A stretch of 64,000 nucleotides of DNA, taken from Epithemia pelagica (taxonomy: Eukaryota; Protista; Bacillariophyta). The notes beneath the pieces are model-generated. The model did not search any database. It had not been told where the DNA came from and saw nothing but the letters and a program-made list of their open reading frames with translations. The position numbers and the translations under genes were made by a program. The stretch is from positions 3,162,001 through 3,226,000 of the forward strand of contig OX337236.1 in the NCBI GenBank assembly GCA_946965045.2. The letters are read 5' to 3'. Positions 1-64,000 of this stretch are shown piece by piece (within the stretch, counting starts at the first letter, position 1; each line of letters opens with the position of its first letter).

Positions 1-2
1 GG

Positions 3-125
3 ATTTGTTTTGCCTTGTTCTTTCCGGCAGTCATTTTCTTCATTGTGGCATCCTTTACTCCATTCTATTGTCTTGTCAACTCTGAAGTTGGTGATGCTGA
101 TTCGGAACATTGCTGGGCCTTTTAA
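3..125 (+). CDS. Possible 3' end of a membrane-protein gene running in from the window edge (ICFALFFPAVIFFIVASFTPFYCLVNSEVGDADSEHCWAF*)
   Basis: Hand translation of frame 3 gives a hydrophobic helix followed by a stop; no upstream context is available. Confidence 0.25.
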   Translation: MCFALFFPAVIFFIVASFTPFYCLVNSEVGDADSEHCWAF

Positions 126-264
126 GCAACGCTATTTGGCTCAGGCGAACGGAGACAATGACAATGAAGCTTCGGGACCTTGCTGGGTGTTCAGGCCGGT
201 GCATTCGGCCGAATCAATTTGTTCGACGATAGCATTCATAAAACCTTACTCAGTACCGCCTACA

Positions 265-545
265 ATATAATAATATTAGAAAACCGCATAGTGTATGTTT
301 GCGTGACATCATAATATGGTGTATTTTGAATGAGAGAGTGAATTTAAAAAAGAGAGAGAGAACCGGTAGTAGTTTGGAGTTTGGTGACAACTGCCATAAG
401 AGGGTGGTACAAACACGACAACCACAACAATATGGGAAAAATATAGAGATCCAACACAAGCCATGGATCCGTCCACATGACTCGCGTGTCTTGGTGTGTC
501 TTATTGTCGTCGTCCTTGTTGTTGTTGATGGGTTACATCGCCTAC
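265..545. repeat. Dispersed repeat, second copy at about 10310-10550
   Basis: Shared blocks GTGACATCAT...GGTGTATTTT, AGAGAACCGG, TTTGGTGACAACT, CAAGCCATGG, GTCGTCGTCCTTGTTGTTGTTGATGGGTTAC occur in the same order at both sites. Confidence 0.8.
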
Positions 546-800
546 CCGTTGTGGTTGTTGGGATGATTATGGTTGTGGTCCATCCAATTGCAATCCAATG
601 CCTCGAGCTGCATCATTGGTCCTTAGTGACATGATCCTCTAAAAGGGTCAAAATTTCATGACATCAACATGACAACTCTGTTGCAAACCCCCTGTGTATT
701 CAAATATCAGTCCCTGTACAATACAGTACAAATAAGTACCGGTAATGCGCGCCGTTACCGACCGTTCTTCCTTTATTACCGCCTGCCGCCGGAGAGGAGT

Positions 801-1699
801 GAAATGAGGGACTTTCATGACAGACGTTCGGAGAAACTTTCAAAAATTAGACTGACATTCGGACAGACCATCCAGTGACCGTCGATGTCTCCATTACTTG
901 ACTCTTCTTAAAGAAAATGACCCTAGTTGTCTTGTCAGTGCCACTTCAACTGCATTCCCAAGTTTAACCCTATCCCTAAAAACGAAAGTTTCCCCGAATG
1001 TCTCTCATTTCGCTATAAAGGCCTGAAAAAGTCAAATGAAAGACTTTCGGATAGCTTTTTGAGAGACGTTCGGAGTTTTAGGATAGCTTTTTGAGAGACT
1101 TTCGGGAAAACTTTTGATCCCCGTACACTACTATATAATGAACCCAACCAGCAACGAATTGTGGGCACAATACTACGAGTACTTACGAGCTCCACCGGAC
1201 TGACATTGTTACAGCAGTAGCCCGTGCTTTTCAAGGCCTCCAGTGTTTTCTCTATAGTGATTCTATTTTCGTAGGAAGACCACTACGGTCATTTTGCACT
1301 GCATAACACCACAATGGCACACTCAAGCCGGTGTGCAACTCCAACGAAAGGTCCTAGCACTCCTCCGACCATCAAGGAGTCTTCGGAATCAAGTGTACCG
1401 TGATGGGTGAAAAGGGCGGCATTGAGTTGGCGAGTTTGATCGACCTACAAGAACATTTGGAAAGACTTCCACTTTGGGGGTGGAAGGTCGCGACGAGATG
1501 ATCGTCATTGGAGATGGATTATGATGGAACGAACGAAGATTGCAGGGAGGGACGACAATGGATGCTTTGGTATGGATGGATGAGGCGTAGGAGAGCAACG
1601 GCAAGGACACACGGCAATCAACTGGAGGATTTCGAAGCAACCAAAAAAACTATTTATCCGAAAGTCCTTCTATATGTTCCTCTAAAAGTCCCTCATTTC
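801..1699. mobile_element. Degenerate MITE-like relic related to the Harbinger-type MITE at 49478-50788
   Basis: 1181-1560 aligns with about 49870-50250. 15-bp inverted pair GAAATGAGGGACTTT (801-815) / AAAGTCCCTCATTTC (1685-1699). Short internal repeats GACTTTCGG and GATAGCTTTTTGAGAGAC at 1040-1105. No clean termini or TSD. Confidence 0.45.
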
Positions 1700-1825
1700 C
1701 CTATTCCCATAAAACAGGATTTCCGAACCTTCGCAATTCAAAGCTGATCTCATTGATTCTACTTTGTTCAAAGGTATCATCATCTTCTGTCTCTTTATCT
1801 CCACGTCCCACCGAGCGTATCGAAA

Positions 1826-4262
1826 ATGAAGTTATTGCTGCATCTTCTGGTAGTGCTCCTCACTGCGGCTCCTATCGGCGCCGTTCCTCTCAAGGACCGC
1901 GATCTGCCGTGGGGATTCCTCGTGAGTGAATTGAGCCCTACGGCTGGGTTCGTCGATGAAACCAGCAACCAGAACTACATCGATCAGTGTTCGCCCGAGT
2001 TCCTAAAGCAATTGCTAGTTCCACCCAATGCATCGACGAATCTCAACCTCATAGCTCAGCCTGGTACGTTCATCATTCTTGATATTGTATCTTTTGGTGT
2101 CTATTCTTTTTCCTCATCCAAGTTTTCCTCGTCTCCCATTCGCCTGCTAATACAGACGGGGTGTGCATGAACTATTACACTTGTGGCTTCAAAGAATGCC
2201 TTCCTGTATTCGACGTGGAAGGAATGACCCTCCAGGGGTGGGTGGACTTTGTGTTTGAAAGTGGCGAACAACTTTTTACCTTCTTTGCCAATCCGGACAA
2301 CACCGCCTTTAACCTCCCTGCCAAGGTCCTCTTCCCGGCTATTGCTGGAGACGTTGTGGCAGCTGTGAAATTCGCGGGAGAACACATGGTGGAGCTCTCT
2401 GTCAAGGCCTCTGGTCATCACTTTGCAGGAGCGTCGCAGAAGCAAGACACGCTTCTATTGAACATGCACAAGTTCAAAAAGTATTCCCCAAAAGGTCTTG
2501 TCGAGTGCTTGTCGTCAGATTCGTCGTTAACCCATGACCTAAGCAATCAACCCTGCCTTTTGGCCCTTGCAAGAAATACGTCTGCATACATCCGCGTCGG
2601 CGGCGGCGAAACCTGGGGCGACGTTTACGGCGCTGTGAAAACTTTCAACGAGGCGCAAAGCGACGGGTACAAGTACCACGCTACGGGCGGTGCCGCGGGG
2701 ACCGTCACACCAATGGGCTGGACTTGGCAGGGTGGACTATCTGGAACGACCGGGGGGCGAACGTACGGGTTTGGAGTCGACCAGGTTTTGACCATCGAGG
2801 CAGTCCTACCGACCGGCCATCACGTTCGATTTGGTCCGACCGCTTGGGAGGATCAGAAGGGTTACAGGTACCCACGAACGACGAAAGTTTCTGGTGTTTG
2901 CAATGGAAACCCGTCGGAATGGGACGAAACAAAATGGAACTGGGTTCAGTGCCCCGACAACCTGAACTTTGAAGATCTTTGGTTTGCAATGCTTGGCGGA
3001 GGCGGTGGAACCTACGGGATCGTGACCTCTGTTTATCTTCAGCTACAAGATTATCGTCCATTGACTAGGCTCTGGTTGAGTTATGGTTTCTTCCTCCAGA
3101 ATTGTTCTATCCCTGAAGAGGATTTCCGCATGGGATTGGAAGATGAATTATGGGGTTTCCACATTGACTTTTACCTCAACCCAACGGTATTGGGAGTTAC
3201 TGAAGAACAAAGCAATGAATGTGGTGAGTCTTGTTGTTGATGCATTTTCCTGTTCTCTTTCTCGAGCAATACTCGTTCATAATACAGCTACTACATGCTA
3301 GTACATGCTGTATCTCTAACATATCCACTTCAATATTTTTTTAACGCTCGGGTTCAGGCGGGGAACTTTTGCTGCACTGCTATTCATCAGACGGGGGTGC
3401 TACTGTGGCTGCCGCGGCATGGGAAAACTACATAATTAGTCGAAAGGATGCGCTGCTTGCCAAGGGCATCCCCGAGGAAACCATAATGAGAGCAGCAAGC
3501 TGCCCAAAGGTCGATTCTAGGGCCGACTACGGCGAAGGTCTCACCATCAAGACCGGTGAAGGTCTCGATGAACATGTAGGGAAGGCCAAAGATGGTACCC
3601 CCCCATCCTTATTAGGCCTCCCCAACTACAATATCCTGATCCCCAAAGTCTGGATGTTAGATAACAAAGATAAGGCAATCCAATTGCTGAAGCTGACGGA
3701 AAATGGCTACTTTGCCTTTGGTGGAGCCACAGCTAATGCACAAGACAATAGCGTCACTTCGCTTTCCGATGCTCACCGTCAAGCCGGTGTAATGATTCAA
3801 TTTAGGCAAGATAAGGTTGATCCTTCGTTATTCTGGGATGAAGTGAATTCAATGTACGACTTCGCTGCTGCCGGCATTGACAATTTTCCTGCCTACCTTG
3901 GTGGCAACCACTATTCAGCATTTGTCCGTGGGCCACTCAAGAGCGACTTGACCAAGCCATGCAGCGTGAATTTCACTTTCGAGGAGCGTGATGAAAAATG
4001 TGTCTCCCTCCAGGCAGCCATTTACGGCAGTAATCTTGCCCGTCTCGAGTCGATCAAGGAAGCTATTGATCCGAACTACATGCTGGATTGCACCACTTGC
4101 GTTGGTAATAACCGAGGGGACGGAGGGAATGACCCAGGGGACGGAGGGAATGATGCAAGTGGAGGATTCCGCGCATTGTTGACTTCACCGTGGTCTTTGG
4201 TATCTTCATGTGATATATCTCGGGCCTTTGTACTCTGGCTTACTTTTTGGGTGTGGTGGTGA
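1826..4262 (+). CDS. Secreted FAD-linked oxidoreductase, berberine-bridge-enzyme-like; 3 exons (1826-2063, 2156-3223, 3358-4262)
   Basis: N-terminal signal peptide; VKASGHH FAD-attachment-type motif; GGGETWGDVY, GWTWQGG and DLWFAMLGGGGGTYGIVT; C-terminal YGSNLARLESIKEAIDP. Both GT-AG introns (2064-2155, 3224-3357) are phase 1 and join the ORFs in frame. Confidence 0.88.
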
Positions 4263-4532
4263 CTGTCCCGATAAAATTAAACATATTATTCACGAGATCT
4301 CTGCTTGTCACAGATGTTTGTTACCTGCTGGGAGGGACAATATTGAAACAGATTTGTGTATCCTTGTTCTTTGTTTTTGAAATTGACAGGCTGGATGATG
4401 ATGAACCTAGTAAACACTAGATATAAAATGCATGCACGTGGTTATTTCGTATTAGTCATCGTTACTATCATTAGAATTGTCAGTTTCAACCTCAGATAAA
4501 AATTTGTAGTAGGGTACATTTGAGAGGAATAG

Positions 4533-4688
4533 TCACCCAGTCACAGCAGAACCGCCTGATATAGCATCACTTCTGTCACCACCGAAAAGGACGACGGACA
4601 CAATTCCAACAATTAATGCCAAAATCACCAAACACACCATTCCAACAAGGAACAGTCTTGTTGTTTGATTCTTCCATAAATCTACCAT
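4533..4688 (-). pseudogene. Short single-TM fragment (MVDLWKNQTTRLFLVGMVCLVILALIVGIVSVVLFGG...) abutting the 3' end of Kelch copy 1
   Basis: A clear hydrophobic helix in a short ORF; its upstream sequence is replaced by the Kelch cassette at about 4750. Confidence 0.25.
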
Positions 4689-4779
4689 CTGAAGTTGCTG
4701 TTGCTCCAATCCCCTGGAGAGTAAAATTTCCATTCTATTGCTCTCTCAGTTTGTGACGTATCATGCAACATGTCACACT

Positions 4780-6030
4780 TTAAGTGCACTCCTCCTCTTT
4801 ACAACCATGACATGTATTGGTCCTGACTCGTTTACGAATGCATGTCGAGAAAGAGCAGGATGTTGCATTCACATCTCGGTTACCCATTCCTTGTCGGAAC
4901 TGGTACCATTCGTTTGGATGCTGCTCACAGAGTCGACGGAAACACCACGTATTCTTGTCCAGTAGCGGTAATGTCGCACAGGTAGAATTGAATCCACCAC
5001 CAATCACGGCAACTTGATTGGCAACAGTCACCAGACTGCAGCCATAGCGATCATTTCCTAATGATGGAAGATTCCACAGGTGGTTGTGGCTCGTATCCAA
5101 TACTTCCACGGGTCGTCTGCCGTTTCCTCCTGCTACAACCAGACAAGATCCCACGGCAACCACTGCACATGAACTTCGTGCATTGGGAAGCTCCAGCTCA
5201 GAAGATCCCACGGCAACCATTGCACAAGAAATTTGTGCATTGGAAAGCCTCAACTCCGACTGAGTGGTCCAGGTGGGTGAGAAAGAAATGACTGTAGCAG
5301 CCATTTCTTCCCGTGTCTTCTCATTTTCACAGGGTGTTGCATAGTCCAAATACTCCACCGAGTCAAGATTGCCATGCTTGTTATGGCCTCCGACGACAAA
5401 GATGCGGTGGCCAATGACCGCACCGGAACAGCGTGATCGAGGAACAGTCATGGATGGCCCTGCAATTACAGTGTGGTTACTTGCATCAATAATATCCACC
5501 GACGACAAATAGCGATAGTTGTAATCGCCACCCATAACAACAATGTATCGGTTGTGGACCGCAACAGCACAACATCCAAATCGTTGCGTTGATAATCGAC
5601 ATGTCAATGTCGTCCAATGGCTTTCATGTGCACTCAAATCATTACAGTCAATCCGTTCCATGCAATCCAAAAATGCTCCATTGTATCCTCCCATCACGTA
5701 GATGCCTCCGTTGCACACAACAGCGGCATGTGCTTCACGACACTTGTTCATGGGTGGTCCTTCTCGCCACTCTTTGTCTGATTCTGATAAATTCAATACA
5801 ACCACGGAATTAGCGGTACCCTGACCTTGTTGATGTCCGCCCATCACCACGACCGTTTGTCCCTTGTGGTTGTGATTGTCGTCTTTGTCGGGATGATCAA
5901 TTACGACCGTAGCATGAAGCGAACGCCATCCACCCTTAAGAGGAGGCCAGTCGTTTTTATCCCATCGTGCCGTCTCGTCCAAAAGGACAATTCCCGACTG
6001 CCATGCTTGTTCTTGAAGTGTCATGCTCAT
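4780..6030 (-). CDS. Kelch-repeat beta-propeller protein, copy 1 (416 aa) with an internal 19-aa duplication
   Basis: Repeated Kelch signatures (HAAVVCNGGIYVMGGYN, CAVAVHNRYIVVMGG, SSVDIID...W, SAVIGHRIFVVGG); highly similar to five other copies in the window. Confidence 0.9.
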   Translation of the reverse strand: MSMTLQEQAWQSGIVLLDETARWDKNDWPPLKGGWRSLHATVVIDHPDKDDNHNHKGQTVVVMGGHQQGQGTANSVVVLNLSESDKEWREGPPMNKCREAHAAVVCNGGIYVMGGYNGAFLDCMERIDCNDLSAHESHWTTLTCRLSTQRFGCCAVAVHNRYIVVMGGDYNYRYLSSVDIIDASNHTVIAGPSMTVPRSRCSGAVIGHRIFVVGGHNKHGNLDSVEYLDYATPCENEKTREEMAATVISFSPTWTTQSELRLSNAQISCAMVAVGSSELELPNARSSCAVVAVGSCLVVAGGNGRRPVEVLDTSHNHLWNLPSLGNDRYGCSLVTVANQVAVIGGGFNSTCATLPLLDKNTWCFRRLCEQHPNEWYQFRQGMGNRDVNATSCSFSTCIRKRVRTNTCHGCKEEECT

Positions 6031-6473
6031 GGTTTTGACTGCAGAATTTATGAGGATCGCGAGAGACTAACATGCAGAGATTGCAAATATTGCAATGCGT
6101 TTTTGAGGCTGCTGGGATCGCTGATGGATACGGACTGCCGCATGGAACAGCGCCACGTTCCATCGTCCACGCTTCATGGTCCCTTTTTGTCATAGGAAAC
6201 TGTGGTTGTGTATTGTGAGTGGCTGTGACAACAACGCGTGGAAGCTTTAGAGCGAAAGTGTCTGTCGTGCGTACGGTCAAACGCGGGGCAGCGACTCGCA
6301 CATAAACTTCATGACAGCCACTCCAAGCACGCACTCACGGCACTCGTTCCGATCCACTTTTTTTCAGAGAAGCAGCAGCGACGCAAATATGAGAATCACA
6401 ACAGCAGACAGCAACCAACTTTCCACTGTTTCACTTTTTAAGCTTGTTTGCTTGCACTGTTTGAAAAAATACC

Positions 6474-6809
6474 ATGTCTACTGGCTTAGAAGAGACCCTG
6501 GGCGCGATCATTGCAGCTTTTTCTCTGAATGAGGCTGCTGGCGCTATTGGAGGAACTCTTGCGTCAACCAGAAGTTTGCAGGAGAAATTCCTCGAAGAGG
6601 CCGGCAAGCGTACAATCTTTGAAGCTCCTCCGAGAGAAAATGAAATGGATAACCCTCCTTTTCTGTCTCCAGTATTTCGAGCCCTTTTTGGAATTTACAA
6701 GGACGGGCTTCCTCGACGCTCATATGTTTGCTTGGCTCCACCATCCACGGGAAAGACCGCTGCTGCAAAACACCTCATGCAGTGCCTTCCAAAATTCCCG
6801 AATGCTCCA
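6474..6809 (+). pseudogene. P-loop ATPase copy 1, 3'-truncated after Walker A
   Basis: Walker A LAPPSTGKT is present. Similarity to copy 2 (12273-13223) ends abruptly at ATGCTCCA (6809); Walker B is absent. Confidence 0.8.
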
Positions 6810-6907
6810 AACAGTGATAAATCGTTGTTGGAGTCCTCTTGGGGCATGGCACGCCGTCCATCCATCTTGAAGTTTCCGTACTCTTGTACCGTCATCACGG
6901 GTCGATT

Positions 6908-7614
6908 CTAGCGGCACTCGTTTCGGGGAATCTTGGTTCCTCTCGGACCCATCCTATTATTATTACTATTTGCAGTTTCTTCGTTCGTCATGGATGTAGA
7001 CGTATCTCTCTGTATATTTACCGGCATTCCGTGTTTTCCTCGTCCTGCTTGTCCAATCAACCCGAGAGAGAGCGAGACTGTCCCGTTCAAGTCGAGTCTG
7101 ACAAGGAGGGGAGGTGGATACGACGAAGAGTCTCCACAAACACAAACCAGCAAGTTGTTGTCGTCGTCATCATCATCATCATCATCACTATAAAATCATC
7201 CTGGTGGAATCCAAGAACCGTATCCGTACCAACATACGCTCTTTCTTATGGTGAGAACCCACGAGCAACGATCCTACTCCAACCGACAAAGCCTGAAACA
7301 AGGATCCGCCGGTTTCCTTCCATTCCACACGACTCGTGTTCCACACGCCCTCGTTGTGTTTTTTTCGTTTCGCGGTCATGGTGGTGGTGGTTGATCCAGA
7401 GGCCACCACAATACTGGGCATCCCGTTTCCGAAGAATGATTCGAACTCGAATTCGTGGTGTGGGAGCAGTGCCACACAAGCACTCTAGTAGTGTGTTGAT
7501 GTTGTTGTTTGGTTTGTTGTTTTGTGGTCGCCCTTCTTGTCTTTTCAAGGTCTCTTGTACTCTGGCGAACGGCAGCCGTACAACTCGTTTTGTTGCGTGT
7601 GTCGTCCTTGTCAT
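6908..7614 (-). CDS. Hypothetical protein, apparently frameshifted
   Basis: Three overlapping minus-strand ORFs (7246-7614, 7188-7475, 6908-7153) read as globular sequence when joined near simple repeats; no recognised motif. Confidence 0.2.
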
Positions 7615-7674
7615 GGTCCTCGATCCTGCACACTCTCATTGGTCGATTCGAGGTGGTTGTGGTTCGTTCCGTCG

Positions 7675-8610
7675 TCAGCAACGGCCCTTGAGCAAGTGAC
7701 TGGCAAAGGTCCAACAATTGTTGGTCCGCAAATTCAAGTCGTTGTCGTAACATTGACTGTAATTGTGCGCCTTTTGGACCAATACTGGCATGGTGTTGTT
7801 GTGGTTGTTGGTTGTTTCCGTGAACGTGTCATCGGGATCATGATAATTGGATCGCACCCATCCCGGAACCGATTGACCTTGAATCAACCGCTCCAGTGTT
7901 TGGGGTTGGGTGGCATTGTGGGGCACAAAGTCCCACCACCAGACTTGTGGTTGTTGTCGTGGATGGTCCTTGGGTTCGTCCAGGAAAAAGGGCACCGCCT
8001 TGTTGAGTGGCGGTTGCGGTTGCTGTTGCACTTCAATCAAGACTCGCACATGGACCGGCAACCATTCGGGTCCGTCAATTAGAGGCATGCATTGCAACCA
8101 CACAGTCTGTTCTTCTGTTTGTTCTTGTGGCGGTGACATCCTTGTTGATGTTGTCGTCGTGGACCACAGTCGAACGGTCCATGGATACTTGTGGCGCAAG
8201 TTGTGCGGATTGTTGCTGCGCCTCCTCCTTGTGGTGGTGGTCGACTCGAGAGTTGCCTGGGCCTCTTCCGGTTGTTGGGTCACGTGACAAGAACAAGCTG
8301 TTCGTGCTGGTTGTGGTGATTGTCTGTGTTGTTGTTGGTGGTGGTGGTGATGGTTCCAGGCAGTAGTAGTAGTAGTTGTTGTTGTACTTGGAGGAAATGG
8401 ATGCCCTCCTGTTGTCCTGGTCGGGAAAGAGCTTCTTCTAGTAGTAGGAACCGTAAAAGCAGCAGCAGTAGTGGTGATCCACAGAGTTGGATGAGACCAA
8501 ACTCCAAAGTTCCATCCAGGACGACGACGACGGCATTCCACCACCAAAGCGTCGCAGCGAACAGACGACCGATTCCAACACTAGTAGATGATTGTCGTGC
8601 AACCCTCATG
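7675..8610 (-). CDS. Putative permuted papain-fold (PPPDE/LRAT-like) protein, possibly plastid-targeted; frameshift near the N-terminus
   Basis: LPVHVRV ... WDFVPHNAT...VPG ... YDNDLNLRTNNCWTFA resembles a His plus NC catalytic layout; TAAAF-TVP resembles the diatom ASAF-type motif. Confidence 0.45.
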
Positions 8611-10599
8611 ATGAGTATAGTGTATTCGTGCGCAAGTTGTTGGTTGTAGAAGGATGTGTGTAGAGCGTTTGATGTCGAGTGCCTTCTCCATTGTGAAGAT
8701 GTGCCGCTAACACGCACGACGGTATCCCAACGCGTTTGGGTCGCTCTGAAATCACGAGAGGCCATGAGTCGCGCATCAGGTCATTTGTGTCGCGGATTGT
8801 TTTCATGACTCCTCTCTCTTTGGAGGGATGAGTTTTTGGAGGAAGCCGTTGAATGTCTTTCATGAAGAAGATGTCGAACTTGATTCAAGGAAGAAGAAAA
8901 CGTGATGGTGCCTGGCACTGTTGCACTGGCTTTCTCTATGGAAAGCATATCATAACGGCTGCCATTCTTCTCTTGCGCTGTTTCTCCGGTCACTCTAATA
9001 TACCGAGCGTGGATCATAATCTTTTTGTTGGGGTTGTCTGTGTCTGGATGGATGGAGTGGAAACCAGCAGAAGTAGTAGTAGTGACCACAAACTCAAGAA
9101 TACCTCACATGAGAAACGTAGGCGAATGGATCCGAGTGACGACGAGGCCTTTTCCGTCACCGAGATAGCAGCAGCAGCAGCTTCGGTTGGACCCATGTGT
9201 CAAGCCAACCCTTGGCCAACAGTCGTACCATCACAAATATATATTTGTAATCTACTATGGAACGGACCAAGTCTTTGACATTTTTAACCGTCATGCGTTC
9301 ATTTACAACATCATGTCGGATCCCCAACCGGCCTTGGATCAAATTGTCCATTTGGAATCTTATCGAACCACCTATCACAACATGTTGGACCAACCCATTC
9401 TGGCCAATGGTACGGCAACCATGAAGTGCTACTTTGTGTGGCAAGGAGGAGATGATGGACTGGATACCCATGGCTCGTCGTTGAGACAAAAGATTCGTGA
9501 AACTGCATGTGCACTCATGTCGGGTGATCCCAACTACTGAAGGAATGGAGAGTGTGTGTGTGTGTGTATACGATTGTAGTATATTCCACAACAGGCTACG
9601 AAGAACGACAGCGCGAATCCGTGCCCAGCGTGCTTGGGTCACAATGCTTCGCATCCATATAGGCACAACGATTTGTTAATGAAAATCAAACAACGAGACT
9701 GTTCAAAAGAAGGGTCCAATTGCGCGCAAGAAACCAAACAAACTGTTTCGTCGTGTCGGCGGAACTCACAACTTTTTAATTGGATTGCAATGACACGCGC
9801 ACGTACCAACAGTACTATTTCGAAATGGAAACTGCCTACGTAGACGGTAGTGTGTGCCATGGGATTCCTGCCTTGAGCAGCATATGTGCTCTCTCACACA
9901 CACATGTGTGTGTCACTCCTTGGATCCGATTCATCCTCCATCTCCTTGGTGCGGTTGCTCACGGCCCTCCTTTTGAGAGGTAGGTGGACTGTTTGTCGGG
10001 GGCAGTGCAGTGGTGCCAGTGTGTCAGTGTCGTGGAGGAAAACAAACAGACTAGGTATAGGTCTAGTGTAGTATCGAGTTTTCGTCCGAAGGATTCCTGG
10101 AACCTCTCTCCAGAGAAAAAAGGATTCGTCGTTGTTCTTGTCGTCGTCCTTGTGGTGCATATAATGTGGAACGAATGAAACGGTCGGTACTCTCTACTAC
10201 GGTGGTTTGGTTTGCCCGTGTTGGGTGGGAATGCTTGCGCCCGTTGTGTGATAGTACATCATCCATTAATGTATAAAAGATCACATGAATCCAACTCTCT
10301 ACCGTTTACAATATAATAAAAATAGAAAGCCGCAGAATGTATGTGTGTGTGACATCATGGTGTATTTTAAACGAGAGAATGAATAAAAAAAGAGAGATAG
10401 AGAACCGGAAGTAATAGTTTGGTGACAACTAAACACGACAACAACCACAACAATGGGTGAGAAATATTATATAGATCCAACCAAGCCATGGGTCCGTCGC
10501 GTGTCTTGTTGTTGTCGTTGTCGTCGTCCTTGTTGTTGTTGATGGGTTACTACATTTGCTTGGGATCACCTCCGTTTGTGACGTATCATGCAACATGTT

Positions 10600-11811
10600 T
10601 TATTGCACTTTAAGTGCACTCCTCCTCTTTACCACCATGACATGTATTGGTCCTGACTCGTTTACGAATATTGCATTCACATCTCGGATACCCATTCCTT
10701 CCCGGAAATGGTACCATTCGTTTGGATGGTGCTCACAGAGTCGCCGAAAACACCACGAATTCTTGTCCTGTAGTGGTAATGTCGCACAGGAAGGATCGCC
10801 CCATCCACCAATCACGGCAATTCGATTGGCAACAGTCACCATACGGCAGCCCCATCGTTGTTCTTGCAGTCCAGGGAGATTCCACACGCGGTTGTGTTGC
10901 GTATCCAAGACTTCCACGGTTGAATTGCCGCATCCTCCCGCCACCACCAGACAAGATTCCACGGCAACCACTGCACATGAACTTCGTGCATTGGAAAGCA
11001 CCAAATCAGAATGAGTGGTCCAACTGGACGAGAAGGAAGTTACTGTAGCAGCCATTTCCTCCTGTGTCTTCTCATTATCACAAGGCATTGCAAAGTCAAT
11101 GTACTCCACCGAGTCAAGTCGGCTGTTGCGCGCGTTTCGGCCTCCAACGACAAAGATTCGGTGGCCAACGACCGCACTGGCACAGCATGTTCGAGGAACA
11201 GTCATGGATGGTCCCGCAGTGACAGTGTGGTTCCTGGTGTCAATAATATCAACTGACGAAAAATAACGATCATTGTAGCCACCCATAACAACAATATATC
11301 GGTTGTGCATCGCAACAGCACAACATCCCCATCGTTCCTTGGATAGCCGACATGGCAATGTCATCCAATTACTCGCACATGTGCCGCTTGTTGTCGAACA
11401 TGATTGCAGCACATCATTGGCATCAATTTGTTCGATACAATTCAAACATGAACCTTGATTCAATCCTCCCACTACGTAGACACTTCTATTGCACACAACA
11501 GCAGCATGTCCTCGACGACTCTTGTTCATTGATGGCCCTTCTCGCCACTGCTTGCTGGGGTCTGCTAGATTCAATGCAAGAACGGAATTGGTGGCACCCT
11601 GGCCTTGTTGATATCCGCCCATCACCACGACTGTTTGTCTCTTGTTGTTCTTGTGATTGTCGTCTTTATCGGGATGATCCAGTACGACCGTAGCATGTTG
11701 TTCACGCCATCCACCCTCAAGAGGAGGCCAATCGTTGTCATTCCATTCTGCTGTCTCGTCCAAAAGGACAAGGCCCGACTGCCCTGCTTGTTCTTGCAGT
11801 GTTGTGGTCAT
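10600..11811 (-). CDS. Kelch-repeat protein, copy 2; C-terminal tail frameshifted by a net 22-nt deletion
   Basis: Same Kelch motifs; start MTTTLQEQ at 11811. 23 nt of copy 1 (GCATGTCGAGAAAGAGCAGGATG) are replaced by one A near 10660. Confidence 0.9.
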   Translation of the reverse strand: MTTTLQEQAGQSGLVLLDETAEWNDNDWPPLEGGWREQHATVVLDHPDKDDNHKNNKRQTVVVMGGYQQGQGATNSVLALNLADPSKQWREGPSMNKSRRGHAAVVCNRSVYVVGGLNQGSCLNCIEQIDANDVLQSCSTTSGTCASNWMTLPCRLSKERWGCCAVAMHNRYIVVMGGYNDRYFSSVDIIDTRNHTVTAGPSMTVPRTCCASAVVGHRIFVVGGRNARNSRLDSVEYIDFAMPCDNEKTQEEMAATVTSFSSSWTTHSDLVLSNARSSCAVVAVESCLVVAGGCGNSTVEVLDTQHNRVWNLPGLQEQRWGCRMVTVANRIAVIGGWGDPSCATLPLQDKNSWCFRRLCEHHPNEWYHFREGMGIRDVNAIFVNESGPIHVMVVKRRSALKVQ

Positions 11812-12272
11812 GGTTTTGACTGCAGAATTTATGAGGATCAAGAGAGACTAATGCAGAGACTGCAAATTACACTGCGTTTTTGCGGCTGCTGGAATTGCTG
11901 ATGGGTACGGACTGTGTCGCATTGGGTGAGCAGCGCCACGTTCCATCAGAGTAGTGTCTGTCCACGCTTTCCAGACAGTGTCATGGTCCCTTTTTGTCAT
12001 AGGAAACTGTATGTATTGTGAGTGGCTGTGACAACAACGCGTGGAAGTTTTAGAGCGAAAGTGTCTGTCGTGCGTACGGTCAAGCGCGGGGCTGCGACTC
12101 GCACATAAACTTCATGACAGCAACACCAGCCACTCCACGCATCATAAAAGTCGTTGTCGTCCAAGTTTTTCATAGAAGCAGTGTCAGAAGCGACGCAAAT
12201 ATACAGCAAACATGCACGTTCCACTGTTTCACTTTTTAAGCTTGTTTGCTTGCACGGTTGGGAAAAAATACC

Positions 12273-13223
12273 ATGCCTACTGCCTTAGAAGAGAGCCTGG
12301 GCGCGATCACTGCAGCTTTTTCTCTGAATGAGGCTGCTGGCGCTAGTGGAGGAACTCTTGCGTCAACCAGAAGTTTGCAGGAGAAATTCCTCGAAGAGGC
12401 CGGCAAGCGTACAATCTTTGAAGCTCCTCCGAGAGAAAATGAAATGGATAACCCTCCTTTTCTGTCTCCAGTAATTCGAGCCCTTTTCGGAATTTACGAG
12501 GATGGGCTTCCTCGACGCTCGAATGTTTGCTTGGCTCCACCATCCACGTAAAAGACCGCTGCTGCAAAACACCTCATGCAGTGCCTTCCGAAACTACCGA
12601 ATGCTCCACATGGACTCATGATTTGTGGCGTTGCTCCCAATGATGACTATTTTGCGCACATGAGTAGCCTACTTGGTGCTTCAGGATCGACTGGTTGGGC
12701 TCGGGCCCTCATCCAGGCGCTGGGGCCTGATTTACAAGAGAAGCGACTTACTTCGATCCTCATTCTGGACGAATACAACTCACCCGGGTCGAACGATGTC
12801 AACATTTCATTTGCTAGAATGCTTTACAAGGCCTTTGTGGACCAGAATGTTTACTTGGTGTTTCTCACGCAGAATGAACGGGTCGCCAGTACGCTGTGTG
12901 ACCTCAACTTGAGGTCCAAAATAACTGCGCTCCCCACGGCAGTCCATAATCCAGACGCTCCACTCTCTGTAGATTTTAGTTGGAAAGAATTTCTCTGGGG
13001 CCGCAAACTCTTGACTAAATTCCTCGAATGCTTGGACAAGAAGGAGGCAACGCCGCACCCGGATATATTCCAAGGAAAGGACAAGGAGGGGGCGGTACCA
13101 TGGATTCATGAGCCCATGACTCCGCACAAGGCTCGATGGATATATGAATCAAAAGTTTGTGAGAGCAGTGAGAGCATAGACATGGGAAAGGTCTGCTCTG
13201 AGTTTCTGGGCGTCGACCCATAA
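12273..13223 (+). pseudogene. P-loop (AAA-like) ATPase copy 2, full length but with TAA replacing the Walker A Gly codon
   Basis: PPST*KTAAAK at 12549-12551 (GGA in copy 1); Walker B ILILDEYN and LTQN downstream; both ORFs are in the same frame. Confidence 0.85.
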
Positions 13224-13563
13224 GTCTCGTACATGTCATGGATTCTGACTCGTCCCTGCATTCCCCGCTCTTGGCTATTTGTCGCATTGTCTGGGAAGAA
13301 GGCTTCCAAACCATGCTCAACTCTGGATATGTCGTCGTACGCTTTCTTCTCAATGTCGTAAGTCCAATACATGCCGAATGTCGAGCATGCCGATCCTGCT
13401 GTGAAGCAAAGAATGTGCAACATCATCCAAATGGGACCCGAAAACCTTTCGACCATCCATTTTCCAAGGAAACGCAGAGACACGACTATAGTGGAATCAA
13501 TTAGGAGTAAAACATTATTTGAATTGGCCTCATAGGGCGAAAAGCCTGTCGCACGTATATACG

Positions 13564-14123
13564 AATAGAATTGGAGAATGCAAGTCGTTTGTGGAACAAT
13601 CCACCTAGGTAGGCGTAGGAGTATAGGTGAAGGCACAATCTCCTGTTGCCCACGCAGACACATTGCCCACTCCCGAATGGATGATGGACACAGTCATCCA
13701 ATGTGTACTCCCGAGGAATCATTCGAGGAGGCCCCTACTACAATAGGTAGGAATAGTTTGTCCCGGTCGATGGACCACGCCATGTCTTTCCGGTCCCATT
13801 TCTTGTGTCGGAAAAAATGGTAGGTTCTGGAAGGAGACCGCCGAGACGGTTTCGTTCTACGAGAGAGAGAGAGAAAAAAGCGCACTTGACCAAAGTCTCT
13901 ACATACTACCTAGCTTGTCGGTCCTGGTCACCACTGCAACACAATTATTATTGTTGAGATTGCGTTTGGAATCCTTGTCTACCTACGTACTAGAGAACGA
14001 GAATCTCGAGAGCCACCCCAGAACTATATCGGAGAGTACCATAGCAATAGAAAATGTGTCGCTGCGATGGAAATTTCAAAAAGTAGTGCGGTCGACAGGC
14101 GACCCGGTCATGGAATGAGGTTT
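13564..14123. repeat. Segment X, inverted copy of about 57457-58021
   Basis: Colinear match from AATAGAATTGGAGAATGC to GGTCATGGAATGAGGTTT; the ORF track gives paralogous peptides MSVLVTTATQLLL at 13915 (+) and 57668 (-). Confidence 0.85.
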
Positions 14124-14593
14124 GCCGTAACGGTCCATTGCGCAATCACTGTGGGTCACGTAGTAGTAATCTGTAGTAGTATTGGTTGAAGTGTAGAGCA
14201 TTCCACCCTCGTTTGTCGCGCAAGCACTGCCCAGCAGCACCGGGTCATTGTCTCATCCACACCCTTTCCAAAATGCAAACAAAAACCAAGGAGAAAAGTC
14301 CTCGAGAGGAACACAACAACAACCACCACCAGGAAACCGCTTCCGAGGCACAGGAATAAAGAATTCATTGTCCTTCGTTCTTGTGAACTCTGAGGTTGGT
14401 GATGCCACTTCGGAACATTGGTGGGTCTTTTAGGCAAGGCTATCTGGCTCGTGCCAACGGAAAGAGTGGTAATGAAGCTTCGGGACATTGCTGGGAGTTC
14501 TGGCCCGCACATTGGCCCAATCCATTTATTGGAGGATAGCATTCCAATAAACTTCCTCAGTCGCACACTCCTATCATGTGCATTGCAGATTCA

Positions 14594-17500
14594 TCATATC
14601 ATGTCTCGTTTTCTGTTCCACTCTTCTGGAGCGTATCCTAGCAGTAGAGCAGCTTGTCGATTTTCCGCTTCCAAATCTTCCCATGCATGAGTTGACATGG
14701 CCGGTGGATCAAAGTCCATGTTCCATATCTTGGGATTGAATTCGAGCTTTTGTGCCGCACGTTGCGCTGTAACCAAGAAGTACAAGTGGTGAGAGTGGAA
14801 ATACTACAGAGCTTGTTGTCCCCATGGCGTAGCTTCCTATCCGTAAGTGATGCGTACCATAATGGGGAAGTGCATTCCAATCCAACTCCCCATAGCGAAC
14901 TTCCATGGTAGCCTCAACACCATGTTCCAATCGACCAGCCTTTGTCTGTTGTGCCTTGTTGTGGTGGTGTGTAGTATGGTCTTTCCATGTGACTCCCTCT
15001 TCTTCCAGTTTGCTCTTGTTTTGAATCTTCCACGCAACTTTTTCCCAATTCGATCGCAGGAGGAAATACAAATTGGGCGCCCCCGAACACGTGTAGCCAA
15101 TCACGACCGAACTCGCCAATCCCTGCAGATCATAGCCACACAAAATGGTTGCCCCGGCCGATAGGGGAAGCGTGACGCCCCAACTCCCGATAAAGCCCAT
15201 GGCAGTGGCCAAACCAAATCGATCTTGTGCTCCCAATAAGCTCCACGTCATGGAACCAAACACCATGGCAACATTCCCCATGCACATGTACGGGACCAAT
15301 TCGGCAAGCATGCCCTGCAGTGTCTCTTCGTGCGTGAACCATCCAGGCAGTTGTCCATGAAAGGCAATAACGGGCAGAACGACCAGGACTGCTACGACAA
15401 CCGAAACAAAGAGGGATTTGTGCGCACAGTAACGTGCCCGTTTGGTTTGTCCCGATCCTAGTAAGTAGGCAACCCGCACTTCGGCCGCATCGGCCGAGGC
15501 CAATCCAATTTCCTCCATGGCCTCCCACAAATCGCCCAGCAAGCCCCAGACGGCCACTTCGGCGGGTCCCATGAATCCTGCAAACACAAACATGACCTCC
15601 CATTCCCCAAAGGCCATAAATTATCCCAAGGCTAGCGGAATGGCTTGTTTGAGAAACAAGCGTACCGCCCGACGATTGGCAATCGCAAAGCTTCCCACCA
15701 TGCCGCTCCAAAATCCATCCAACCAACCGTACCATAGTATCACAAAGACATTGGGAGTCAAAAAGACACATTCCAAAATCAAATGAATCATGCCGATATC
15801 TCGCAACGTGGTTATTTCGGGTCGAATCAGAACCACATACAGGACACATCCCAAACTGGTGGCACTGGAACAGAGTCCAAAGAGTGTTGCATAAATCTCG
15901 TGCCCCGTCACTTCCAACAGATAATACAACCCTTCATCAATGGGTCCCACAAACTCGTGGACAAACCCAATTTGAGCATAGGCAAAGGCACTATCGGCCA
16001 CCTCTTGGCCAAAGCCCAACCACACAATGACATCTTCCATATACCGGAGTCCAACAAAGGCAAAGGGGATGAGCAAGAGCTGGTAAAACAAGACGGCCAA
16101 TTGTACCATTTGTCCCGCCAAGTGATACTTTTTGGCACCGACTGCATGGCTGCACAGTGTGTACAGCGACGTGTTGGCACCCTCCATAATCATGGTAGAC
16201 AGAGTAAAGACGACTTGGACGGAATAATGCGCGCACAATTCCGTCGTGCCGAGCAAACGACCAATGACAGCCACTTCCATGAGTCCAAAGACATGTTCGA
16301 ACAATACCGTCATGGCAAAGGGCAAGGATGCTTGAATCAAACCCTTCATTTCGGAATCCCACGAGGCACATTTGGCAATCTTGTGACGGAACCGTTTCGA
16401 ACACAGGAATCGCCACCAGGGACGTTTGCCGCAACAGAGATCAATATTGACTGGCTGTTTTCGATGCGTGGTCCTGTCTTTCTTGTTGTGGTGTAGTTTA
16501 CTGGATGGGTCTGATGAGAGCAGTAGTTGCTTGGTAGGTGAATCCATAGGAGAGTTACCTGCCTCTCCACCAGGACTCGATAAGTTGGCTGGGATTCGCG
16601 ACAGGTGCTCAGCGTGCTTATAAAGATGAGGGATGAGTGTTCCTTTCGTGTCTTCCTCCTTTTCTTGCTCTGGTTGCTCTTGCTGTAGTGGTTGATGATG
16701 TGATTCCAGTTTGGATCCGCATTCTCGTGTCGTCGGCCATGGTCGGACCCGAATTTGATGTTGTTGTTCTCGGTGGTGGTGTCGTCGTGAGGAGTTGCAG
16801 ATCGACATAGCCACCCGTGGCAATAATTTCCGCTGCTGCTGCTGTGGTGGTTGCAGCAGCCAGGTCCAGTGTTTGTTCGGACAGCAACATGCCGTCCTGA
16901 TTGAAATCCACCTCGGTGTTGTTGTGGGTCCGGTGGCCCTCTGGTGATGGTAGTGGTGATGGCGATGGTAGATGGAGGGGTCCATTGGGTATCACCAAGG
17001 ACGTTACAGGACGTTGACGGATACTACGACGATGGCGGCGACTGGACGGCGAATGAGACGACAGCGAGGAGGACGAAAAGGATGAGGACAAACCACCACC
17101 CGGAGATTGCGACGAGACTTCATCGTCCCAGGCAAAGGCCGATTCATCGTACGCCAAGTAAATGGTACCATCTTCCTCCGTACTATTCGTCTGGTTCTTG
17201 TCGTCGTTCTTGTCGTGGCTGTCCGTGGGAGAGTCGGCGGCAAAGATGGGAAGTTCCAAATGGTGACACGTCCATGGCGTCTCGAGTGGTTGAGAACTTA
17301 TTGTGGTGGTTGGCTTGGTATTGTGATTGTTGGTGGGGGATGGAGGAGGAGCAAAGGATCGTACCACTTGCGCCGCTCGTTGGACTCGATTTTGTCGATT
17401 GCGTTTGGGTTTCCATCGCAACCACCACAAAAAGGGACGTGTCGTGGTGCTTGTGCTGGAACTTGTTGGAGAAGGATCCGAAAATGGTTCCAGCCACCAG

Positions 17501-18249
17501 GGATCTTGCGTGTGGTGGTGCCGTTGTTGCTCGCGTCGCACCCGCTGTTCTTTCTGTGTCAAGCTGTAGGCGGACGCATTGTCATCCTCCTCCTCCTCCG
17601 TATCACAATCATCTTGTTCTTGTTGTTTGGTTGTTTCCTTGCCGACTGTTGTTTGGTGGAACAATTCCTTGTCCGTTTCTCCCAATACAATCATTGGCTG
17701 ACCATTCTTGTTGGATGGCAGAGCATTCTCCTTGTTGGTCTGGTTGTTCCTGTCGTTGTCGTTGGTGGTTGTGGGTACCGCTGATTGGTGGAAACTCTGG
17801 TCCTTGTCGTCGTGGTCGGTGGTGGTCGTGGGTATGGAAGATAGTTGAGATTGTGGTGGCGGTGATGATGGTTTGGGACGGTCCTGGCTTTCCGAGTGTC
17901 GTGTGTGCCAACGGTGGAACCGTTTCCTTCTCTTATTGTTGTTGTTGTTGTTTTTGGAATGACTGTTCTTGTGGTGGTTGGCAAACCGTACCTTGTCTCG
18001 GACCGCCATACAAAACGGCACCAATACAATAATCAGAATACTGACCGTGAGAGTGACAGAAAGGGCAGTGGGACTGGGATCGATCGTGCCCCTTTGATAG
18101 CCATGAAAGAGGACGTCGGGTTGTTGTGGTTGTTGTGGTTGTTGATGGTACAACACTTGTGGTTGTTGTTGTTGTGCTCGTCGACTGGTTCTTGTGGTCG
18201 GTGATGGTGGCGCCTGTGCTCTCTGGAAACGGTCCGTAAGGTGGCTCAT
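14594..18249 (-). CDS. MATE-family multidrug/toxin efflux transporter with long low-complexity N-terminus; frameshift near 16730, in-frame TAA at 15621-15623, intron 14767-14857
   Basis: MATE-like helices and motifs (EMKGLIQASLPF, TLCSHAVGAKKY, GEWEVMFVFAGFMGPAEVAVW, VRVAYLLGSG, LGAQDRFG); C-terminal W..L...AA..LG...W repeats; GT-AG intron in phase. Confidence 0.85.
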
Positions 18250-21128
18250 TGGATCCTACTACCTATTATTAGGAAGGCAATTATTTCCTTCCAGGAAATG
18301 TCGTTGTTGTTGTTGTGGTTCTTCCAACCTGTGCCGGTAGACAGACAATCTTCATGCAGACAGTCAGTCAGGAAGGGACACAACACGGGGCACCGAGTTC
18401 CACAACACCAACACCTAGCCGTGTGACAGGTCTCTATTGGAAGATGGGAAACTCTCTATAGAATAGAGTTGTTGTTGTTGTTGGATTGGAAGAAGAAGAA
18501 GAAGAGGATTGGCGTTTGGTGGTTTCTTGTTGGCCACACAAGAGAAGCTTTGGATACACACACAACCTACAAATTCATTCGATTCGCCTTGAGCCAACGC
18601 CCTTGTAGCAACCCGAACGCATTCTAACCTTGTGCGTTTGCTTGTATTTGTTTGTTTGTTTGTTTTTAATTGGAATGTTGTTGCTTCTTCCAACCGAGAA
18701 CTTCACCGGGTGACGTCGAGAGGTGCTCCAGTGGTTTGTCCGAAATTGTGACCAATGATTGGTGGAGCCGCGTGAGGTCAAAACTATTTAAGTTAAGTAT
18801 TCTTTGGACATGGCACGAGAAGTGCGTCCAACTGCCCATTACCAATTAGGGGCAATGGTTCAAATTTTGGTGTGAGGCCGTGCCGGATTGGTCGAAAACA
18901 TGTGCTCCAACTCCACAGCATGCGCCGCACGTGCCAAAGCAAAAATTTGCATTCCAAACGCATGGGTCACCGACTTCCGACCCCGAGACGGAAACGCGAG
19001 GTGAGACAACCAGGGAGCCTTGGAACGTGTACGCCTCTCTCCCCGAATAAAAATAAAAGAGGGTGCGTCGACAAATGACATCATGGTTCATTTAGGGTAA
19101 AATGGAAACAGAATGACGAGAGAAAACGACAGCAACCACAAGAGCAAGACATTGCCTATTGGCTAGTTCCTGGATTTTCAATGGCATTGATGTTTCCATT
19201 CATTCATCTCTCCGCACACAGGAGGAGGCAACATGAAGGGAGTCCTCGTGTTGATTCCATCGGACAGGCGTGACAGGTCTCTCTAGGTAGAACTCCTACA
19301 ACAAAACCAACGTTCTCAAATACACTACTCTCCATGCCAAGTGACGCTACTCCTCCATACGGCCCTCACACATTCCGCTGCTCCTTTGCGGCTATAAACC
19401 TATCCAAAATCCCCTTCTCTTTCTCCTCCACACTCGTTTCTTGGAACAAATCGCGCAAGATTCGTCCGTCACTGCACCGCCATGCCTTTATTCTCCGACC
19501 GATCCTGGTCTCTTCTGTTTCACTACCTCCTGGTAACGGTGGACCCGAGACCAGTAGACTGCCGCTGCAAGGCGTGGATCTGGCGTCGACGAGCGTCCTC
19601 TTCTTTCATCCGTACGACCCAAACGTAGCTTCAAATACTCAGGTCTCTTACCAACTCGGCTGTTATGTAGTCTTGTGTAGAGATGCTAGAGACGGAAGGC
19701 GTTCGACTACCTTCTAGCTAGGGCACTAGCTGAAGTCATTTTCCCGACCTTTTAACCCAACCAGTTGTTCGTTGCAAGTTGGAAGCGAGAGCCTTTCCTT
19801 CTTTGTATAGGTTTTGGATTTTGGAACAGGGGACGCGACAAAGCGGTCCTCCTGGTCATGAACCTTGTGGCCGCGGCGAATCCACATGGTCGGAATTTTC
19901 CTCCCCCCACAATGATCCCCCCAGTTCTGGCGCGTCCGAACGAGGGACACACGACACACAAGTCCCGGATTCTTTGACCATTATAAGCTAGACTGTAAAA
20001 CTTTATAGTAATCTGTAGACTGCCGGGGGATGGGAGTCTCTCGTTCGGAGTCTCGATTTGCAACCACACAATCCCCAATACACTACATTCCCCTACCTAG
20101 GTAGATGGAGATATGCGTTGGAAGGAAGCGTTGCTGCCAAGGCCGGCTTCCCGTTTTAGTAACAACGGAAGTGGGGACCCTCCCGCCGGTCCGACACGGC
20201 TGACGCGTGTGATACTGTTCTTGTGGGGTTCTCGCTGAAGACACATTCAACGGTCCCGTTCAACGGACCTTGACACAAACACCACACGCGCCGGCCATGG
20301 ACCGTTGGGACCCGAACGATCGATCCGTTCAAATTGGCTGCTGTGGCCGGCGCGTCTCAACGAAGGTCCGGCATGTAACAAAGTTTTGGGTCGGGTTCCC
20401 TCGTGTCCGTTCAACGAGGCTTCGGGTTGCATTGTTAGAACGTTGATCTGGGGCAGGCATGTGTGTTTACTTAAGCTCTTAGGAAGTGTTCGTTCTAAAT
20501 AATCCTTCAACGAATGTGGTAGGTATCCATGCCTTGGCTTTTTGAATGTGAGAAATGAATGAAGTCGAGAACAGTGTGCGGTCTCTAGCATTATTTCTTT
20601 GGGGAGCCGAAGCAGAGGCATCAAGGAGGCAAAGACCAGCTCTCTCTCATCGCCTTTATTATAATTATTTTTCTTGGTTGCGGTGGTTGTCTCCTCTCCA
20701 TTCATCCAAGCCCTTCACCTTGACGACAACGACAACGAGATTCTTTTGGAACCAACAGCTCTCATCGCGGCCCACCCGTTCGTATTGCAGCATTCGATTT
20801 CTCTCCTTTGTGCCAGCAAGTCATTGGATTCCAAAACACACACGCACACGCACACATATAGATCTCTCTACGAATGCCCACAACCGTCATTCGATCCACC
20901 ACCTCTGTACGAATCCTCAACCCAACCTGAATTTGGGGAATAGTCTTGGTTTGTTCGAATTCTGTCCAACCAGCACAACAACAATAACAACAACACTGAA
21001 CGCTCCGTGGTTCTTGTCTCAGACCACGAAACCCCATACCTTCACCTCCACCACAACTATCCCAACAAGTGCATCCAACGCGCTTCCTTTACCTACATAC
21101 ATACAAGTAAACTATCATCCGTCTCAAC

Positions 21129-23031
21129 ATGGCAGGTAAGAATCGTGGTGTGCCTACGAGTGTTTGTTTGTCTGTGTGCGGGGCCATGGCATGGATGAGT
21201 AACTCTACGAAAAGGCGAATGACGCCAGGTCCATTCATGGGGCATGAATGCCAAGGGTCCTTTGGGAATCGCGCTCGTGCGGAGCTTGCTCCCACAGTTC
21301 CGGCTCTCGGATGTGTTTCCTCGTGGAACGGGTAGCATTTCGTGGGCAAGGGGTAGCATTTCGTACGATGTCTGTGCGTCCACCGTATCCGTTGTCGGGA
21401 TCCGTTGGACCAAATTTTGGTCACGCGGTGCCGAGGCGCGTTCGTTTCCGTTGAGAAGGAGACTTGGAGAGTTTTGGACTGTCTCGTCGAGTCGAAAAAA
21501 TCAAACCACCGTCTCATCTCTCTCTGTGTATTTTTGTGCTCGTTTGGGTCGATTGGGTGTGTGTTGGAACTGGATTGATATTTTTGGAACGGTGGAATTG
21601 CGCGATACAGGCGGTACGTTGACTTCGGACGAATTGTTGTTGGTGAAACCGAGTAGTCGTCGGCGGAGTTCGGCAGACGATTCGACAAGAGGCCGGAGCA
21701 GTCGTCGCGTGGCCCCCGTGACGAGCAATAGCAGCAGCAGCATGAGTAAGACGAGCAGCAGTGGCGCCGCCGAACGGCGTCGGGCCTCGCAACGACCATC
21801 GCAACCCTTGCTGCAACCCTCGCGCAGCAACAAGGCAGGGTTGCGGATTGAATCGACTCGCAATGTGGGTGGCAAATCCATTCGTCCGGGAAGTGGACGC
21901 AATCGATCGCCGGGCAAGACTCGTATGGCCTCAGTACAGCCCGTGGGGTCACAGTCCACGGCTACGGCTACTACCAGCAGCAACAACAATAGCAACAACA
22001 ACAAGACGCCCGACTTTATTACCCAAACGGACCGCTATGGCAATGCATCCACACCGCGATCGAACGATGCCATTCAACGCGCTCGGATAGGACATCCCAC
22101 TGGACCCAAACCCCATTTGCACGTGAATCAAAAGGGGGCTTTGGTCGAAACCGACAGCAAGGTGGAAGACGAGTCATCGCCCTTGGAAGCCTGTGCCGAA
22201 ACCATGATGGACAGTTTGCAGATACTCTGTTGTTGTGACGTGGACCAAGCGGCGTCTTCGAGCAACAATAATAAGTCGAATACGAAAAAGCTCCCAGAGC
22301 CCCAAGATGAAGACGATCACACGGAATCGACGGCCGACGATACACCCAAGCTCTTGCCGCGATTGCATCCGGACGATGCGGGCAAAAAGTGTTTGGTCTT
22401 GGATTTGGATGAAACCTTGGTGCATTCCAGTTTCCGGGCCGTACCCGGGGCTGATTTTGTCATTCCTGTACAGGTATGTGTGGGAAAACGGTGGCGGACT
22501 TGGAATTGAATAGAATCATGTATCTCACCAGTGCATCTGTGATTGTATTGTTGTTGTTCTTGACTACAGATTGAAGATGTGGTGCACTTTGTCTATGTCG
22601 CCAAACGGCCGGGTGTGGATGACTTTTTGGTGGAAATGGCCAAGCATTACGAGATTGTCATTTACACGGCCAGTCTCAACAAGTATGCCGATCCCCTTTT
22701 GGATTTGTTGGATCCCCACAAGACGATTCGAACACGGCTCTTTCGGGAATCCTGTGTCTACTTTGAAGGCAATTACGTCAAGGATTTGAGTTTGTTGGAC
22801 CGCGATTTGTCGCAAACCATTATTGTCGACAACTCGCCCAGTTCCTACTTATTCCATCCCGAAAATGCCATTGATTGTACCTCCTTTATTGACGATGTCA
22901 AGGATCGCGAATTGGATCAAATTGCCCGATTCTTGGCCGATGTCCGCAAGGTGGACGATGTACGAACCGTGTGTCATCAATGGAAGGACTGGCCCGTCAC
23001 TAAGGACGCGCCAGGCTCCCGACGGTCCTAA
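21129..23031 (+). CDS. CTDSP: CTD small phosphatase (SCP/PSR, NIF domain); exons 21129-21135, 21611-22473, 22570-23031
   Basis: HAD motif [16 protein letters not shown]; KRPGVDDFL; FRESC; [10 protein letters not shown]; VDNSP. Intron 22474-22569 is secure; the first micro-exon is inferred. Confidence 0.92.
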
Positions 23032-23955
23032 GCCACTGCCGTTGTTGTCGTCGTCGGACACACTCACACACACCACTGGACGCTACCACCACGGTTTCTC
23101 GACTGTCGTGTGTGTTGCATTCGGGAGCTGGACCCTCCCACTCCTATTTCGTTGAACGTTACAAAACTCATATATACCGTTGTAAAATAGTCTCCAAGGT
23201 TATGGATCTTTGACAATTATGTGCTATAGTCAAAGAGCGCGAAGAATCGCATGCGAGATTCAGGAGGAGCAAGTGTGGAGGATCTGGACCGACCCCACGA
23301 CAAGATCACGCGCATCGTGCGTCCGTCCTAATAGACTGCGTATACTCACCTGGATCCGTTCGGGGACTGCTACACACCGCGTGTTTTATGTGGCTTGAGA
23401 TGGTGCAACCACCGACCAAAACACACTCCCACTGAGAGCCTTGGATACAACAGAACCGTGTACGTACATCTGGAGACAAAGGGTATAGACGAGACACTGT
23501 GACGCGATCACACACACACTCGAATGAGAGTATCAAACGCAATTCTAGACGACGGTGTTGTGGCACCATGAATAGACTAACTACGATACGGTACACAATA
23601 CACAGGCAATTCTCGTCTGAGTCGAACGATCCCCCCCTCGTTGCATCTATTTCTGCCCTCTGATAAGAAGTGACCCCGTTTTTCATTTCAGCGCCCCCCA
23701 CACGTGCTGCACATGTCCGTCGCCGGAAGCAGCTTTTTGTTGGACGTCTTCTTTTCTCTGCAGCATTTGGCAGGAATCTTTGTTTCAAGGTTACTTCACG
23801 ACGTCTTTGGAAGACTCTTCATCTCATCAGATCTCGCTCCACGGATAGATATTGTTGGAATACACATTTCTTGGTAGCCCAGTCTTTGTCTCGAATCTCA
23901 TCAAGCCACAACAACTAATTTGGCACCCCATTGTCCATTTCTCTCGAGAGGTGCA

Positions 23956-23956
<1 letters not shown>

Positions 23957-24009
<53 letters not shown>

Positions 24010-24010
24010 C
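23957..24010. repeat. (AAC)18 microsatellite just upstream of XRN1
   Basis: Direct reading: 54 bp of perfect AAC repeat. Confidence 0.95.
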
Positions 24011-24092
24011 GCCCACTCGTCGTTTCAATCTCTCTCTCTTTGAATCTCTCGGACTCGTTTGTTCAATCGATTGAAGTGGATTCATCATCATC

Positions 24093-27000
24093 ATGGGTGT
24101 CCCCAAGGTACGACCACCACCATCTGTGGATGCAAACGTTTGGAAGGCCAACGGTCTATATACTTGGTCCTTTCTCTCTGCCGTTTGGATTGAACGCCTC
24201 ACAGTCCTCTTCTCTTGTATATTGTGTTGTTGTTGTTGTGGCCAGTTTTATCGTTGGATTTCGGAACGGTATCCCAAAATCAATCAAATTATTTCGGATA
24301 CCGCTCTCTTGCCGGAATTTGATCACTTGTATTTGGATATGAATGGCATTATTCATGGATGTACCCATCCACCCGATCTCGATGCCGTCTCCCAACAAGC
24401 CTTGACCGAACGCGACATGATGATGGGAATCATGCATTGTACGTACCATATAATATACTACTTTATCCAACCATGTGATACGAATGCTACCACCAGCAAA
24501 TGGGAATTGTTTCGTGGCTGTGGACCAATCGATTGACAACAGCGAAAGAGCAAGAGAAAGGGTTTGATAGCTGCATACACACACATGATTGGACAAGGCT
24601 TGTTGTTTGTTTCTCACATGCCGCGTCTTGTTTGTATTTCGCTGGATTGGTTTGTTTATCGGGTGTTTGATTTTGATTTGGATTGGATCCAATGGCACAC
24701 GCACAAACAATCGAATATATACTTTTTGGACCGCACAGATTTGGATCGTATCATTACGCAAATTGTCAAACCCAAGGTTTCGGTCTACATGGCCATTGAT
24801 GGCGTCGCTCCTCGGGCCAAACTCAATCAACAACGATCACGTCGCTATCGCAGTGCTCGTGACATGGCCGAATCCTTAAAGGAACAACAACAAGAACAAG
24901 AACGCAACAACAAGAACAAGGACGGCTCGTCGTCGTCGTCCTCCTCTGCAGCGGCCTTTGATTCCAATTGCATTACTCCGGGGACGGAATTCTTGGCCAA
25001 GGTTTCGGAATTGATTCGCTTTTTTGTGCGCACCAAATTGCGCGACGACCCCGTGTGGCGGAATTTGACCGTCATTTTTTCCGGCCATGACATTCCCGGG
25101 GAGGGGGAACACAAGATTATGAATCACATTCGTCGCATGAAGGAACAACCGCATTATCAGCCCAATACGCGACATGTCATGTATGGACAAGATGCCGATT
25201 TGATTCTACTGGGATTGGTCACGCACGAACCGCACTTTACCATTTTGCGCGAAGTCGTCAATTTTCAATCCTTTAAACGACACGATGCCAAAAATTCCTT
25301 GCAACAGGTACAAAAATTTACCAAGGAATCCGACTTTCAACTCTTGCATTTGTCCGTCTTGCGAGAATATTTGGCCATTGACTTTTGTTTTGTCGGAGCC
25401 GCATCCAATGCTAGTACGGTGGAGGATGACAAGGAAGACGATGAGACCAATCCAAGAACGACCGCTCCACAAACCTTTGATTTGGAGCGATGTATTGACG
25501 ATTTTGTTTTCATGACCTTTTTGGTTGGTAATGGTACGTCCGTTTGTGTGTGTGTGTGTGTGTTGGTCGATGGATCGACTGGTTGTGGTGAAATGGCCTC
25601 GTCTCACATGTCGTCACACACTCATTTCCCTGGACAACACAATGACTCTTGCTGTGCCCATGTGTGTGTCCGATTCCTCTATAGACTTTTTACCGCATTT
25701 GCCAACCTTGGACATTGGTGATGGGGCGTTTGACATGTTGTTTTCCATTTACAAGGATCAGCGACGTTCATGGGGACAGGGTGAGTACTTGACGGATCGT
25801 GGTGAGATTGCCAAGGCCAGTCGCTTGCAAGCCTTTGTGGCGGCCATTGGTGCCTTGGAGACGGATATTTTGGCCCAACGCAAAAAGGACGAAGCAGCCT
25901 ATATCAAAAAGAAACGCAAATGGGACAAACGCGACGGCAAACCGCAAGGACCGTCCGATGCCGAATTGCAAGCCATGGAAGAAGAAAAACAAATGGATTA
26001 TCAAACCATGGTCGATAAGGTTCTGGATCAGTATGGTGGCAATCCAGATAACTTTGTCGAGGGATGGAAACGATTATTGTCTAGAGGCTCCAGCATGGGA
26101 GGGACTTCCTCAGATGATGACGACAACAACAACAATGGAACGGAGGAGGACGGAACACCCACCACAACGCAACAAGAGGAGGATGTCAAGGCACGCTATT
26201 ATTATGAAAAGTTGCATTTGAAACCAATCGATAAGGACAAACACTATCAATTGCGGAAATCCTATATGGAAGGGCTCATGTGGTGTTTAGCCTATTACTA
26301 CAAGGGATGTGTATCCTGGGGGTGGTACTATCCATATCATTATGGGCCCATGTTGAGTGACCTTGTGGACATTCCTCAAATGTTTGATCAAATATCCTTT
26401 GAATTGGGACAACCCCTGTCGCCCTTTGAGCAACTCATGGCCTGTCTCCCACCAGGATCCGTCACGTTGGTACCCAAACTCTACCAATGGCTCATGACGA
26501 GTCCCCAATCACCCATTATCCACTTTTATCCAGAACAGTTTGAAATTGACATGAATGGAAAAAAGAATCCATGGGAGGGTGTCAACTTGTTGCCCTTTAT
26601 TGACGTGGCTGTCCTCAAGGATACCATTGTACAGCATTGTCCACCCAACTTGCTTTCGGTCAAGGAACGACAACGCAACATCTTTGGAAAGGTCTATGCC
26701 TACCGATACGATGAATCGTATACCAACGAAACGGTCCCTGTACCCATTCCCAATATCGGCATGGTGGATCTGGTGGCCGCCTGTTCGGTGGGTACCGTAT
26801 TGGACGAACCCGAGACTCCCACGCGTTCCTTTGAACCGCGATTGGTGGCCGGTACCCAAATTCCCTACCCTGGATTCCCCTCGCTCAATGTTCTTCCTAT
26901 TGCGTCGGTAGACTTTGTGGCGATTGGATTGAATTGTTTTGGAACCGCATCCAAATACGCCTCGTGTGTCTTGTCCTTGGAACGCATGGCCGAACCGGTA

Positions 27001-29909
27001 CCGCTCGACATTCTCTCCAAGGCTGTCTTGGGCAAGTCTCTCTTTGTGAATTGGCCCATGATGCATGAAGCCAAGACTGTGGCTATTTCCGATGCCAAAC
27101 AAGAAATTCGATTGGTCAAGGGAGGGCAATTGCGGACCAAGGCACACAATGAAGCGGCTGCCGAAAAGTGGCAAACGGAAACGGAAATTATGCAGCAAAT
27201 GTACCACGTGGGAGATGGCATTCCTGGGTCAGGTGGGGTCAATATTGGCGAGGTTCGAATACGACTCAAGGTACTTCCCTTGCAAGGGATGAAAACCAAT
27301 CCGGCCAATGGATCCACCAAAAAGGTGTTTGGGCGAGAAGAAGCCGATGTTCCCCTTCAATTGGCCTTGGGACAAGCACCGGCAGCAGATCCACGCTTTA
27401 TGGAACGGGGACCATTGACGTTAAAAGATCGATTTCCGTTGAATTGTCGCGTCGTTCTCACCAAGGGCAAGTATCGTGGATGTTCGGGCCAGGTGGTTGG
27501 TTATGTAGACAAGAAACGAGTCGGTGTCAAGGTTCAAACCCTACCAGTCGAACCTCCCTTTGGATTAGCCGTGGCACGAGCGGTCCAAGAATCCTTTGTC
27601 TCGTCCAATGATGCGGCGCGAATTCTCAAAATTCATCCAGGGATTTTGGGCAAGATTGCCGGACGGCTGCCCTTTGAACAAGAACGCTATGACTTGGGTT
27701 TGAATCTCAAATCCGGCGATGGCATGTGCGTGGTGGGATATACACGAAAAAAGGTGCTGGACAACAATGCAAACAACCAAACCAACAATAAGAAATCATC
27801 CTGGTCCGTGGGTGATGCTCTTCGTGTGATTGGAAGCACCTCGGCACCCGCCAATGGGACCGAAGATCGAATCATTTGGGAATATTCACCCAAGGCTATT
27901 CGTTTGATTGAAGCCTACCGTGCCAAGTTTCCCCAATTGTTTCAGGGTATTTCGCAACAGCCCAATGAGAAAAAATACGATGCCAACGTAGTCTTTGGTG
28001 GAAAATCGGGCGAAGAATGGTTGCCCGTCATTCGCGAGTGGCTCAACAATTTGGACAGTGCCAAATTACCACGGACTCCTGTGACAACCCAGTCCATGTC
28101 CCATGATGCTGTGGCGGCCGTGCAAAAGGCAGCCGCGGTCCGCACACTGGCCCTCCAAAAGAAGGGCTTTCCCAAAGAATCCTTTGTCAAAATACCGGGA
28201 GCGGCCTTGTATCGACAAGGGTCGACAAGTTCGACCGATATCCTGTTGGCCAGTGATTTGAACCACGGCGAAGATGCGTCACCACAATTGGGCGATCGTG
28301 TCATTAATCTAGCTGCCGAAGGTATTCCGTTTGGAATGCGAGGAACCATTGTGGCCATTCATGAAGCATCGTCTACCACGGGGAGTGTGGAAGTGGTCAT
28401 GGATGAAGAATTCATGGGAGGGAGTACTTTGCAAGGTTTGTGTTGCAAATTCCGCGGAAAGTTGTGTTTGTGGTCTCGGTTACTCAAGGTGGTACCGGAG
28501 GATGCCAAATCCATGGTGGACAAGATGGTTCCCAAGGGTGCATCTCGAAAAGGGACGGTTGTTGTCGATCGAATTCTCAACACGTTGGATCCGACAGCGG
28601 GGAAACCAAATACTGCAACTCCTGCCTCGACGCACCCACCCTCTGCCTCCACCGCAAGTGCCGCAAGTTCCATCAATGCTGCAGCTCCAAACACTCGAAC
28701 GAACAAGAAATCACAAACCCCACAAGCTCAACAACCAGTGGTGCTCTTGTCCAATAACAAGTCCTCGCCTGCACCTTCAAAAACAACAGCGGCAAGTACC
28801 CCGCAAGGAGCTTGGGCGGCCAATCCTGCATCAGCAAACACGCCTGTGGTGTTGACTCCCGCTGGAAATGCAACGCCCAGCAGTACTAGTCGAGCTGGAT
28901 CGTCGCAAAAAGGTCGTCAAGCCGGATGGCGTGAGGCCAAAGGTCCCGAAGATGGAGGAAGCCATGGTTTCAAATGGAAGACCAAGGGTCGCAAAGGCAA
29001 CAAGGGGATTTTGAAATGGAAGCATGCCGTGAACGAACATCGAAAACAAGAAGCGGCCGAATTGCTCAAGTCCCAATTGGGTATTGGTAAGGACGAGGAC
29101 AAGAATAGTCGGGGTGGTGTTGGTGACGTGGTCTCATCCTCGTCGGTCGATTCAGCGGCCCAACAACTCAAGGTTGTTTTGGGTGTTTCGGCTGGTGGCC
29201 AACAAGAGCAAGCAGCTTCTTCGTCAGTTGTCCATCCCACAACGACGACGACAAGTGTGACTGCCGTGCGCGATCTCAAGTCGATGCTGGGTGTGACTCC
29301 CGCTTCAGCCGGCAGCAGCAACAACAACACAATGCCACAACCACCACAACCTGCTGTACCAATACCACAACCTCCCATGCAACCCATGGCAGCTTCCAAT
29401 ACTGAACAGCTCAAGGTTGTCTTGGGAGTGGGCAGCAGTCCACCCCCACCACCCCCTCAACTTGTCCTGGAAAAGCCAGTCTTGGAAACGGCGGCCGATA
29501 AGTTATTCAAATGATGGTGAATGCACAGCAACCACCTGGTCCCATGATGGGTGGTCCACCCGCCGTAGTAGTACCTCCACCACCACACTATCCTCCCAAT
29601 CCATCGGGGTTCAACTTTACCTTTACACCGCAGGACGAGCATAATGCCAACAACGCCATGCATCCGCCACCACCTCCACCACCCTCCATGATGGTTCCTC
29701 CTCCTCCAACCACCGGTGGTCTCTATCCTCCTCATCCTCTTCCTGGATCCATGCCACCCATGACGGCCATGGCCCATCCATATCCATCTCCAGCACTAGT
29801 CGCAATGCCCATTGTCGTAGTACCACCAGCACCAGCAGCCGCAGTACCCATGAGTCATGATAGTGGTGATGATTCGGAGCCACTGACCGAGCCGGACAAG
29901 ACGAGTTAA
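24093..29909 (+). CDS. XRN1: 5'-3' exoribonuclease 1; exons 24093-24107, 24246-24438, 24739-25533, 25685-end; apparent frameshift at about 29510
   Basis: MGVPK|[77 protein letters not shown]; C-terminal LGDRV...PFGMRGT domain typical of XRN1. All three introns are GT-AG and phase-compatible. Confidence 0.95.
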
Positions 29910-30069
29910 AAATAGAAATACCAAGCTCTAGCTAGTAGGTAGAGATTTATGACCTGGGGGCGAGGGGCTCTCTAATGAAGGCAACGCGGTCCGTCATACC
30001 ATAACCCAAGTTTGGATTCGGTTCAATCGAACGTAGAAAACAAGTCAAAGACTTGAGAGAACAAAACGT

Positions 30070-31287
30070 CTAGACTTGATCCTTTCCTGTATCATTTTGG
30101 CGCGTATTGGGCCTTGCTCGTTTACGAGCTGATGTCGAGGTGGAAAAGCGCGAAATATCAGCATCTCGGATACCCATTCCTTCCCGAAAATGAAACCATC
30201 CATTGGGCGACTGCTCACAGAGTCGACGAAAGCACCATGTATTCCTATCCATAAGTGGTAATGTCGCACAGGTAGGATCGTTCTGTCCACCAATCACGGC
30301 AATTTGATTGGCAACAGTCACCATACTGCAGCCCCAACGATCTTCTTGCAGTCCAGGGAGATTCCACACGCGGTTGTGTTGCGTATCCAAGACTTCCACA
30401 GTTGGATTGTCTCGTCCTCCTCCTACAACCAAACAAGAGCCCACGGCAACCACTGCACATGAACTTCGTGCATTGGAAAGCACCAAGTCAGAATGAGTGG
30501 TCCAACTGGACGAGAAGGAAATGACTGTAGCAGCCATTTCCTCCTTTGTCTTTTCATGATCACAAGGCATTGCAAAGTCAATGTACTCTACCGAGTCTAT
30601 GTTGCCATGCCTGCTACTGCCTCCAACGACAAAGATGCGCTGACCAACGACTGCGCTGCCAAAATATGATCGAGGAACAGTCATGGATGGTCCCGTAGAT
30701 ACAGTGTGGTTGTTTGTATCAATAATATCGACCGACGACAACGTTTGACCGCCGCCATAGCCACCCATTACAACGATGTATCTGTTGTGAACTGCTGCAG
30801 CACAACATCCTGATCGTCCCATTGATAAACGACATGTCAATGTCGTCCAATGGATCTCATTAGTGTTGCTGTTTGTTAAAGATGATTGCAGCAACTCATT
30901 GGCATCAATTTGTTCGATACAATCCAAAGGTGCTCCAGTGTCTCCTCCCATCACGTAAATGCCGCCATTGCACACCACAGCGGCATGTCCAAAACGTTTC
31001 TGGTTCATGGGTGGTCCTTCACGCCACTGCTTGTTGGAATCTGCCAAATTCAATGCAAGAACGGAATTGGTGGCACCCTGGCCTTGATGTCCGCCCATCA
31101 CCACGACCGTTTGTCCCTTGTGGTTGTGATTGTCGTCTTCGTTATCGGAATGATTTAGTACGACCGTTCCATGACGCTCTCGCCATCCACCCTCAAGCGG
31201 AAGCCAATCGTTTTCATTCCACTCTGGTGTCTCGTCTAACAAGACAAGGCCCGACTGCGATGCTTGTTCTTTCACTGTTGTGGACAT
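30070..31287 (-). CDS. Kelch-repeat protein, copy 3 (405 aa)
   Basis: Same Kelch motifs; intact tail RKRARPNT. Confidence 0.9.
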   Translation of the reverse strand: MSTTVKEQASQSGLVLLDETPEWNENDWLPLEGGWRERHGTVVLNHSDNEDDNHNHKGQTVVVMGGHQGQGATNSVLALNLADSNKQWREGPPMNQKRFGHAAVVCNGGIYVMGGDTGAPLDCIEQIDANELLQSSLTNSNTNEIHWTTLTCRLSMGRSGCCAAAVHNRYIVVMGGYGGGQTLSSVDIIDTNNHTVSTGPSMTVPRSYFGSAVVGQRIFVVGGSSRHGNIDSVEYIDFAMPCDHEKTKEEMAATVISFSSSWTTHSDLVLSNARSSCAVVAVGSCLVVGGGRDNPTVEVLDTQHNRVWNLPGLQEDRWGCSMVTVANQIAVIGGQNDPTCATLPLMDRNTWCFRRLCEQSPNGWFHFREGMGIRDADISRFSTSTSARKRARPNTRQNDTGKDQV

Positions 31288-31900
31288 GGTTCCAAACGTT
31301 TCGACTGTAGAATTTATGGGAGGATAAAGAGAGAGTGTGTTTGCGGCTGATGGGTACGGATTGCCATTACGCCGATTACCGATTCTATGGATGGAAGGAC
31401 TGCTGCAGATTGTCTGTCGTACGTACGGTATCGCACATAGACTTCATGACAGTTGTGACGACAAGGGTAGGAGCTATCTCTCTCGTTTATCAGATGTCTT
31501 TAGAGTAGAGGTGAAATAAAGTTCTCTGTCTTATTGAATATCCAAACCTCTCTCTCTCTCTCACACTCTCTTGGAATGACAGTGTTAGTTCTTTGTGGTG
31601 CCTCAGTTTCTTTTTGTTCGTGGATCTGGAAGGAATGACACGGAAATCCCATTCGAGGGGGGAGAGTGAATGAATTTCAATGGACGATTGGACGTACGGC
31701 TGTGGCACCAAAAGAATATGGTAGCAACTATCAAACTTGTTCGTAGCACCACCCTCTGTTCTCTACTCTAGCACAGTGCAATCCAAAGCCAGTTCTTACA
31801 GTTGACAGGAATTGAGAAAACAAGTCAACGACTTGAGCGAACAAAGCGTCTAGGCTTGATCGTTTCCTTTATCATTTTGGCGCGAATTGGGCCTTGCTCG

Positions 31901-33055
31901 TTAACGAGCTAATGTCGAGGAAGAGAAGGGTGAGAGATGAGTATCTCGGACACCCATTACTTCCCAAATATGACGCCATCCGTGTGGATGCTGTTCACAG
32001 AGTCGACGAAAGCACCATGTATTCTTGTCCAGGAGTGGTAATGTCGCACAGGTAGGATCGTTCCGTCCACCAATCACGGCAATTTGATTGGCAACAGTCA
32101 CCATATTGCAGGAAACTCGGTCATTTCCGAATGGTGGAAGATTCCACACGTGGTTGCGGTGCGTATCCAACACTTCCACGGTTGGATTGTATTGTCCTCC
32201 TGTCACTATGAGACAAGATCCCACGGCAACCACTGCACAAGAACTTCGTGCATTGGAAAGCACCAACTCAGAATGAGTGATCCAACTGGACGAGAAGGAA
32301 ATGATTGTAGAGCCAGTTTCCTTTATTGTCCCATCATTGTCACATGGTCTTGCAAAGTGAATGTACTCGACCGAGTCAAGATCGCGATTCTCGTCGTCGT
32401 TATGGCCTCCAACGACAAAGATGCGGTGTCCAATGACCGCACCGGCACAGAGTGATCGAGGAACAGTCATGGATGGTCCGGCAATGACAGTGTGGCTGCC
32501 GGTATCAATGATATCCACCGACGACAAATAGCGACCATTGTTGTATCCACCCATGACAACAATATATCGATTGTGCACCGCAACAGCACAACATCCTGAT
32601 CGTCGCGTTGATAATCGACATGTCAAGGTCCTCCAATGACTGGTTGTTACAGATAATTGCAGCAAGTCATTGGCATGAATACATTCCATGCAATCCATCC
32701 ACGAATATCCATTGCTTCCTCCCATGACGTAAACGCCGCCATTGCACACAACAGCGGCATGTCCCTGACGACTCTTGTTCATGGGTGGTCCTTCTTGCCA
32801 TTGCTTGTCTGGGTCTGATAGATTCAATACAAGAACGGAATCGAGCTGGCCTCGACCTCTTTGATATCCTCCCATCACGACGACGGTTTGTTTCTTGTTG
32901 TCGTTGCGGAGGTCCGTCTCGGGATGATTGAGTACGACCGAAGTATGGCGATAACGCCATCCACCCTCCAGAGGAGGCCAGTCATTTTCATTCCATTCCG
33001 CTGTCTCGTCTAACAGGACAAGGCCCGACTGCCATGCTTGGTTTTGCAGTGTCAT
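31901..33055 (-). CDS. Kelch-repeat protein, copy 4, in tandem with copy 3; AAA>TAA removes the basic tail
   Basis: Start MTLQNQ at 33055 matches the paralogs. GCT CGT TAA CGA GCA here versus GCT CGT AAA CGA GCA in copy 3; 3' flanks are homologous. Confidence 0.9.
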   Translation of the reverse strand: MTLQNQAWQSGLVLLDETAEWNENDWPPLEGGWRYRHTSVVLNHPETDLRNDNKKQTVVVMGGYQRGRGQLDSVLVLNLSDPDKQWQEGPPMNKSRQGHAAVVCNGGVYVMGGSNGYSWMDCMECIHANDLLQLSVTTSHWRTLTCRLSTRRSGCCAVAVHNRYIVVMGGYNNGRYLSSVDIIDTGSHTVIAGPSMTVPRSLCAGAVIGHRIFVVGGHNDDENRDLDSVEYIHFARPCDNDGTIKETGSTIISFSSSWITHSELVLSNARSSCAVVAVGSCLIVTGGQYNPTVEVLDTHRNHVWNLPPFGNDRVSCNMVTVANQIAVIGGRNDPTCATLPLLDKNTWCFRRLCEQHPHGWRHIWEVMGVRDTHLSPFSSSTLAR

Positions 33056-33831
33056 GGTCCTATGGTTCCCAACGGTTCGACTGTCGAATGGATGAGGATC
33101 GGCGCGAGAGAGACTCGTTTTGCCGAGAGATTTGCGTGTGCGATTTGCGACCGCTGTGATGGATGCGGACTGAGAAGAGGCGTCTGTGAAAAGTGTCATG
33201 GCTTCCACACTCCACGCACACAAAAGGCTCGCCCGTCGTGGGTCGTGTCCGGACCGCTCCAATCCGAGCGAGCCGGTCTATTTTTGGCTGTCAGTCGTGT
33301 CGTGAGAGCTTCCGGAGATGCATGGGGGCAATTGGAACAGCCATTCGGCACGCGCGAATGGTTGTATGTGCCGTTCGGAATGTCGTTTGCGACGCGGAAT
33401 GGCACGAGTCTACTAGAGCCCTTGTGGATTCCATCCACCGACCGTGAATCGTGTGGGGACTCTTCCTTTTCGGGGTGCTCTTTTTGTGTGTGGTCTATGA
33501 TTCGCTCTGTGCTGGACTTTCATCCTCTATTATATCGCTCTGTTTGGCCTTTGGTTGTGGATGTTGGAAACGTGTTGCTGCTGTTACACAGCCGCACCAT
33601 CTCTTGTGTTCCTTCCCACTACAAACAAACAACCAACAACAAGGGTGAACAACGGTAGATTGTGTTGGCCGTAGGAACCAAACCATTCCCCAATAACAAA
33701 TAAGGGCGTGTGTGTGACAGTTTTCTTTCTTTGTTCCAAACGTTTGGGAAGAACCAACCGTGTGACACATACTATATAGATACCACCACCGTCCTGTGGA
33801 ACAAGAGTGTTCTCACGCACCAGAACCTACA

Positions 33832-36800
33832 ATGACAGCGTTCGGAGGAAGACGAGGAACGCAGAATGGTAGTAGTGGTCCTACCATTTTGGCACCGACC
33901 AACCAGAACAAGAGCCACAGTGCTCGCAAGCAACAACTCTTGCAGCAACAACATCCCGCCAAGCAACAATCGCCCCCCTCGGCGTCTCAGCCACCACGAC
34001 CTCGTGGCGAACGACGACCGTTATTAATGACCAATTCGTCGTCGACTCCCCCACTGGAACCTTCTCAAGAGGAAACCACCGCTGTCTCCAAACAACCATC
34101 AGCACGTCGGAATCGATGGTTTGGCACGGGGAAAAAGTCCACCACCACAATCATGGAACCCAAACCACCCTCCACCAAACGATCCTTGTTCCACAAGACT
34201 GCATCGCAATCGCCATCCTGTGCTTCCTGGAAGGACACGAGTGCCGCCGATACTACGACTACGACTACCGCCTTTCCTTCGTTGAATGATACCCAAGACG
34301 AATGGAATGCCGCCGCGGCGTCCTTTGCCGACTCACCTGCCACGAGCCACACCAATCACACGGCGGCGCTGCATACGTCCACCACCTCCTCCTCCTCATC
34401 GGCATCCTTCTTGACGGAATTTTCGTCGCCCCAATTTACACCCCGTCACCAAGCCTCGTCGTTTCCAAAGGACCACCACGACAGTCATTCTCACGTGCTT
34501 CCACCCGAACCAGAAACAGCCACATCCAGTAGTACCGTGGCGTCCTCTTCTCCCGAAGCGGCAGCAGCAGCAACTCCTGAATGGAGTACACCCGTCGTGT
34601 CCTCCAAAAAGAAGCGTCGTGGGCGACGAGGATCCAACCAGCAAGGGACCCAAACTACTAGTACTCATCCCACCGAGGTGGATTCCTATTTTCCACAAGA
34701 CGAAGACGAAGAAGAAGAAGAAAAGAAAATGGCCGACGAATCGCCCCCATTGATGTTGACTCATTCCACACCAAGTGTCACACCCCAAAAGGGAATCATG
34801 TCCCATGGTGGTTCCACTGATGCCCATCACATGTCGTCGTCTCCCCTGCAAAGGACACCTCCTTCCTCGGCGGCCACGACGCCCATGGGAACGCCCGTGT
34901 CGGGGTCGACCAAAAAGGCCTTGTTGAGTCGACCCTTTGGCATGGCGTCGCTTTCATCATCATCGTCCTCTGCAGTAATAATAGAACCACTCAAGTATTT
35001 GGTGCAAGTGTCTCCCGCCACTTGGAACGATGGTAGTCACACGTGGCAGTATCAAATTTTGGTCCAACAACGCAAACACAGCAATAGTGGGACAACAAGT
35101 GTCGGCAACCATGCCACCGACAACACGTCAGTCTTTACCCAAGCCTTTACCTATCGATCCTGGCCCGATTTTGAATGGTTGGAACAGTCCTTGCGATTGG
35201 AATTTCAAGGCAGTCTCGTCTTGCCCTTGTTGCATTGGAATGTCGGCACCCATACGAATACGATGACAACGACCAACCACAACAACACGAGTCTTGCGAG
35301 TTTGGATGGTTCCACTAATACGGCCGCATCACCACCGGTCCAAGCCAGCCTGTTGCAAACCTGGTTGACCCAAGTCTTGAATCCCATTCGAGGACAAGGC
35401 GAATGGAGTTTGTCCAATAACAACCACAACAATCCCGAAACGATTACCATTTTGGAATCGGAATCTATGGAAGCCTTCTTGTACAAACAACAACAACAAC
35501 AACCACAATCGTCGTCCAGCAAGAAGAAGAACAAGAAGGGACGCCAGCATTCCGCAAGTCCCTCGTCGTCATCATCATCCTTGGCCCAACAGGTTCCCTT
35601 GTTGGAATCCATTCCACCCCAGATTCAAACCACCATTGTTCGCATTCACAAGCAACAATTGGCCTTGCTCGAAAAACAGCAACAACAACAAGAACAACAA
35701 CAACAACATCACGCCATTAATACTCCCCACACCAACAGGCCTGCCGTGACACGAACCTTGTCCACGTCGTCCACCACAGATCCGGATGGCACAGTCGACG
35801 ATACCCTGACCCACAATGAGGACGACCAAGCGACAGACACGACGACTCCAACGAATGACAATGGCAATCTCATGAAACAATTTTTGCAATTTCTCCCCCA
35901 GAGTTTGTTGTTGGGAGAATTGTGTACCGGTCCTACTACATCGAGTACACGACCCACGGACCCGGACGACGACGACGACGACGATGAGGATCGCGATGCA
36001 CGCACGGTCGACGATGGTCGAACCGTGGGAGAATTGTCCTCCACCTGGTCCGCGCAACAAGCACGACATATTTGGAATCATCATGCGCCGCCACCCCATG
36101 GCACTCACAACAAGAACAACAACAACAACAAGAACAACCATTCGGATTCCATGGTGGTGGGAAATCACCACCACCACAAGTCATGCAGCAAAGCTACTAC
36201 CACATCTCCACGCCATTCCAAATCCACAACGACGGCAGCCGCTGCCAGTCACATGGCACGCTTGCACTATAGCAGTCGAGCCTTGGGAACAGCACCCTCC
36301 TTGGAAGTCTTGGATTCCTTTGCCGAACATTCCGTCGCATCCGGAACGGCGGCACCACCACCACCACACCAACCTCCCTTGCCCTCGTTTCGACACTCGC
36401 AACCACACCAACGGTCGTCCCCCACGACCAGTGGCAACCCCAATTCCTTTTTATTGGCCATTCATTCCGAAGCCATTGAGGCGCAACAAGATTTGTTGGA
36501 CAATTATCGACAAACGGCCGTCGATGCGCAAGGTCAATGTCGAGCCGTGATGCAATTGGAAGAACGCTTGGCCGTCTCGTGGAAAAAGTTGGCCCTCGCC
36601 ATGGCCAATGTCTTTTGTTATGAAAAAGAGGTGGAAACGGCCAAGAATAGCAAATTGGGCGATGCCCTCAAGGTCAAAAAGGAACACTTGCCCTACCGCA
36701 AGGTCACCAAGGCCATGGTGGAAGATGGCTTGAGGAATTTGGCCCGAGCCAAGGCCGATCGGGGATTGCCGGCCTTGCAGCTCTGGAATTCCACCCTGTT

Positions 36801-38697
36801 GGATGCCTATGTGGCTGATTTGTCCTCGGTACGACCCTCGGTGGACATGTATTTGGCCGCCATTCACACCTTGGCCTTGGTGGGACCCAATGGGGGAGGA
36901 TTGGCACCCGACGAGGAGGACTATGACGAAGACGATTCCCTTTATCCGGAAAAGTCCAAGCACAACAAGAAACAGAACAGCAACAAAAAAACTCCCCAAA
37001 AGAATCGGCCGTTACGTGATAGTAATCCGGTCATTCTCAGTTCCACCACCAACGAATCTCTCTCCTCCTTGTATCCGTCCCGTCGATCCTATCCGCAACG
37101 CGTCTTGGCACGAGAACGGTCCTTGTGTGAGGCCTTGACGCAATTGGGACGGGCCACACCCCTTCGTGTTGCCCGCATGGCGTGGTGGTATCTCAAGACG
37201 GAAGCGACGCAATGTGCCAATTTGCATGCGGCGGCACATAGTTTGCGAACTCAAGTGGCCTTGGCACACAAGGATTCGGCCGTCTCGGAAACCGCCATTC
37301 GACATCAACAAGCTCAGGTTTTGGACGATCAAGCCGAATTGGATGTTACCCAACGCATTGTGAATTTGCGACTCAAAATGAGTACGACGACACTCTTACA
37401 CGAAGATGGCAGTAATAGTATCAACGGGGCGGCGACCGAGGACGAAATTGCCCAGTTACGAAATCAAGCCGTGGCGGCGGTACAAGGTCGGTTGGGTCGA
37501 TGGAACACCGAAGTGGGCTTGATCATTTTGGAAGCGGTGGGAATTCAAGACCCGGTTGTTCAATTGGAAGATGCGACACGCGATTTAAAAGTCATTCGCA
37601 AATATGCGTCCGGCTTGCAAGAATGTCTCAACAAGTGTGCCGAAGCCATTGAACAAGTCCGAGCCGTGTTGCGAGGCATGAACCAAACCCAAATGCTCAA
37701 TACCAGTATGGATACCCATACCCGCAACACCCTTCCCACGACGGGCATGCGAGAAACGAGAAAAGCCATGGTGTGTGAAATGGCCAAATTGTTTAGTGGA
37801 CGATACATTCACCATGAAGAAAATCAACAACAAGTACTTCATGGCGATCATGACATGGCACATCAGGATGCAAGTGCTTCTCCCATCTCCCGACGTACCA
37901 TGCCATCCATGACCGTCTTGGCTCGTTGTGGCATTGACATGACGGATCCCTTGGGTTGGATGACCGCCTTAAATCGGGAAGAAAAGCAATCCCAACAAAC
38001 CAAATCGTCTCCGGCTCAAAAGACGAGCAAAAGCCGACGACCCCCTAGTACATCCCCAAAGACCAGCTCGTCTGGGCTAGTGGGTGATTTGTTTTTTGCC
38101 TACATGGAAGCACGGGACAGTCGTACCGAGTGTTTGCTCAACAGTTTGTCCGATTTATTGCGAGAATATCAGGAACGGGTGGAAATTGTGGAAGGCTATG
38201 TGTACATGCAATGCGTGGGGATGAAATTGGAAAAACACTTTAATGAAAAACGCACCAAGGCCTTGACGGCCTTTGAGCGCAAGACCGACATTACCTCCGC
38301 CATGAATGTCGCGACCCGCAAACGCTTGCCTCATTTGGTCAAGGAATTGCAATCCAAACTGGATACTCTGGGTCCCGAAGTTTCCCATACGGTGGTCAAG
38401 GAAACCAAGGAATTGCATTTGGAAAGCAAGGTCCTCAAGACCGAATTGTCGGATTTGGCCACGCGACGCTTGTTGCGAGCGCGAGAAACATCGACGGAAA
38501 AGGCCATTGCGCTCTTGACCTTGTGGACCAAGGAAGAAGAAAGTTGCTGTACCTTTGAACTTCAGGCATTGGGGGAAGCCATGGCGGCACTGGAGAAACA
38601 AGTGATTGTCTTGGCACCCGAACAACCAGCAAGCCTTACAAGCAACAACAACAACACTCCAGTCAGTGTCCCCAACTCGTCCTTTTCGTCGAGATGA
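33832..38697 (+). CDS. Large PX-domain protein with C-terminal helical (BAR-like) region, sorting-nexin-like
   Basis: Uninterrupted ORF of about 1620 codons; PX-like segment YQILVQ...TYRSWPDFEWLEQSLRLEFQGSLVLPLL; coiled-coil C-terminus. Confidence 0.7.
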   Translation: MTAFGGRRGTQNGSSGPTILAPTNQNKSHSARKQQLLQQQHPAKQQSPPSASQPPRPRGERRPLLMTNSSSTPPLEPSQEETTAVSKQPSARRNRWFGTGKKSTTTIMEPKPPSTKRSLFHKTASQSPSCASWKDTSAADTTTTTTAFPSLNDTQDEWNAAAASFADSPATSHTNHTAALHTSTTSSSSSASFLTEFSSPQFTPRHQASSFPKDHHDSHSHVLPPEPETATSSSTVASSSPEAAAAATPEWSTPVVSSKKKRRGRRGSNQQGTQTTSTHPTEVDSYFPQDEDEEEEEKKMADESPPLMLTHSTPSVTPQKGIMSHGGSTDAHHMSSSPLQRTPPSSAATTPMGTPVSGSTKKALLSRPFGMASLSSSSSSAVIIEPLKYLVQVSPATWNDGSHTWQYQILVQQRKHSNSGTTSVGNHATDNTSVFTQAFTYRSWPDFEWLEQSLRLEFQGSLVLPLLHWNVGTHTNTMTTTNHNNTSLASLDGSTNTAASPPVQASLLQTWLTQVLNPIRGQGEWSLSNNNHNNPETITILESESMEAFLYKQQQQQPQSSSSKKKNKKGRQHSASPSSSSSSLAQQVPLLESIPPQIQTTIVRIHKQQLALLEKQQQQQEQQQQHHAINTPHTNRPAVTRTLSTSSTTDPDGTVDDTLTHNEDDQATDTTTPTNDNGNLMKQFLQFLPQSLLLGELCTGPTTSSTRPTDPDDDDDDDEDRDARTVDDGRTVGELSSTWSAQQARHIWNHHAPPPHGTHNKNNNNNKNNHSDSMVVGNHHHHKSCSKATTTSPRHSKSTTTAAAASHMARLHYSSRALGTAPSLEVLDSFAEHSVASGTAAPPPPHQPPLPSFRHSQPHQRSSPTTSGNPNSFLLAIHSEAIEAQQDLLDNYRQTAVDAQGQCRAVMQLEERLAVSWKKLALAMANVFCYEKEVETAKNSKLGDALKVKKEHLPYRKVTKAMVEDGLRNLARAKADRGLPALQLWNSTLLDAYVADLSSVRPSVDMYLAAIHTLALVGPNGGGLAPDEEDYDEDDSLYPEKSKHNKKQNSNKKTPQKNRPLRDSNPVILSSTTNESLSSLYPSRRSYPQRVLARERSLCEALTQLGRATPLRVARMAWWYLKTEATQCANLHAAAHSLRTQVALAHKDSAVSETAIRHQQAQVLDDQAELDVTQRIVNLRLKMSTTTLLHEDGSNSINGAATEDEIAQLRNQAVAAVQGRLGRWNTEVGLIILEAVGIQDPVVQLEDATRDLKVIRKYASGLQECLNKCAEAIEQVRAVLRGMNQTQMLNTSMDTHTRNTLPTTGMRETRKAMVCEMAKLFSGRYIHHEENQQQVLHGDHDMAHQDASASPISRRTMPSMTVLARCGIDMTDPLGWMTALNREEKQSQQTKSSPAQKTSKSRRPPSTSPKTSSSGLVGDLFFAYMEARDSRTECLLNSLSDLLREYQERVEIVEGYVYMQCVGMKLEKHFNEKRTKALTAFERKTDITSAMNVATRKRLPHLVKELQSKLDTLGPEVSHTVVKETKELHLESKVLKTELSDLATRRLLRARETSTEKAIALLTLWTKEEESCCTFELQALGEAMAALEKQVIVLAPEQPASLTSNNNNTPVSVPNSSFSSR

Positions 38698-39242
38698 CGG
38701 GTTCCTTCGTTCCTGAAATGATGGATGTTGTACATCCTCTCGCGGGGCACTGTCAACGCTTCCGTTCAATTGTCCCACATGCGGCTCAGGAAGAAAAGCA
38801 GGCAGGATACTGTGCATGTACATGTGTGTGTACCGGGTATATGACTTGTGTGTGTTTGTATACTTTATATTTGAAAAACTACCCGTGTGATTGTCGTCAT
38901 GACGCCAATTCGTATGTTTTACTCCTAGTTGATTCTATTCTAGTCGTGTCTTCTCTGTGTACCACATAAGCGTGGTTCCTTCGAAAATGGATGGTCCAAA
39001 GGTTATTGGATCCAAAAGGACGTTGCGTGTTTTGCTCCACAGCGGGAGGAACGGACAAGCAAACGAAATGCTTTGTCCTGGAACCGGAAATGCTTTATCC
39101 TGGAACCGGACAGTCGTAAGCACACTCGTTGTGCAACAAGATTCGGATGAAAGGACACTTCACAAGTTATGAAGCAAAAAAGAATGGGATGGGAGAGGCT
39201 ATACAGTGTCATTGCGGAAGGAACACGAGTTGCAGGCGGCTA

Positions 39243-39342
39243 GCACCCCGATTCGGGGCAACAACAAAAATGGTTTGACCTCTGGGCTGGAGGCACCCCG
39301 ATTCGGGGCAACAACAAAAATGGTTTGATCTCTGGGCTGGAG
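39243..39342. repeat. Tandem 50-bp duplication, each unit containing the hairpin CCCCG-ATT-CGGGG
   Basis: Two units differing at 1 nt (GCACCCCGATTCGGGGCAACAACAAAAATGGTTTGA(C/T)CTCTGGGCTGGAG). Confidence 0.9.
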
Positions 39343-39594
39343 AGATCGAGAGAGAGATCGTCAAGACTACCTCTAGGGGTCACTGCAATTGCTTTTGTGC
39401 AAACAGCCACTACGAATAACTACGACAAGGACAGTGAAACCGTTTCGTCCAAATGTAACACTCAGTGCCACGCACTTGATACAATTCTGTACTTGAAATA
39501 TTATGAGTGATGGGTCAATCAACAGCGCATGCATGGCAGACAAGAACACTTCAAGAGAAGAGAAGGAATATTTCACTGCCAGTACGAACGAGAC

Positions 39595-40365
39595 TTATGG
39601 GTCGTCGTCCAGAAACTCAGAGCAGACCTTTCCAATGTCTATGCTCTCACGGCTCTCACTAATTTTTGATTCATATATCCATCGAGCCTTGTGCGGAGTC
39701 ATGGGCTCATGAATCCATGGCACAGCCCCCTCACTGTCCATTCCTTCGAATATATCAAGGTGCGGCTTTCCCCCCTTCTTGTCCAAGCATTCGAGGAATT
39801 TAGTCAAGAGTTTGCGGCCCCAGAGAAATTCTTTCCACTGAAAAGGTACAGAGAGTGGAGCGTCTGGATTGTGGACTGCCGTGGGGAGCGCCGTTAGTTT
39901 GCACCTCATGTTGAATTCGCACAGCGTATTGGCGACCCGTTCATTCTGCGTGAGAAACACCAAGTAAACATTCTGGTCCACAAAGGCCTTGTAAAGCATT
40001 CTAGCAAATGAAATGTTGACATCGTTCGGCCCGGGTGAGTTGTATTCGTCAAGAATGAGGATCGAAGAAAGTCGCTTCTCTCGTGGATCAGGCGCCAGCG
40101 CCTGGATGAGGGCCCGAGCCCAACCAGCCGATACTGAAGCACCAAGTAGGCTACTCATGTGCGCAAAATAGTCATCATTTTGGGCAATGCCACTAATCAT
40201 GAGTCCATGTGGAGCATCCGGGAGTTTCGAAAGGCACTGCATTAGGTGTTTTGCAGCAGCGGTCTTTCCCGTGGATGGTGGAGCCAAGCAAACATACGAA
40301 CGTCGAGGAAGCCCATCCTTGAAAATTCTAAAGAGAGCTCGAAATACTTGAGAAAGAAAAGGAGC
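39595..40365 (-). pseudogene. P-loop ATPase copy 3, lacking its native start through a deletion of about 210 bp
   Basis: Walker A APPSTGKT and Walker B ILILDEYN are intact, but TCACTTTTTACG joins directly to CTCCTTTTCT, skipping the ATG and N-terminal codons seen in copies 1 and 2. Confidence 0.8.
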
Positions 40366-41283
40366 GTAAAAAGTGAAACAGTGGAAAGTTAGTTGCTGTC
40401 TGCTGTCTGCTACTTCTCTGAAAAACTTGGACGACAACGAGAGAGGTGAAAAAGGTGTGATTCGGGGTGTGGTTCGTGGTGTGGTTTCCGGGTTCCCAGG
40501 TGTGATTCAAAATAGCTATCTCAGAAAGTTAGCCTAGTTTATACCATCTTACAATAGTCGCCCATAAGAACAATTACACAGATCCCAGACGACATCTGCT
40601 CATATACTTTGATTTAGATCCACATCCCGTCTATTAGACCCCTCCGATTGCGGGGGTACCTCCCGTCTGCTGTCCATACGGTTATTCTCAAATTTTCCTA
40701 AAAAATGTTAAAATTATTTCTATCAAATTTCTTTCGATTTAGCACATTATTATAACGTCCAAGCCAACTGTAATAACTGACTTCGCCCTATTGTGTAGTC
40801 GCTTGCACTCATGCATGACCGACTTGACGAGACGCATGGACAAAGAAATCTACAAGCCCATTTTGTACTCAATAGTCTATTGTTTCAGAAGCGAGTACTC
40901 TTTACGCAGTAGTGGATCTAGCTTCACGGAATCATCACACAAACACACACCAAACCATGAAATACACACACATGGTGCAATGCACCTCTAGAGGAGTATC
41001 AAAACAAGCTCCTGGCACTTTGTCTATGGGAAAGATAAAAGCATAGTCCACTACTAGTTTAGGCTTCCTGCTTCCTGGGCTTACATACCCCATGATGACG
41101 CTGTCAACCAGTGCACTGGTTGATTGTTCATTGCACTGGTTGATTGTCATGTTTCATGTTGTCATCCTTCCTTTGATGCATTCCACCTTCACTTATGATC
41201 TAGGTGGATGGTTTTGACCATAAAGTTGTCACTTTGGTCGTTCGTCCGGCTGGGTGGTTTTCTTTTGGTTTTTGGTGTGCTCA

Positions 41284-42109
41284 GGGTCGGTCTTATCGGC
41301 GTGAAATTTCACACATTTCACACTTCTGGCCGACGTGGCCTGACGTTGCCAAGGTGGGTTGTGAAATTTTTGTGAATTTCACACGAGGCAATTTGAGGCC
41401 CCCCATTGCAGTTTCACCAAAATTTCACAATTCATCTACGTTGACTAGGTGTAATTTTCCCCACAGTACATTAGGACGTTCTTAACCCCTCCACCCTCCA
41501 CAGCAATCACACAGCTATTGCCACCATGGAGTCGTCGTCCAGTGCACCTCCAGAAGAGGGCCATCGCAACAATCAACTCATCGTTTCGGCCGAACAAAAC
41601 AATCCGGGGCCACGACATGACAATGGCACAAAAAGCAACAATCAACTACTCCCCATCTCTGGTTCTTTCAGTTCTACAGTTCTACAACAAACACAACGAT
41701 CAACGCCTTGTTTCGGCCGAACGAGACAATCCTGTGCCGCGACAACGACAACAAACGCAACAACCAACTATAAGTGAAACCATCACTTATATCAATGACA
41801 ACAAGCAGCAGTGGTGGTGACTACATAATATAGGCTTATAATTAGTAGGAGTAAGTCGGTTGTATGTTTTGCACTTGTATGATTGTTGTTTATTACTCGC
41901 ACAGGAAGGGTAAGCGCCTCGTCATGGTGAAAAGGTTCATCGGTACGAGGTACGAGTTACGACTGCGAAAGACTGAGGTTTTGTGTGAAATCAATTTCAC
42001 ACCTATTGCCATCGATCGGACCCTTGTTTTTCACACCCTAAAAACTGCGACATTTGGAAGCTGGATTTGTGTGAAATGAGTGAAATTTCACGCTCGATAA
42101 GACCGACCC
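41284..42109. mobile_element. Tourist-like (PIF/Harbinger) MITE, 826 bp
   Basis: About 40-bp TIRs GGGTCGGTCTTATCG-GCGTGAAATTTCAC(A/T)CATTTCACAC; 3-bp TSD TCA (41281-41283, 42110-42112); internal GTGAAAT/ATTTCAC motifs. Confidence 0.85.
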
Positions 42110-42817
42110 TCAGTGCTCAGTGCTCATGGTCGTCTTTTGTGGAGTTGCTCAAAAAGTGAGACGATTCTTGGCCCATGTGCCAGCAATACAAAGCGTGACC
42201 GGCGCGTCGATTTCGAACGATCGAAGGGAGGCTGGCGATATCACCCGGCTGGCGCTTTGGGAAAAAATACGAGACAATTTTTTCCATTCGGATGACGGAC
42301 GAACAAGGTACCCCAATCGCACCCTATAGGTTACTGAGTGTCTAGCGAATTATCTAATATGTATTTATCCGAATCACACCAGGAATCGCGAACCACACCC
42401 TGAACCACACCCTGGGACCAGGGCTGTGAAGTACCAAAGTCCGATTTTTTACAAAGTATCATACTTCGTACTATACTTTGCGTACTTTACAAATTCCCTT
42501 AGTCTAATCCCTTTCTTTTTTCTAACGGACTTACAGTCCCCTAGTCCAATCCCCCCTCGTCTCCCAACCAGACTTCACCATCACCAGTCCCTCCCCCACC
42601 TTCTCCAGACCAGACTTTAAGTCTGTCACTCTGTCAGTATCATTTTTCTCTTCGTACTATCAGTCTCCCAGTCAAGTACACCCCCAACATATTATGGACT
42701 TACAAGTACAAAGTCACTCCTCATCCTTGCAAAAAAGTACGACCAACAATTCTTCCAGTCACTGCCTGTCCTGATTTTCCAAACAAGCACATAATAACAG
42801 ATGAGGATGATAGATGC

Positions 42818-45800
42818 ATGTACCATGTACCTCTGCGGCAGTGTTTTTCATATCCAAGATGCTTCAACAATCCAACTGTTTTACTTGTTCACACCACAGC
42901 AGCACATCCGAGATCAACAACAACAACGACAATGGAAGACGGAGTAGAAGATACGAACGAATCTCAAGAAGATATTGACCACCAGCCGTCTCCTTCTACA
43001 GAATCAAGAGATTCAAACATGAAGAAACGGCTTTCCACGAACAAGTCTCAACCTAACAACAACAACAACTCCCATTCCGACAACACCAACAAACCTTCAT
43101 CTTCAACGAAAAGTTGCTCTGTCAAGAAGAAGGCTGCCCCTACCAAGAATCCTTCTGCTCCTTCCGGAACCACCCCTACAGAATTACAACAAAAACCCTC
43201 TGCTCTAGAAGCTCATTTGAAACTCTTGGAAGAAGAAATTGCACCGGCCGTTGAAGTGAAGGAGAATTACTTTGCTGTTGAAAAGGCCATCGTCCCAACT
43301 CTTGATTTGCCCAACATGTTATTTTTTGGTGACCCCAACTGTTCAATGTACTGGCACTGGGTCGTTCACATCGACTGGCCAGTATGGGAGAGAAAGCTGG
43401 CCACTGAATTTGAAGACATCCCCAAAACCCTCGGCATCTGCAAGATCATTAAAAACATGGCAACGTATACGAATGTTGGAGACATGACTGCACTTGATTC
43501 TGCTCACACTCCCAGAGCAAAGGACAAGGCAATGCGAGACAAATACGCAAATTTGAGCCGATACATAGTCATCTATGCTGTTTGTTTTGCTGCCAAGGAC
43601 AAGTCATTGGATGAAGCTGTTCTTCTTTGTGGGCAGCAGAAGATGTCAAACATCAAGCAACACAAAGACAAATGGCATAAGGACTCTCCTTTAGAAGACC
43701 CAAATTCTCGACAATCATCGAGTCAAACAACACTGGCATCATACCGTATTCAAAACACATCCAAATCGCAAGCAACAGGCGACTTGCAGAAACTTATATA
43801 CAGGTTTGTGAACGACTGTAACTTACCTGCCATCACTGTTGAAAAGAAGCCCTCCTTCAGTGACCTCCTTCGGTATGCAATCAACAACGCCTCTGCTCTC
43901 AAAGACACACCGGCCGAAGTCATAAGCAGACGGCAGATTACCAAACTACGCATCCATTCCTACCAAGTATTCTTTGGATTGATAAGCGATCTTGTGAATC
44001 ATTGCCGAAATGAATTCGTACGGCTATGTTACCGGAAAGTTCCCTTCATTACGGTTTGTCATGATATTTGGCAGGCTAAAAAGTATGACGTGCTGGGTGT
44101 CACAATCATGTTCACGGACCCAAGGAACTGTGTTGTATATCGGATCCCAATTGGTCCTGCGGAATGTCAAGGCCATGGTGCTACAGACGTTGCTAACTTG
44201 ACCGACTCACTTCTCATTGGCGTTGGCATTACCAGAGATGATCTCTGTGCGTCTGTGAATGATAACACCACTGCCGCAGTCCTAGCCGGTAAATATATCA
44301 TCGGTCACCCGAGAAAGGCCCGCAAATGCGACATGCACAAAACAGAATTGGTGCTCAAACATGCGACTTGACTCGTGGAACGATACCACAATCGCCAGCT
44401 CATGGACTCAAACAAAACCTTCCTAGAGCTTTGGCAGGAGTTCAAACAATTTGCATCTTGGCTAACTAGTAGTCGTGCGCCACAGCGATTTCAAGACTTC
44501 CGTGGTTCATGTCTCAGAATGGGATTGAAAGTCATTTCAATTCCACTCCCCAACGATACAAGGGTTCAAGGTCTTATAATGACGATACAAGCCCTTATGC
44601 GATGCAAGTGGGCGATGGACCATTATGTTGCGTTAACAATCAAGAGCGATGCAAAATTCAAGAAACGATACCCAGAGGAAGACAAATGGGAACTGTTGGC
44701 CCAATATGAGGGCATACTGACTCCGCTGAAACAAGTTGCTTTTAGCCTACAGTCTGACGAACCAGGTGCAAGCTCGGCAGCACTATTGGAGATCTATTGT
44801 TCATACTTCACTGCCACAACAATGTGCTACAAACTCAGCGACAAGTATGGTGGTGTTGCTTGTCTGACAATCAAGAAAGGTAGCGAAAGACAATGGGATG
44901 CCCGTACGGCCATTGACGATTTGGACGAGTTCCGTGATACGATCAAATTCGACGATTTGAAACCTGGACCACGTCTTTTGATTCGACGCATACTAGCTGA
45001 ATATAAGCATTATCTGATGGATCACGACGAGGACAGCATAAAAGCAGTTTGTTGCAATCCACTGCTCGCGAATGTCTTTGAAAACATGTTTGTCCAATTT
45101 GGAGTCTTCGATCAAGACAACGTGAGGACGTGTCGTCAAATTATCATCAAGGACATGGTGGCCAAGTTTAGTAATAAGCATATGTCCCGGATTGGAGCCG
45201 CCCTCGCCAAACAGAATACCAATGAAAGAAATGAGTTGGACAGTGCCGAAGAAGATAATACTCTACCAAAGACAGTAAAATGAAAAACAAGGGATATTTT
45301 TGCCAGCATGCGACGATCTCATGACATCCAACAACAAGCACTGTTACATCTAAGTGGAAAGGCCTCAGCTGCGGCAACGGAACAAGAACTTGTGCAAGCA
45401 CTCCGAAAGAAATGTACCGCATGCTACGACGAGTTTCGGACCTACTGTGAAAACAACATCGATAACCATTGGGCGGCCATCACGGAGGACTATGGGACAG
45501 AACAATATTCAATAGACCGTGAGAAATGGGATGATTACGAACAAGCCAAATTTGAATACAACTGTCGGAATCGAAACTATCTAGAGGTGGGCAGATATTT
45601 CGATCTCATGGCATGGTGGCGTGACTTTTCTGTGCAGTTCCGCTTTCTTTATCCAAGTGCAATGATCTGGCTAGCCAAGCCAGCAACTAACGCATTCCAG
45701 GAACGTGTTTTCTCTATTGGAGCATGGATGCATCAAAATAAGCTAATGGGTAGCCTTTCCAAGAAAGCCAACGAAATGTGCACGATGGACTACATCAATC

Positions 45801-47089
45801 GCGACAAGTTGGTGGAGATTTTGAATAACGAGAACGACGTGAGGAACTGTGTTGGTACAAGTTTGTCTTATGTTCCAGAAACAGGGCCATCTCCTCGGAA
45901 AAATGAACAGGCAACCACTCAACGACAGTCGCTGAAACTCACAGCAATCCAAGAAGTGAAGAAGGGATTTAAGTCATACACTGATTCCTCTCGCAGTACG
46001 AAGAATGTTCTGAAGGATCCCAACATTGTCATGACATTCATCCATACATCAGCAGAGGAGGGGCCGATCCAACCCGACGCTGAAGTGTCTCAAGAGGGTG
46101 ACAGTAAACAAGATGAAGCGTTCAGGACAAAGGAAGATGAAAAACGCGAAGATGGCAATCACAATGATGTACAGGACAGTGAGCTGGGAAAAAAGGACGA
46201 CGATAGGGTTGAGCAGGGAAGCAAGGCTGAACAGGGAAGTAAGGTCAACGTCTACAATATGAATAAGAAGGCCAACAAAGACAAGAGTCCTCCAGTGATG
46301 AAGGTGGCGAACCGAGTAAAGTTTGTGAAAGTTCCTAAACGATTCAACGATGATTCTGACGATGAGTCAATCGATTTTTCGTCGTCTGACGAAGATAGTG
46401 ACAACGCAATCGACAATCTCATCGACGAAAATTTACCCAGCTATGGACCTACGAAAGATGAAAGGCAAGTAGTCGACCGGCAAGGGGAAGAAAGAGAAAT
46501 GGGACCAGGACAGGAAATGGGAACAGAGCAGGAAATGGGAACAGGACAGGCGGCGGAAAACCAATCGCAAAAAAGAAAGAAAACATCATCGTCCTTTGCC
46601 ACAAGGGGGGAAAAGGCGCCAAAGAAGAAAATATCGAAACAAGCATCGAAACAAACAACAATGAGTGCAACATCCCTTACGACCCTGTCCAACAAAACAA
46701 AAAAGAAAACCAAGCGCCAACAAACAACGATGCAACCAAAAAGAGTGTCTCCGAGAAAGAAAAAAGGCGAATCATCCGCCACCGCAACCGCTGTTGCGAG
46801 CATTGCAATAGGTTTATCTGGGAAGCAAAACCGAACAACACCTCCATCTGCTAGATTGGTGCGCAAGAAGCAGCGCAAGGAAGAATTGGAGAAAGAGTTG
46901 GAGGCTTTTTACGATAACGACGTATCCCAGGACGACCCTCAGGTCAGTGACCAGATTAACCAAGAAATGAAGGGTGTGGTGAACGAGTCAGAGGACGAGG
47001 AAGAAGAAGAAGAGGAGGAGCAAGAACAAGACATTGAAGAGAATGATGAGGGGCTAGATGAGGATGAAGAAGATGAGAACGAGTTTTAG
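42818..47089 (+). pseudogene. hAT transposase, one 1424-codon frame interrupted by two in-frame TGA codons (44369-44371, 45281-45283)
   Basis: BED-like C..C...SNIKQH...H; CHDIW (D), NDNTTAA (D), CDMH (CxxH); dimerisation domain WW...LYPSAMIWLAKPATNAFQERVFS (E). The three ORF-track pieces share one frame. Confidence 0.9.
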
Positions 47090-47173
47090 TGATAAGAGAA
47101 GTAGTTTGAATAAGAAGATTAGCAGCAAGAAGAAATTAAGTAATATAATTCAATGATACGTGTTAATCATTCT

Positions 47174-47974
47174 TTACACCTTGTTGAACAATTCAGTATC
47201 AAATTTGTCGGTCTTAGACAAACGAGTGAGGAGGTTTGTTCGTTTGTGAATTGTTGCCGAGTGTTGTCCCAAGGCTCCAAATAGTGGGTTAATGTAGGAC
47301 CATTTGTCTTTCGGAACCCATGACTGTAAGTGCTTCGACGTTGCCAATCCATTCAAATTTGGTGGTACCCATCCAAAGGCGGCAGACCAACGAATAACGT
47401 GAATATCGGCCGGGATTCCGTCGACTCTACCAAATGCGGACTCCAGTATGATACAAGCGGTCTTGTATCCGATTCCGTTCAGTGTTATTAATTCGTGGAT
47501 TGTTATCTCTTTCGGAATGGTTCCATTGTGCTTTTGTATAAAGTAGTCTGCGGCATTAACGATCCGCTCTGTATTCTGGTAGTAGCGACCAGACTCGGAA
47601 AGAAGACAATACAGAGCGTCCATTCCATATTTCTCAGCAATTTCCAAAACAGCGGCAGCCGAAGTCATACCACATGCAAATAGGCGAGGCATTATGGTGC
47701 TTAGCTGTACGTCTGACGTACTCGAGCTCATGCAGATTGTCATCAAAACCATAAAGGGCCTGTCGGCAAGAGGTTCAGCGGCGTGGTTGTCAATCCATGC
47801 CTCCCATTTGTCTCGAGGGGCCATGAATCCGTAGAACTTCAGTTCCTCATGAAAATTTGTCATTTGGGATAGTTCATGTAAATGACGATCCAAGATAGTG
47901 CAAGGGATGGATGGTGTGTCGAAGTTCAAATCAGAACGACGAACCTGTTTGAGTTTAGGAGCGGTACCAGGCAT
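47174..47974 (-). CDS. Endonuclease III/Nth-like HhH-GPD DNA glycosylase/AP lyase carried inside the hAT
   Basis: PFMVLMTICMSSSTSDV, HNGTIP, HhH LITLNGIGYKTACIILESAFG (catalytic Lys), IPADIHVIRW (catalytic Asp) and LQSWVPKDKWSYINPLFGALGQ match the Nth pattern; no 4-Cys FeS motif. Confidence 0.88.
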   Translation of the reverse strand: MPGTAPKLKQVRRSDLNFDTPSIPCTILDRHLHELSQMTNFHEELKFYGFMAPRDKWEAWIDNHAAEPLADRPFMVLMTICMSSSTSDVQLSTIMPRLFACGMTSAAAVLEIAEKYGMDALYCLLSESGRYYQNTERIVNAADYFIQKHNGTIPKEITIHELITLNGIGYKTACIILESAFGRVDGIPADIHVIRWSAAFGWVPPNLNGLATSKHLQSWVPKDKWSYINPLFGALGQHSATIHKRTNLLTRLSKTDKFDTELFNKV

Positions 47975-48960
47975 ATGACGGTCGGTATTATCATCATCGA
48001 AATAATGATTTTTTTTTTGGATCGGGACGTGGATTGCAGAAACATTGCTTTTATGTTGTTCCTGGATCTTGTCGAGTAATTGTGCGTAGGTGTTGTTGGT
48101 TTTTTTTTGGAAGCAGGAGCCTTTGTTGATTTGTCATTGGAGGAAGACGGAGTTGTTGGGGTGGGCTTGGTAGGTACAGGAATAGGAAGTTTTTCGATGG
48201 AAACTTGATCATGTGATAAGGCATGGTTTGTTTGTGATGGTAGCTCCAAAAGGGGGGAAATGTCCGAGAACATACACTCCAACTCTTTGAAATAGGGAGT
48301 TGTGCAATATGGAATGCACATACTTCCATTAGATTCTTCTTCCGCGCACGGGCATAAAATGAAACCATTGACAAAATACTGTGGAGATTGTGTACAACGT
48401 ATTCCAATAGAATTCTCCAACATCCAGGAAATGATGACGGCTTGTACCGAGACGGTAGGACAACTTCCTCTGATCCTTTTGGTGTTCAACATGCATTCAT
48501 GAAACACAGGGGACCGGTTTATCGTTAGCTTGGGTGTGCATTGTGTAATAAGTAGAAGATTGATGGCATGATCTGGTTCGAATGGTTCAAATTCATGTGC
48601 CGAATGATTGGGAACTTGTGGAGATGGTCCGACAAAAAAAGTTACGACAACGGATGCAATAATCTCAAGCATGTCTGGGTATCGTAATTCATATAATTGG
48701 CATGGGTGATTTGCCAATTCACCAGTGTTCTCTTCTTCGTGGAAAATGACAGCATTGTTCTGTATCAGCCATGCAATGGTTGCACGTTTCACGGATTGGA
48801 CCAGTTGTCTCCTGAGGAGGTCTTGGTGTGTTTGTTGTTTGATGTGGTTGTGCATGGCGTCGTTATAAGAGAGGTTTGATCGTAGAATGAACTTGAGGTT
48901 ACAGGTAGAATGGAAATGAATGAACGTGGGTGTAATAGGTTCGTCCATTTCTTCAGCCAT
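47926..48960 (-). CDS. Unknown hAT cargo ORF, probably the N-terminal half of the glycosylase fusion
   Basis: 344-codon ORF overlapping the glycosylase frame; a one-base shift in the T10 run (48009-48018) fuses the two frames without stops. Confidence 0.6.
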   Translation of the reverse strand: MAEEMDEPITPTFIHFHSTCNLKFILRSNLSYNDAMHNHIKQQTHQDLLRRQLVQSVKRATIAWLIQNNAVIFHEEENTGELANHPCQLYELRYPDMLEIIASVVVTFFVGPSPQVPNHSAHEFEPFEPDHAINLLLITQCTPKLTINRSPVFHECMLNTKRIRGSCPTVSVQAVIISWMLENSIGIRCTQSPQYFVNGFILCPCAEEESNGSMCIPYCTTPYFKELECMFSDISPLLELPSQTNHALSHDQVSIEKLPIPVPTKPTPTTPSSSNDKSTKAPASKKKPTTPTHNYSTRSRNNIKAMFLQSTSRSKKKIIISMMIIPTVICLVPLLNSNRFVVLI

Positions 48961-49477
48961 GGTTCGGTTGTAGGGGCATGGTGAAGGGGGTGATGAGATG
49001 ATTTGTTTGCTGCTGGGTGTGTAATGTGAAGTGTTGCTGCAGTGTGCAGTGACTCGGGCGGATGACCGCAGGAAGCATGTTCAGAACTACAAAAAGTATA
49101 CTTGGACTTCGTACTATAAAGTAGGTACTTTACTCAAAAAGTACCGAAGTATATGGGTAGTTTGTGGAAGGATTATAGTCCTTAAAGTGTAGTCCCTCCA
49201 TCTTATTGAGTGGACTATAGTACATACCCTAAGTACTTGTCGTCTTCTAGAAGGGACTTAAGTCTGACGCTGTAGTCCTATTAGTAGGCACTAGCAGACT
49301 ATAGTCTTTTAGATAAAGCGATTGTTGTGTCTGTAATGTACTATAGTTGTTAAGTATAGTCTTATGGGTATCAAGAGGGGATTGTGTATTCTCTAGTCTA
49401 GTCTACTAAAGTATTTCAGCAAACTTATAGTCCTGTAGTCTAGTCTCATGTGAAATGTGCGATACTTCACAGCCCTG

Positions 49478-50788
49478 GGACACCCGCTATATTTGTAACC
49501 ACGACCCCATTGGGCTTATTTCTGGTTGGCTGAGATGACTGTACCTCATTTTTCTACACTACCGAAAAAGACATAGGCACGTGTCAAAAAATTACTTAAA
49601 TCTAGCAATTTTTGAAGTCAGAGAAGCCATGCGCGGAGATTCGCCAAATGTATCGGATGCTGTATCGATGCACATACAACTGTATCCAGTCGTGTATCGG
49701 GGTTGTATCTAGTTGTACCGGGGGGCTTAGGTACTGTATCGATACAACGGATTTGTATCGGTTTTTGTATCGGGGGACTCGAGTCCTCTGTATCGGGTCT
49801 TCCGAACTTGTTGCGATTTGTATCGGGCTAATGTATCGAGCTCCCCGGTGCGAAATTTCACTGCGCTCCTACATACGAGCTCCACCGCACTGAAATTGCA
49901 CAAGCAGTAGCCCGTGCTTTTTTGGTCCCCACTGTTTTTTCTATAGTGATTCTAGTTTCGTAAGAAAACCACTACGGTCGTTTTGCACAGCATAACACCA
50001 CCATGGACGATAAAGACCGCTGCGCACCTCCAACGAAAGGTCCTAGTACTCCTCTGAACACCCAGGAGGCTTGATCTTCATGTGTACCGTGAAGGGTGAA
50101 AAGGGCGGCGTTAAGATATCTGTTTTCATGGACCTACGGCAAGATCTAGAAGACCTTCCATTTTTGGGTTGGAAGGAAACAACAAGAGGATCAAGATTGG
50201 AGTCCGATAATGGTGGAATGAACGAAGATTGCAGGGATGGACGACAAGTGGTGACAACGACAACAACAATCAACTACTCGCTGCCGCCGAACGAAACACT
50301 CGGCGACAAGGACAACACTCGGACAACAACAACCCCAATGCAACAATCAACGATCGAACATGCGTTTTGCGATGACGGTTTGTGCAGACTCATTTTTGTT
50401 GTAGTATCGGGGGTATTTTGTATCGGGGGTGTGTATCGGGGTTTCGTCGATTTGTATCGGCTGTATCGACCCCCTTGTATCGTTTGTATCGGGGTTGTAT
50501 CGGGTTGTATCGGGTTGTATCGTTTGTATCGGAATTTGTATCGTTTGTATCGGATGTTGTTTCGAACAGTTGTATCGTTTGTATCGGGTTGTATCGACCC
50601 TCGCCAAATGTGCCGATTCATGTATTTTCCTCTCTATGTATTCTAATTTACAGAAATATCAATATCGATAAGTATTTTGTTCTATTATAGTGTACCAAAA
50701 AGAAAATGAACTTGTCCGTCCTTCGCTCCTTTCGGTATATTCTGTTCAAGGTCCATTAGAGCTATGGTTACAAATATACCGGGTGTCC
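49478..50788. mobile_element. Harbinger-type MITE, 1311 bp, inserted in the terminal CTG of the hAT
   Basis: 24-bp TIR GGACACCCG(C/G)TATATTTGTAACCA (23/24 match); TSD CTG (49475-49477, 50789-50791); TGTATCG arrays at about 49650-49840 and 50400-50612. Confidence 0.9.
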
Positions 50789-51039
50789 CTGCCTGGGACA
50801 CCCGGCATTTTGGTTCCCCCAGAATGACTTTACCTAAACTCCTATTGGGTAGCTAGGGCTGATCGCTAATTTTGCTAGGGCTAGCTATATTATTTTATGC
50901 ACAATAGGGTTCGGGTCAAAGACACATGTTCAAGACCAAACAAATTATTGTTAATTATTAGTTTTCTTATGTCGCATATGAGTCTTGTATTATGATGATC
51001 GCTAAATCTTTCCATTTTGAGTCGTGTTGGTTTCGGGTT

Positions 51040-51213
51040 GGTCCCGATTTTAACGTCTGGTTTCGACTTGGTGTCCAGTGGTTTCGACTTGGTGTCCAGT
51101 GGTTTCGACTTGGTGTCCAGTGGTTTCGAGTTGGTTTTGACGTTGGTTTCGACGTTGGTTTCGACGTTGGTTTCGACGTTGGTTTCGAGTTGGTTTCGAG
51201 TTGGTTTCGACTT
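51040..51213 (+). repeat. Subterminal array of 11-bp GGTTTCGA(C/G)TT-type units, left
   Basis: Direct reading; a same-strand twin lies at 55405-55578. Confidence 0.9.
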
Positions 51214-51419
51214 CTCGCGAACGCAATAATCAACCATCTCTTGCAACATCGCTTCTGGCGACGAAAGGAGTTGTAAAAGCGAGCGAGAGGGTGCTCACTT
51301 TGTCTTGGCGACAAGAGGAGTGGTAAAAAAGCGAGTGAGAGCGTGATTTGTTCGGCAGGAGTTCAGACTCAAAAAACTACAGGAGGAAAGAAGTGACAAG
51401 ACGAAGTGGCAAGACGAAC

Positions 51420-51887
51420 ATGACCGAGAACAACAAGAAATCCTCCAACCTACCGCCCATCAACGAGAGGAAAGGGGCGAGAATCAAGATTGTGGTGGGG
51501 ACCTACAAGGGGCTACGAGCATGGGTTGACACGGCAAAGGAGTGCACCCGCTACTACACCCCTGTAATCATCCAAGTCAAGTCGAATCCGACGGTGTTGA
51601 AGGCGACGAGAATTCAACACACAAGTTTTGTGATGGAGGCCCAGGTTCAGACACCATCGAACAAAGAAGAGGCCATGATCTTCGAAAATGCTGATATGTT
51701 GGAGATGTTTACTGTGCTGACGAGGAAAATGGCAGAGTTTGAGGAAATCTCTGCATCAGGAGAAGGTGGAAAGCGCATCGCAACACTATTTCTTAAATTT
51801 CTGAACACAGCAATTTCCGAACAGAATGCCTTACCCAACGAAAAGGCCCGCTGGCGCCGAATCAAATTCAATGGTGGAAGCCGTTAG
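51420..51887 (+). CDS. Harbinger accessory ORF A (155 aa), KOW-like N-terminus
   Basis: Intact ORF from MTENN; KGARIKIVVGTYKGLRAWV resembles a KOW motif; lies inside the TIRs. Confidence 0.6.
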   Translation: MTENNKKSSNLPPINERKGARIKIVVGTYKGLRAWVDTAKECTRYYTPVIIQVKSNPTVLKATRIQHTSFVMEAQVQTPSNKEEAMIFENADMLEMFTVLTRKMAEFEEISASGEGGKRIATLFLKFLNTAISEQNALPNEKARWRRIKFNGGSR

Positions 51888-51968
51888 TATAGAGCCACAA
51901 TAACCACTAGTGCATTTCAGACAAAGAATTCGCTTTTACTATTATGTAGTCAATTACTAGATGTGTGC

Positions 51969-53437
51969 CTATTCGGAGAACATGTTCCTGGCCTCAGCCT
52001 CCTGAGTCTTTTGAGACTGCTTACCACCAATCTTTTGGCCACCAGAGATGGCAATGCGCCAATAAAGGGTCATGGCCAAGATATCTTTCCCAAACAGATT
52101 GACAGGGTGATCCTTCTTGAGCTTGAGGGGATTCTTGATCATTGGCACCACGTTGTCATCCTTCGAGAAAATCTTGTTGTCCAAGACAACGCCCGGGGAA
52201 AAAACAAAGAGCCAGAGCGCGACCTGGCGCCATTTTTCCTTCAAATCGTCAATCGCGACTTCAGTCGCACTGTGAGCCTTTAAAGTCGCGTCGCAATTCA
52301 CCTTCGAGTCCCTACCAATTCCTTCGTGGTAACGCTCAGTGTCGCGAACAAAAAATCCTGAGCGGGACCCTTGAACCGAATCAACCGTCCGTGCCACATC
52401 TCCTCATAGTCTCTGTCAGGGATTGTCGCCTCCCAAGCGTTCATATCCGGGCATGCGACATGCCTGCGAACATGGAATCCGTTGCGAGTGAAGAAGCCTT
52501 CGTGATTTATGCCCTGGACAAACTGCACGTCAAAGTCGCGGTGGCGCTCAGCATACTTGGAAATCGGCACAATCCAAGGATGTTGCACCGTGCCATTCTG
52601 TTTCACAAACCACGAAATCGGAATGAAGGGATGGCTAGGAGAAGAATTGGCGGCAGCGGACACCAAAGGTGACAGTTGGCCAAAGCGATGCTGCTGTTGG
52701 CCCGGGACGAAAGAACGGGCCATAGGGGGACGGGGAGGTGTATGGAACATCGCGGAAGCTTCGTGGTTGTTGTTCTGGTGACGGATGGCTGGCGGTGGAT
52801 GAGCCCTGGCTGCAGGTTTTGTGTCTTCATCTTCATCCAACAATCCAACTTGCTGGAAGTTATCTGAAAGCGAGGCCACGTCATCCTATGGAGGAGGAGG
52901 ATTGATGCCGTTGCTGTCAAACAGCATGGCATACGGGTCCTCGTGTTCTTCAACGATGATCTCTTCGCTGGTGGTGTGGGAGTTGGAGGCGGTGGACGAG
53001 TTGTCCGAGGGAGGGGCTTTGTTCTGCTTCATGTTCTTTGATGCTGCTGCAAACTCTGCAAACTCTGCCAAGCTGACTTTGCATGGTATCACGCCAAGCT
53101 TGTTCAGGTATGAGATGTGAGCCTTGATGCTCCGATTCTTGCACTTGGCCCAACGCTGTTGGACCTGTCGCCGAAGCGTCGATCCTTCGGCTCCGAAAAC
53201 TGACGGGTTTGAGTCGCATAGACTCCAAAGGTCGAAGGTGTCTCGAGTATTCCCCGAATGCTCAAATGAATCAAGAAGCCGTTTTGTGACGTCTTCGTTC
53301 AATCCACCGACAGCAGCTCGCTTCTTTCTCTTGGGATGCTCAGGGGCGGCAACAGGGGGATCGTCCTCAGCGTGAAACTGGTGATCCCAATCTTTCTCTT
53401 CCTGGATGGATGCTTGTTCTTGTTGTGAGCCTTCCAT
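51969..53437 (-). pseudogene. Harbinger accessory ORF B (about 490 codons) with an in-frame TAG (52886-52888) and a frameshift in a T6 run near 52350
   Basis: ORFs 52886-53437 and 52298-52879 are in frame across the TAG; one added T joins them to 51969-52397; globular segments such as LWSLCDSNPSVFGAEGSTLRRQVQQRW. Confidence 0.7.
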
Positions 53438-53837
53438 GTTGTTGGTTTTTTGGAGAGATGCTGCTACGGTCGAAAGAGAAACCGGACTGGCGCCAATCTA
53501 CTTCTACCAAGTTGGCCATCGTCACCATTGCACATGGTGGTTCACGGCCCATCACATTCATTAATGGATAACAATATTCTAGAGTTTGATTGACGCATTC
53601 ATATGTATTAGGATGTCTACTTAGATGCTGTCTTCCTTGTTTCTACTAACGAGTTGAGAACTCGTGAATTTGCTGGCGCGTGTTGGTCAATCTACCCACG
53701 GGTCCTCATCATCATTATCATGTGTCTTCAAGGGCTACGAGTGTGACACATTGGACTAGTGAGTGACCTTCCTGAATGCCGATGGAGTTCTGCTCCAACT
53801 TCAATCCATGCGTCACATTTTGCAACAATCAAAAAGA

Positions 53838-54758
53838 ATGACTCTTCAGCCGTCGGAAGTTCTTGAAAGGGGCCTACGGCTTCTGGATGTGGACAATGAT
53901 GGTACATTGGCATTGGAACGACGACGACTGAAGTTCAGAAAGCACTACGGGTCTCACCCGTTGGTGATTACTGCACAATGGTTTGACCTATGCCACGCAA
54001 CAGACGACAATGGAGAGCAACTACTTTCTACGAATGAGAAGAAGAGAGGGTTTAAGATGTTCATGGTTGCGCATTACTTTCTCTACAACTACACGAGAAA
54101 TAGTGAGCAACTTGCTGATCGCTTTCAAATGTGTGAGAGCTATGCTCGAGGTGAGCATCTGTGGGTGTGGATTCGAAAAATTGCGTTTCTCGAGAAAAAG
54201 GTAATTTTCTGGCCGAGAATTCTGGACAGCCCCACCTCGGAGGTCAATGCATTGTCCGTTGACGGTGTGGACAAAAAGACTTTTGAGCGCAAGCACAAGA
54301 CGCAGCTGCTTCCGTTTGATTGCGGGAATTGTTCGCACAAGCATGCTCACGGTGCTCTCAAATATCAGATTGTAATGGCCGCGCACCGACCGCGGTGTGT
54401 TCATATATATGGCCCTGTGCGTGGTGGAATGGGGGACAAGGAGATGCTTGAACGGTCTGGCGTCTTGGCACGACTCAAGCCGGGCAAATTGATCGTGGCT
54501 GATCGCGGTTACATCAAGAAGGAGTTCGGTGGGAAAATTTCCTGGCCCAATCCCCAAGAAGATTCCAAAGAAGCGAATAATCTCAAGAGCCGGATCCGTC
54601 TTCGGCATGAAAGTTTCAACGGGAAAATGGCTGCGTTTAGATGCCTCAAGCAAACGTGGAGGCACTCAGACGACAAACACGGCATTGCGTTTCGTGCAGT
54701 GGCTGTGACAGTCCAGTATGCACTCGATAATGGCACAAGTCTCCTATTTGAGCCATAG
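53838..54758 (+). CDS. PIF/Harbinger-type DDE transposase (DDE_Tnp_4-like), intact
   Basis: LSVDGVD (D), HKH...LKYQI, IVADRGY (D), RIRLRHESFNGKM (E); between matching TIRs. Confidence 0.9.
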   Translation: MTLQPSEVLERGLRLLDVDNDGTLALERRRLKFRKHYGSHPLVITAQWFDLCHATDDNGEQLLSTNEKKRGFKMFMVAHYFLYNYTRNSEQLADRFQMCESYARGEHLWVWIRKIAFLEKKVIFWPRILDSPTSEVNALSVDGVDKKTFERKHKTQLLPFDCGNCSHKHAHGALKYQIVMAAHRPRCVHIYGPVRGGMGDKEMLERSGVLARLKPGKLIVADRGYIKKEFGGKISWPNPQEDSKEANNLKSRIRLRHESFNGKMAAFRCLKQTWRHSDDKHGIAFRAVAVTVQYALDNGTSLLFEP

Positions 54759-54812
54759 ATTCATCCATAAATTCATTCTAGTTGAGAATTGGTTTTCTAC
54801 TATGTTTTATTT

Positions 54813-55404
54813 CTATGCTAGGATGCGTTTTGCGAGTTCTCGGCGTCGCATCAACTCGTCTATTGGAGAGATCGGAGGCAGATTGGCTTTCTGTTTGGCT
54901 TCCTCTTCCTTGAGCCGCAAGTAGTTGAAGAAGCGAACTCGTCTCACTTCTTGATAGATTCGAAACTTGAAGATTTCTGGCTTGAATTCCATGTAGGCAG
55001 GACGAGTCTTCCTCAGTGCCATGGGCTTCAAACTTGAGGTGGACGCCATTGGCCACGTCCATTCGGAGAAGGTACTTTGCTGGATGGATGTCAAAGACCA
55101 GCTCTCCACGGCAGTTTCGGTCCTTCCTCGGATGGACGCGACGGTCGACTTGTTGTGCCTTGTGGTCTCGTTCCATTAAGGCCTTCGCGTCGTTTGATTG
55201 TTTTCGGTGGTCCTTGAGCCTTTCCTTGAATTGATCGAACAGGACGTCTGCAAATTCTGGGAGTTTCTTGTAAAACTCAAAGAGGTGCGCAGCCGGAACA
55301 ACGTCCATGTTGTGAAGGAGACCACCCGGCTCGAGGTCTCTCACAAGAATGGCCCGTGCCGCACTAACACGCCAATCAACCCATCCGGAGCGTCGTGGTG
55401 GCAT
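54813..55404 (-). pseudogene. Harbinger accessory ORF C (about 196 aa, two internal helical repeats) with a +1 frameshift at 55030-55032; candidate DNA-binding partner
   Basis: W..S.A..IL..DL...F..F..RL is repeated as F..HPAK.LL..D...RP.Y..F....F..RIYQE; removing one T joins ORFs 54778-55479 and 54813-55109. Confidence 0.65.
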
Positions 55405-55578
55405 GGTTTCGGGTTGGTTTCGGGTTGGTTTCGGGTTGGTTTCGAGTTGGTTTCGAGTTGGTTTCGAGTTGGTGTCCACTTGTTTCCACTTGTTTCGAGT
55501 TGGTGTCCAGTGGTTTCGACTTGGTTTCGACGTGGTTTCGACTTGGTTTCGACGTGGTTTCGACTTGGTTTCGACGTT
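55405..55578 (+). repeat. Subterminal array of GGTTTCG(A/G)(C/G)TT units, right
   Basis: Direct reading; same orientation as the left array. Confidence 0.9.
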
Positions 55579-56238
55579 ACCTTAAAGCTACACGTGGCTC
55601 TGACATGGGGACTCGAAAACATTTCTTGTCTAAACCCTAATTTAACGTCAAAAATCAATTTTGATCTTATTTCAAGATCAAAACACTTAATTATCAATAA
55701 AGTCAACGGATATTGATGTTAAGTAGTGAACTTATTGTGTTGTAGGCGATCGCTAAATTCACACTGTACCAATTTAGAAGACTACCACGAAAGCGGAAAA
55801 GTCCAAGCTGCTACCAAAGTACCGGGTGTCCCTGAACCACACCTTTTTAGATCTCCCCGACGACAACGGCTCGGAACATATCACATGATGTGGGTGTGCG
55901 TGCATATGGAGTGGTTGGTGTTGCTGTCATGAAGTTTATGTGCGACTCGCTGCCCAACGTTTGACCGTACGCACGACTGACACTTTCGCTCAAAAGCTTC
56001 CACACGTAGTTGTCACAGCCACTCTCAATTCACAACCTCAGTTTCCTATGACAAAAAGGGACCATGACACTGTCTGGAAAGCGTGGACAGACACTACTCT
56101 GATGGAACGTGGCGCTGCTCACCCCATGCGACACAGTCCGTACCCATCAGCAATCCCAGCAGCCGCAAAAACGCATTGCAATATTTGCAATCTCTGCATT
56201 AGTCTCTCGCGATCCTCATAAATTCTTCAGTCAAAACC

Positions 56239-57435
56239 ATGCGCATGACAATGCAAGAACAAGCATGGCAGTCGGGCCTTGTCCTTCTCGATGAGAGAGA
56301 AGAATGGAATGACAACGACTGGCCTCCTCTTGAGGGTGGATGGCGCGAGCATCATGCCTCGGTCGTAATTGATCATCCCGATACGGATAACGCTAGCAAC
56401 AAGAGGGGGGAGACGGTCGTCGTGTTGGGCGGATATCAACAAGGCCAAGGCAATGTCAACTCCGTTCTTGCATTGAATTTGGCAGATTCCAACAAGCAGT
56501 GGCGAGAAGGGCCACCCATGAATCAGAAACGTTCTAACCACGCCGCGGTTGTGTGCAACGGAGGCATCTACGTGATGGGAGGGTACAGTAATGGTTCAAC
56601 TTTGGACTGTATGGAACGGATTGACTCTAATGATTTTAGTGCACTTGAGAGCCATTGGACGACATTGACATGTCGATTATCAACGCAACGATTTGGATGT
56701 TGTGCTGTTGCGGTCCACAATCGATATATTGTTGTTATGGGTGGCTACAATGGTCGTTATTTGTCTTCGGTGGATATCATTGATACCAGTACTCACACGG
56801 TCACTGCGGGACCAAGCATGACTGTTCCACGAGAATGGTGTGCCAGTGCGGTCATTGGTCACCGCATCTATGTCGTTGGAGGCCGAAAAGAGCACAACAG
56901 CCGACTTGACTCGGTGGAGTACATTGACTTTGCAATGCCTTGTGATAGTGAGAAGACAAAGGAGGAAACGGCTGCTACAGTAACTTCCTTCTCGTCCAGT
57001 TGGACCACTCATTCTGAGCTGGAGCTTCCCAATGCACGAAGTTCATGTGCAGTGGTTGCCGTGGGATCCTGTCTGGTGGTGGCGGGAGGACGAGGCAATT
57101 CAACCGTGGAAGTATTGGATACGAGCCGCAACCGCGTGTGGAATTTCCCATCACTTGGTAATCACTGTCTAGGCTGCAGTATAGTTACTGTTGCTCATCA
57201 AGTTGCCGTGATTGGTGGGTACGAGAATCCTACCTGTGCGACATTGCCACTACAGGACAAGAATTCGTGGTGTTTCCGTCGACTCTTTGACCACCATCCA
57301 AACGAATGGTACCAGTTCCGGGAAGGAATGGGTAACCGAGATGTGAATGCAACATCCTGCTCTGTCTTGACATGCATTCGTAAACGAGTCAGGACCAATA
57401 CATGTCATGGTGGTAAAGAGGAGGAGTGCACTTAA
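56239..57435 (+). CDS. Kelch-repeat protein, copy 5 (398 aa)
   Basis: Same Kelch motifs; the tail is nearly identical to copy 1; upstream 55930-56230 is the reverse complement of 6040-6320. Confidence 0.9.
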   Translation: MRMTMQEQAWQSGLVLLDEREEWNDNDWPPLEGGWREHHASVVIDHPDTDNASNKRGETVVVLGGYQQGQGNVNSVLALNLADSNKQWREGPPMNQKRSNHAAVVCNGGIYVMGGYSNGSTLDCMERIDSNDFSALESHWTTLTCRLSTQRFGCCAVAVHNRYIVVMGGYNGRYLSSVDIIDTSTHTVTAGPSMTVPREWCASAVIGHRIYVVGGRKEHNSRLDSVEYIDFAMPCDSEKTKEETAATVTSFSSSWTTHSELELPNARSSCAVVAVGSCLVVAGGRGNSTVEVLDTSRNRVWNFPSLGNHCLGCSIVTVAHQVAVIGGYENPTCATLPLQDKNSWCFRRLFDHHPNEWYQFREGMGNRDVNATSCSVLTCIRKRVRTNTCHGGKEEECT

Positions 57436-58134
57436 AGTGCAATAAAACATGTTGCAGAAAACCTCATTCCATGACCGGGTTGCCTGTCGACCGCACTACT
57501 TTTTGAAATTTCCTTGAAACTGAATCGTAGCGCCACATTTTCTATTGCTATGGTGTAGTTTTTGGGTGGCTCTCGAGATTCTCCTTCTCTAGAGAGGGTA
57601 TATGAAGACAAGGATTCCAAACGCAATCTCAACAATAGTTGTGTTGCAGTGGTGACCAGGACCGACAAGCTAGGTAGTGTGAAGTGCGCTTTTTTCTCTC
57701 TCTTGTAGAGAACGAAACCGTCTCGGTGGTCTACTTCCAGAACCTACCATTTCTTTCGACACAAGAAATGGGGGACCGTAAAGACATGCGTGGTGCATCG
57801 ACCGGGGCAAACTACTCCTAACTATTGTAGTAGGGGCCTCCTCTACTGATTCCTCAGGAATACGAATGTATATGGATGACTGTCTGTGTCCAGCATCCAT
57901 TCGGGAGTGGGCAGTGTGCCTGCGTGTGGGCAACAGGAGATTGTGCCTTCCCCTATAAACTCCTACTACGCCTACCTTGGTAGATCGTTCCACAAACCAC
58001 TGGCATTCTCCAATTCTATTAATAGTGACGATAGGCGTTTCAGGAGGAGTGACTACCAATTCGATCCACGTCGTGTGTGGTGTCGATCCAGATCTCGCCC
58101 CGTTCCTGCATTGTCATGTCGGCATTTCGCCTTT

Positions 58135-59857
58135 TTAATCTTCTTCTTCCAAATCGACGGGTTCCACCAAGAGTTGGGAAAAGGATTGCAATTTCTCCAC
58201 GCCCCGTACTTCATAATCCAACAAGGGCATGAGGACGACATGAAAATCGTCCCCGTACAAATCAAAGCATTGTCCAATGTACTTGTCTTGCATCTTTTTG
58301 CGGGCCAACAATTTGGCACACACTTGTTGGGCTTCCTTGGGCAGCGACTCCTTGGCGGAATCAAACCATTCTTGCAATTCTTCGGCATCCTTTTCGGGAA
58401 ACAAGACTTGATTGACCACGATATTGTGCGAATCAATGCCGTATTTGGACAATTCCTGAACCAGTCGTTCCGTCTCGTAAATGGACAAAAATTCGGGAAT
58501 GCAGACACAGACAAAGGTGGTTTTGGCGGGATCTTGAAAGGCTTGATTGACCTTGTTAATGACGGCCCGCGTTTCTTCCAATTTGCCCAACAATTGTTCT
58601 TGCGCATTGGCCGGATTGGCCCCACCAGCCATGAGAGCCGTCGCTTGACTAATCAATCCACCAAACCGATCCTTGAGTTCCCACACCTTGGCAAAGGCCT
58701 TTTCCAAAATGGTGGGAAAACTCAAGAGACGGAGGGTATGTCCCGTCGGGGCCGTATCAAAGACCACGACATCAAAATCCATTTGTTGCACTTGTTTCAT
58801 GAGTTCGGAAAAACTCATGGCTTCGTCAATGCCAGGAATGGAATTTTGCAAATCGGCAAACATTTGCGACAAGACATTGTCGTCGCCGTCACTACCCGCT
58901 TCTTCCAAGGCGGCCGCTTCGGCGGCGGCTTCTTGGGCGGCATCAATTTCCATGGCCGACAAATTGTCAAACCCATTAATCGGGGTCGGTTCACGACCAA
59001 TTTTTTGACAAAAGGCATCCGATAAATTGTGGGCCGGGTCCGTGGACACCAACAAGACCTAATATATGTGATTTGATTTGATTCGATGGATGGATGGAGA
59101 GAGTCATGGAGAGAGTGCGTGAATGGGTATCGATTGGTCGGTCCATGGGAGAGAGAGAGAGATATGCAGGGAGTGTGACGGCCCATTCGGTACGAGTGAA
59201 TCCAAGTGTGTGTGTGTGTGTGTATGTCCATCCATGCAGTATTCATTCATTCATTGCCGCAGTATAGTAGGAGGATTGTGGGTCGTGGATCATAGTCCAA
59301 TGAGTGAGTGTGTGTGTGTGTGTGATTGGGTCATTGTTGAATCGTCAGGACCAAAAATGCCAAGACCAGGGACCGGTTTCGATTGGAATCGTTGGAATGG
59401 TTGGAAGGAATCGACGCCGAGAGAGAGTGCGTGCCCGAAACAAACGACCGCGTGATAAAGTCGACGCCGACAAGAGAGAGAGACACAACCACAAGAGAGA
59501 GAGAGAGAAAAAACCAATGAAAGTATGAGAGAAGGATCTATTCCAAACACCGAAACACGTGCCGTGGAACAAGCCAACGATTCCAGACCCACACTACTGT
59601 ATTCTCACAAGCACCACAAGCCAACTCAAAACCATCCTCGTCCTTCCCCACACTCCTTCTTCCATTCACAACTACTTCGTACGTACCTTTTTGCGTGTCT
59701 TGGCCAATTGGACACCCAAACAACACGAGGTGGTGGTTTTTCCCACACCACCCTTACCACCGACAAAGACCCATTGCAAGGAGGTTTGATCGCAAATATT
59801 TTTCAAGGAGGGTTCCGGCAAATCCACATCGGCGACATCGGTAGTTGTGTCGGTCAT
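58135..59857 (-). CDS. GET3: GET3/ASNA1 tail-anchored protein insertion ATPase; exons 59687-59857 and 58135-59058
   Basis: [76 protein letters not shown]; GT-AG intron 59059-59686 in phase 0. Confidence 0.96.
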
Positions 59858-60456
59858 GATGGTTTATTGATTCGATTGGCTGCCAGACAATAATAATAAT
59901 AATAACGCGACAATCCGAAGCAGTTGGAGAGGAAAACACTACCGGTAGAGTGCTTGGTTGGATTGGCAGAGAGGGGAAGACGACAGCGAGAATGCAACAA
60001 TGCAACAAAGACCAAAGACAGCACACGCCGTTGACGTTTTTTGCGAGAGTGTGGGAGCGCCACAAGGACGCCCGACGGACGCTCGACAGACTCTTCGACG
60101 GACGGACTGACTGACGGACCGGCCATCAGTCGGATCGGCGAATTCGGGACTGATTCGACAGACGGACTGACAGACGAACACGTCAGTTTGAAAAGGCCCA
60201 AGAAATAATCTAGGTAGTAATACGAAATTCTGTTGGGGACAGACACGAATGAGTACCACAACGAATGTTGGGGAATGTTGGGATTGGAATTTGTCGTCAG
60301 TCAACATCACCAACAAACTTTGTTCGCCCTCCTCTTTTTTGGGTCGTCGACTTTTTCTCTGTCCCTCGTCCCGGTGTTGGTGTTGGTGTGTGTTTCTGCT
60401 GCCACCGTATCTCGTCCACAGCAACAAAACCTCCACCAATACAATAGCACACCATC

Positions 60457-62342
60457 ATGGAATCACCACCAATGCTCCTGATGGAGAAGGAACCATCGAC
60501 CGAATTGCAACGATCATCTTCGTCGTCGTCCCTCTATGCGGCACCTCGACGCAGCATTATTTTTGGAGACTTGCTGTCACAACCAGAGTCGGAGAATGGC
60601 ACTACGGGCGAGGCTGGAGCGACGGGTTTGTCGTCGTCGTCGAGTTCTCCTTCTTCCTCTATAAGGGGTAGTCAAACGGTACGTGGGTTGGCGCATTCTT
60701 TGGTGCCATTGCGCATTCCCTTGACGTGTGGTCCGTCTCTCATCCTCCTTCTCGTTTGTTGTGTGTGTGTGTGTGTGGTTCGCTCATGATTCTTTCTCCC
60801 CTATGAATGAATAAATGAATCCATGGCTATTGGAACGTATATGGACAGGCCTATGCACAACCACCACCTCAACGTCGTCGTCGTCGTTCCAAGCAGCAAC
60901 GAACCAAGCAATTTCGCTCCTCCTCATCGTCATCCCAACTGTCGCAACGACGACGAAGTATCTTGCCGCGATTGTATGAAGAAGAAGAAGAAGAAGAAGA
61001 AGAAGAAGAAGAACACGACGACGGCAATGACAATGACGACGAGGACGACGAGAGTGAAGAGGCCAACAACAGTGGTCCAGAGGAGCCATGCGACCGACTG
61101 TCGTCTCCAAGAGAACCACCATCGCAAGACGATAACAACCACAACAACCACAAGAATGACGATACAGCCTCGGTATCCTCCACGGCATCTGTTGCTTCTT
61201 CGGTCAGTACAAGTAGTTGGATTCATTCCCGTCAACGGCGTCGGTTCTTTCCAATGGTCGCATCTCCAGTGACGACGACCACAACCACCACAACGTCTCC
61301 CAGTAACAATCGGATTAGTAGTAAAAGTGTCAGTGCCACCATCACACCCGAGGAGGAGACTCGGCGACCAGCAGCACAACCCTGCAACCACAACCACAAC
61401 AAAGACCAACCGCCCCACCAAGAGGCGGACCACGCACTACAACCACAACAAGACCAACCGGCATATTCGTCGTGGTGGTCCTTGTTCCAGCAGCCGCAGG
61501 ACCCGAATCAGCACAAGGACATTGGTTCCAACAAACCACAGCCACAACCACAACCATCAGAGCAATCCATCATTCACAACAATAAGAAGGATGCGGCGGC
61601 TGCGGTTTTGTCCGCCTTGCTGCCTCTCCCGTTGCATCCTGACAATGACACGCAAGACATGCCCCGCGCATCGCCCGCCTCCACCAGATCCTCCGCATCA
61701 TCGTCCTCCTGGTCGACCGACTCTTGTCCCATTCCACCAAATGATCACAAGAAGGAACAGGGAGTAAACGATCCCGAGAAAGAACAAGATGAAGAGGAAA
61801 AGAAGGAAGATGGTCCATACATCAATGACCATAGGGACTACTCCTCCTCTTTCGTGCCATTGGATCATTCATTGTCCTCATCATCATCATCCGTAGACCA
61901 ACCATCCCATCAGGAGGAGGAGACTGTTGTGGAGGAGGAGAAGGACGAACAACGCCCCTTGTCGACGACATGTCCCAAAAAGGAGGAGGAAGAAGAAGAA
62001 ACGGGCGCCCCAATGGCATCCAATCCTCCTGGTGGAGCAGCAGCAGGAACGCAACCCGAAACCGAACTCGTACCGAACCATGGCACTGGTGGTTCTTTTT
62101 CCAACACGGACATGGCAGGGAAGGACGACGACCACAACAACACCAACAACAAGACCCTAGAATCATCCTCCTCCTCTGTATGGTTGTCCGTTTCATGTTC
62201 CTCTTGGTATACGACGAATGCAGCAGAGATTCAGGATCAGCTCGAGACGGCCACACGTGCCATTGGGTCGGGCCTCGTGGCCGGAACCGTCGTCTGGATG
62301 GTCCTTACGGTCCTGCTGGTTCCAGCCGGCACCACAGGATGA
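60457..62342 (+). CDS. Low-complexity acidic protein with C-terminal hydrophobic anchor; exons 60457-60678 and 60849-62342
   Basis: ACG|GTACGT...GGACAG|GCC joins the ORFs in phase 0; terminal helix IGSGLVAGTVVWMVLTVLLV; start codon uncertain. Confidence 0.55.
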
Positions 62343-62915
62343 CGCGCTAGAACCTAGAACTATCCATTCGCATTTCTCGTTCTATTGGAACTGCAAGTGG
62401 TTTGGTTTCTTGTTGTTGTGTGTGGATCTGGAAGGAGAAGAATGACACGGAAATCCCATTTGATTGAATGAATTTCTATGGATGATCACGGCTGTGGCAC
62501 CCAAAGCATTTGTTACCCATGCGATATATGGTCGAATAGTAGAAGATTTCAGGACCACATGGTCCTCTTATAACTCTTAAAGTCGACGAGCAACTATCCA
62601 ACTCGTTTGTAGTACTACCTACTCCTTACTCTCTACTCTAGCACAGTGCCATTCCTAGCCAGTTCTTGCTGTTGACAGGAATGGAGATTGGTGTTGCCGG
62701 AGAGTGAGTTCGAAAGAAATTCATGTGCGGTCCTATGCGACAAAATGTGAACGCAAACCATGCAACGAGTTGCAATGATTTGAAGGAGCTTTTTATCCAT
62801 TTATTTGATTCGCACCGTAGCTTCGGATTGACATTATTTGCTGCTTTTTTACGAATGGCCAGGATATCGTTTCCGGTTTCATGGCAGTGCAACCTGTTCA
62901 ACATTTCAATGACAA

Positions 62916-64000
62916 TCATGGATCGGTCTTTACTCGCTTACGATTGGATGTCGAGATAGAGCAGGATGTTGCATTCACATCTCGGATACCCATTCCTTCC
63001 CGGAACTGGTACCATCCGTTTGGATGCTGCTCACTGAGTCGACAAAAACACCACGAATTCTTGTCCAGTAGTGGTAATGTCACACAGGAAGGATACCCCC
63101 ATCCACCAATCACGGCAATTTGATCCGCAAGAGTCACCATACTGCAGCCCCATCGTTGTTCTTGCAGTCCAGGGAGATTCCACATGCGGTTGCGGTGCGT
63201 ATCCAAGACTTCCACAGTTGGATTGTCTAGTCCTCCTCCTACAACCAAACAAGAGCCCACGGCAACCACTGTACATGAACTTCGTGCATTGGAAAGCACC
63301 AAATCAGAATGAGTGGTCCAACTGGATGAGAAGGAAATGACTGTAGCAGCCATTTCCTCCTTTGTCTTTTCATGATCACAAGGCATTGCAAAGTCAATGT
63401 ACTCTACCGAGTCAAGATTGCCATGCTCGTTACGACCTCCAACGACAAAGATTCGGTGGCCAATAACCGCACTGCCACAAAATAATCGAGGGACAGTCAT
63501 GCTTGGTCCCGCTGTAACAGCGTGGTTGTGGGTATCAATAATATCCACCGACGACAAACATTGACCATCGTTGTAGCCACCCATTACAACAATGTATCGG
63601 TTGTGAACCGCGACAGCACAACATCCCACTCGTCCCGTTGATAATCGACATGTCAATGTCGTCCAAGGGCTCTCCTGCGTCCTGGTTGTTGTCAAAGATG
63701 ATCGGAGCAAATTCTTTACGTCAATTCGTTGGATAAAATCCATCGAACCTTGATTGTATCCTCCCATTACGTAGACACCCCCGTTGCACACAACAGCGGC
63801 ATGTCTATAACGTCTCTTGTTCATGGGTGGCCCTTCTCGCCACTGCATGTTTGGGTCTGCTAAGTTCAATAGAAGGATGGAATTGACCTTGCCTTGGCCT
63901 TGTTGCCATCCTCCCAAGACGACGACCGTTTGTCGCATGTTGTTGTTCTTGTTATTGTCGTCTTCATCGGGGTGATCAAGTACGACCGTAGCATGTTCGT
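62916..64000 (-). CDS. Kelch-repeat protein, copy 6; 5' end beyond the window
   Basis: Same Kelch motifs; the frame is open to the window edge; 3' flank 62420-62690 is homologous to 31600-31815. Confidence 0.88.
   Translation of the reverse strand, partial: EHATVVLDHPDEDDNNKNNNMRQTVVVLGGWQQGQGKVNSILLLNLADPNMQWREGPPMNKRRYRHAAVVCNGGVYVMGGYNQGSMDFIQRIDVKNLLRSSLTTTRTQESPWTTLTCRLSTGRVGCCAVAVHNRYIVVMGGYNDGQCLSSVDIIDTHNHAVTAGPSMTVPRLFCGSAVIGHRIFVVGGRNEHGNLDSVEYIDFAMPCDHEKTKEEMAATVISFSSSWTTHSDLVLSNARSSCTVVAVGSCLVVGGGLDNPTVEVLDTHRNRMWNLPGLQEQRWGCSMVTLADQIAVIGGWGYPSCVTLPLLDKNSWCFCRLSEQHPNGWYQFREGMGIRDVNATSCSISTSNRKRVKTDP

Follow-up and report, generated by a model that had tools for sequence, protein, structure and literature searches.

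The region analysed is a 64,000-nucleotide stretch of Epithemia pelagica contig OX337236.1 (the window). At 40430-55868, as read from the assembly sequence of this 60.5-Mb eukaryotic genome, a 15.4-kb pile-up sits in the divergent promoter region belonging to one copy of a Kelch-gene cassette that occurs repeatedly. Its components are a short outer element with a 10-bp TSD (the shell), a ~860-bp element (the sixth element), two MITEs (MITE1 and MITE2), a Harbinger-type element and a hAT. They are listed here together with the corresponding empty site.

12152-12161, minus strand: paralogous empty site with a single GACGACAACG copy, in another tandem copy of the cassette, lying between a Kelch gene and its divergently oriented neighbour
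40430-40439, no strand: left copy of the shell TSD, GACGACAACG, identical to 55859-55868
40440-40639, plus strand: shell left arm, an inverted end of GGTGTGGTTC-like sub-repeats
40640-42324 (+/-1 bp), plus strand: sixth element, ~860 bp, non-autonomous and multicopy, split by MITE1; ends CCCTCCGATTG... and ...CAATCGCACCC
41284-42109, plus strand: MITE1, PHIS/Harbinger-derived and non-autonomous; TSD TCA at 41281-41283 and 42110-42112
42325-42414, plus strand: shell right arm, through the CTG hit by the Harbinger (42412-42414)
42411-42418, no strand: left copy of the hAT TSD, CCTGGGAC, made of one shell base, the Harbinger TSD and four Harbinger bases
42412-42414 and 55832-55834, no strand: Harbinger TSD CTG; ends GGAC...GTCC
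42415-42418, plus strand: first four Harbinger bases, GGAC, cut off by the hAT
42419-49477, plus strand: hAT of 7059 bp; its inverted ends, CAGGGCTGTGAAGTA, match perfectly over 15 bp (16 bp with one flanking base)
49478-50788, plus strand: MITE2, a 1311-bp non-autonomous CWG-type PHIS; TSD CTG at 49475-49477 and 50789-50791
50792-50799, no strand: right copy of the hAT TSD, CCTGGGAC, identical to 42411-42418
50800-55831, plus strand: remainder of the Harbinger, with DDE_Tnp_4 (Pfam, 45.6 bits)
55835-55858, plus strand: final 24 bp of the shell, a 100% match to the right ends of relatives on C18, C5 and C6
55859-55868, no strand: right copy of the shell TSD, GACGACAACG, by direct reading

A first-pass annotation had described this interval as a five-element nest with every junction resolved. 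The nesting and its coordinates hold, and direct reading finds every listed junction string in its place, but the count rises to six, as the element at 40640-42324 had been overlooked. When the elements were excised in silico one after another, contiguous sequence was regained at every step. The final excision leaves one GACGACAACG copy, and the 20 bases of flank and TSD are the same as in the inverted paralogue at 12152-12161, as had been proposed. Reverse-order removal had also been said to restore three units of a repeat; two full AACCACACCCTG units are restored, but the third is truncated, as it is in the relatives. Empty sites were found for four of the six insertions (shell, sixth element, Harbinger and MITE1). 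The Harbinger, the hAT and the elements that partner the two MITEs all show transposase homology. Free-standing copies at other places in the genome have the anticipated termini and TSDs. A close copy of the hAT is lacking from the genome, where the nearest match has 65-67% DNA identity; confirmation of its ends thus comes from related families only.

All six components come from repeat families, the usual source of mis-joins, and an assembly chimera of collapsed or mis-joined repeats could mimic nesting. A mis-join, however, would not yield exact TSDs (10, 8, 3, 3 and 3 bp) just where the element ends require them; the chance odds of exact repeats at positions fixed by inverted ends are ~1e-6 for the 10-bp and ~1.5e-5 for the 8-bp repeat. 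Nor would a hAT TSD built from the bases of two other elements be expected, and the assembly is chromosome-scale, in 23 contigs. We regard a chimera as highly improbable and the pile-up, judged on the assembly sequence alone, as very probably a genuine nest of six cut-and-paste transposons.

The shell proper comprises only 313 bp. Bases 1-112 of its left arm share 95% identity with the left ends of elements on C18 and C5, and bases 139-199 match the right-hand part of the same elements; the right arm, in these two relatives, runs on into the last 24 bp of the shell. The empty-site string is GAAAAACTTGGACGACAACGGCTCGG. Within the family, TSD copies agree at 10 of 10 positions in the window and on C18 and at 9 of 10 on C5. 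The shell had been called MULE-like with a 10-bp TSD. The TSD is confirmed, and the MULE label draws on its length, within the 8-11 bp that define MULEs (PMC3903597), and on imperfect inverted ends of ~50 bp that need a 1-bp offset. Non-autonomous MULEs resemble the shell in these features and in having heterogeneous relatives with only the ends in common; they differ in that the outermost ~9 bp of the shell ends are poorly matched and no MULE/MURA domain is present in any shell relative. No Mutator transposase turned up when the larger relatives were searched with Pfam, with a language-model atlas and in a large-scale protein search; the language-model search gave only a weak MULE lead (0.79). 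The C5 relative contains a piggyBac-type transposase and a helicase fragment, and a 794-aa ORF in the C18 relative returned no Pfam hit and three homologues without domains. Since a transposase was found neither for the shell nor for the sixth element, both are unclassified at the protein level, and on its termini the shell may be a MULE. Three further loci have only the 24-bp terminal motif in common with the shell and hold unrelated host-like genes. The C6 shell copy carries a 2.0-kb insert within 1 bp of the Harbinger site; the insert lacks inverted ends and resembles none of the sequences compared.

The sixth element is a repeat in its own right, with at least 40 other matches in each DNA search (85-96% identity, unrelated flanks) and with 59 5' ends and 44 3' ends in the genome. 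The shell relatives on C18, C5 and C6 lack it at this site and so provide its empty site. No consistent TSD was found for it, and its flanks read W|W, neither A|T nor T|T. A Helitron or Helentron identity was rejected on insertion context and on the Rep/helicase partner: of the 20 Helitron_like_N matches, not one falls within the three larger intervals that sixth-element ends delimit (C8:2631160-2636697, C16:2378055-2383941 and C2:2875652-2888051). A Spy-like PHIS was also considered, and one DDE_Tnp_4 match lies in the 12.4-kb end-bounded interval on C2.

For the Tourist-like MITE that had been reported at 41284-42109 with TSD TCA (MITE1), coordinates and TSD are correct, but its direct host is the sixth element and not the shell. 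MITE1 is absent from all eight other sixth-element copies read at the site, and the two halves of the sixth element abut in all other copies among the matches listed. Its excision leaves three GTGCTCA units, one 7-bp unit more than the two found in those eight copies. Ends of the family begin GGGTCGG..., with TSD TCA or TGA, as seen in five of five free copies; three of the free copies are full-length (97-100% identity). Two 3142-bp elements with MITE1 ends encode DDE_Tnp_4 (70.3 bits). Because MITE1 is 100% identical to another copy, it is probably still active.

In the right end of the shell, a Harbinger-type element can be read at CTG 42412-42414 / 55832-55834, exactly as first described. 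It totals 5036 bp, with a DDE_Tnp_4 transposase ORF at 53763-54758 and sub-terminal direct 11-bp tandem arrays at 51022-51213 and 55396-55578. Its further ORFs are conserved in a 96-98% copy on C5 and have no Pfam Myb/SANT match at E<0.01. Free copies of the family begin GGACACCCG right after CTG/CAG, and excision of the hAT restores GGACACCCG in the window. A sister family (70-80%) has eight copies with CTG TSDs, and the C18, C5 and C6 shell relatives supply the empty site. Across the CWG family, the same CTG/CAG stands on both sides in 15 of 22 free loci, with one locus mismatched and six single-ended. MITE2 had been placed in the final CTG of the hAT, and this is borne out by CTG on both flanks and by CWG-type ends. 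A 97% free copy with TSD CTG is present on C11, and the MITE2 ends are 90-91% identical to those of at least eight ~5.07-kb elements encoding DDE_Tnp_4 (partner, 44.2 bits).

The hAT transposase frame (42818-47089) is interrupted by in-frame stops at 44369-44371 and 45281-45283, and its three pieces are collinear with the intact 1152-aa transposase of a hAT on C5. The Pfam Dimer_Tnp_hAT score of the window copy is 21.2 bits against a cut-off of 21.4, whereas the intact collinear relative passes with 26 bits. On the minus strand, two overlapping frames at 47174-48960 make up a second gene, which matches endonuclease III and NTH1 structures in the PDB; both genes are broken in the window copy. 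The element shares with the hAT superfamily (Ac, hobo, Hermes) the 8-bp TSD, short CAG...CTG ends and, in the intact relative, a C-terminal dimerisation domain, and differs from it in bearing the endonuclease III-like gene. A related hAT element on C5 has an exact 8-bp TSD, CCTCGGAT, on both sides, and 94 CAG...CTG ends of the hAT class were counted in the genome.

The nest had been credited with a readable insertion order. The ordering logic stands, but the result is a partial order in two branches rather than a single sequence: shell before sixth element before MITE1, and shell before Harbinger before hAT before MITE2, the mutual order of the branches not being fixed. The hAT sits 4 bp inside the left end of the Harbinger, and its TSD is indeed C plus the Harbinger TSD plus four TIR bases. 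Since this TSD holds shell and Harbinger bases, the hAT insertion took place at this locus, after that of the Harbinger. MITE2 lies between the hAT end and the hAT TSD and is therefore later than the hAT; both steps agree with the first-pass annotation. The CCTGGGAC string also occurs at 49474-49481, and a parse with MITE2 first and the hAT second was rejected, as the hAT would then lack 4 bp at its right end and an extra CCTG at 50792-50795 would be left unexplained.

The transposition events can be reconstructed from these junctions as follows. The shell, a 313-bp deletion derivative of the 10-bp-TSD family, would have inserted first. The ~860-bp non-autonomous element with no consistent TSD would then have entered the middle of the shell, and a PHIS-type MITE with TSD TCA would later have entered that element. 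Independently of these two insertions, a 5-kb CWG-type PHIS/Harbinger would have entered a CTG 24 bp from the right shell end. The 7-kb hAT would have inserted in situ 4 bp inside the left end of the Harbinger, duplicating 8 bp that cover shell, Harbinger TSD and Harbinger, and the 1.3-kb CWG-type MITE would finally have targeted the terminal CTG of the hAT.

Containment is not the same as arrival order at the locus, and part of the nest could have been formed elsewhere and have arrived as a composite, the candidates being the shell with the sixth element and/or the Harbinger, and the sixth element with MITE1. The Harbinger spares the outer 24 bp of the shell and the sixth element spares both shell ends; mobilisation of the shell might therefore still have been possible, and rice MULEs that carry a Tourist MITE are a documented case of composite movement (PMC3903597). 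Against this, none of these combinations occurs in any other genomic copy found, and the closest shell relative, on C6, has neither the sixth element nor the Harbinger. For the hAT, with shell bases in its TSD, and for MITE2, which cuts the hAT end from its TSD, a composite is excluded. We consider composite arrival unlikely for the remaining elements, and infer that no composite moved as a unit and that the six elements inserted one by one.

Successive hits fell close to an end of the host element, at 24 bp, 4 bp and 0-3 bp, and under uniform targeting the odds of such positions are ~0.003 for the hAT and ~0.01 for MITE2. These hits could reflect a real transposase preference for the ends of resident elements and not chance. 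The insertion of the related C5 hAT spans the end of an element of the shell family, and its TSD, CCTCGGAT, is similar; two CWG-family copies on C7 lie 7 bp inside another such end; and CCTNGGAY-like hAT targets are, by estimate, enriched about threefold (14 further ends versus ~5 expected). Such a preference could act through target motifs in the ends or created beside them, or through the local state of the DNA. These examples were, however, noticed post hoc, and a CWG-type end within 12 bp accompanies just one of the ~94 hAT ends of the class, the one in the window. As a general rule, end-targeting was rejected, a pattern search having returned the window's own case alone. We therefore think it improbable that ends of resident transposons are preferred landing sites; if the preference were true, nests would extend from their ends, with the larger part of each host element left unbroken.

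Insertion order has been read from TSDs and containment in the intergenic retrotransposon nests of maize and in nested MITEs of maize and rice. Nested insertions in MULEs have been described (PMC3903597), and region-specific nesting is reported for LTR elements (PMC6911290). Like known nests, the one described here has elements inside one another, each with its own TSD, inner elements younger than outer ones, and paralogous or orthologous empty sites as proof. It differs in that all six elements are DNA transposons, of at least three superfamilies, within 15.4 kb of a small 60 Mb genome. Nested transposons with a readable order are a long-known phenomenon, of which this is a tidy but ordinary example, and knowledge of how transposons nest is unchanged by it. 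Its value is that of a clean example, resolved in full, of DNA transposons nested within one another in a small genome of algal type; at least four families would have been mobile one after another at a single promoter. Exact ends and TSDs for six families would also allow better repeat annotation of this genome.

The term Harbinger-type, used in the first reading, is correct at the superfamily level (DDE_Tnp_4, 3-bp TSDs). By TSD, the two lineages in the nest look like NuwaI (CWG) and NuwaII (C|TNA|G target), as defined by Han et al. 2015 (PMC4482050), rather than classical PIF/Tourist (TWA). NuwaI elements and the window's CWG family share the CWG TSD, G-rich inverted ends, a DDE_Tnp_4-type transposase with further ORFs and a length of 4.5-5 kb; the window-family ends start GGA versus GGG in NuwaI, and the other ORFs have no Pfam Myb/SANT match. 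The MITE1 family shares with NuwaII a TNA-type TSD, ends starting GG and a partner with two ORFs, one of them DDE_Tnp_4. All six MITE1-family sites are TCA/TGA; two of the six, the window included, have the full C|TNA|G context, whereas the other four differ from NuwaII in lacking one flanking C or G. BLASTP detected no similarity between the CWG and MITE1 lineages, which weighs against placing both in the single Nuwa clade of PMC4482050. NuwaI was reported there from animals only; that NuwaI-like CWG PHIS are abundant outside animals is a second proposal, more modest than a preference for transposon ends, and one we make very tentatively. The window's elements suggest a wider taxonomic range for the CWG-type and TNA-type PHIS lineages than the one listed when they were described in 2015.

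Every junction of the transposon nest, read directly from its sequence, lay exactly where the first-pass annotation had placed it. The nest is thereby confirmed, with the logic of its insertion order, and is extended from five elements to six. Three points of that annotation need correction: how many elements there are, which of them hosts the first MITE (MITE1, labelled Tourist-like), and how firmly the outermost element (the shell) can be labelled a MULE. Transposon nests whose insertion order can be read from target-site duplications (TSDs) have long been known; the value of this nest lies in being a clean example and in the family definitions that it gives for this genome. The eukaryotic assembly comprises 60.5 Mb in 23 contigs (C numbers below), with the window at C9:3162001-3226000. 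The window contains several copies of a cassette, one of which, the interval from the divergent ORF to the Kelch-repeat gene, holds the nest.

Features of the nest and its neighbours
39595-40437, divergent ORF, one neighbour of the nest
40440-55858, shell; TSD GACGACAACG at 40430-40439 and 55859-55868
41284-42109, MITE1; TSD TCA at 41281-41283 and 42110-42112
42415-42418 and 50800-55831, Harbinger; TSD CTG at 42412-42414 and 55832-55834
42419-49477, hAT; TSD CCTGGGAC at 42411-42418 and 50792-50799
44369-44371 and 45281-45283, in-frame stops in the hAT transposase
47174-48960, minus strand, endonuclease III/NTH1-like (HhH-GPD) gene inside the hAT
49478-50788, MITE2, a Harbinger-type MITE; TSD CTG at 49475-49477 and 50789-50791
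56239-57435, Kelch-repeat gene, the other neighbour

In silico removal of the elements in reverse order regained contiguous sequence at each step, as had been claimed. The last step restores 20 bases identical to those of the inverted paralogue (12152-12161); to the right of these, indels separate the two copies until the alignment resumes. One shell base, the Harbinger CTG and four Harbinger bases make up the hAT TSD; the hAT therefore inserted at its present locus after Harbinger. MITE2 sits between the hAT inverted end and the hAT TSD; as a hAT already carrying MITE2 could not have used the separated end, MITE2 came last. Both steps are as first proposed. Containment places the shell before the sixth element and that before MITE1, and the shell before Harbinger. 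The order is thus partial, since nothing places the sixth-element branch before or after the Harbinger branch. Identities to the nearest copy (shell 93-95%, sixth element 95-96%, Harbinger 96-98%, MITE2 97%, MITE1 100%) are compatible with this order and add no resolution to it. The shell and its direct guests may have arrived as a composite, but no other genomic copy carries the combination.

Searches with shell-interior DNA each gave at least 40 other matches, covering only 40640-41283 and 42113-42325, which are contiguous in other copies. These two stretches make up an independent element of ~860 bp with sharp ends, CCCTCCGATTG... and ...CAATCGCACCC; across the genome, 59 5′ ends and 44 3′ ends of this element were counted. 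Flanks are A/T-rich and unrelated between copies, and no consistent TSD was found at them. The eight other copies whose sequence was read at the MITE1 insertion site do not contain it, and the halves abut in all other copies among the matches listed; the host of MITE1 is therefore this sixth element and not the shell, as had been thought. After in silico removal of MITE1, three tandem GTGCTCA units remain at its site (41274-41283 / 42110-42126), and the eight other copies have two. None of the genome's Helitron Rep genes lies inside the larger intervals bounded by sixth-element ends; one DDE_Tnp_4 match lies inside such an interval of 12.4 kb on C2.

Without its guests the shell measures just 313 bp. 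It belongs, as a deletion derivative, to a family in which it has two larger relatives, of 5.5 kb on C18 (TSD ATGTTTTCGG, 10/10) and 8.4 kb on C5 (TSD 9/10); these two have only their first 418 bp and last 181 bp in common. The sequences that border the sixth element run on without a break in both relatives and in a partial copy on C6, and so do those that border Harbinger; all three thus represent empty sites for these two guests. The 10-bp TSD and the imperfect inverted ends of ~50 bp fit Mutator-like elements, for which a published study uses a TSD range of 8-11 bp (PMC3903597). The MULE-like label is nevertheless too strong, as no MULE transposase was found in the larger relatives; the sole MULE signal for the family is a weak language-model lead (score 0.79). 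The C18 relative carries a 794-aa ORF without a Pfam domain, and the three homologues of this ORF are domain-less too. The C5 relative (retrieved stretch L002, 4302-7685 and 8783-9292) carries a piggyBac-type transposase ORF (DDE_Tnp_1_7, 157 bits) and a Helicase_C fragment, which is either another nest or host DNA captured in the manner of Pack-MULEs. The C6 copy, near a contig end, is interrupted by an unrelated insert of 2007 bp (L056 1361-3367, C6:5860-7866), which lies within 1 bp of the CTG that the window Harbinger used. This insert lacks inverted ends, shows a TSD of no more than one C and resembles no other sequence retrieved in the analysis.

The hAT has perfect 15-bp inverted ends, of a class with 94 ends in the genome, and no close genomic copy; its nearest relatives share 65-67% DNA identity. 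An intact-looking relative of 6807 bp on C5 (L033 43-6865, C5:3713283-3720105; exact 8-bp TSD CCTCGGAT) encodes an intact 1152-aa transposase above the Pfam hAT dimerisation cut-off. Three frame pieces of the window hAT are collinear with this transposase, and the stops between them are thus real breaks. The endonuclease III-like gene is likewise broken: around 47926-47974 it falls into two overlapping frames. A transposase and an endonuclease III-like gene occur in the same relative position in several hAT families of this genome related at 65-70%, and the pairing is present in the intact C5 relative too. That relative is inserted precisely at the right end of the shell relative on C5, and its TSD comprises one element base and seven bases of the shell relative's own TSD.

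In the Harbinger branch, the distance from the insertion point to an end of the host element is 24, 4 and 0-3 bp for the three inner insertions. One hypothesis is that new insertions prefer the ends of resident elements: under uniform targeting the odds are ~0.003 for the 4-bp case (hAT) and ~0.01 for the 0-3-bp case (MITE2), the C5 hAT likewise straddles the end of a shell-family element at a similar target, and hAT targets resembling CCTNGGAY are enriched about threefold (14 further ends against ~5 expected by our own estimate). Yet a CWG-type element lies within 12 bp only in the window among ~94 hAT ends, and we therefore hold end-targeting to be a low-probability lead.

Free-standing copies, the test proposed in the first-pass annotation, bear out the ends and TSDs of MITE1, MITE2 and the CWG family (Harbinger-type elements with GGAC...GTCC ends). 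MITE1 has three full-length copies elsewhere (97-100% identity) and shares its ends with two 3142-bp elements, a partner encoding a DDE_Tnp_4 transposase (70 bits); GGGTCGG...CCGACCC ends with TGA or TCA flanks occur in all five. MITE2 has one 97% copy, on C11, and its ends are present at 90-91% in at least eight ~5.07-kb elements encoding DDE_Tnp_4. Harbinger has one 96-98% copy, on C5, with the first 95 bp replaced by another repeat, and eight copies of a 70-80% sister family. Among 22 free GGAC...GTCC loci, matching CTG or CAG copies flank the element on both sides at 15, the two sides disagree at one, and only one end is visible at six, so the TSD of this family is CWG. The nest Harbinger transposase is 63% identical to that of the MITE2 partner, and BLASTP found no similarity between it and that of the MITE1 partner. 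Judged by TSD, these two lineages fit two groups of the PHIS superfamily described in PMC4482050, NuwaI (CWG targets), which that study found in animals only, and NuwaII (C|TNA|G targets), respectively.

Arrays of ~11-bp units (GGTTTCGAGTT-like) lie near both Harbinger ends (51022-51213 and 55396-55578) in direct rather than inverted orientation, and may be sub-terminal repeats bound by the transposase. A six-frame search of the whole genome gave 106 DDE_Tnp_4 matches, the majority of them within open frames 300-560 aa long. This genome is very rich in PHIS/Harbinger elements, many of which look intact. Both MITEs contain internal modules of ~400 bp (41560-41955 in MITE1, 49874-50247 in MITE2; also 1180-1558 in the window), themselves multicopy at dozens of loci (76-94% identity) and adjoining each other at some (C3:1806308-1807505, C7:1504720-1506224). 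The MITE2 module is the repeat that replaces the first 95 bp of the C5 Harbinger copy. It may be a captured gene start or another mobile element. Two ~5.07-kb CWG-type elements (L037 and L039; C7:1186272-1191352 and C7:1296765-1301747) each lie 7 bp inside another GGAC-type inverted end and have their outer flank in common, the pair being either a nest that was duplicated or a mobilised composite.

What the first reader, a model, noticed from the sequence alone, without database searches (positions are those of the whole stretch)
47174..48960. A hAT transposon carries an Endonuclease III-like (HhH-GPD) DNA glycosylase as cargo
Seen: between the perfect hAT TIRs, tail-to-tail with the transposase (84 bp apart), is an ORF with the full Nth signature set, including the HhH motif LNGIGYKTA and the D in IPADIH. 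Known: in E. coli Nth (LPGVGRKTA / VDTH) these Lys and Asp residues are catalytic for glycosylase/AP-lyase activity. The HhH-GPD superfamily also includes the 5mC glycosylases DEMETER/ROS1 and G:T-mismatch glycosylases (MBD4, MIG). Canonical hATs encode only a transposase, and model diatoms methylate TEs at CG. Here the C-terminal FeS Cys cluster is missing and the recognition-region residues (SSSTSD; SGRYYQNT in place of IGLYNSKA) are divergent, which hints at altered substrate specificity. Inference: a TE-borne base-excision enzyme that could act as an anti-silencing factor (removing 5mC or repairing its deamination products), nick or process DNA during transposition, or repair excision sites. 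I am not aware of this pairing being described, but have not searched.
Basis: partly seen in the sequence, partly recalled or inferred. Interest (0 to 1): 0.9.

Follow-up and report, generated by a model that had tools for sequence, protein, structure and literature searches.

The report
Decayed hAT transposon with glycosylase gene
This is a worn-out copy of an old family of cut-and-paste (hAT) jumping genes that carry, beside their transposase, their own DNA base-removing enzyme derived from endonuclease III. I found no paper describing such a cargo, and it may let the element strip silencing marks from its own DNA.

Summary
A 7,059-bp hAT element (TIRs CAGGGCTGTGAAGTA at 42419 and 49477) carries an endonuclease III/NTH1-like gene, tail-to-tail with the transposase and 84 bp from it. 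The catalytic Lys and Asp are present and the Fe-S cysteines are absent.

Three corrections:
1. The 266-aa ORF is only the C-terminal half of a ~610-aa two-domain protein. The upstream 344-aa ORF is its N-terminal half, cut off by a frame break in an A10 run (48009-48018).
2. This copy is decaying. The transposase frame has two in-frame TGA codons where sister elements have Gly and Arg.
3. It is not a one-off capture. Five sister elements (L002, L004, L005, L006, L008) have the same two-gene layout inside related TIRs. Four of them have perfect 8-bp TSDs, and L005 and L006 are 99.96% identical copies at different sites.

The glycosylase domain forms one clade, at most about 40% identical to other NTH proteins. 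It is more conserved than the transposase core (50-73% against 35-58% identity).

Its function is untested. My best guess, about 40%, is excision of 5mC or oxidised 5mC to counter silencing. I found no paper describing such cargo. This scan has already reported the family at least eight times on other DNA of the same genome.

The parts
42419..42433 (+). Left terminal inverted repeat CAGGGCTGTGAAGTA
   Evidence: Perfect inverted match to 49463-49477. Sister elements start CAGGG[C/T]T.TGAAG.
42434..42817 (+). Left subterminal region with short repeats (AAGTAC and others); presumed transposase binding sites and transposase promoter
   Evidence: AAGTAC occurs 9 times in the two subterminal regions (both strands counted) and 0 times in the 6.1-kb interior. 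The role is inferred.
42818..47089 (+). hAT transposase: a single 1,424-codon frame interrupted by two in-frame TGA codons (44369-44371 and 45281-45283); a pseudogene in this copy
   Evidence: It aligns along its core with intact 1,193-1,363-aa sister transposases, which have Gly and Arg at the two stop positions. Pfam Dimer_Tnp_hAT scores 21.2 bits here and 26.7-32.7 bits in the sisters, above the 21.4 cut-off.
47090..47173 (.). 84-bp spacer between the two convergent stop codons
47174..48010 (-). C-terminal part of the cargo gene: basic RHxPGxxPKLK motif, a helical lead-in, and an NTH1-derived HhH-GPD glycosylase/AP-lyase domain (Lys171 codon 47464-47462, Asp190 codon 47407-47405); no Fe-S cysteines
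   Evidence: The listed ORF is 47174-47974. Its frame stays open upstream to the A run. PDB NTHL1 hit at 3.9e-15. Lys and Asp are invariant in 25 family members.
48009..48018 (-). A10 run where the reading frame changes (-1) between the two halves of the cargo gene
   Evidence: The sisters read straight through here (SRSKTKIEY and similar). A10 is confirmed in contigs of three runs.
48010..48960 (-). N-terminal part of the cargo gene: a fast-evolving alpha/beta domain of unknown fold with two conserved Trp, followed by a disordered basic linker
   Evidence: The listed ORF is 47926-48960. BLASTP against residues 3-331 of P0010 gives E=6e-53. AlphaFold pLDDT is 77, with no significant structural match.
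48961..49462 (-). Right subterminal region with short repeats (ACTATA, AAGTAC, AGACTA); presumed promoter of the cargo gene
   Evidence: The promoter role is inferred from position only.
49463..49477 (-). Right terminal inverted repeat
49478..49501 (+). Flank: the rest of the left TIR (GGACACCCGCTATATTTGTAACCA) of a neighbouring Harbinger-like element, into which the hAT inserted
   Evidence: Removing 42419-49477 plus one GGAC restores that TIR. Its partner lies at 50765-50789.

Best explanation
Shown:
- The window holds a 7,059-bp hAT transposon inserted into the terminal repeat of a neighbouring Harbinger-like element.
- It belongs to an old two-gene hAT lineage. In that lineage a convergent second gene encodes a ~600-aa protein with three parts:
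  - a fast-evolving N-terminal domain of unknown fold;
  - a disordered basic linker with a conserved RHxPGxPPKLK motif;
  - a C-terminal domain derived from eukaryotic-type endonuclease III (NTH1).
- The C-terminal domain keeps the Schiff-base Lys and the catalytic Asp. It has lost the [4Fe-4S] cluster.
- It has Ser and Arg at two positions that, in endonuclease III, insert into the DNA helix (Gln and Leu there).
- The domain is inherited together with the transposase and is more strongly conserved than it.
- The copy in this window is decaying. It has two nonsense codons in the transposase and a 1-nt frame break in an A10 run that splits the cargo gene. Its ends are intact.

Inferred:
- In intact elements the protein is a bifunctional DNA glycosylase/AP-lyase.
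- Its variable N-terminal domain directs it to the element's own DNA.
- There it excises 5-methylcytosine or an oxidised derivative, so that base-excision repair restores unmethylated C and the element escapes methylation-based silencing.
For: Layout:
- The same layout lies inside TIRs in L002, L004, L005, L006 and L008. L002, L004, L005 and L006 have perfect 8-bp TSDs.
- L003 has the cargo gene with a convergent hAT transposase tail.
- L005 and L006 are 99.96% identical over 6,799 bp at different sites, so both genes moved together recently.

Co-divergence and selection:
- For every element pair, identity of the HhH-GPD domain (50-73%) exceeds that of the transposase core (35-58%), and both give the same grouping.
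- Window against L004: pN is 0.16 for the HhH-GPD domain, 0.26 for the transposase core and 0.40 for the N-terminal domain. pS is saturated at 0.75-0.89.
- Lys and Asp are invariant in 25 members.

Origin:
- The TE proteins lie on one side of a branch in a 129-row tree (23 of 24 at SH-aLRT 99).
- Named relatives outside the family are eukaryotic NTH homologues at 33-39% identity.
- The fold matches NTHL1/EndoIII.

Decay of this copy.

For the inferred function:
- Loss of DNMT5a in a diatom removes methylation and de-represses young TEs (PMC9998398).
- Fungal DNA transposons, hAT included, carry TET/JBP dioxygenases (PMC12730594).
- A plant transposon protein needs the host HhH-GPD glycosylases ROS1/DML2/DML3 for its anti-silencing effect (bioRxiv 10.64898/2026.08.24.746577).
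- The N-terminal domain and the subterminal repeat motifs both differ between subfamilies.
Against: - No activity, substrate or expression data exist. No RNA run holding the gene was found.
- The closest solved relatives are oxidised-pyrimidine enzymes (NTHL1, EndoIII). The 5mC glycosylases DME/ROS1 did not appear among the PDB sequence hits.
- CpG observed/expected in the elements (0.76-0.90) is no higher than in their flanks and is close to that of Copia elements. There is no sequence trace of protection from methylation-driven decay.
- The enriched subterminal repeat motifs contain no CpG.
- The N-terminal domain has no recognisable DNA-binding fold.
- I did not verify that the host is a diatom or that it methylates these elements.
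- This copy itself cannot make either full-length protein without recoding.
Confidence: 0.45

Rival explanations
1. Self-repair enzyme. The glycosylase keeps the ancestral NTH1 job of removing oxidised or deaminated pyrimidines and cleaving AP sites. It benefits the element by slowing mutational decay of its copies or by cleaning up DNA around excision and insertion sites. It does not remove an epigenetic mark.
For: The best sequence and fold matches are NTHL1 and bacterial endonuclease III, which act on oxidised pyrimidines. The bifunctional Lys/Asp chemistry is retained.
Against: The host should already have general base-excision repair, so it is unclear why a transposon would pay to carry a generic copy for so long. 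Loss of the Fe-S cluster and the family-wide change of two helix-inserting residues point to a changed target. CpG observed/expected shows no protection from deamination.
Confidence: 0.2
2. Transposition accessory. The AP-lyase activity nicks DNA at or near the element. This could stimulate homology-directed repair of the empty donor site, giving a net copy gain, or it could prepare target DNA.
For: The gene is inherited with the transposase in every lineage examined and is under stronger constraint than the transposase. The variable N-terminal domain could recognise element ends.
Against: hAT transposases studied so far work alone (my knowledge, not tested here). A glycosylase/lyase needs a damaged or modified base to start from. 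Nothing in the sequence links it to the ends.
Confidence: 0.1
3. In this copy the A10 run is a recoding site. Transcriptional slippage or a -1 ribosomal frameshift would give the full-length 610-aa protein, so the cargo gene is still functional here.
For: A run of ten A lies exactly at the frame change, and a -1 shift joins the halves in register with the sisters (SRSKKK|NHYF...RHMPG). A10 is present in contigs of three runs. An earlier first-reader note (s1-242531) raised the same alternative.
Against: All sister genes are single ORFs, and their equivalent sequence is interrupted rather than a long homopolymer (for example TCAAAAACAAAAATA in L004). The same element also has two nonsense codons in its transposase, so ordinary decay explains both. 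No RNA data were found.
Confidence: 0.07
4. Passive passenger. A host NTH1 fragment was captured once and is carried along without any use to the element.
For: The copy in this window is broken.
Against: The gene is found in at least six diverged elements with the same layout. It is at most about 40% identical to non-family NTH proteins. The catalytic residues are invariant. pN of 0.16 with saturated pS is lower than for the transposase.
Confidence: 0.03

Closest known systems
Endonuclease III / NTH1 (human NTHL1 7rds and 7rdt; Geobacillus EndoIII 1p59 and 1orn; E. coli Nth 2abk)
   Same: It has the HhH-GPD fold. The helix-hairpin-helix carries the nucleophile Lys (GxGxKTA) and the catalytic Asp lies 19 residues later. 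phmmer gives E=3.9e-15 and Foldseek gives 2.8e-7 with TM by target 0.69-0.76.
   Different: It has no [4Fe-4S] cysteine motif. Ser and Arg replace the residues aligned to E. coli Gln41 and Leu81. It is fused to a ~330-aa N-terminal extension. It is encoded inside a transposon. The Pfam HhH-GPD score is below the gathering cut-off.
Fungal DNA transposons that carry TET/JBP dioxygenase genes, including hAT7 families of Puccinia (PMC12730594)
   Same: A cut-and-paste DNA transposon, hAT included, carries beside its transposase a gene for an enzyme that acts on DNA bases and is linked to removal of cytosine methylation.
   Different: The enzyme class differs: a base-excision glycosylase/lyase rather than an oxidising dioxygenase. 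The host group differs. In that paper, TET genes moved often between transposon superfamilies. Here the cargo co-diverges with one hAT lineage.
Plant 5mC DNA glycosylases DEMETER/ROS1 (HhH-GPD)
   Same: They share the superfamily and the bifunctional Lys/Asp chemistry. This is the proposed functional analogue. Host ROS1/DML2/DML3 are needed for one plant transposon's anti-silencing effect (bioRxiv 10.64898/2026.08.24.746577).
   Different: DME/ROS1 are host genes and (my knowledge) large proteins with an Fe-S cluster and extra conserved domains. They did not appear among the PDB sequence hits, even at E up to 10.
Sequence-specific anti-silencing proteins encoded by plant transposons (VANC of VANDAL/Mutator; reviewed in PMC6719617)
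   Same: It is a second transposon gene whose product would act on the element's own copies to undo silencing. Part of it evolves fast between subfamilies.
   Different: As far as I know, VANC is not an enzyme acting on bases. There is no sequence relationship. The analogy is functional and hypothetical.

Membership tests
hAT transposon superfamily | Short terminal inverted repeats starting CAG/YAG | tested here: met
   There are perfect 15-nt TIRs CAGGGCTGTGAAGTA. The sisters start CAGGGT/CAGAGT.
hAT transposon superfamily | 8-bp target site duplication | tested here: inconclusive
   In the window copy the flanks are CCTGGGAC and GGACACCC. Only GGAC is repeated directly. CCTGGGAC fits only if 4 nt of the right TIR are counted twice. 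The sisters L002, L004, L005 and L006 have perfect 8-bp TSDs.
hAT transposon superfamily | Transposase with the hAT C-terminal dimerisation region | tested here: met
   Pfam PF05699 scores 21.2 bits in the window copy, just under the 21.4 cut-off. It scores 26.7-32.7 bits in four sisters that align along the whole core.
hAT transposon superfamily | Intact DDE/RNase-H catalytic core | not tested
   The catalytic residues were not mapped. There was no PDB sequence hit for the transposase. The window copy has two nonsense codons.
HhH-GPD superfamily, endonuclease III (Nth/NTH1) family | HhH-GPD fold and significant profile or sequence match | tested here: met
   PDB phmmer gives 3.9e-15 to NTHL1. 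Foldseek gives 2.8e-7 to 7rdt. Pfam PF00730 scores only 22.7 bits against a cut-off of 26.2.
HhH-GPD superfamily, endonuclease III (Nth/NTH1) family | Nucleophile Lys in the HhH motif and catalytic Asp (bifunctional glycosylase/lyase) | tested here: met
   Lys171 and Asp190 align to the Lys and Asp of NTHL1 and EndoIII. Both are invariant in 25 family members. Activity itself was not tested.
HhH-GPD superfamily, endonuclease III (Nth/NTH1) family | C-terminal Cys-X6-Cys-X2-Cys-X5-Cys [4Fe-4S] cluster | tested here: not met
   The window protein has no Cys after residue 174. There is no conserved Cys in the C-terminal region of the family alignment. It is therefore NTH1-derived but not a canonical Nth.
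HhH-GPD superfamily, endonuclease III (Nth/NTH1) family | Helix-inserting Gln and Leu (E. coli Gln41 and Leu81; their roles are recalled from the 1p59/1orn work, not checked here) | tested here: not met
   The aligned positions are Ser (SSST) and Arg (GRYY/GRFY) throughout the family.
DEMETER/ROS1 5mC glycosylases | Closer sequence relationship to DME/ROS1 than to Nth; the DME-specific extra domains | tested here: not met
   There was no DME/ROS1 chain among PDB hits at E up to 10. No Pfam domain other than HhH-GPD/HHH was found.
DEMETER/ROS1 5mC glycosylases | Excision of 5-methylcytosine | not testable with these tools
   This needs an enzyme assay.
Transposons with base-modifying cargo (the TET/JBP-carrying class) | Cargo gene lies inside the TIRs and is mobilised with the transposase | tested here: met
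   L005 and L006 are 99.96% identical over 6,799 bp including both genes, with different 8-bp TSDs. The same layout occurs in L002, L004 and L008.

The most novel reading that the evidence does not exclude
The transposon-borne NTH1-derived glycosylase is the excision half of a demethylation pathway assembled from mobile elements. Earlier notes of this scan (untested by me) report other transposons of the same genome that carry TET/JBP-type dioxygenases. An enzyme descended from an oxidised-pyrimidine glycosylase would need little change to excise TET-oxidised 5-methylcytosine (5fC, 5caC or 5hmU). Together they would do what TET plus TDG do in mammals, but for the benefit of the transposons. 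The variable N-terminal domain would aim the enzyme at its own subfamily.
Probability: 0.15. Interest if true: 0.9.

Novelty: new variant of a known kind. Interest (0 to 1): 0.68.

Why it matters
Transposons are known to fight silencing with binding proteins (VANC) and, in fungi, with TET/JBP oxidases. In one plant case they borrow the host's HhH-GPD glycosylases. A transposon lineage that carries its own base-excision enzyme, and keeps it under tighter constraint than its transposase, would be a third and more direct route.

It would also be a natural Fe-S-free endonuclease III derivative with changed DNA-probing residues, so its substrate is worth knowing in its own right.

The question is directly testable, because intact sister genes (P0010, P0012) are in hand. 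The copy in this window adds little biology of its own. It mainly shows how such elements decay and that the cargo protein has two domains.

Tried and rejected
- **Metagenome scans.** Two scans, one with the glycosylase alignment and one with the transposase alignment, found no confirmed relative. I could not measure how often related hATs lack the cargo.
- **RNA evidence.** Neither run search returned an RNA run. All three runs listed are contig sets of one study, so expression and slippage at the A10 run could not be tested.
- **N-terminal domain.**
  - There is no Pfam hit.
  - Foldseek against PDB gave nothing below E=0.1.
  - AlphaFold DB clusters gave only weak DUF6824 matches (probability up to 0.75, TM at most 0.36).
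  - VIA-align gave a best Z of 4.3.
  - The protein atlas gave only low-score SAND/TDBD/SKI leads (at most 0.59).
  - I treat the fold as unknown.
- **CpG observed/expected.** I tried this as a trace of methylation or of protection. The elements score 0.76-0.90, their flanks 0.73-0.95 and Copia elements 0.65-0.76. That is uninformative.
- **dN/dS.** Synonymous sites are saturated between all subfamilies for which I had DNA, so only pN and an upper bound can be given.
- **Host identity.** A search with a flanking adaptin gene returned no named organisms. 'Diatom' rests on earlier notes and is untested here.
- **One-off capture of host NTH1.** Rejected; see the rival explanations.
- **Assembly error at the A10 run or at the stops.** This is unlikely, because contigs of three runs agree base for base. 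They may, however, be the assembly's own data.
Full report
**1. What is at the coordinates**

The window holds one pair of perfect 15-nt inverted repeats, CAGGGCTGTGAAGTA, at 42419-42433 and 49463-49477. No other match occurs in 64 kb, even allowing two mismatches. Between them lie two convergent coding regions.

On the + strand, 42818-47089 is a single 1,424-codon frame. ORF listing splits it into three pieces, because it holds two in-frame TGA codons at 44369-44371 and 45281-45283.

On the - strand, the ORF 47174-47974 (266 aa) ends 84 bp from the transposase stop.

**2. Is it an endonuclease III relative?**

Pfam alone is borderline: HhH-GPD scores 22.7 bits against a gathering score of 26.2. 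Other evidence is clear.
- phmmer against PDB sequences gives human NTHL1 at 3.9e-15, Geobacillus EndoIII at 2.5e-12 and E. coli Nth at 4.2e-11. MutY and OGG1 appear only at E above 0.04, and no DME/ROS1 chain appears.
- An AlphaFold model of the intact sister protein P0010, built with a 25-sequence alignment (mean pLDDT 75.6, and mostly 86-96 per 10-residue block across the C-terminal domain), matches NTHL1 and EndoIII-DNA complexes. Foldseek E-values run from 2.8e-7 to 1e-4, with TM by target 0.66-0.76 for most of them.
- In the HMMER alignments, Lys171 and Asp190 fall on the nucleophile Lys and the catalytic Asp of NTHL1, Geobacillus EndoIII and E. coli Nth.
- The positions aligned to E. 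coli Gln41 and Leu81 are Ser and Arg. My memory of the 1p59/1orn work is that these two residues insert into the DNA helix. I did not check this.
- The C-terminal Cys4 motif is absent.

**3. The gene model needs correcting**

An exhaustive HMMER search of 1.84 billion representatives found 33 proteins at E below 1e-30. Most are 520-715 aa long, with the glycosylase part at the C-terminus.

The 344-aa ORF just upstream in the window (47926-48960, another frame) aligns with residues 3-331 of the 615-aa P0010 at E=6e-53. The two window ORFs are therefore the halves of one gene.

The frame changes in a run of ten A (48009-48018). Reading ...SRSKKK and then shifting by -1 gives NHYFDDDNTDRHMPGTAPKLK. 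This is in register with the family motif SRSK.xIxY...RHxPGxPPKLK.

Sister genes are uninterrupted here and lack the long homopolymer. An earlier first-reader note (s1-242531) had pointed to this A run. I confirm the join.

**4. This copy is decaying**

Aligned with intact sister transposases, the two TGA codons replace a conserved Gly (KHATGLV) and an Arg.

Logan contigs of three runs (one study, at most two samples) reproduce 44300-49500 with no difference and no gap. The stops and the A10 run are therefore in the reads. These runs may be the assembly's own source, so this is not independent support.

One 7,118-nt contig spans about 42385-49502 without branching. No near-identical second copy therefore exists in those data. 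The nearest relatives are a fragment at 78% identity (P0006, locus L001) and P0010 at 65%.

**5. Insertion site**

The 8 bp on either side (CCTGGGAC and GGACACCC) do not match. The right flank is the left TIR of a neighbouring element, GGACACCCGCTATATTTGTAACCA, whose partner lies at 50765-50789.

Removing the hAT plus one copy of GGAC restores that TIR exactly. An 8-bp duplication CCTGGGAC can be read if the last CCTG of the hAT TIR is counted twice. One of two tandem CCTG may have been lost.

The insertion is therefore real and the TSD is atypical. The wider nest was noted by other first readers (s1-242280, s1-242442). I checked only this junction.

**6. It is a family, not a one-off**

Exact-protein look-ups placed relatives in genomic context.

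| Locus | Source | Element span | TSD |
|---|---|---|---|
| L002 | ERZ21939226 | 8166-14980 | CTTAGGAG |
| L004 | ERZ21939226 | 9524-16342 | CTTAAAAG |
| L005 | ERZ21939226 | 9541-16338 | TTGTTCAC |
| L006 | ERZ21939226 | 9541-16338 | ATTCAGGC |
| L008 | sediment metagenome | 4-7220 | left flank too short to read |

- Each has the cargo gene tail-to-tail with a 1,193-1,363-aa hAT transposase, inside TIRs of the type CAGGG[T/C]T.TGAAG.
- L003, a 2.4-kb JGI contig, shows the same convergent pair.
- L005 and L006 are 99.96% identical over 6,799 bp at unrelated sites, so the two genes moved as one unit recently.
- Several of these contigs probably belong to the window's own genome. A family member, P0158, sits on a contig of the same length (451,238 bp) as the window's contig.

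**7. Selection and co-divergence**

| Compared region, across all element pairs | Identity |
|---|---|
| HhH-GPD domain | 50-73% |
| Transposase core | 35-58% |
| Basic/helical lead-in | 30-46% |
| N-terminal domain | 16-37% |

The glycosylase and the transposase give the same grouping: window with L004, then L005, with L008 and L002 apart.

Between the window and L004, the proportion of non-synonymous differences is 0.16 for the HhH-GPD domain, 0.26 for the transposase core and 0.40 for the N-terminal domain. Synonymous sites are saturated (pS 0.75-0.89), so dN/dS is well below 0.2 for the catalytic domain.

Forty columns are invariant in the 25-member alignment, and most of them lie in the C-terminal half, among them the Lys and the Asp.

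In a 129-row tree of the domain, the 24 TE proteins lie on one side of a branch (23 of them at SH-aLRT 99). Their nearest neighbours are long-branch environmental sequences. Named relatives beyond those are eukaryotic NTH homologues (Citrus, Blastocladiella, Chromera, MMETSP protists) at 33-39% identity.

**8. The rest of the protein**

The N-terminal ~230 residues fold, in the model (pLDDT 77), into two similar beta-hairpin/helix/helix/strand units, each with a conserved Trp.

No library gave a convincing match, so I call the fold unknown. It evolves fast.

The short repeats that mark the subterminal regions also differ by subfamily: AAGTAC/ACTATA here, TAGTCA in L004, GAATTA in L005, AAGTCA in L002 and AAGTTA in L008. 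They are nearly absent from the element interiors. This fits, but does not show, subfamily-specific DNA recognition.

**9. What it most likely does**

The chemistry predicted from the sequence is a bifunctional glycosylase/AP-lyase. I favour excision of 5mC or an oxidised 5mC from the element's own DNA as an anti-silencing device, at about 40%. My reasons are:
- Diatom DNMT5a loss de-represses young TEs (PMC9998398).
- Fungal DNA transposons, hAT included, carry TET/JBP genes (PMC12730594).
- A plant transposon protein needs the host ROS1/DML glycosylases to demethylate its copies (bioRxiv 10.64898/2026.08.24.746577).
- The enzyme has changed its DNA-probing residues and lost its Fe-S cluster, while staying under strong constraint.

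Against this reading:
- The nearest solved relatives repair oxidised pyrimidines.
- There are no expression or methylation data.
- CpG observed/expected gives no signal.
- I did not verify the host.

The rivals are listed with their tests: self-repair, a nicking accessory for transposition, recoding at the A10 run in this copy, and passive cargo.

**10. Novelty and context**

Four full-text searches found no paper describing a transposon-borne HhH-GPD or endonuclease III gene.

The concept of transposons carrying enzymes that undo DNA methylation is known from fungi, so I class this as a new variant of a known kind.

This scan has already reported the same family at least eight times on other DNA of this genome. 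My results agree with those reports. What this window adds is a decayed, nested copy, the two-domain gene model and the comparison of constraint between the domains.

Noticed in passing
window 49478-50789 and 50795-55833: There are two elements with TIRs GGACACCCG.../...CGGGTGTCC, each flanked by CTG (a 3-bp TSD, PIF/Harbinger-like). The hAT sits inside the left TIR of the first. The host sequence AACCACACC recurs on both sides of the nest.
   Followed up: partly
window 42434-42817 and 48961-49462; L002, L004, L005, L008 subterminal regions: The subterminal 6-mer repeats differ between hAT-glycosylase subfamilies (AAGTAC/ACTATA, TAGTCA, GAATTA, AAGTCA, AAGTTA). The enriched motifs contain no CpG, and they are nearly absent from the element interiors.
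   Followed up: partly
L001 9983-10336 (+), 11964-11455 (-), 13581: There are two inverted fragments of glycosylase genes (77% and 47% identical to the window's) and a lone hAT TIR beside a Copia element. This looks like the wreck of related elements, with no transposase left.
   Followed up: no
L009-L012 (P0166, 334 aa): The nearest non-TE neighbour in the tree is an Nth-like protein found in several metagenome samples (four loci shown). It sits on contigs densely packed with small ORFs that have no Pfam hits. The context looks virus-like and is not a hAT.
   Followed up: no
P0059 (796 aa), P0177 (1,143 aa), P0185 (1,806 aa): JGI metagenomes hold very long proteins labelled 'endonuclease III' that match the query domain. 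They may be other fusions of this domain.
   Followed up: no
window 44369-44371 and 45281-45283: Both internal stops of the transposase are TGA. Sister elements have Gly (GGT/GGG) and Arg (CGC) there. The second could have arisen through CGA by a CpG transition, but this cannot be decided.
   Followed up: partly
window ~42385-49502 (Logan contig of 7,118 nt in runs X1 and X2): A short-read contig runs unbranched through the whole element and stops in the repeated flanks. This subfamily therefore seems to be single-copy in that organism.
   Followed up: no
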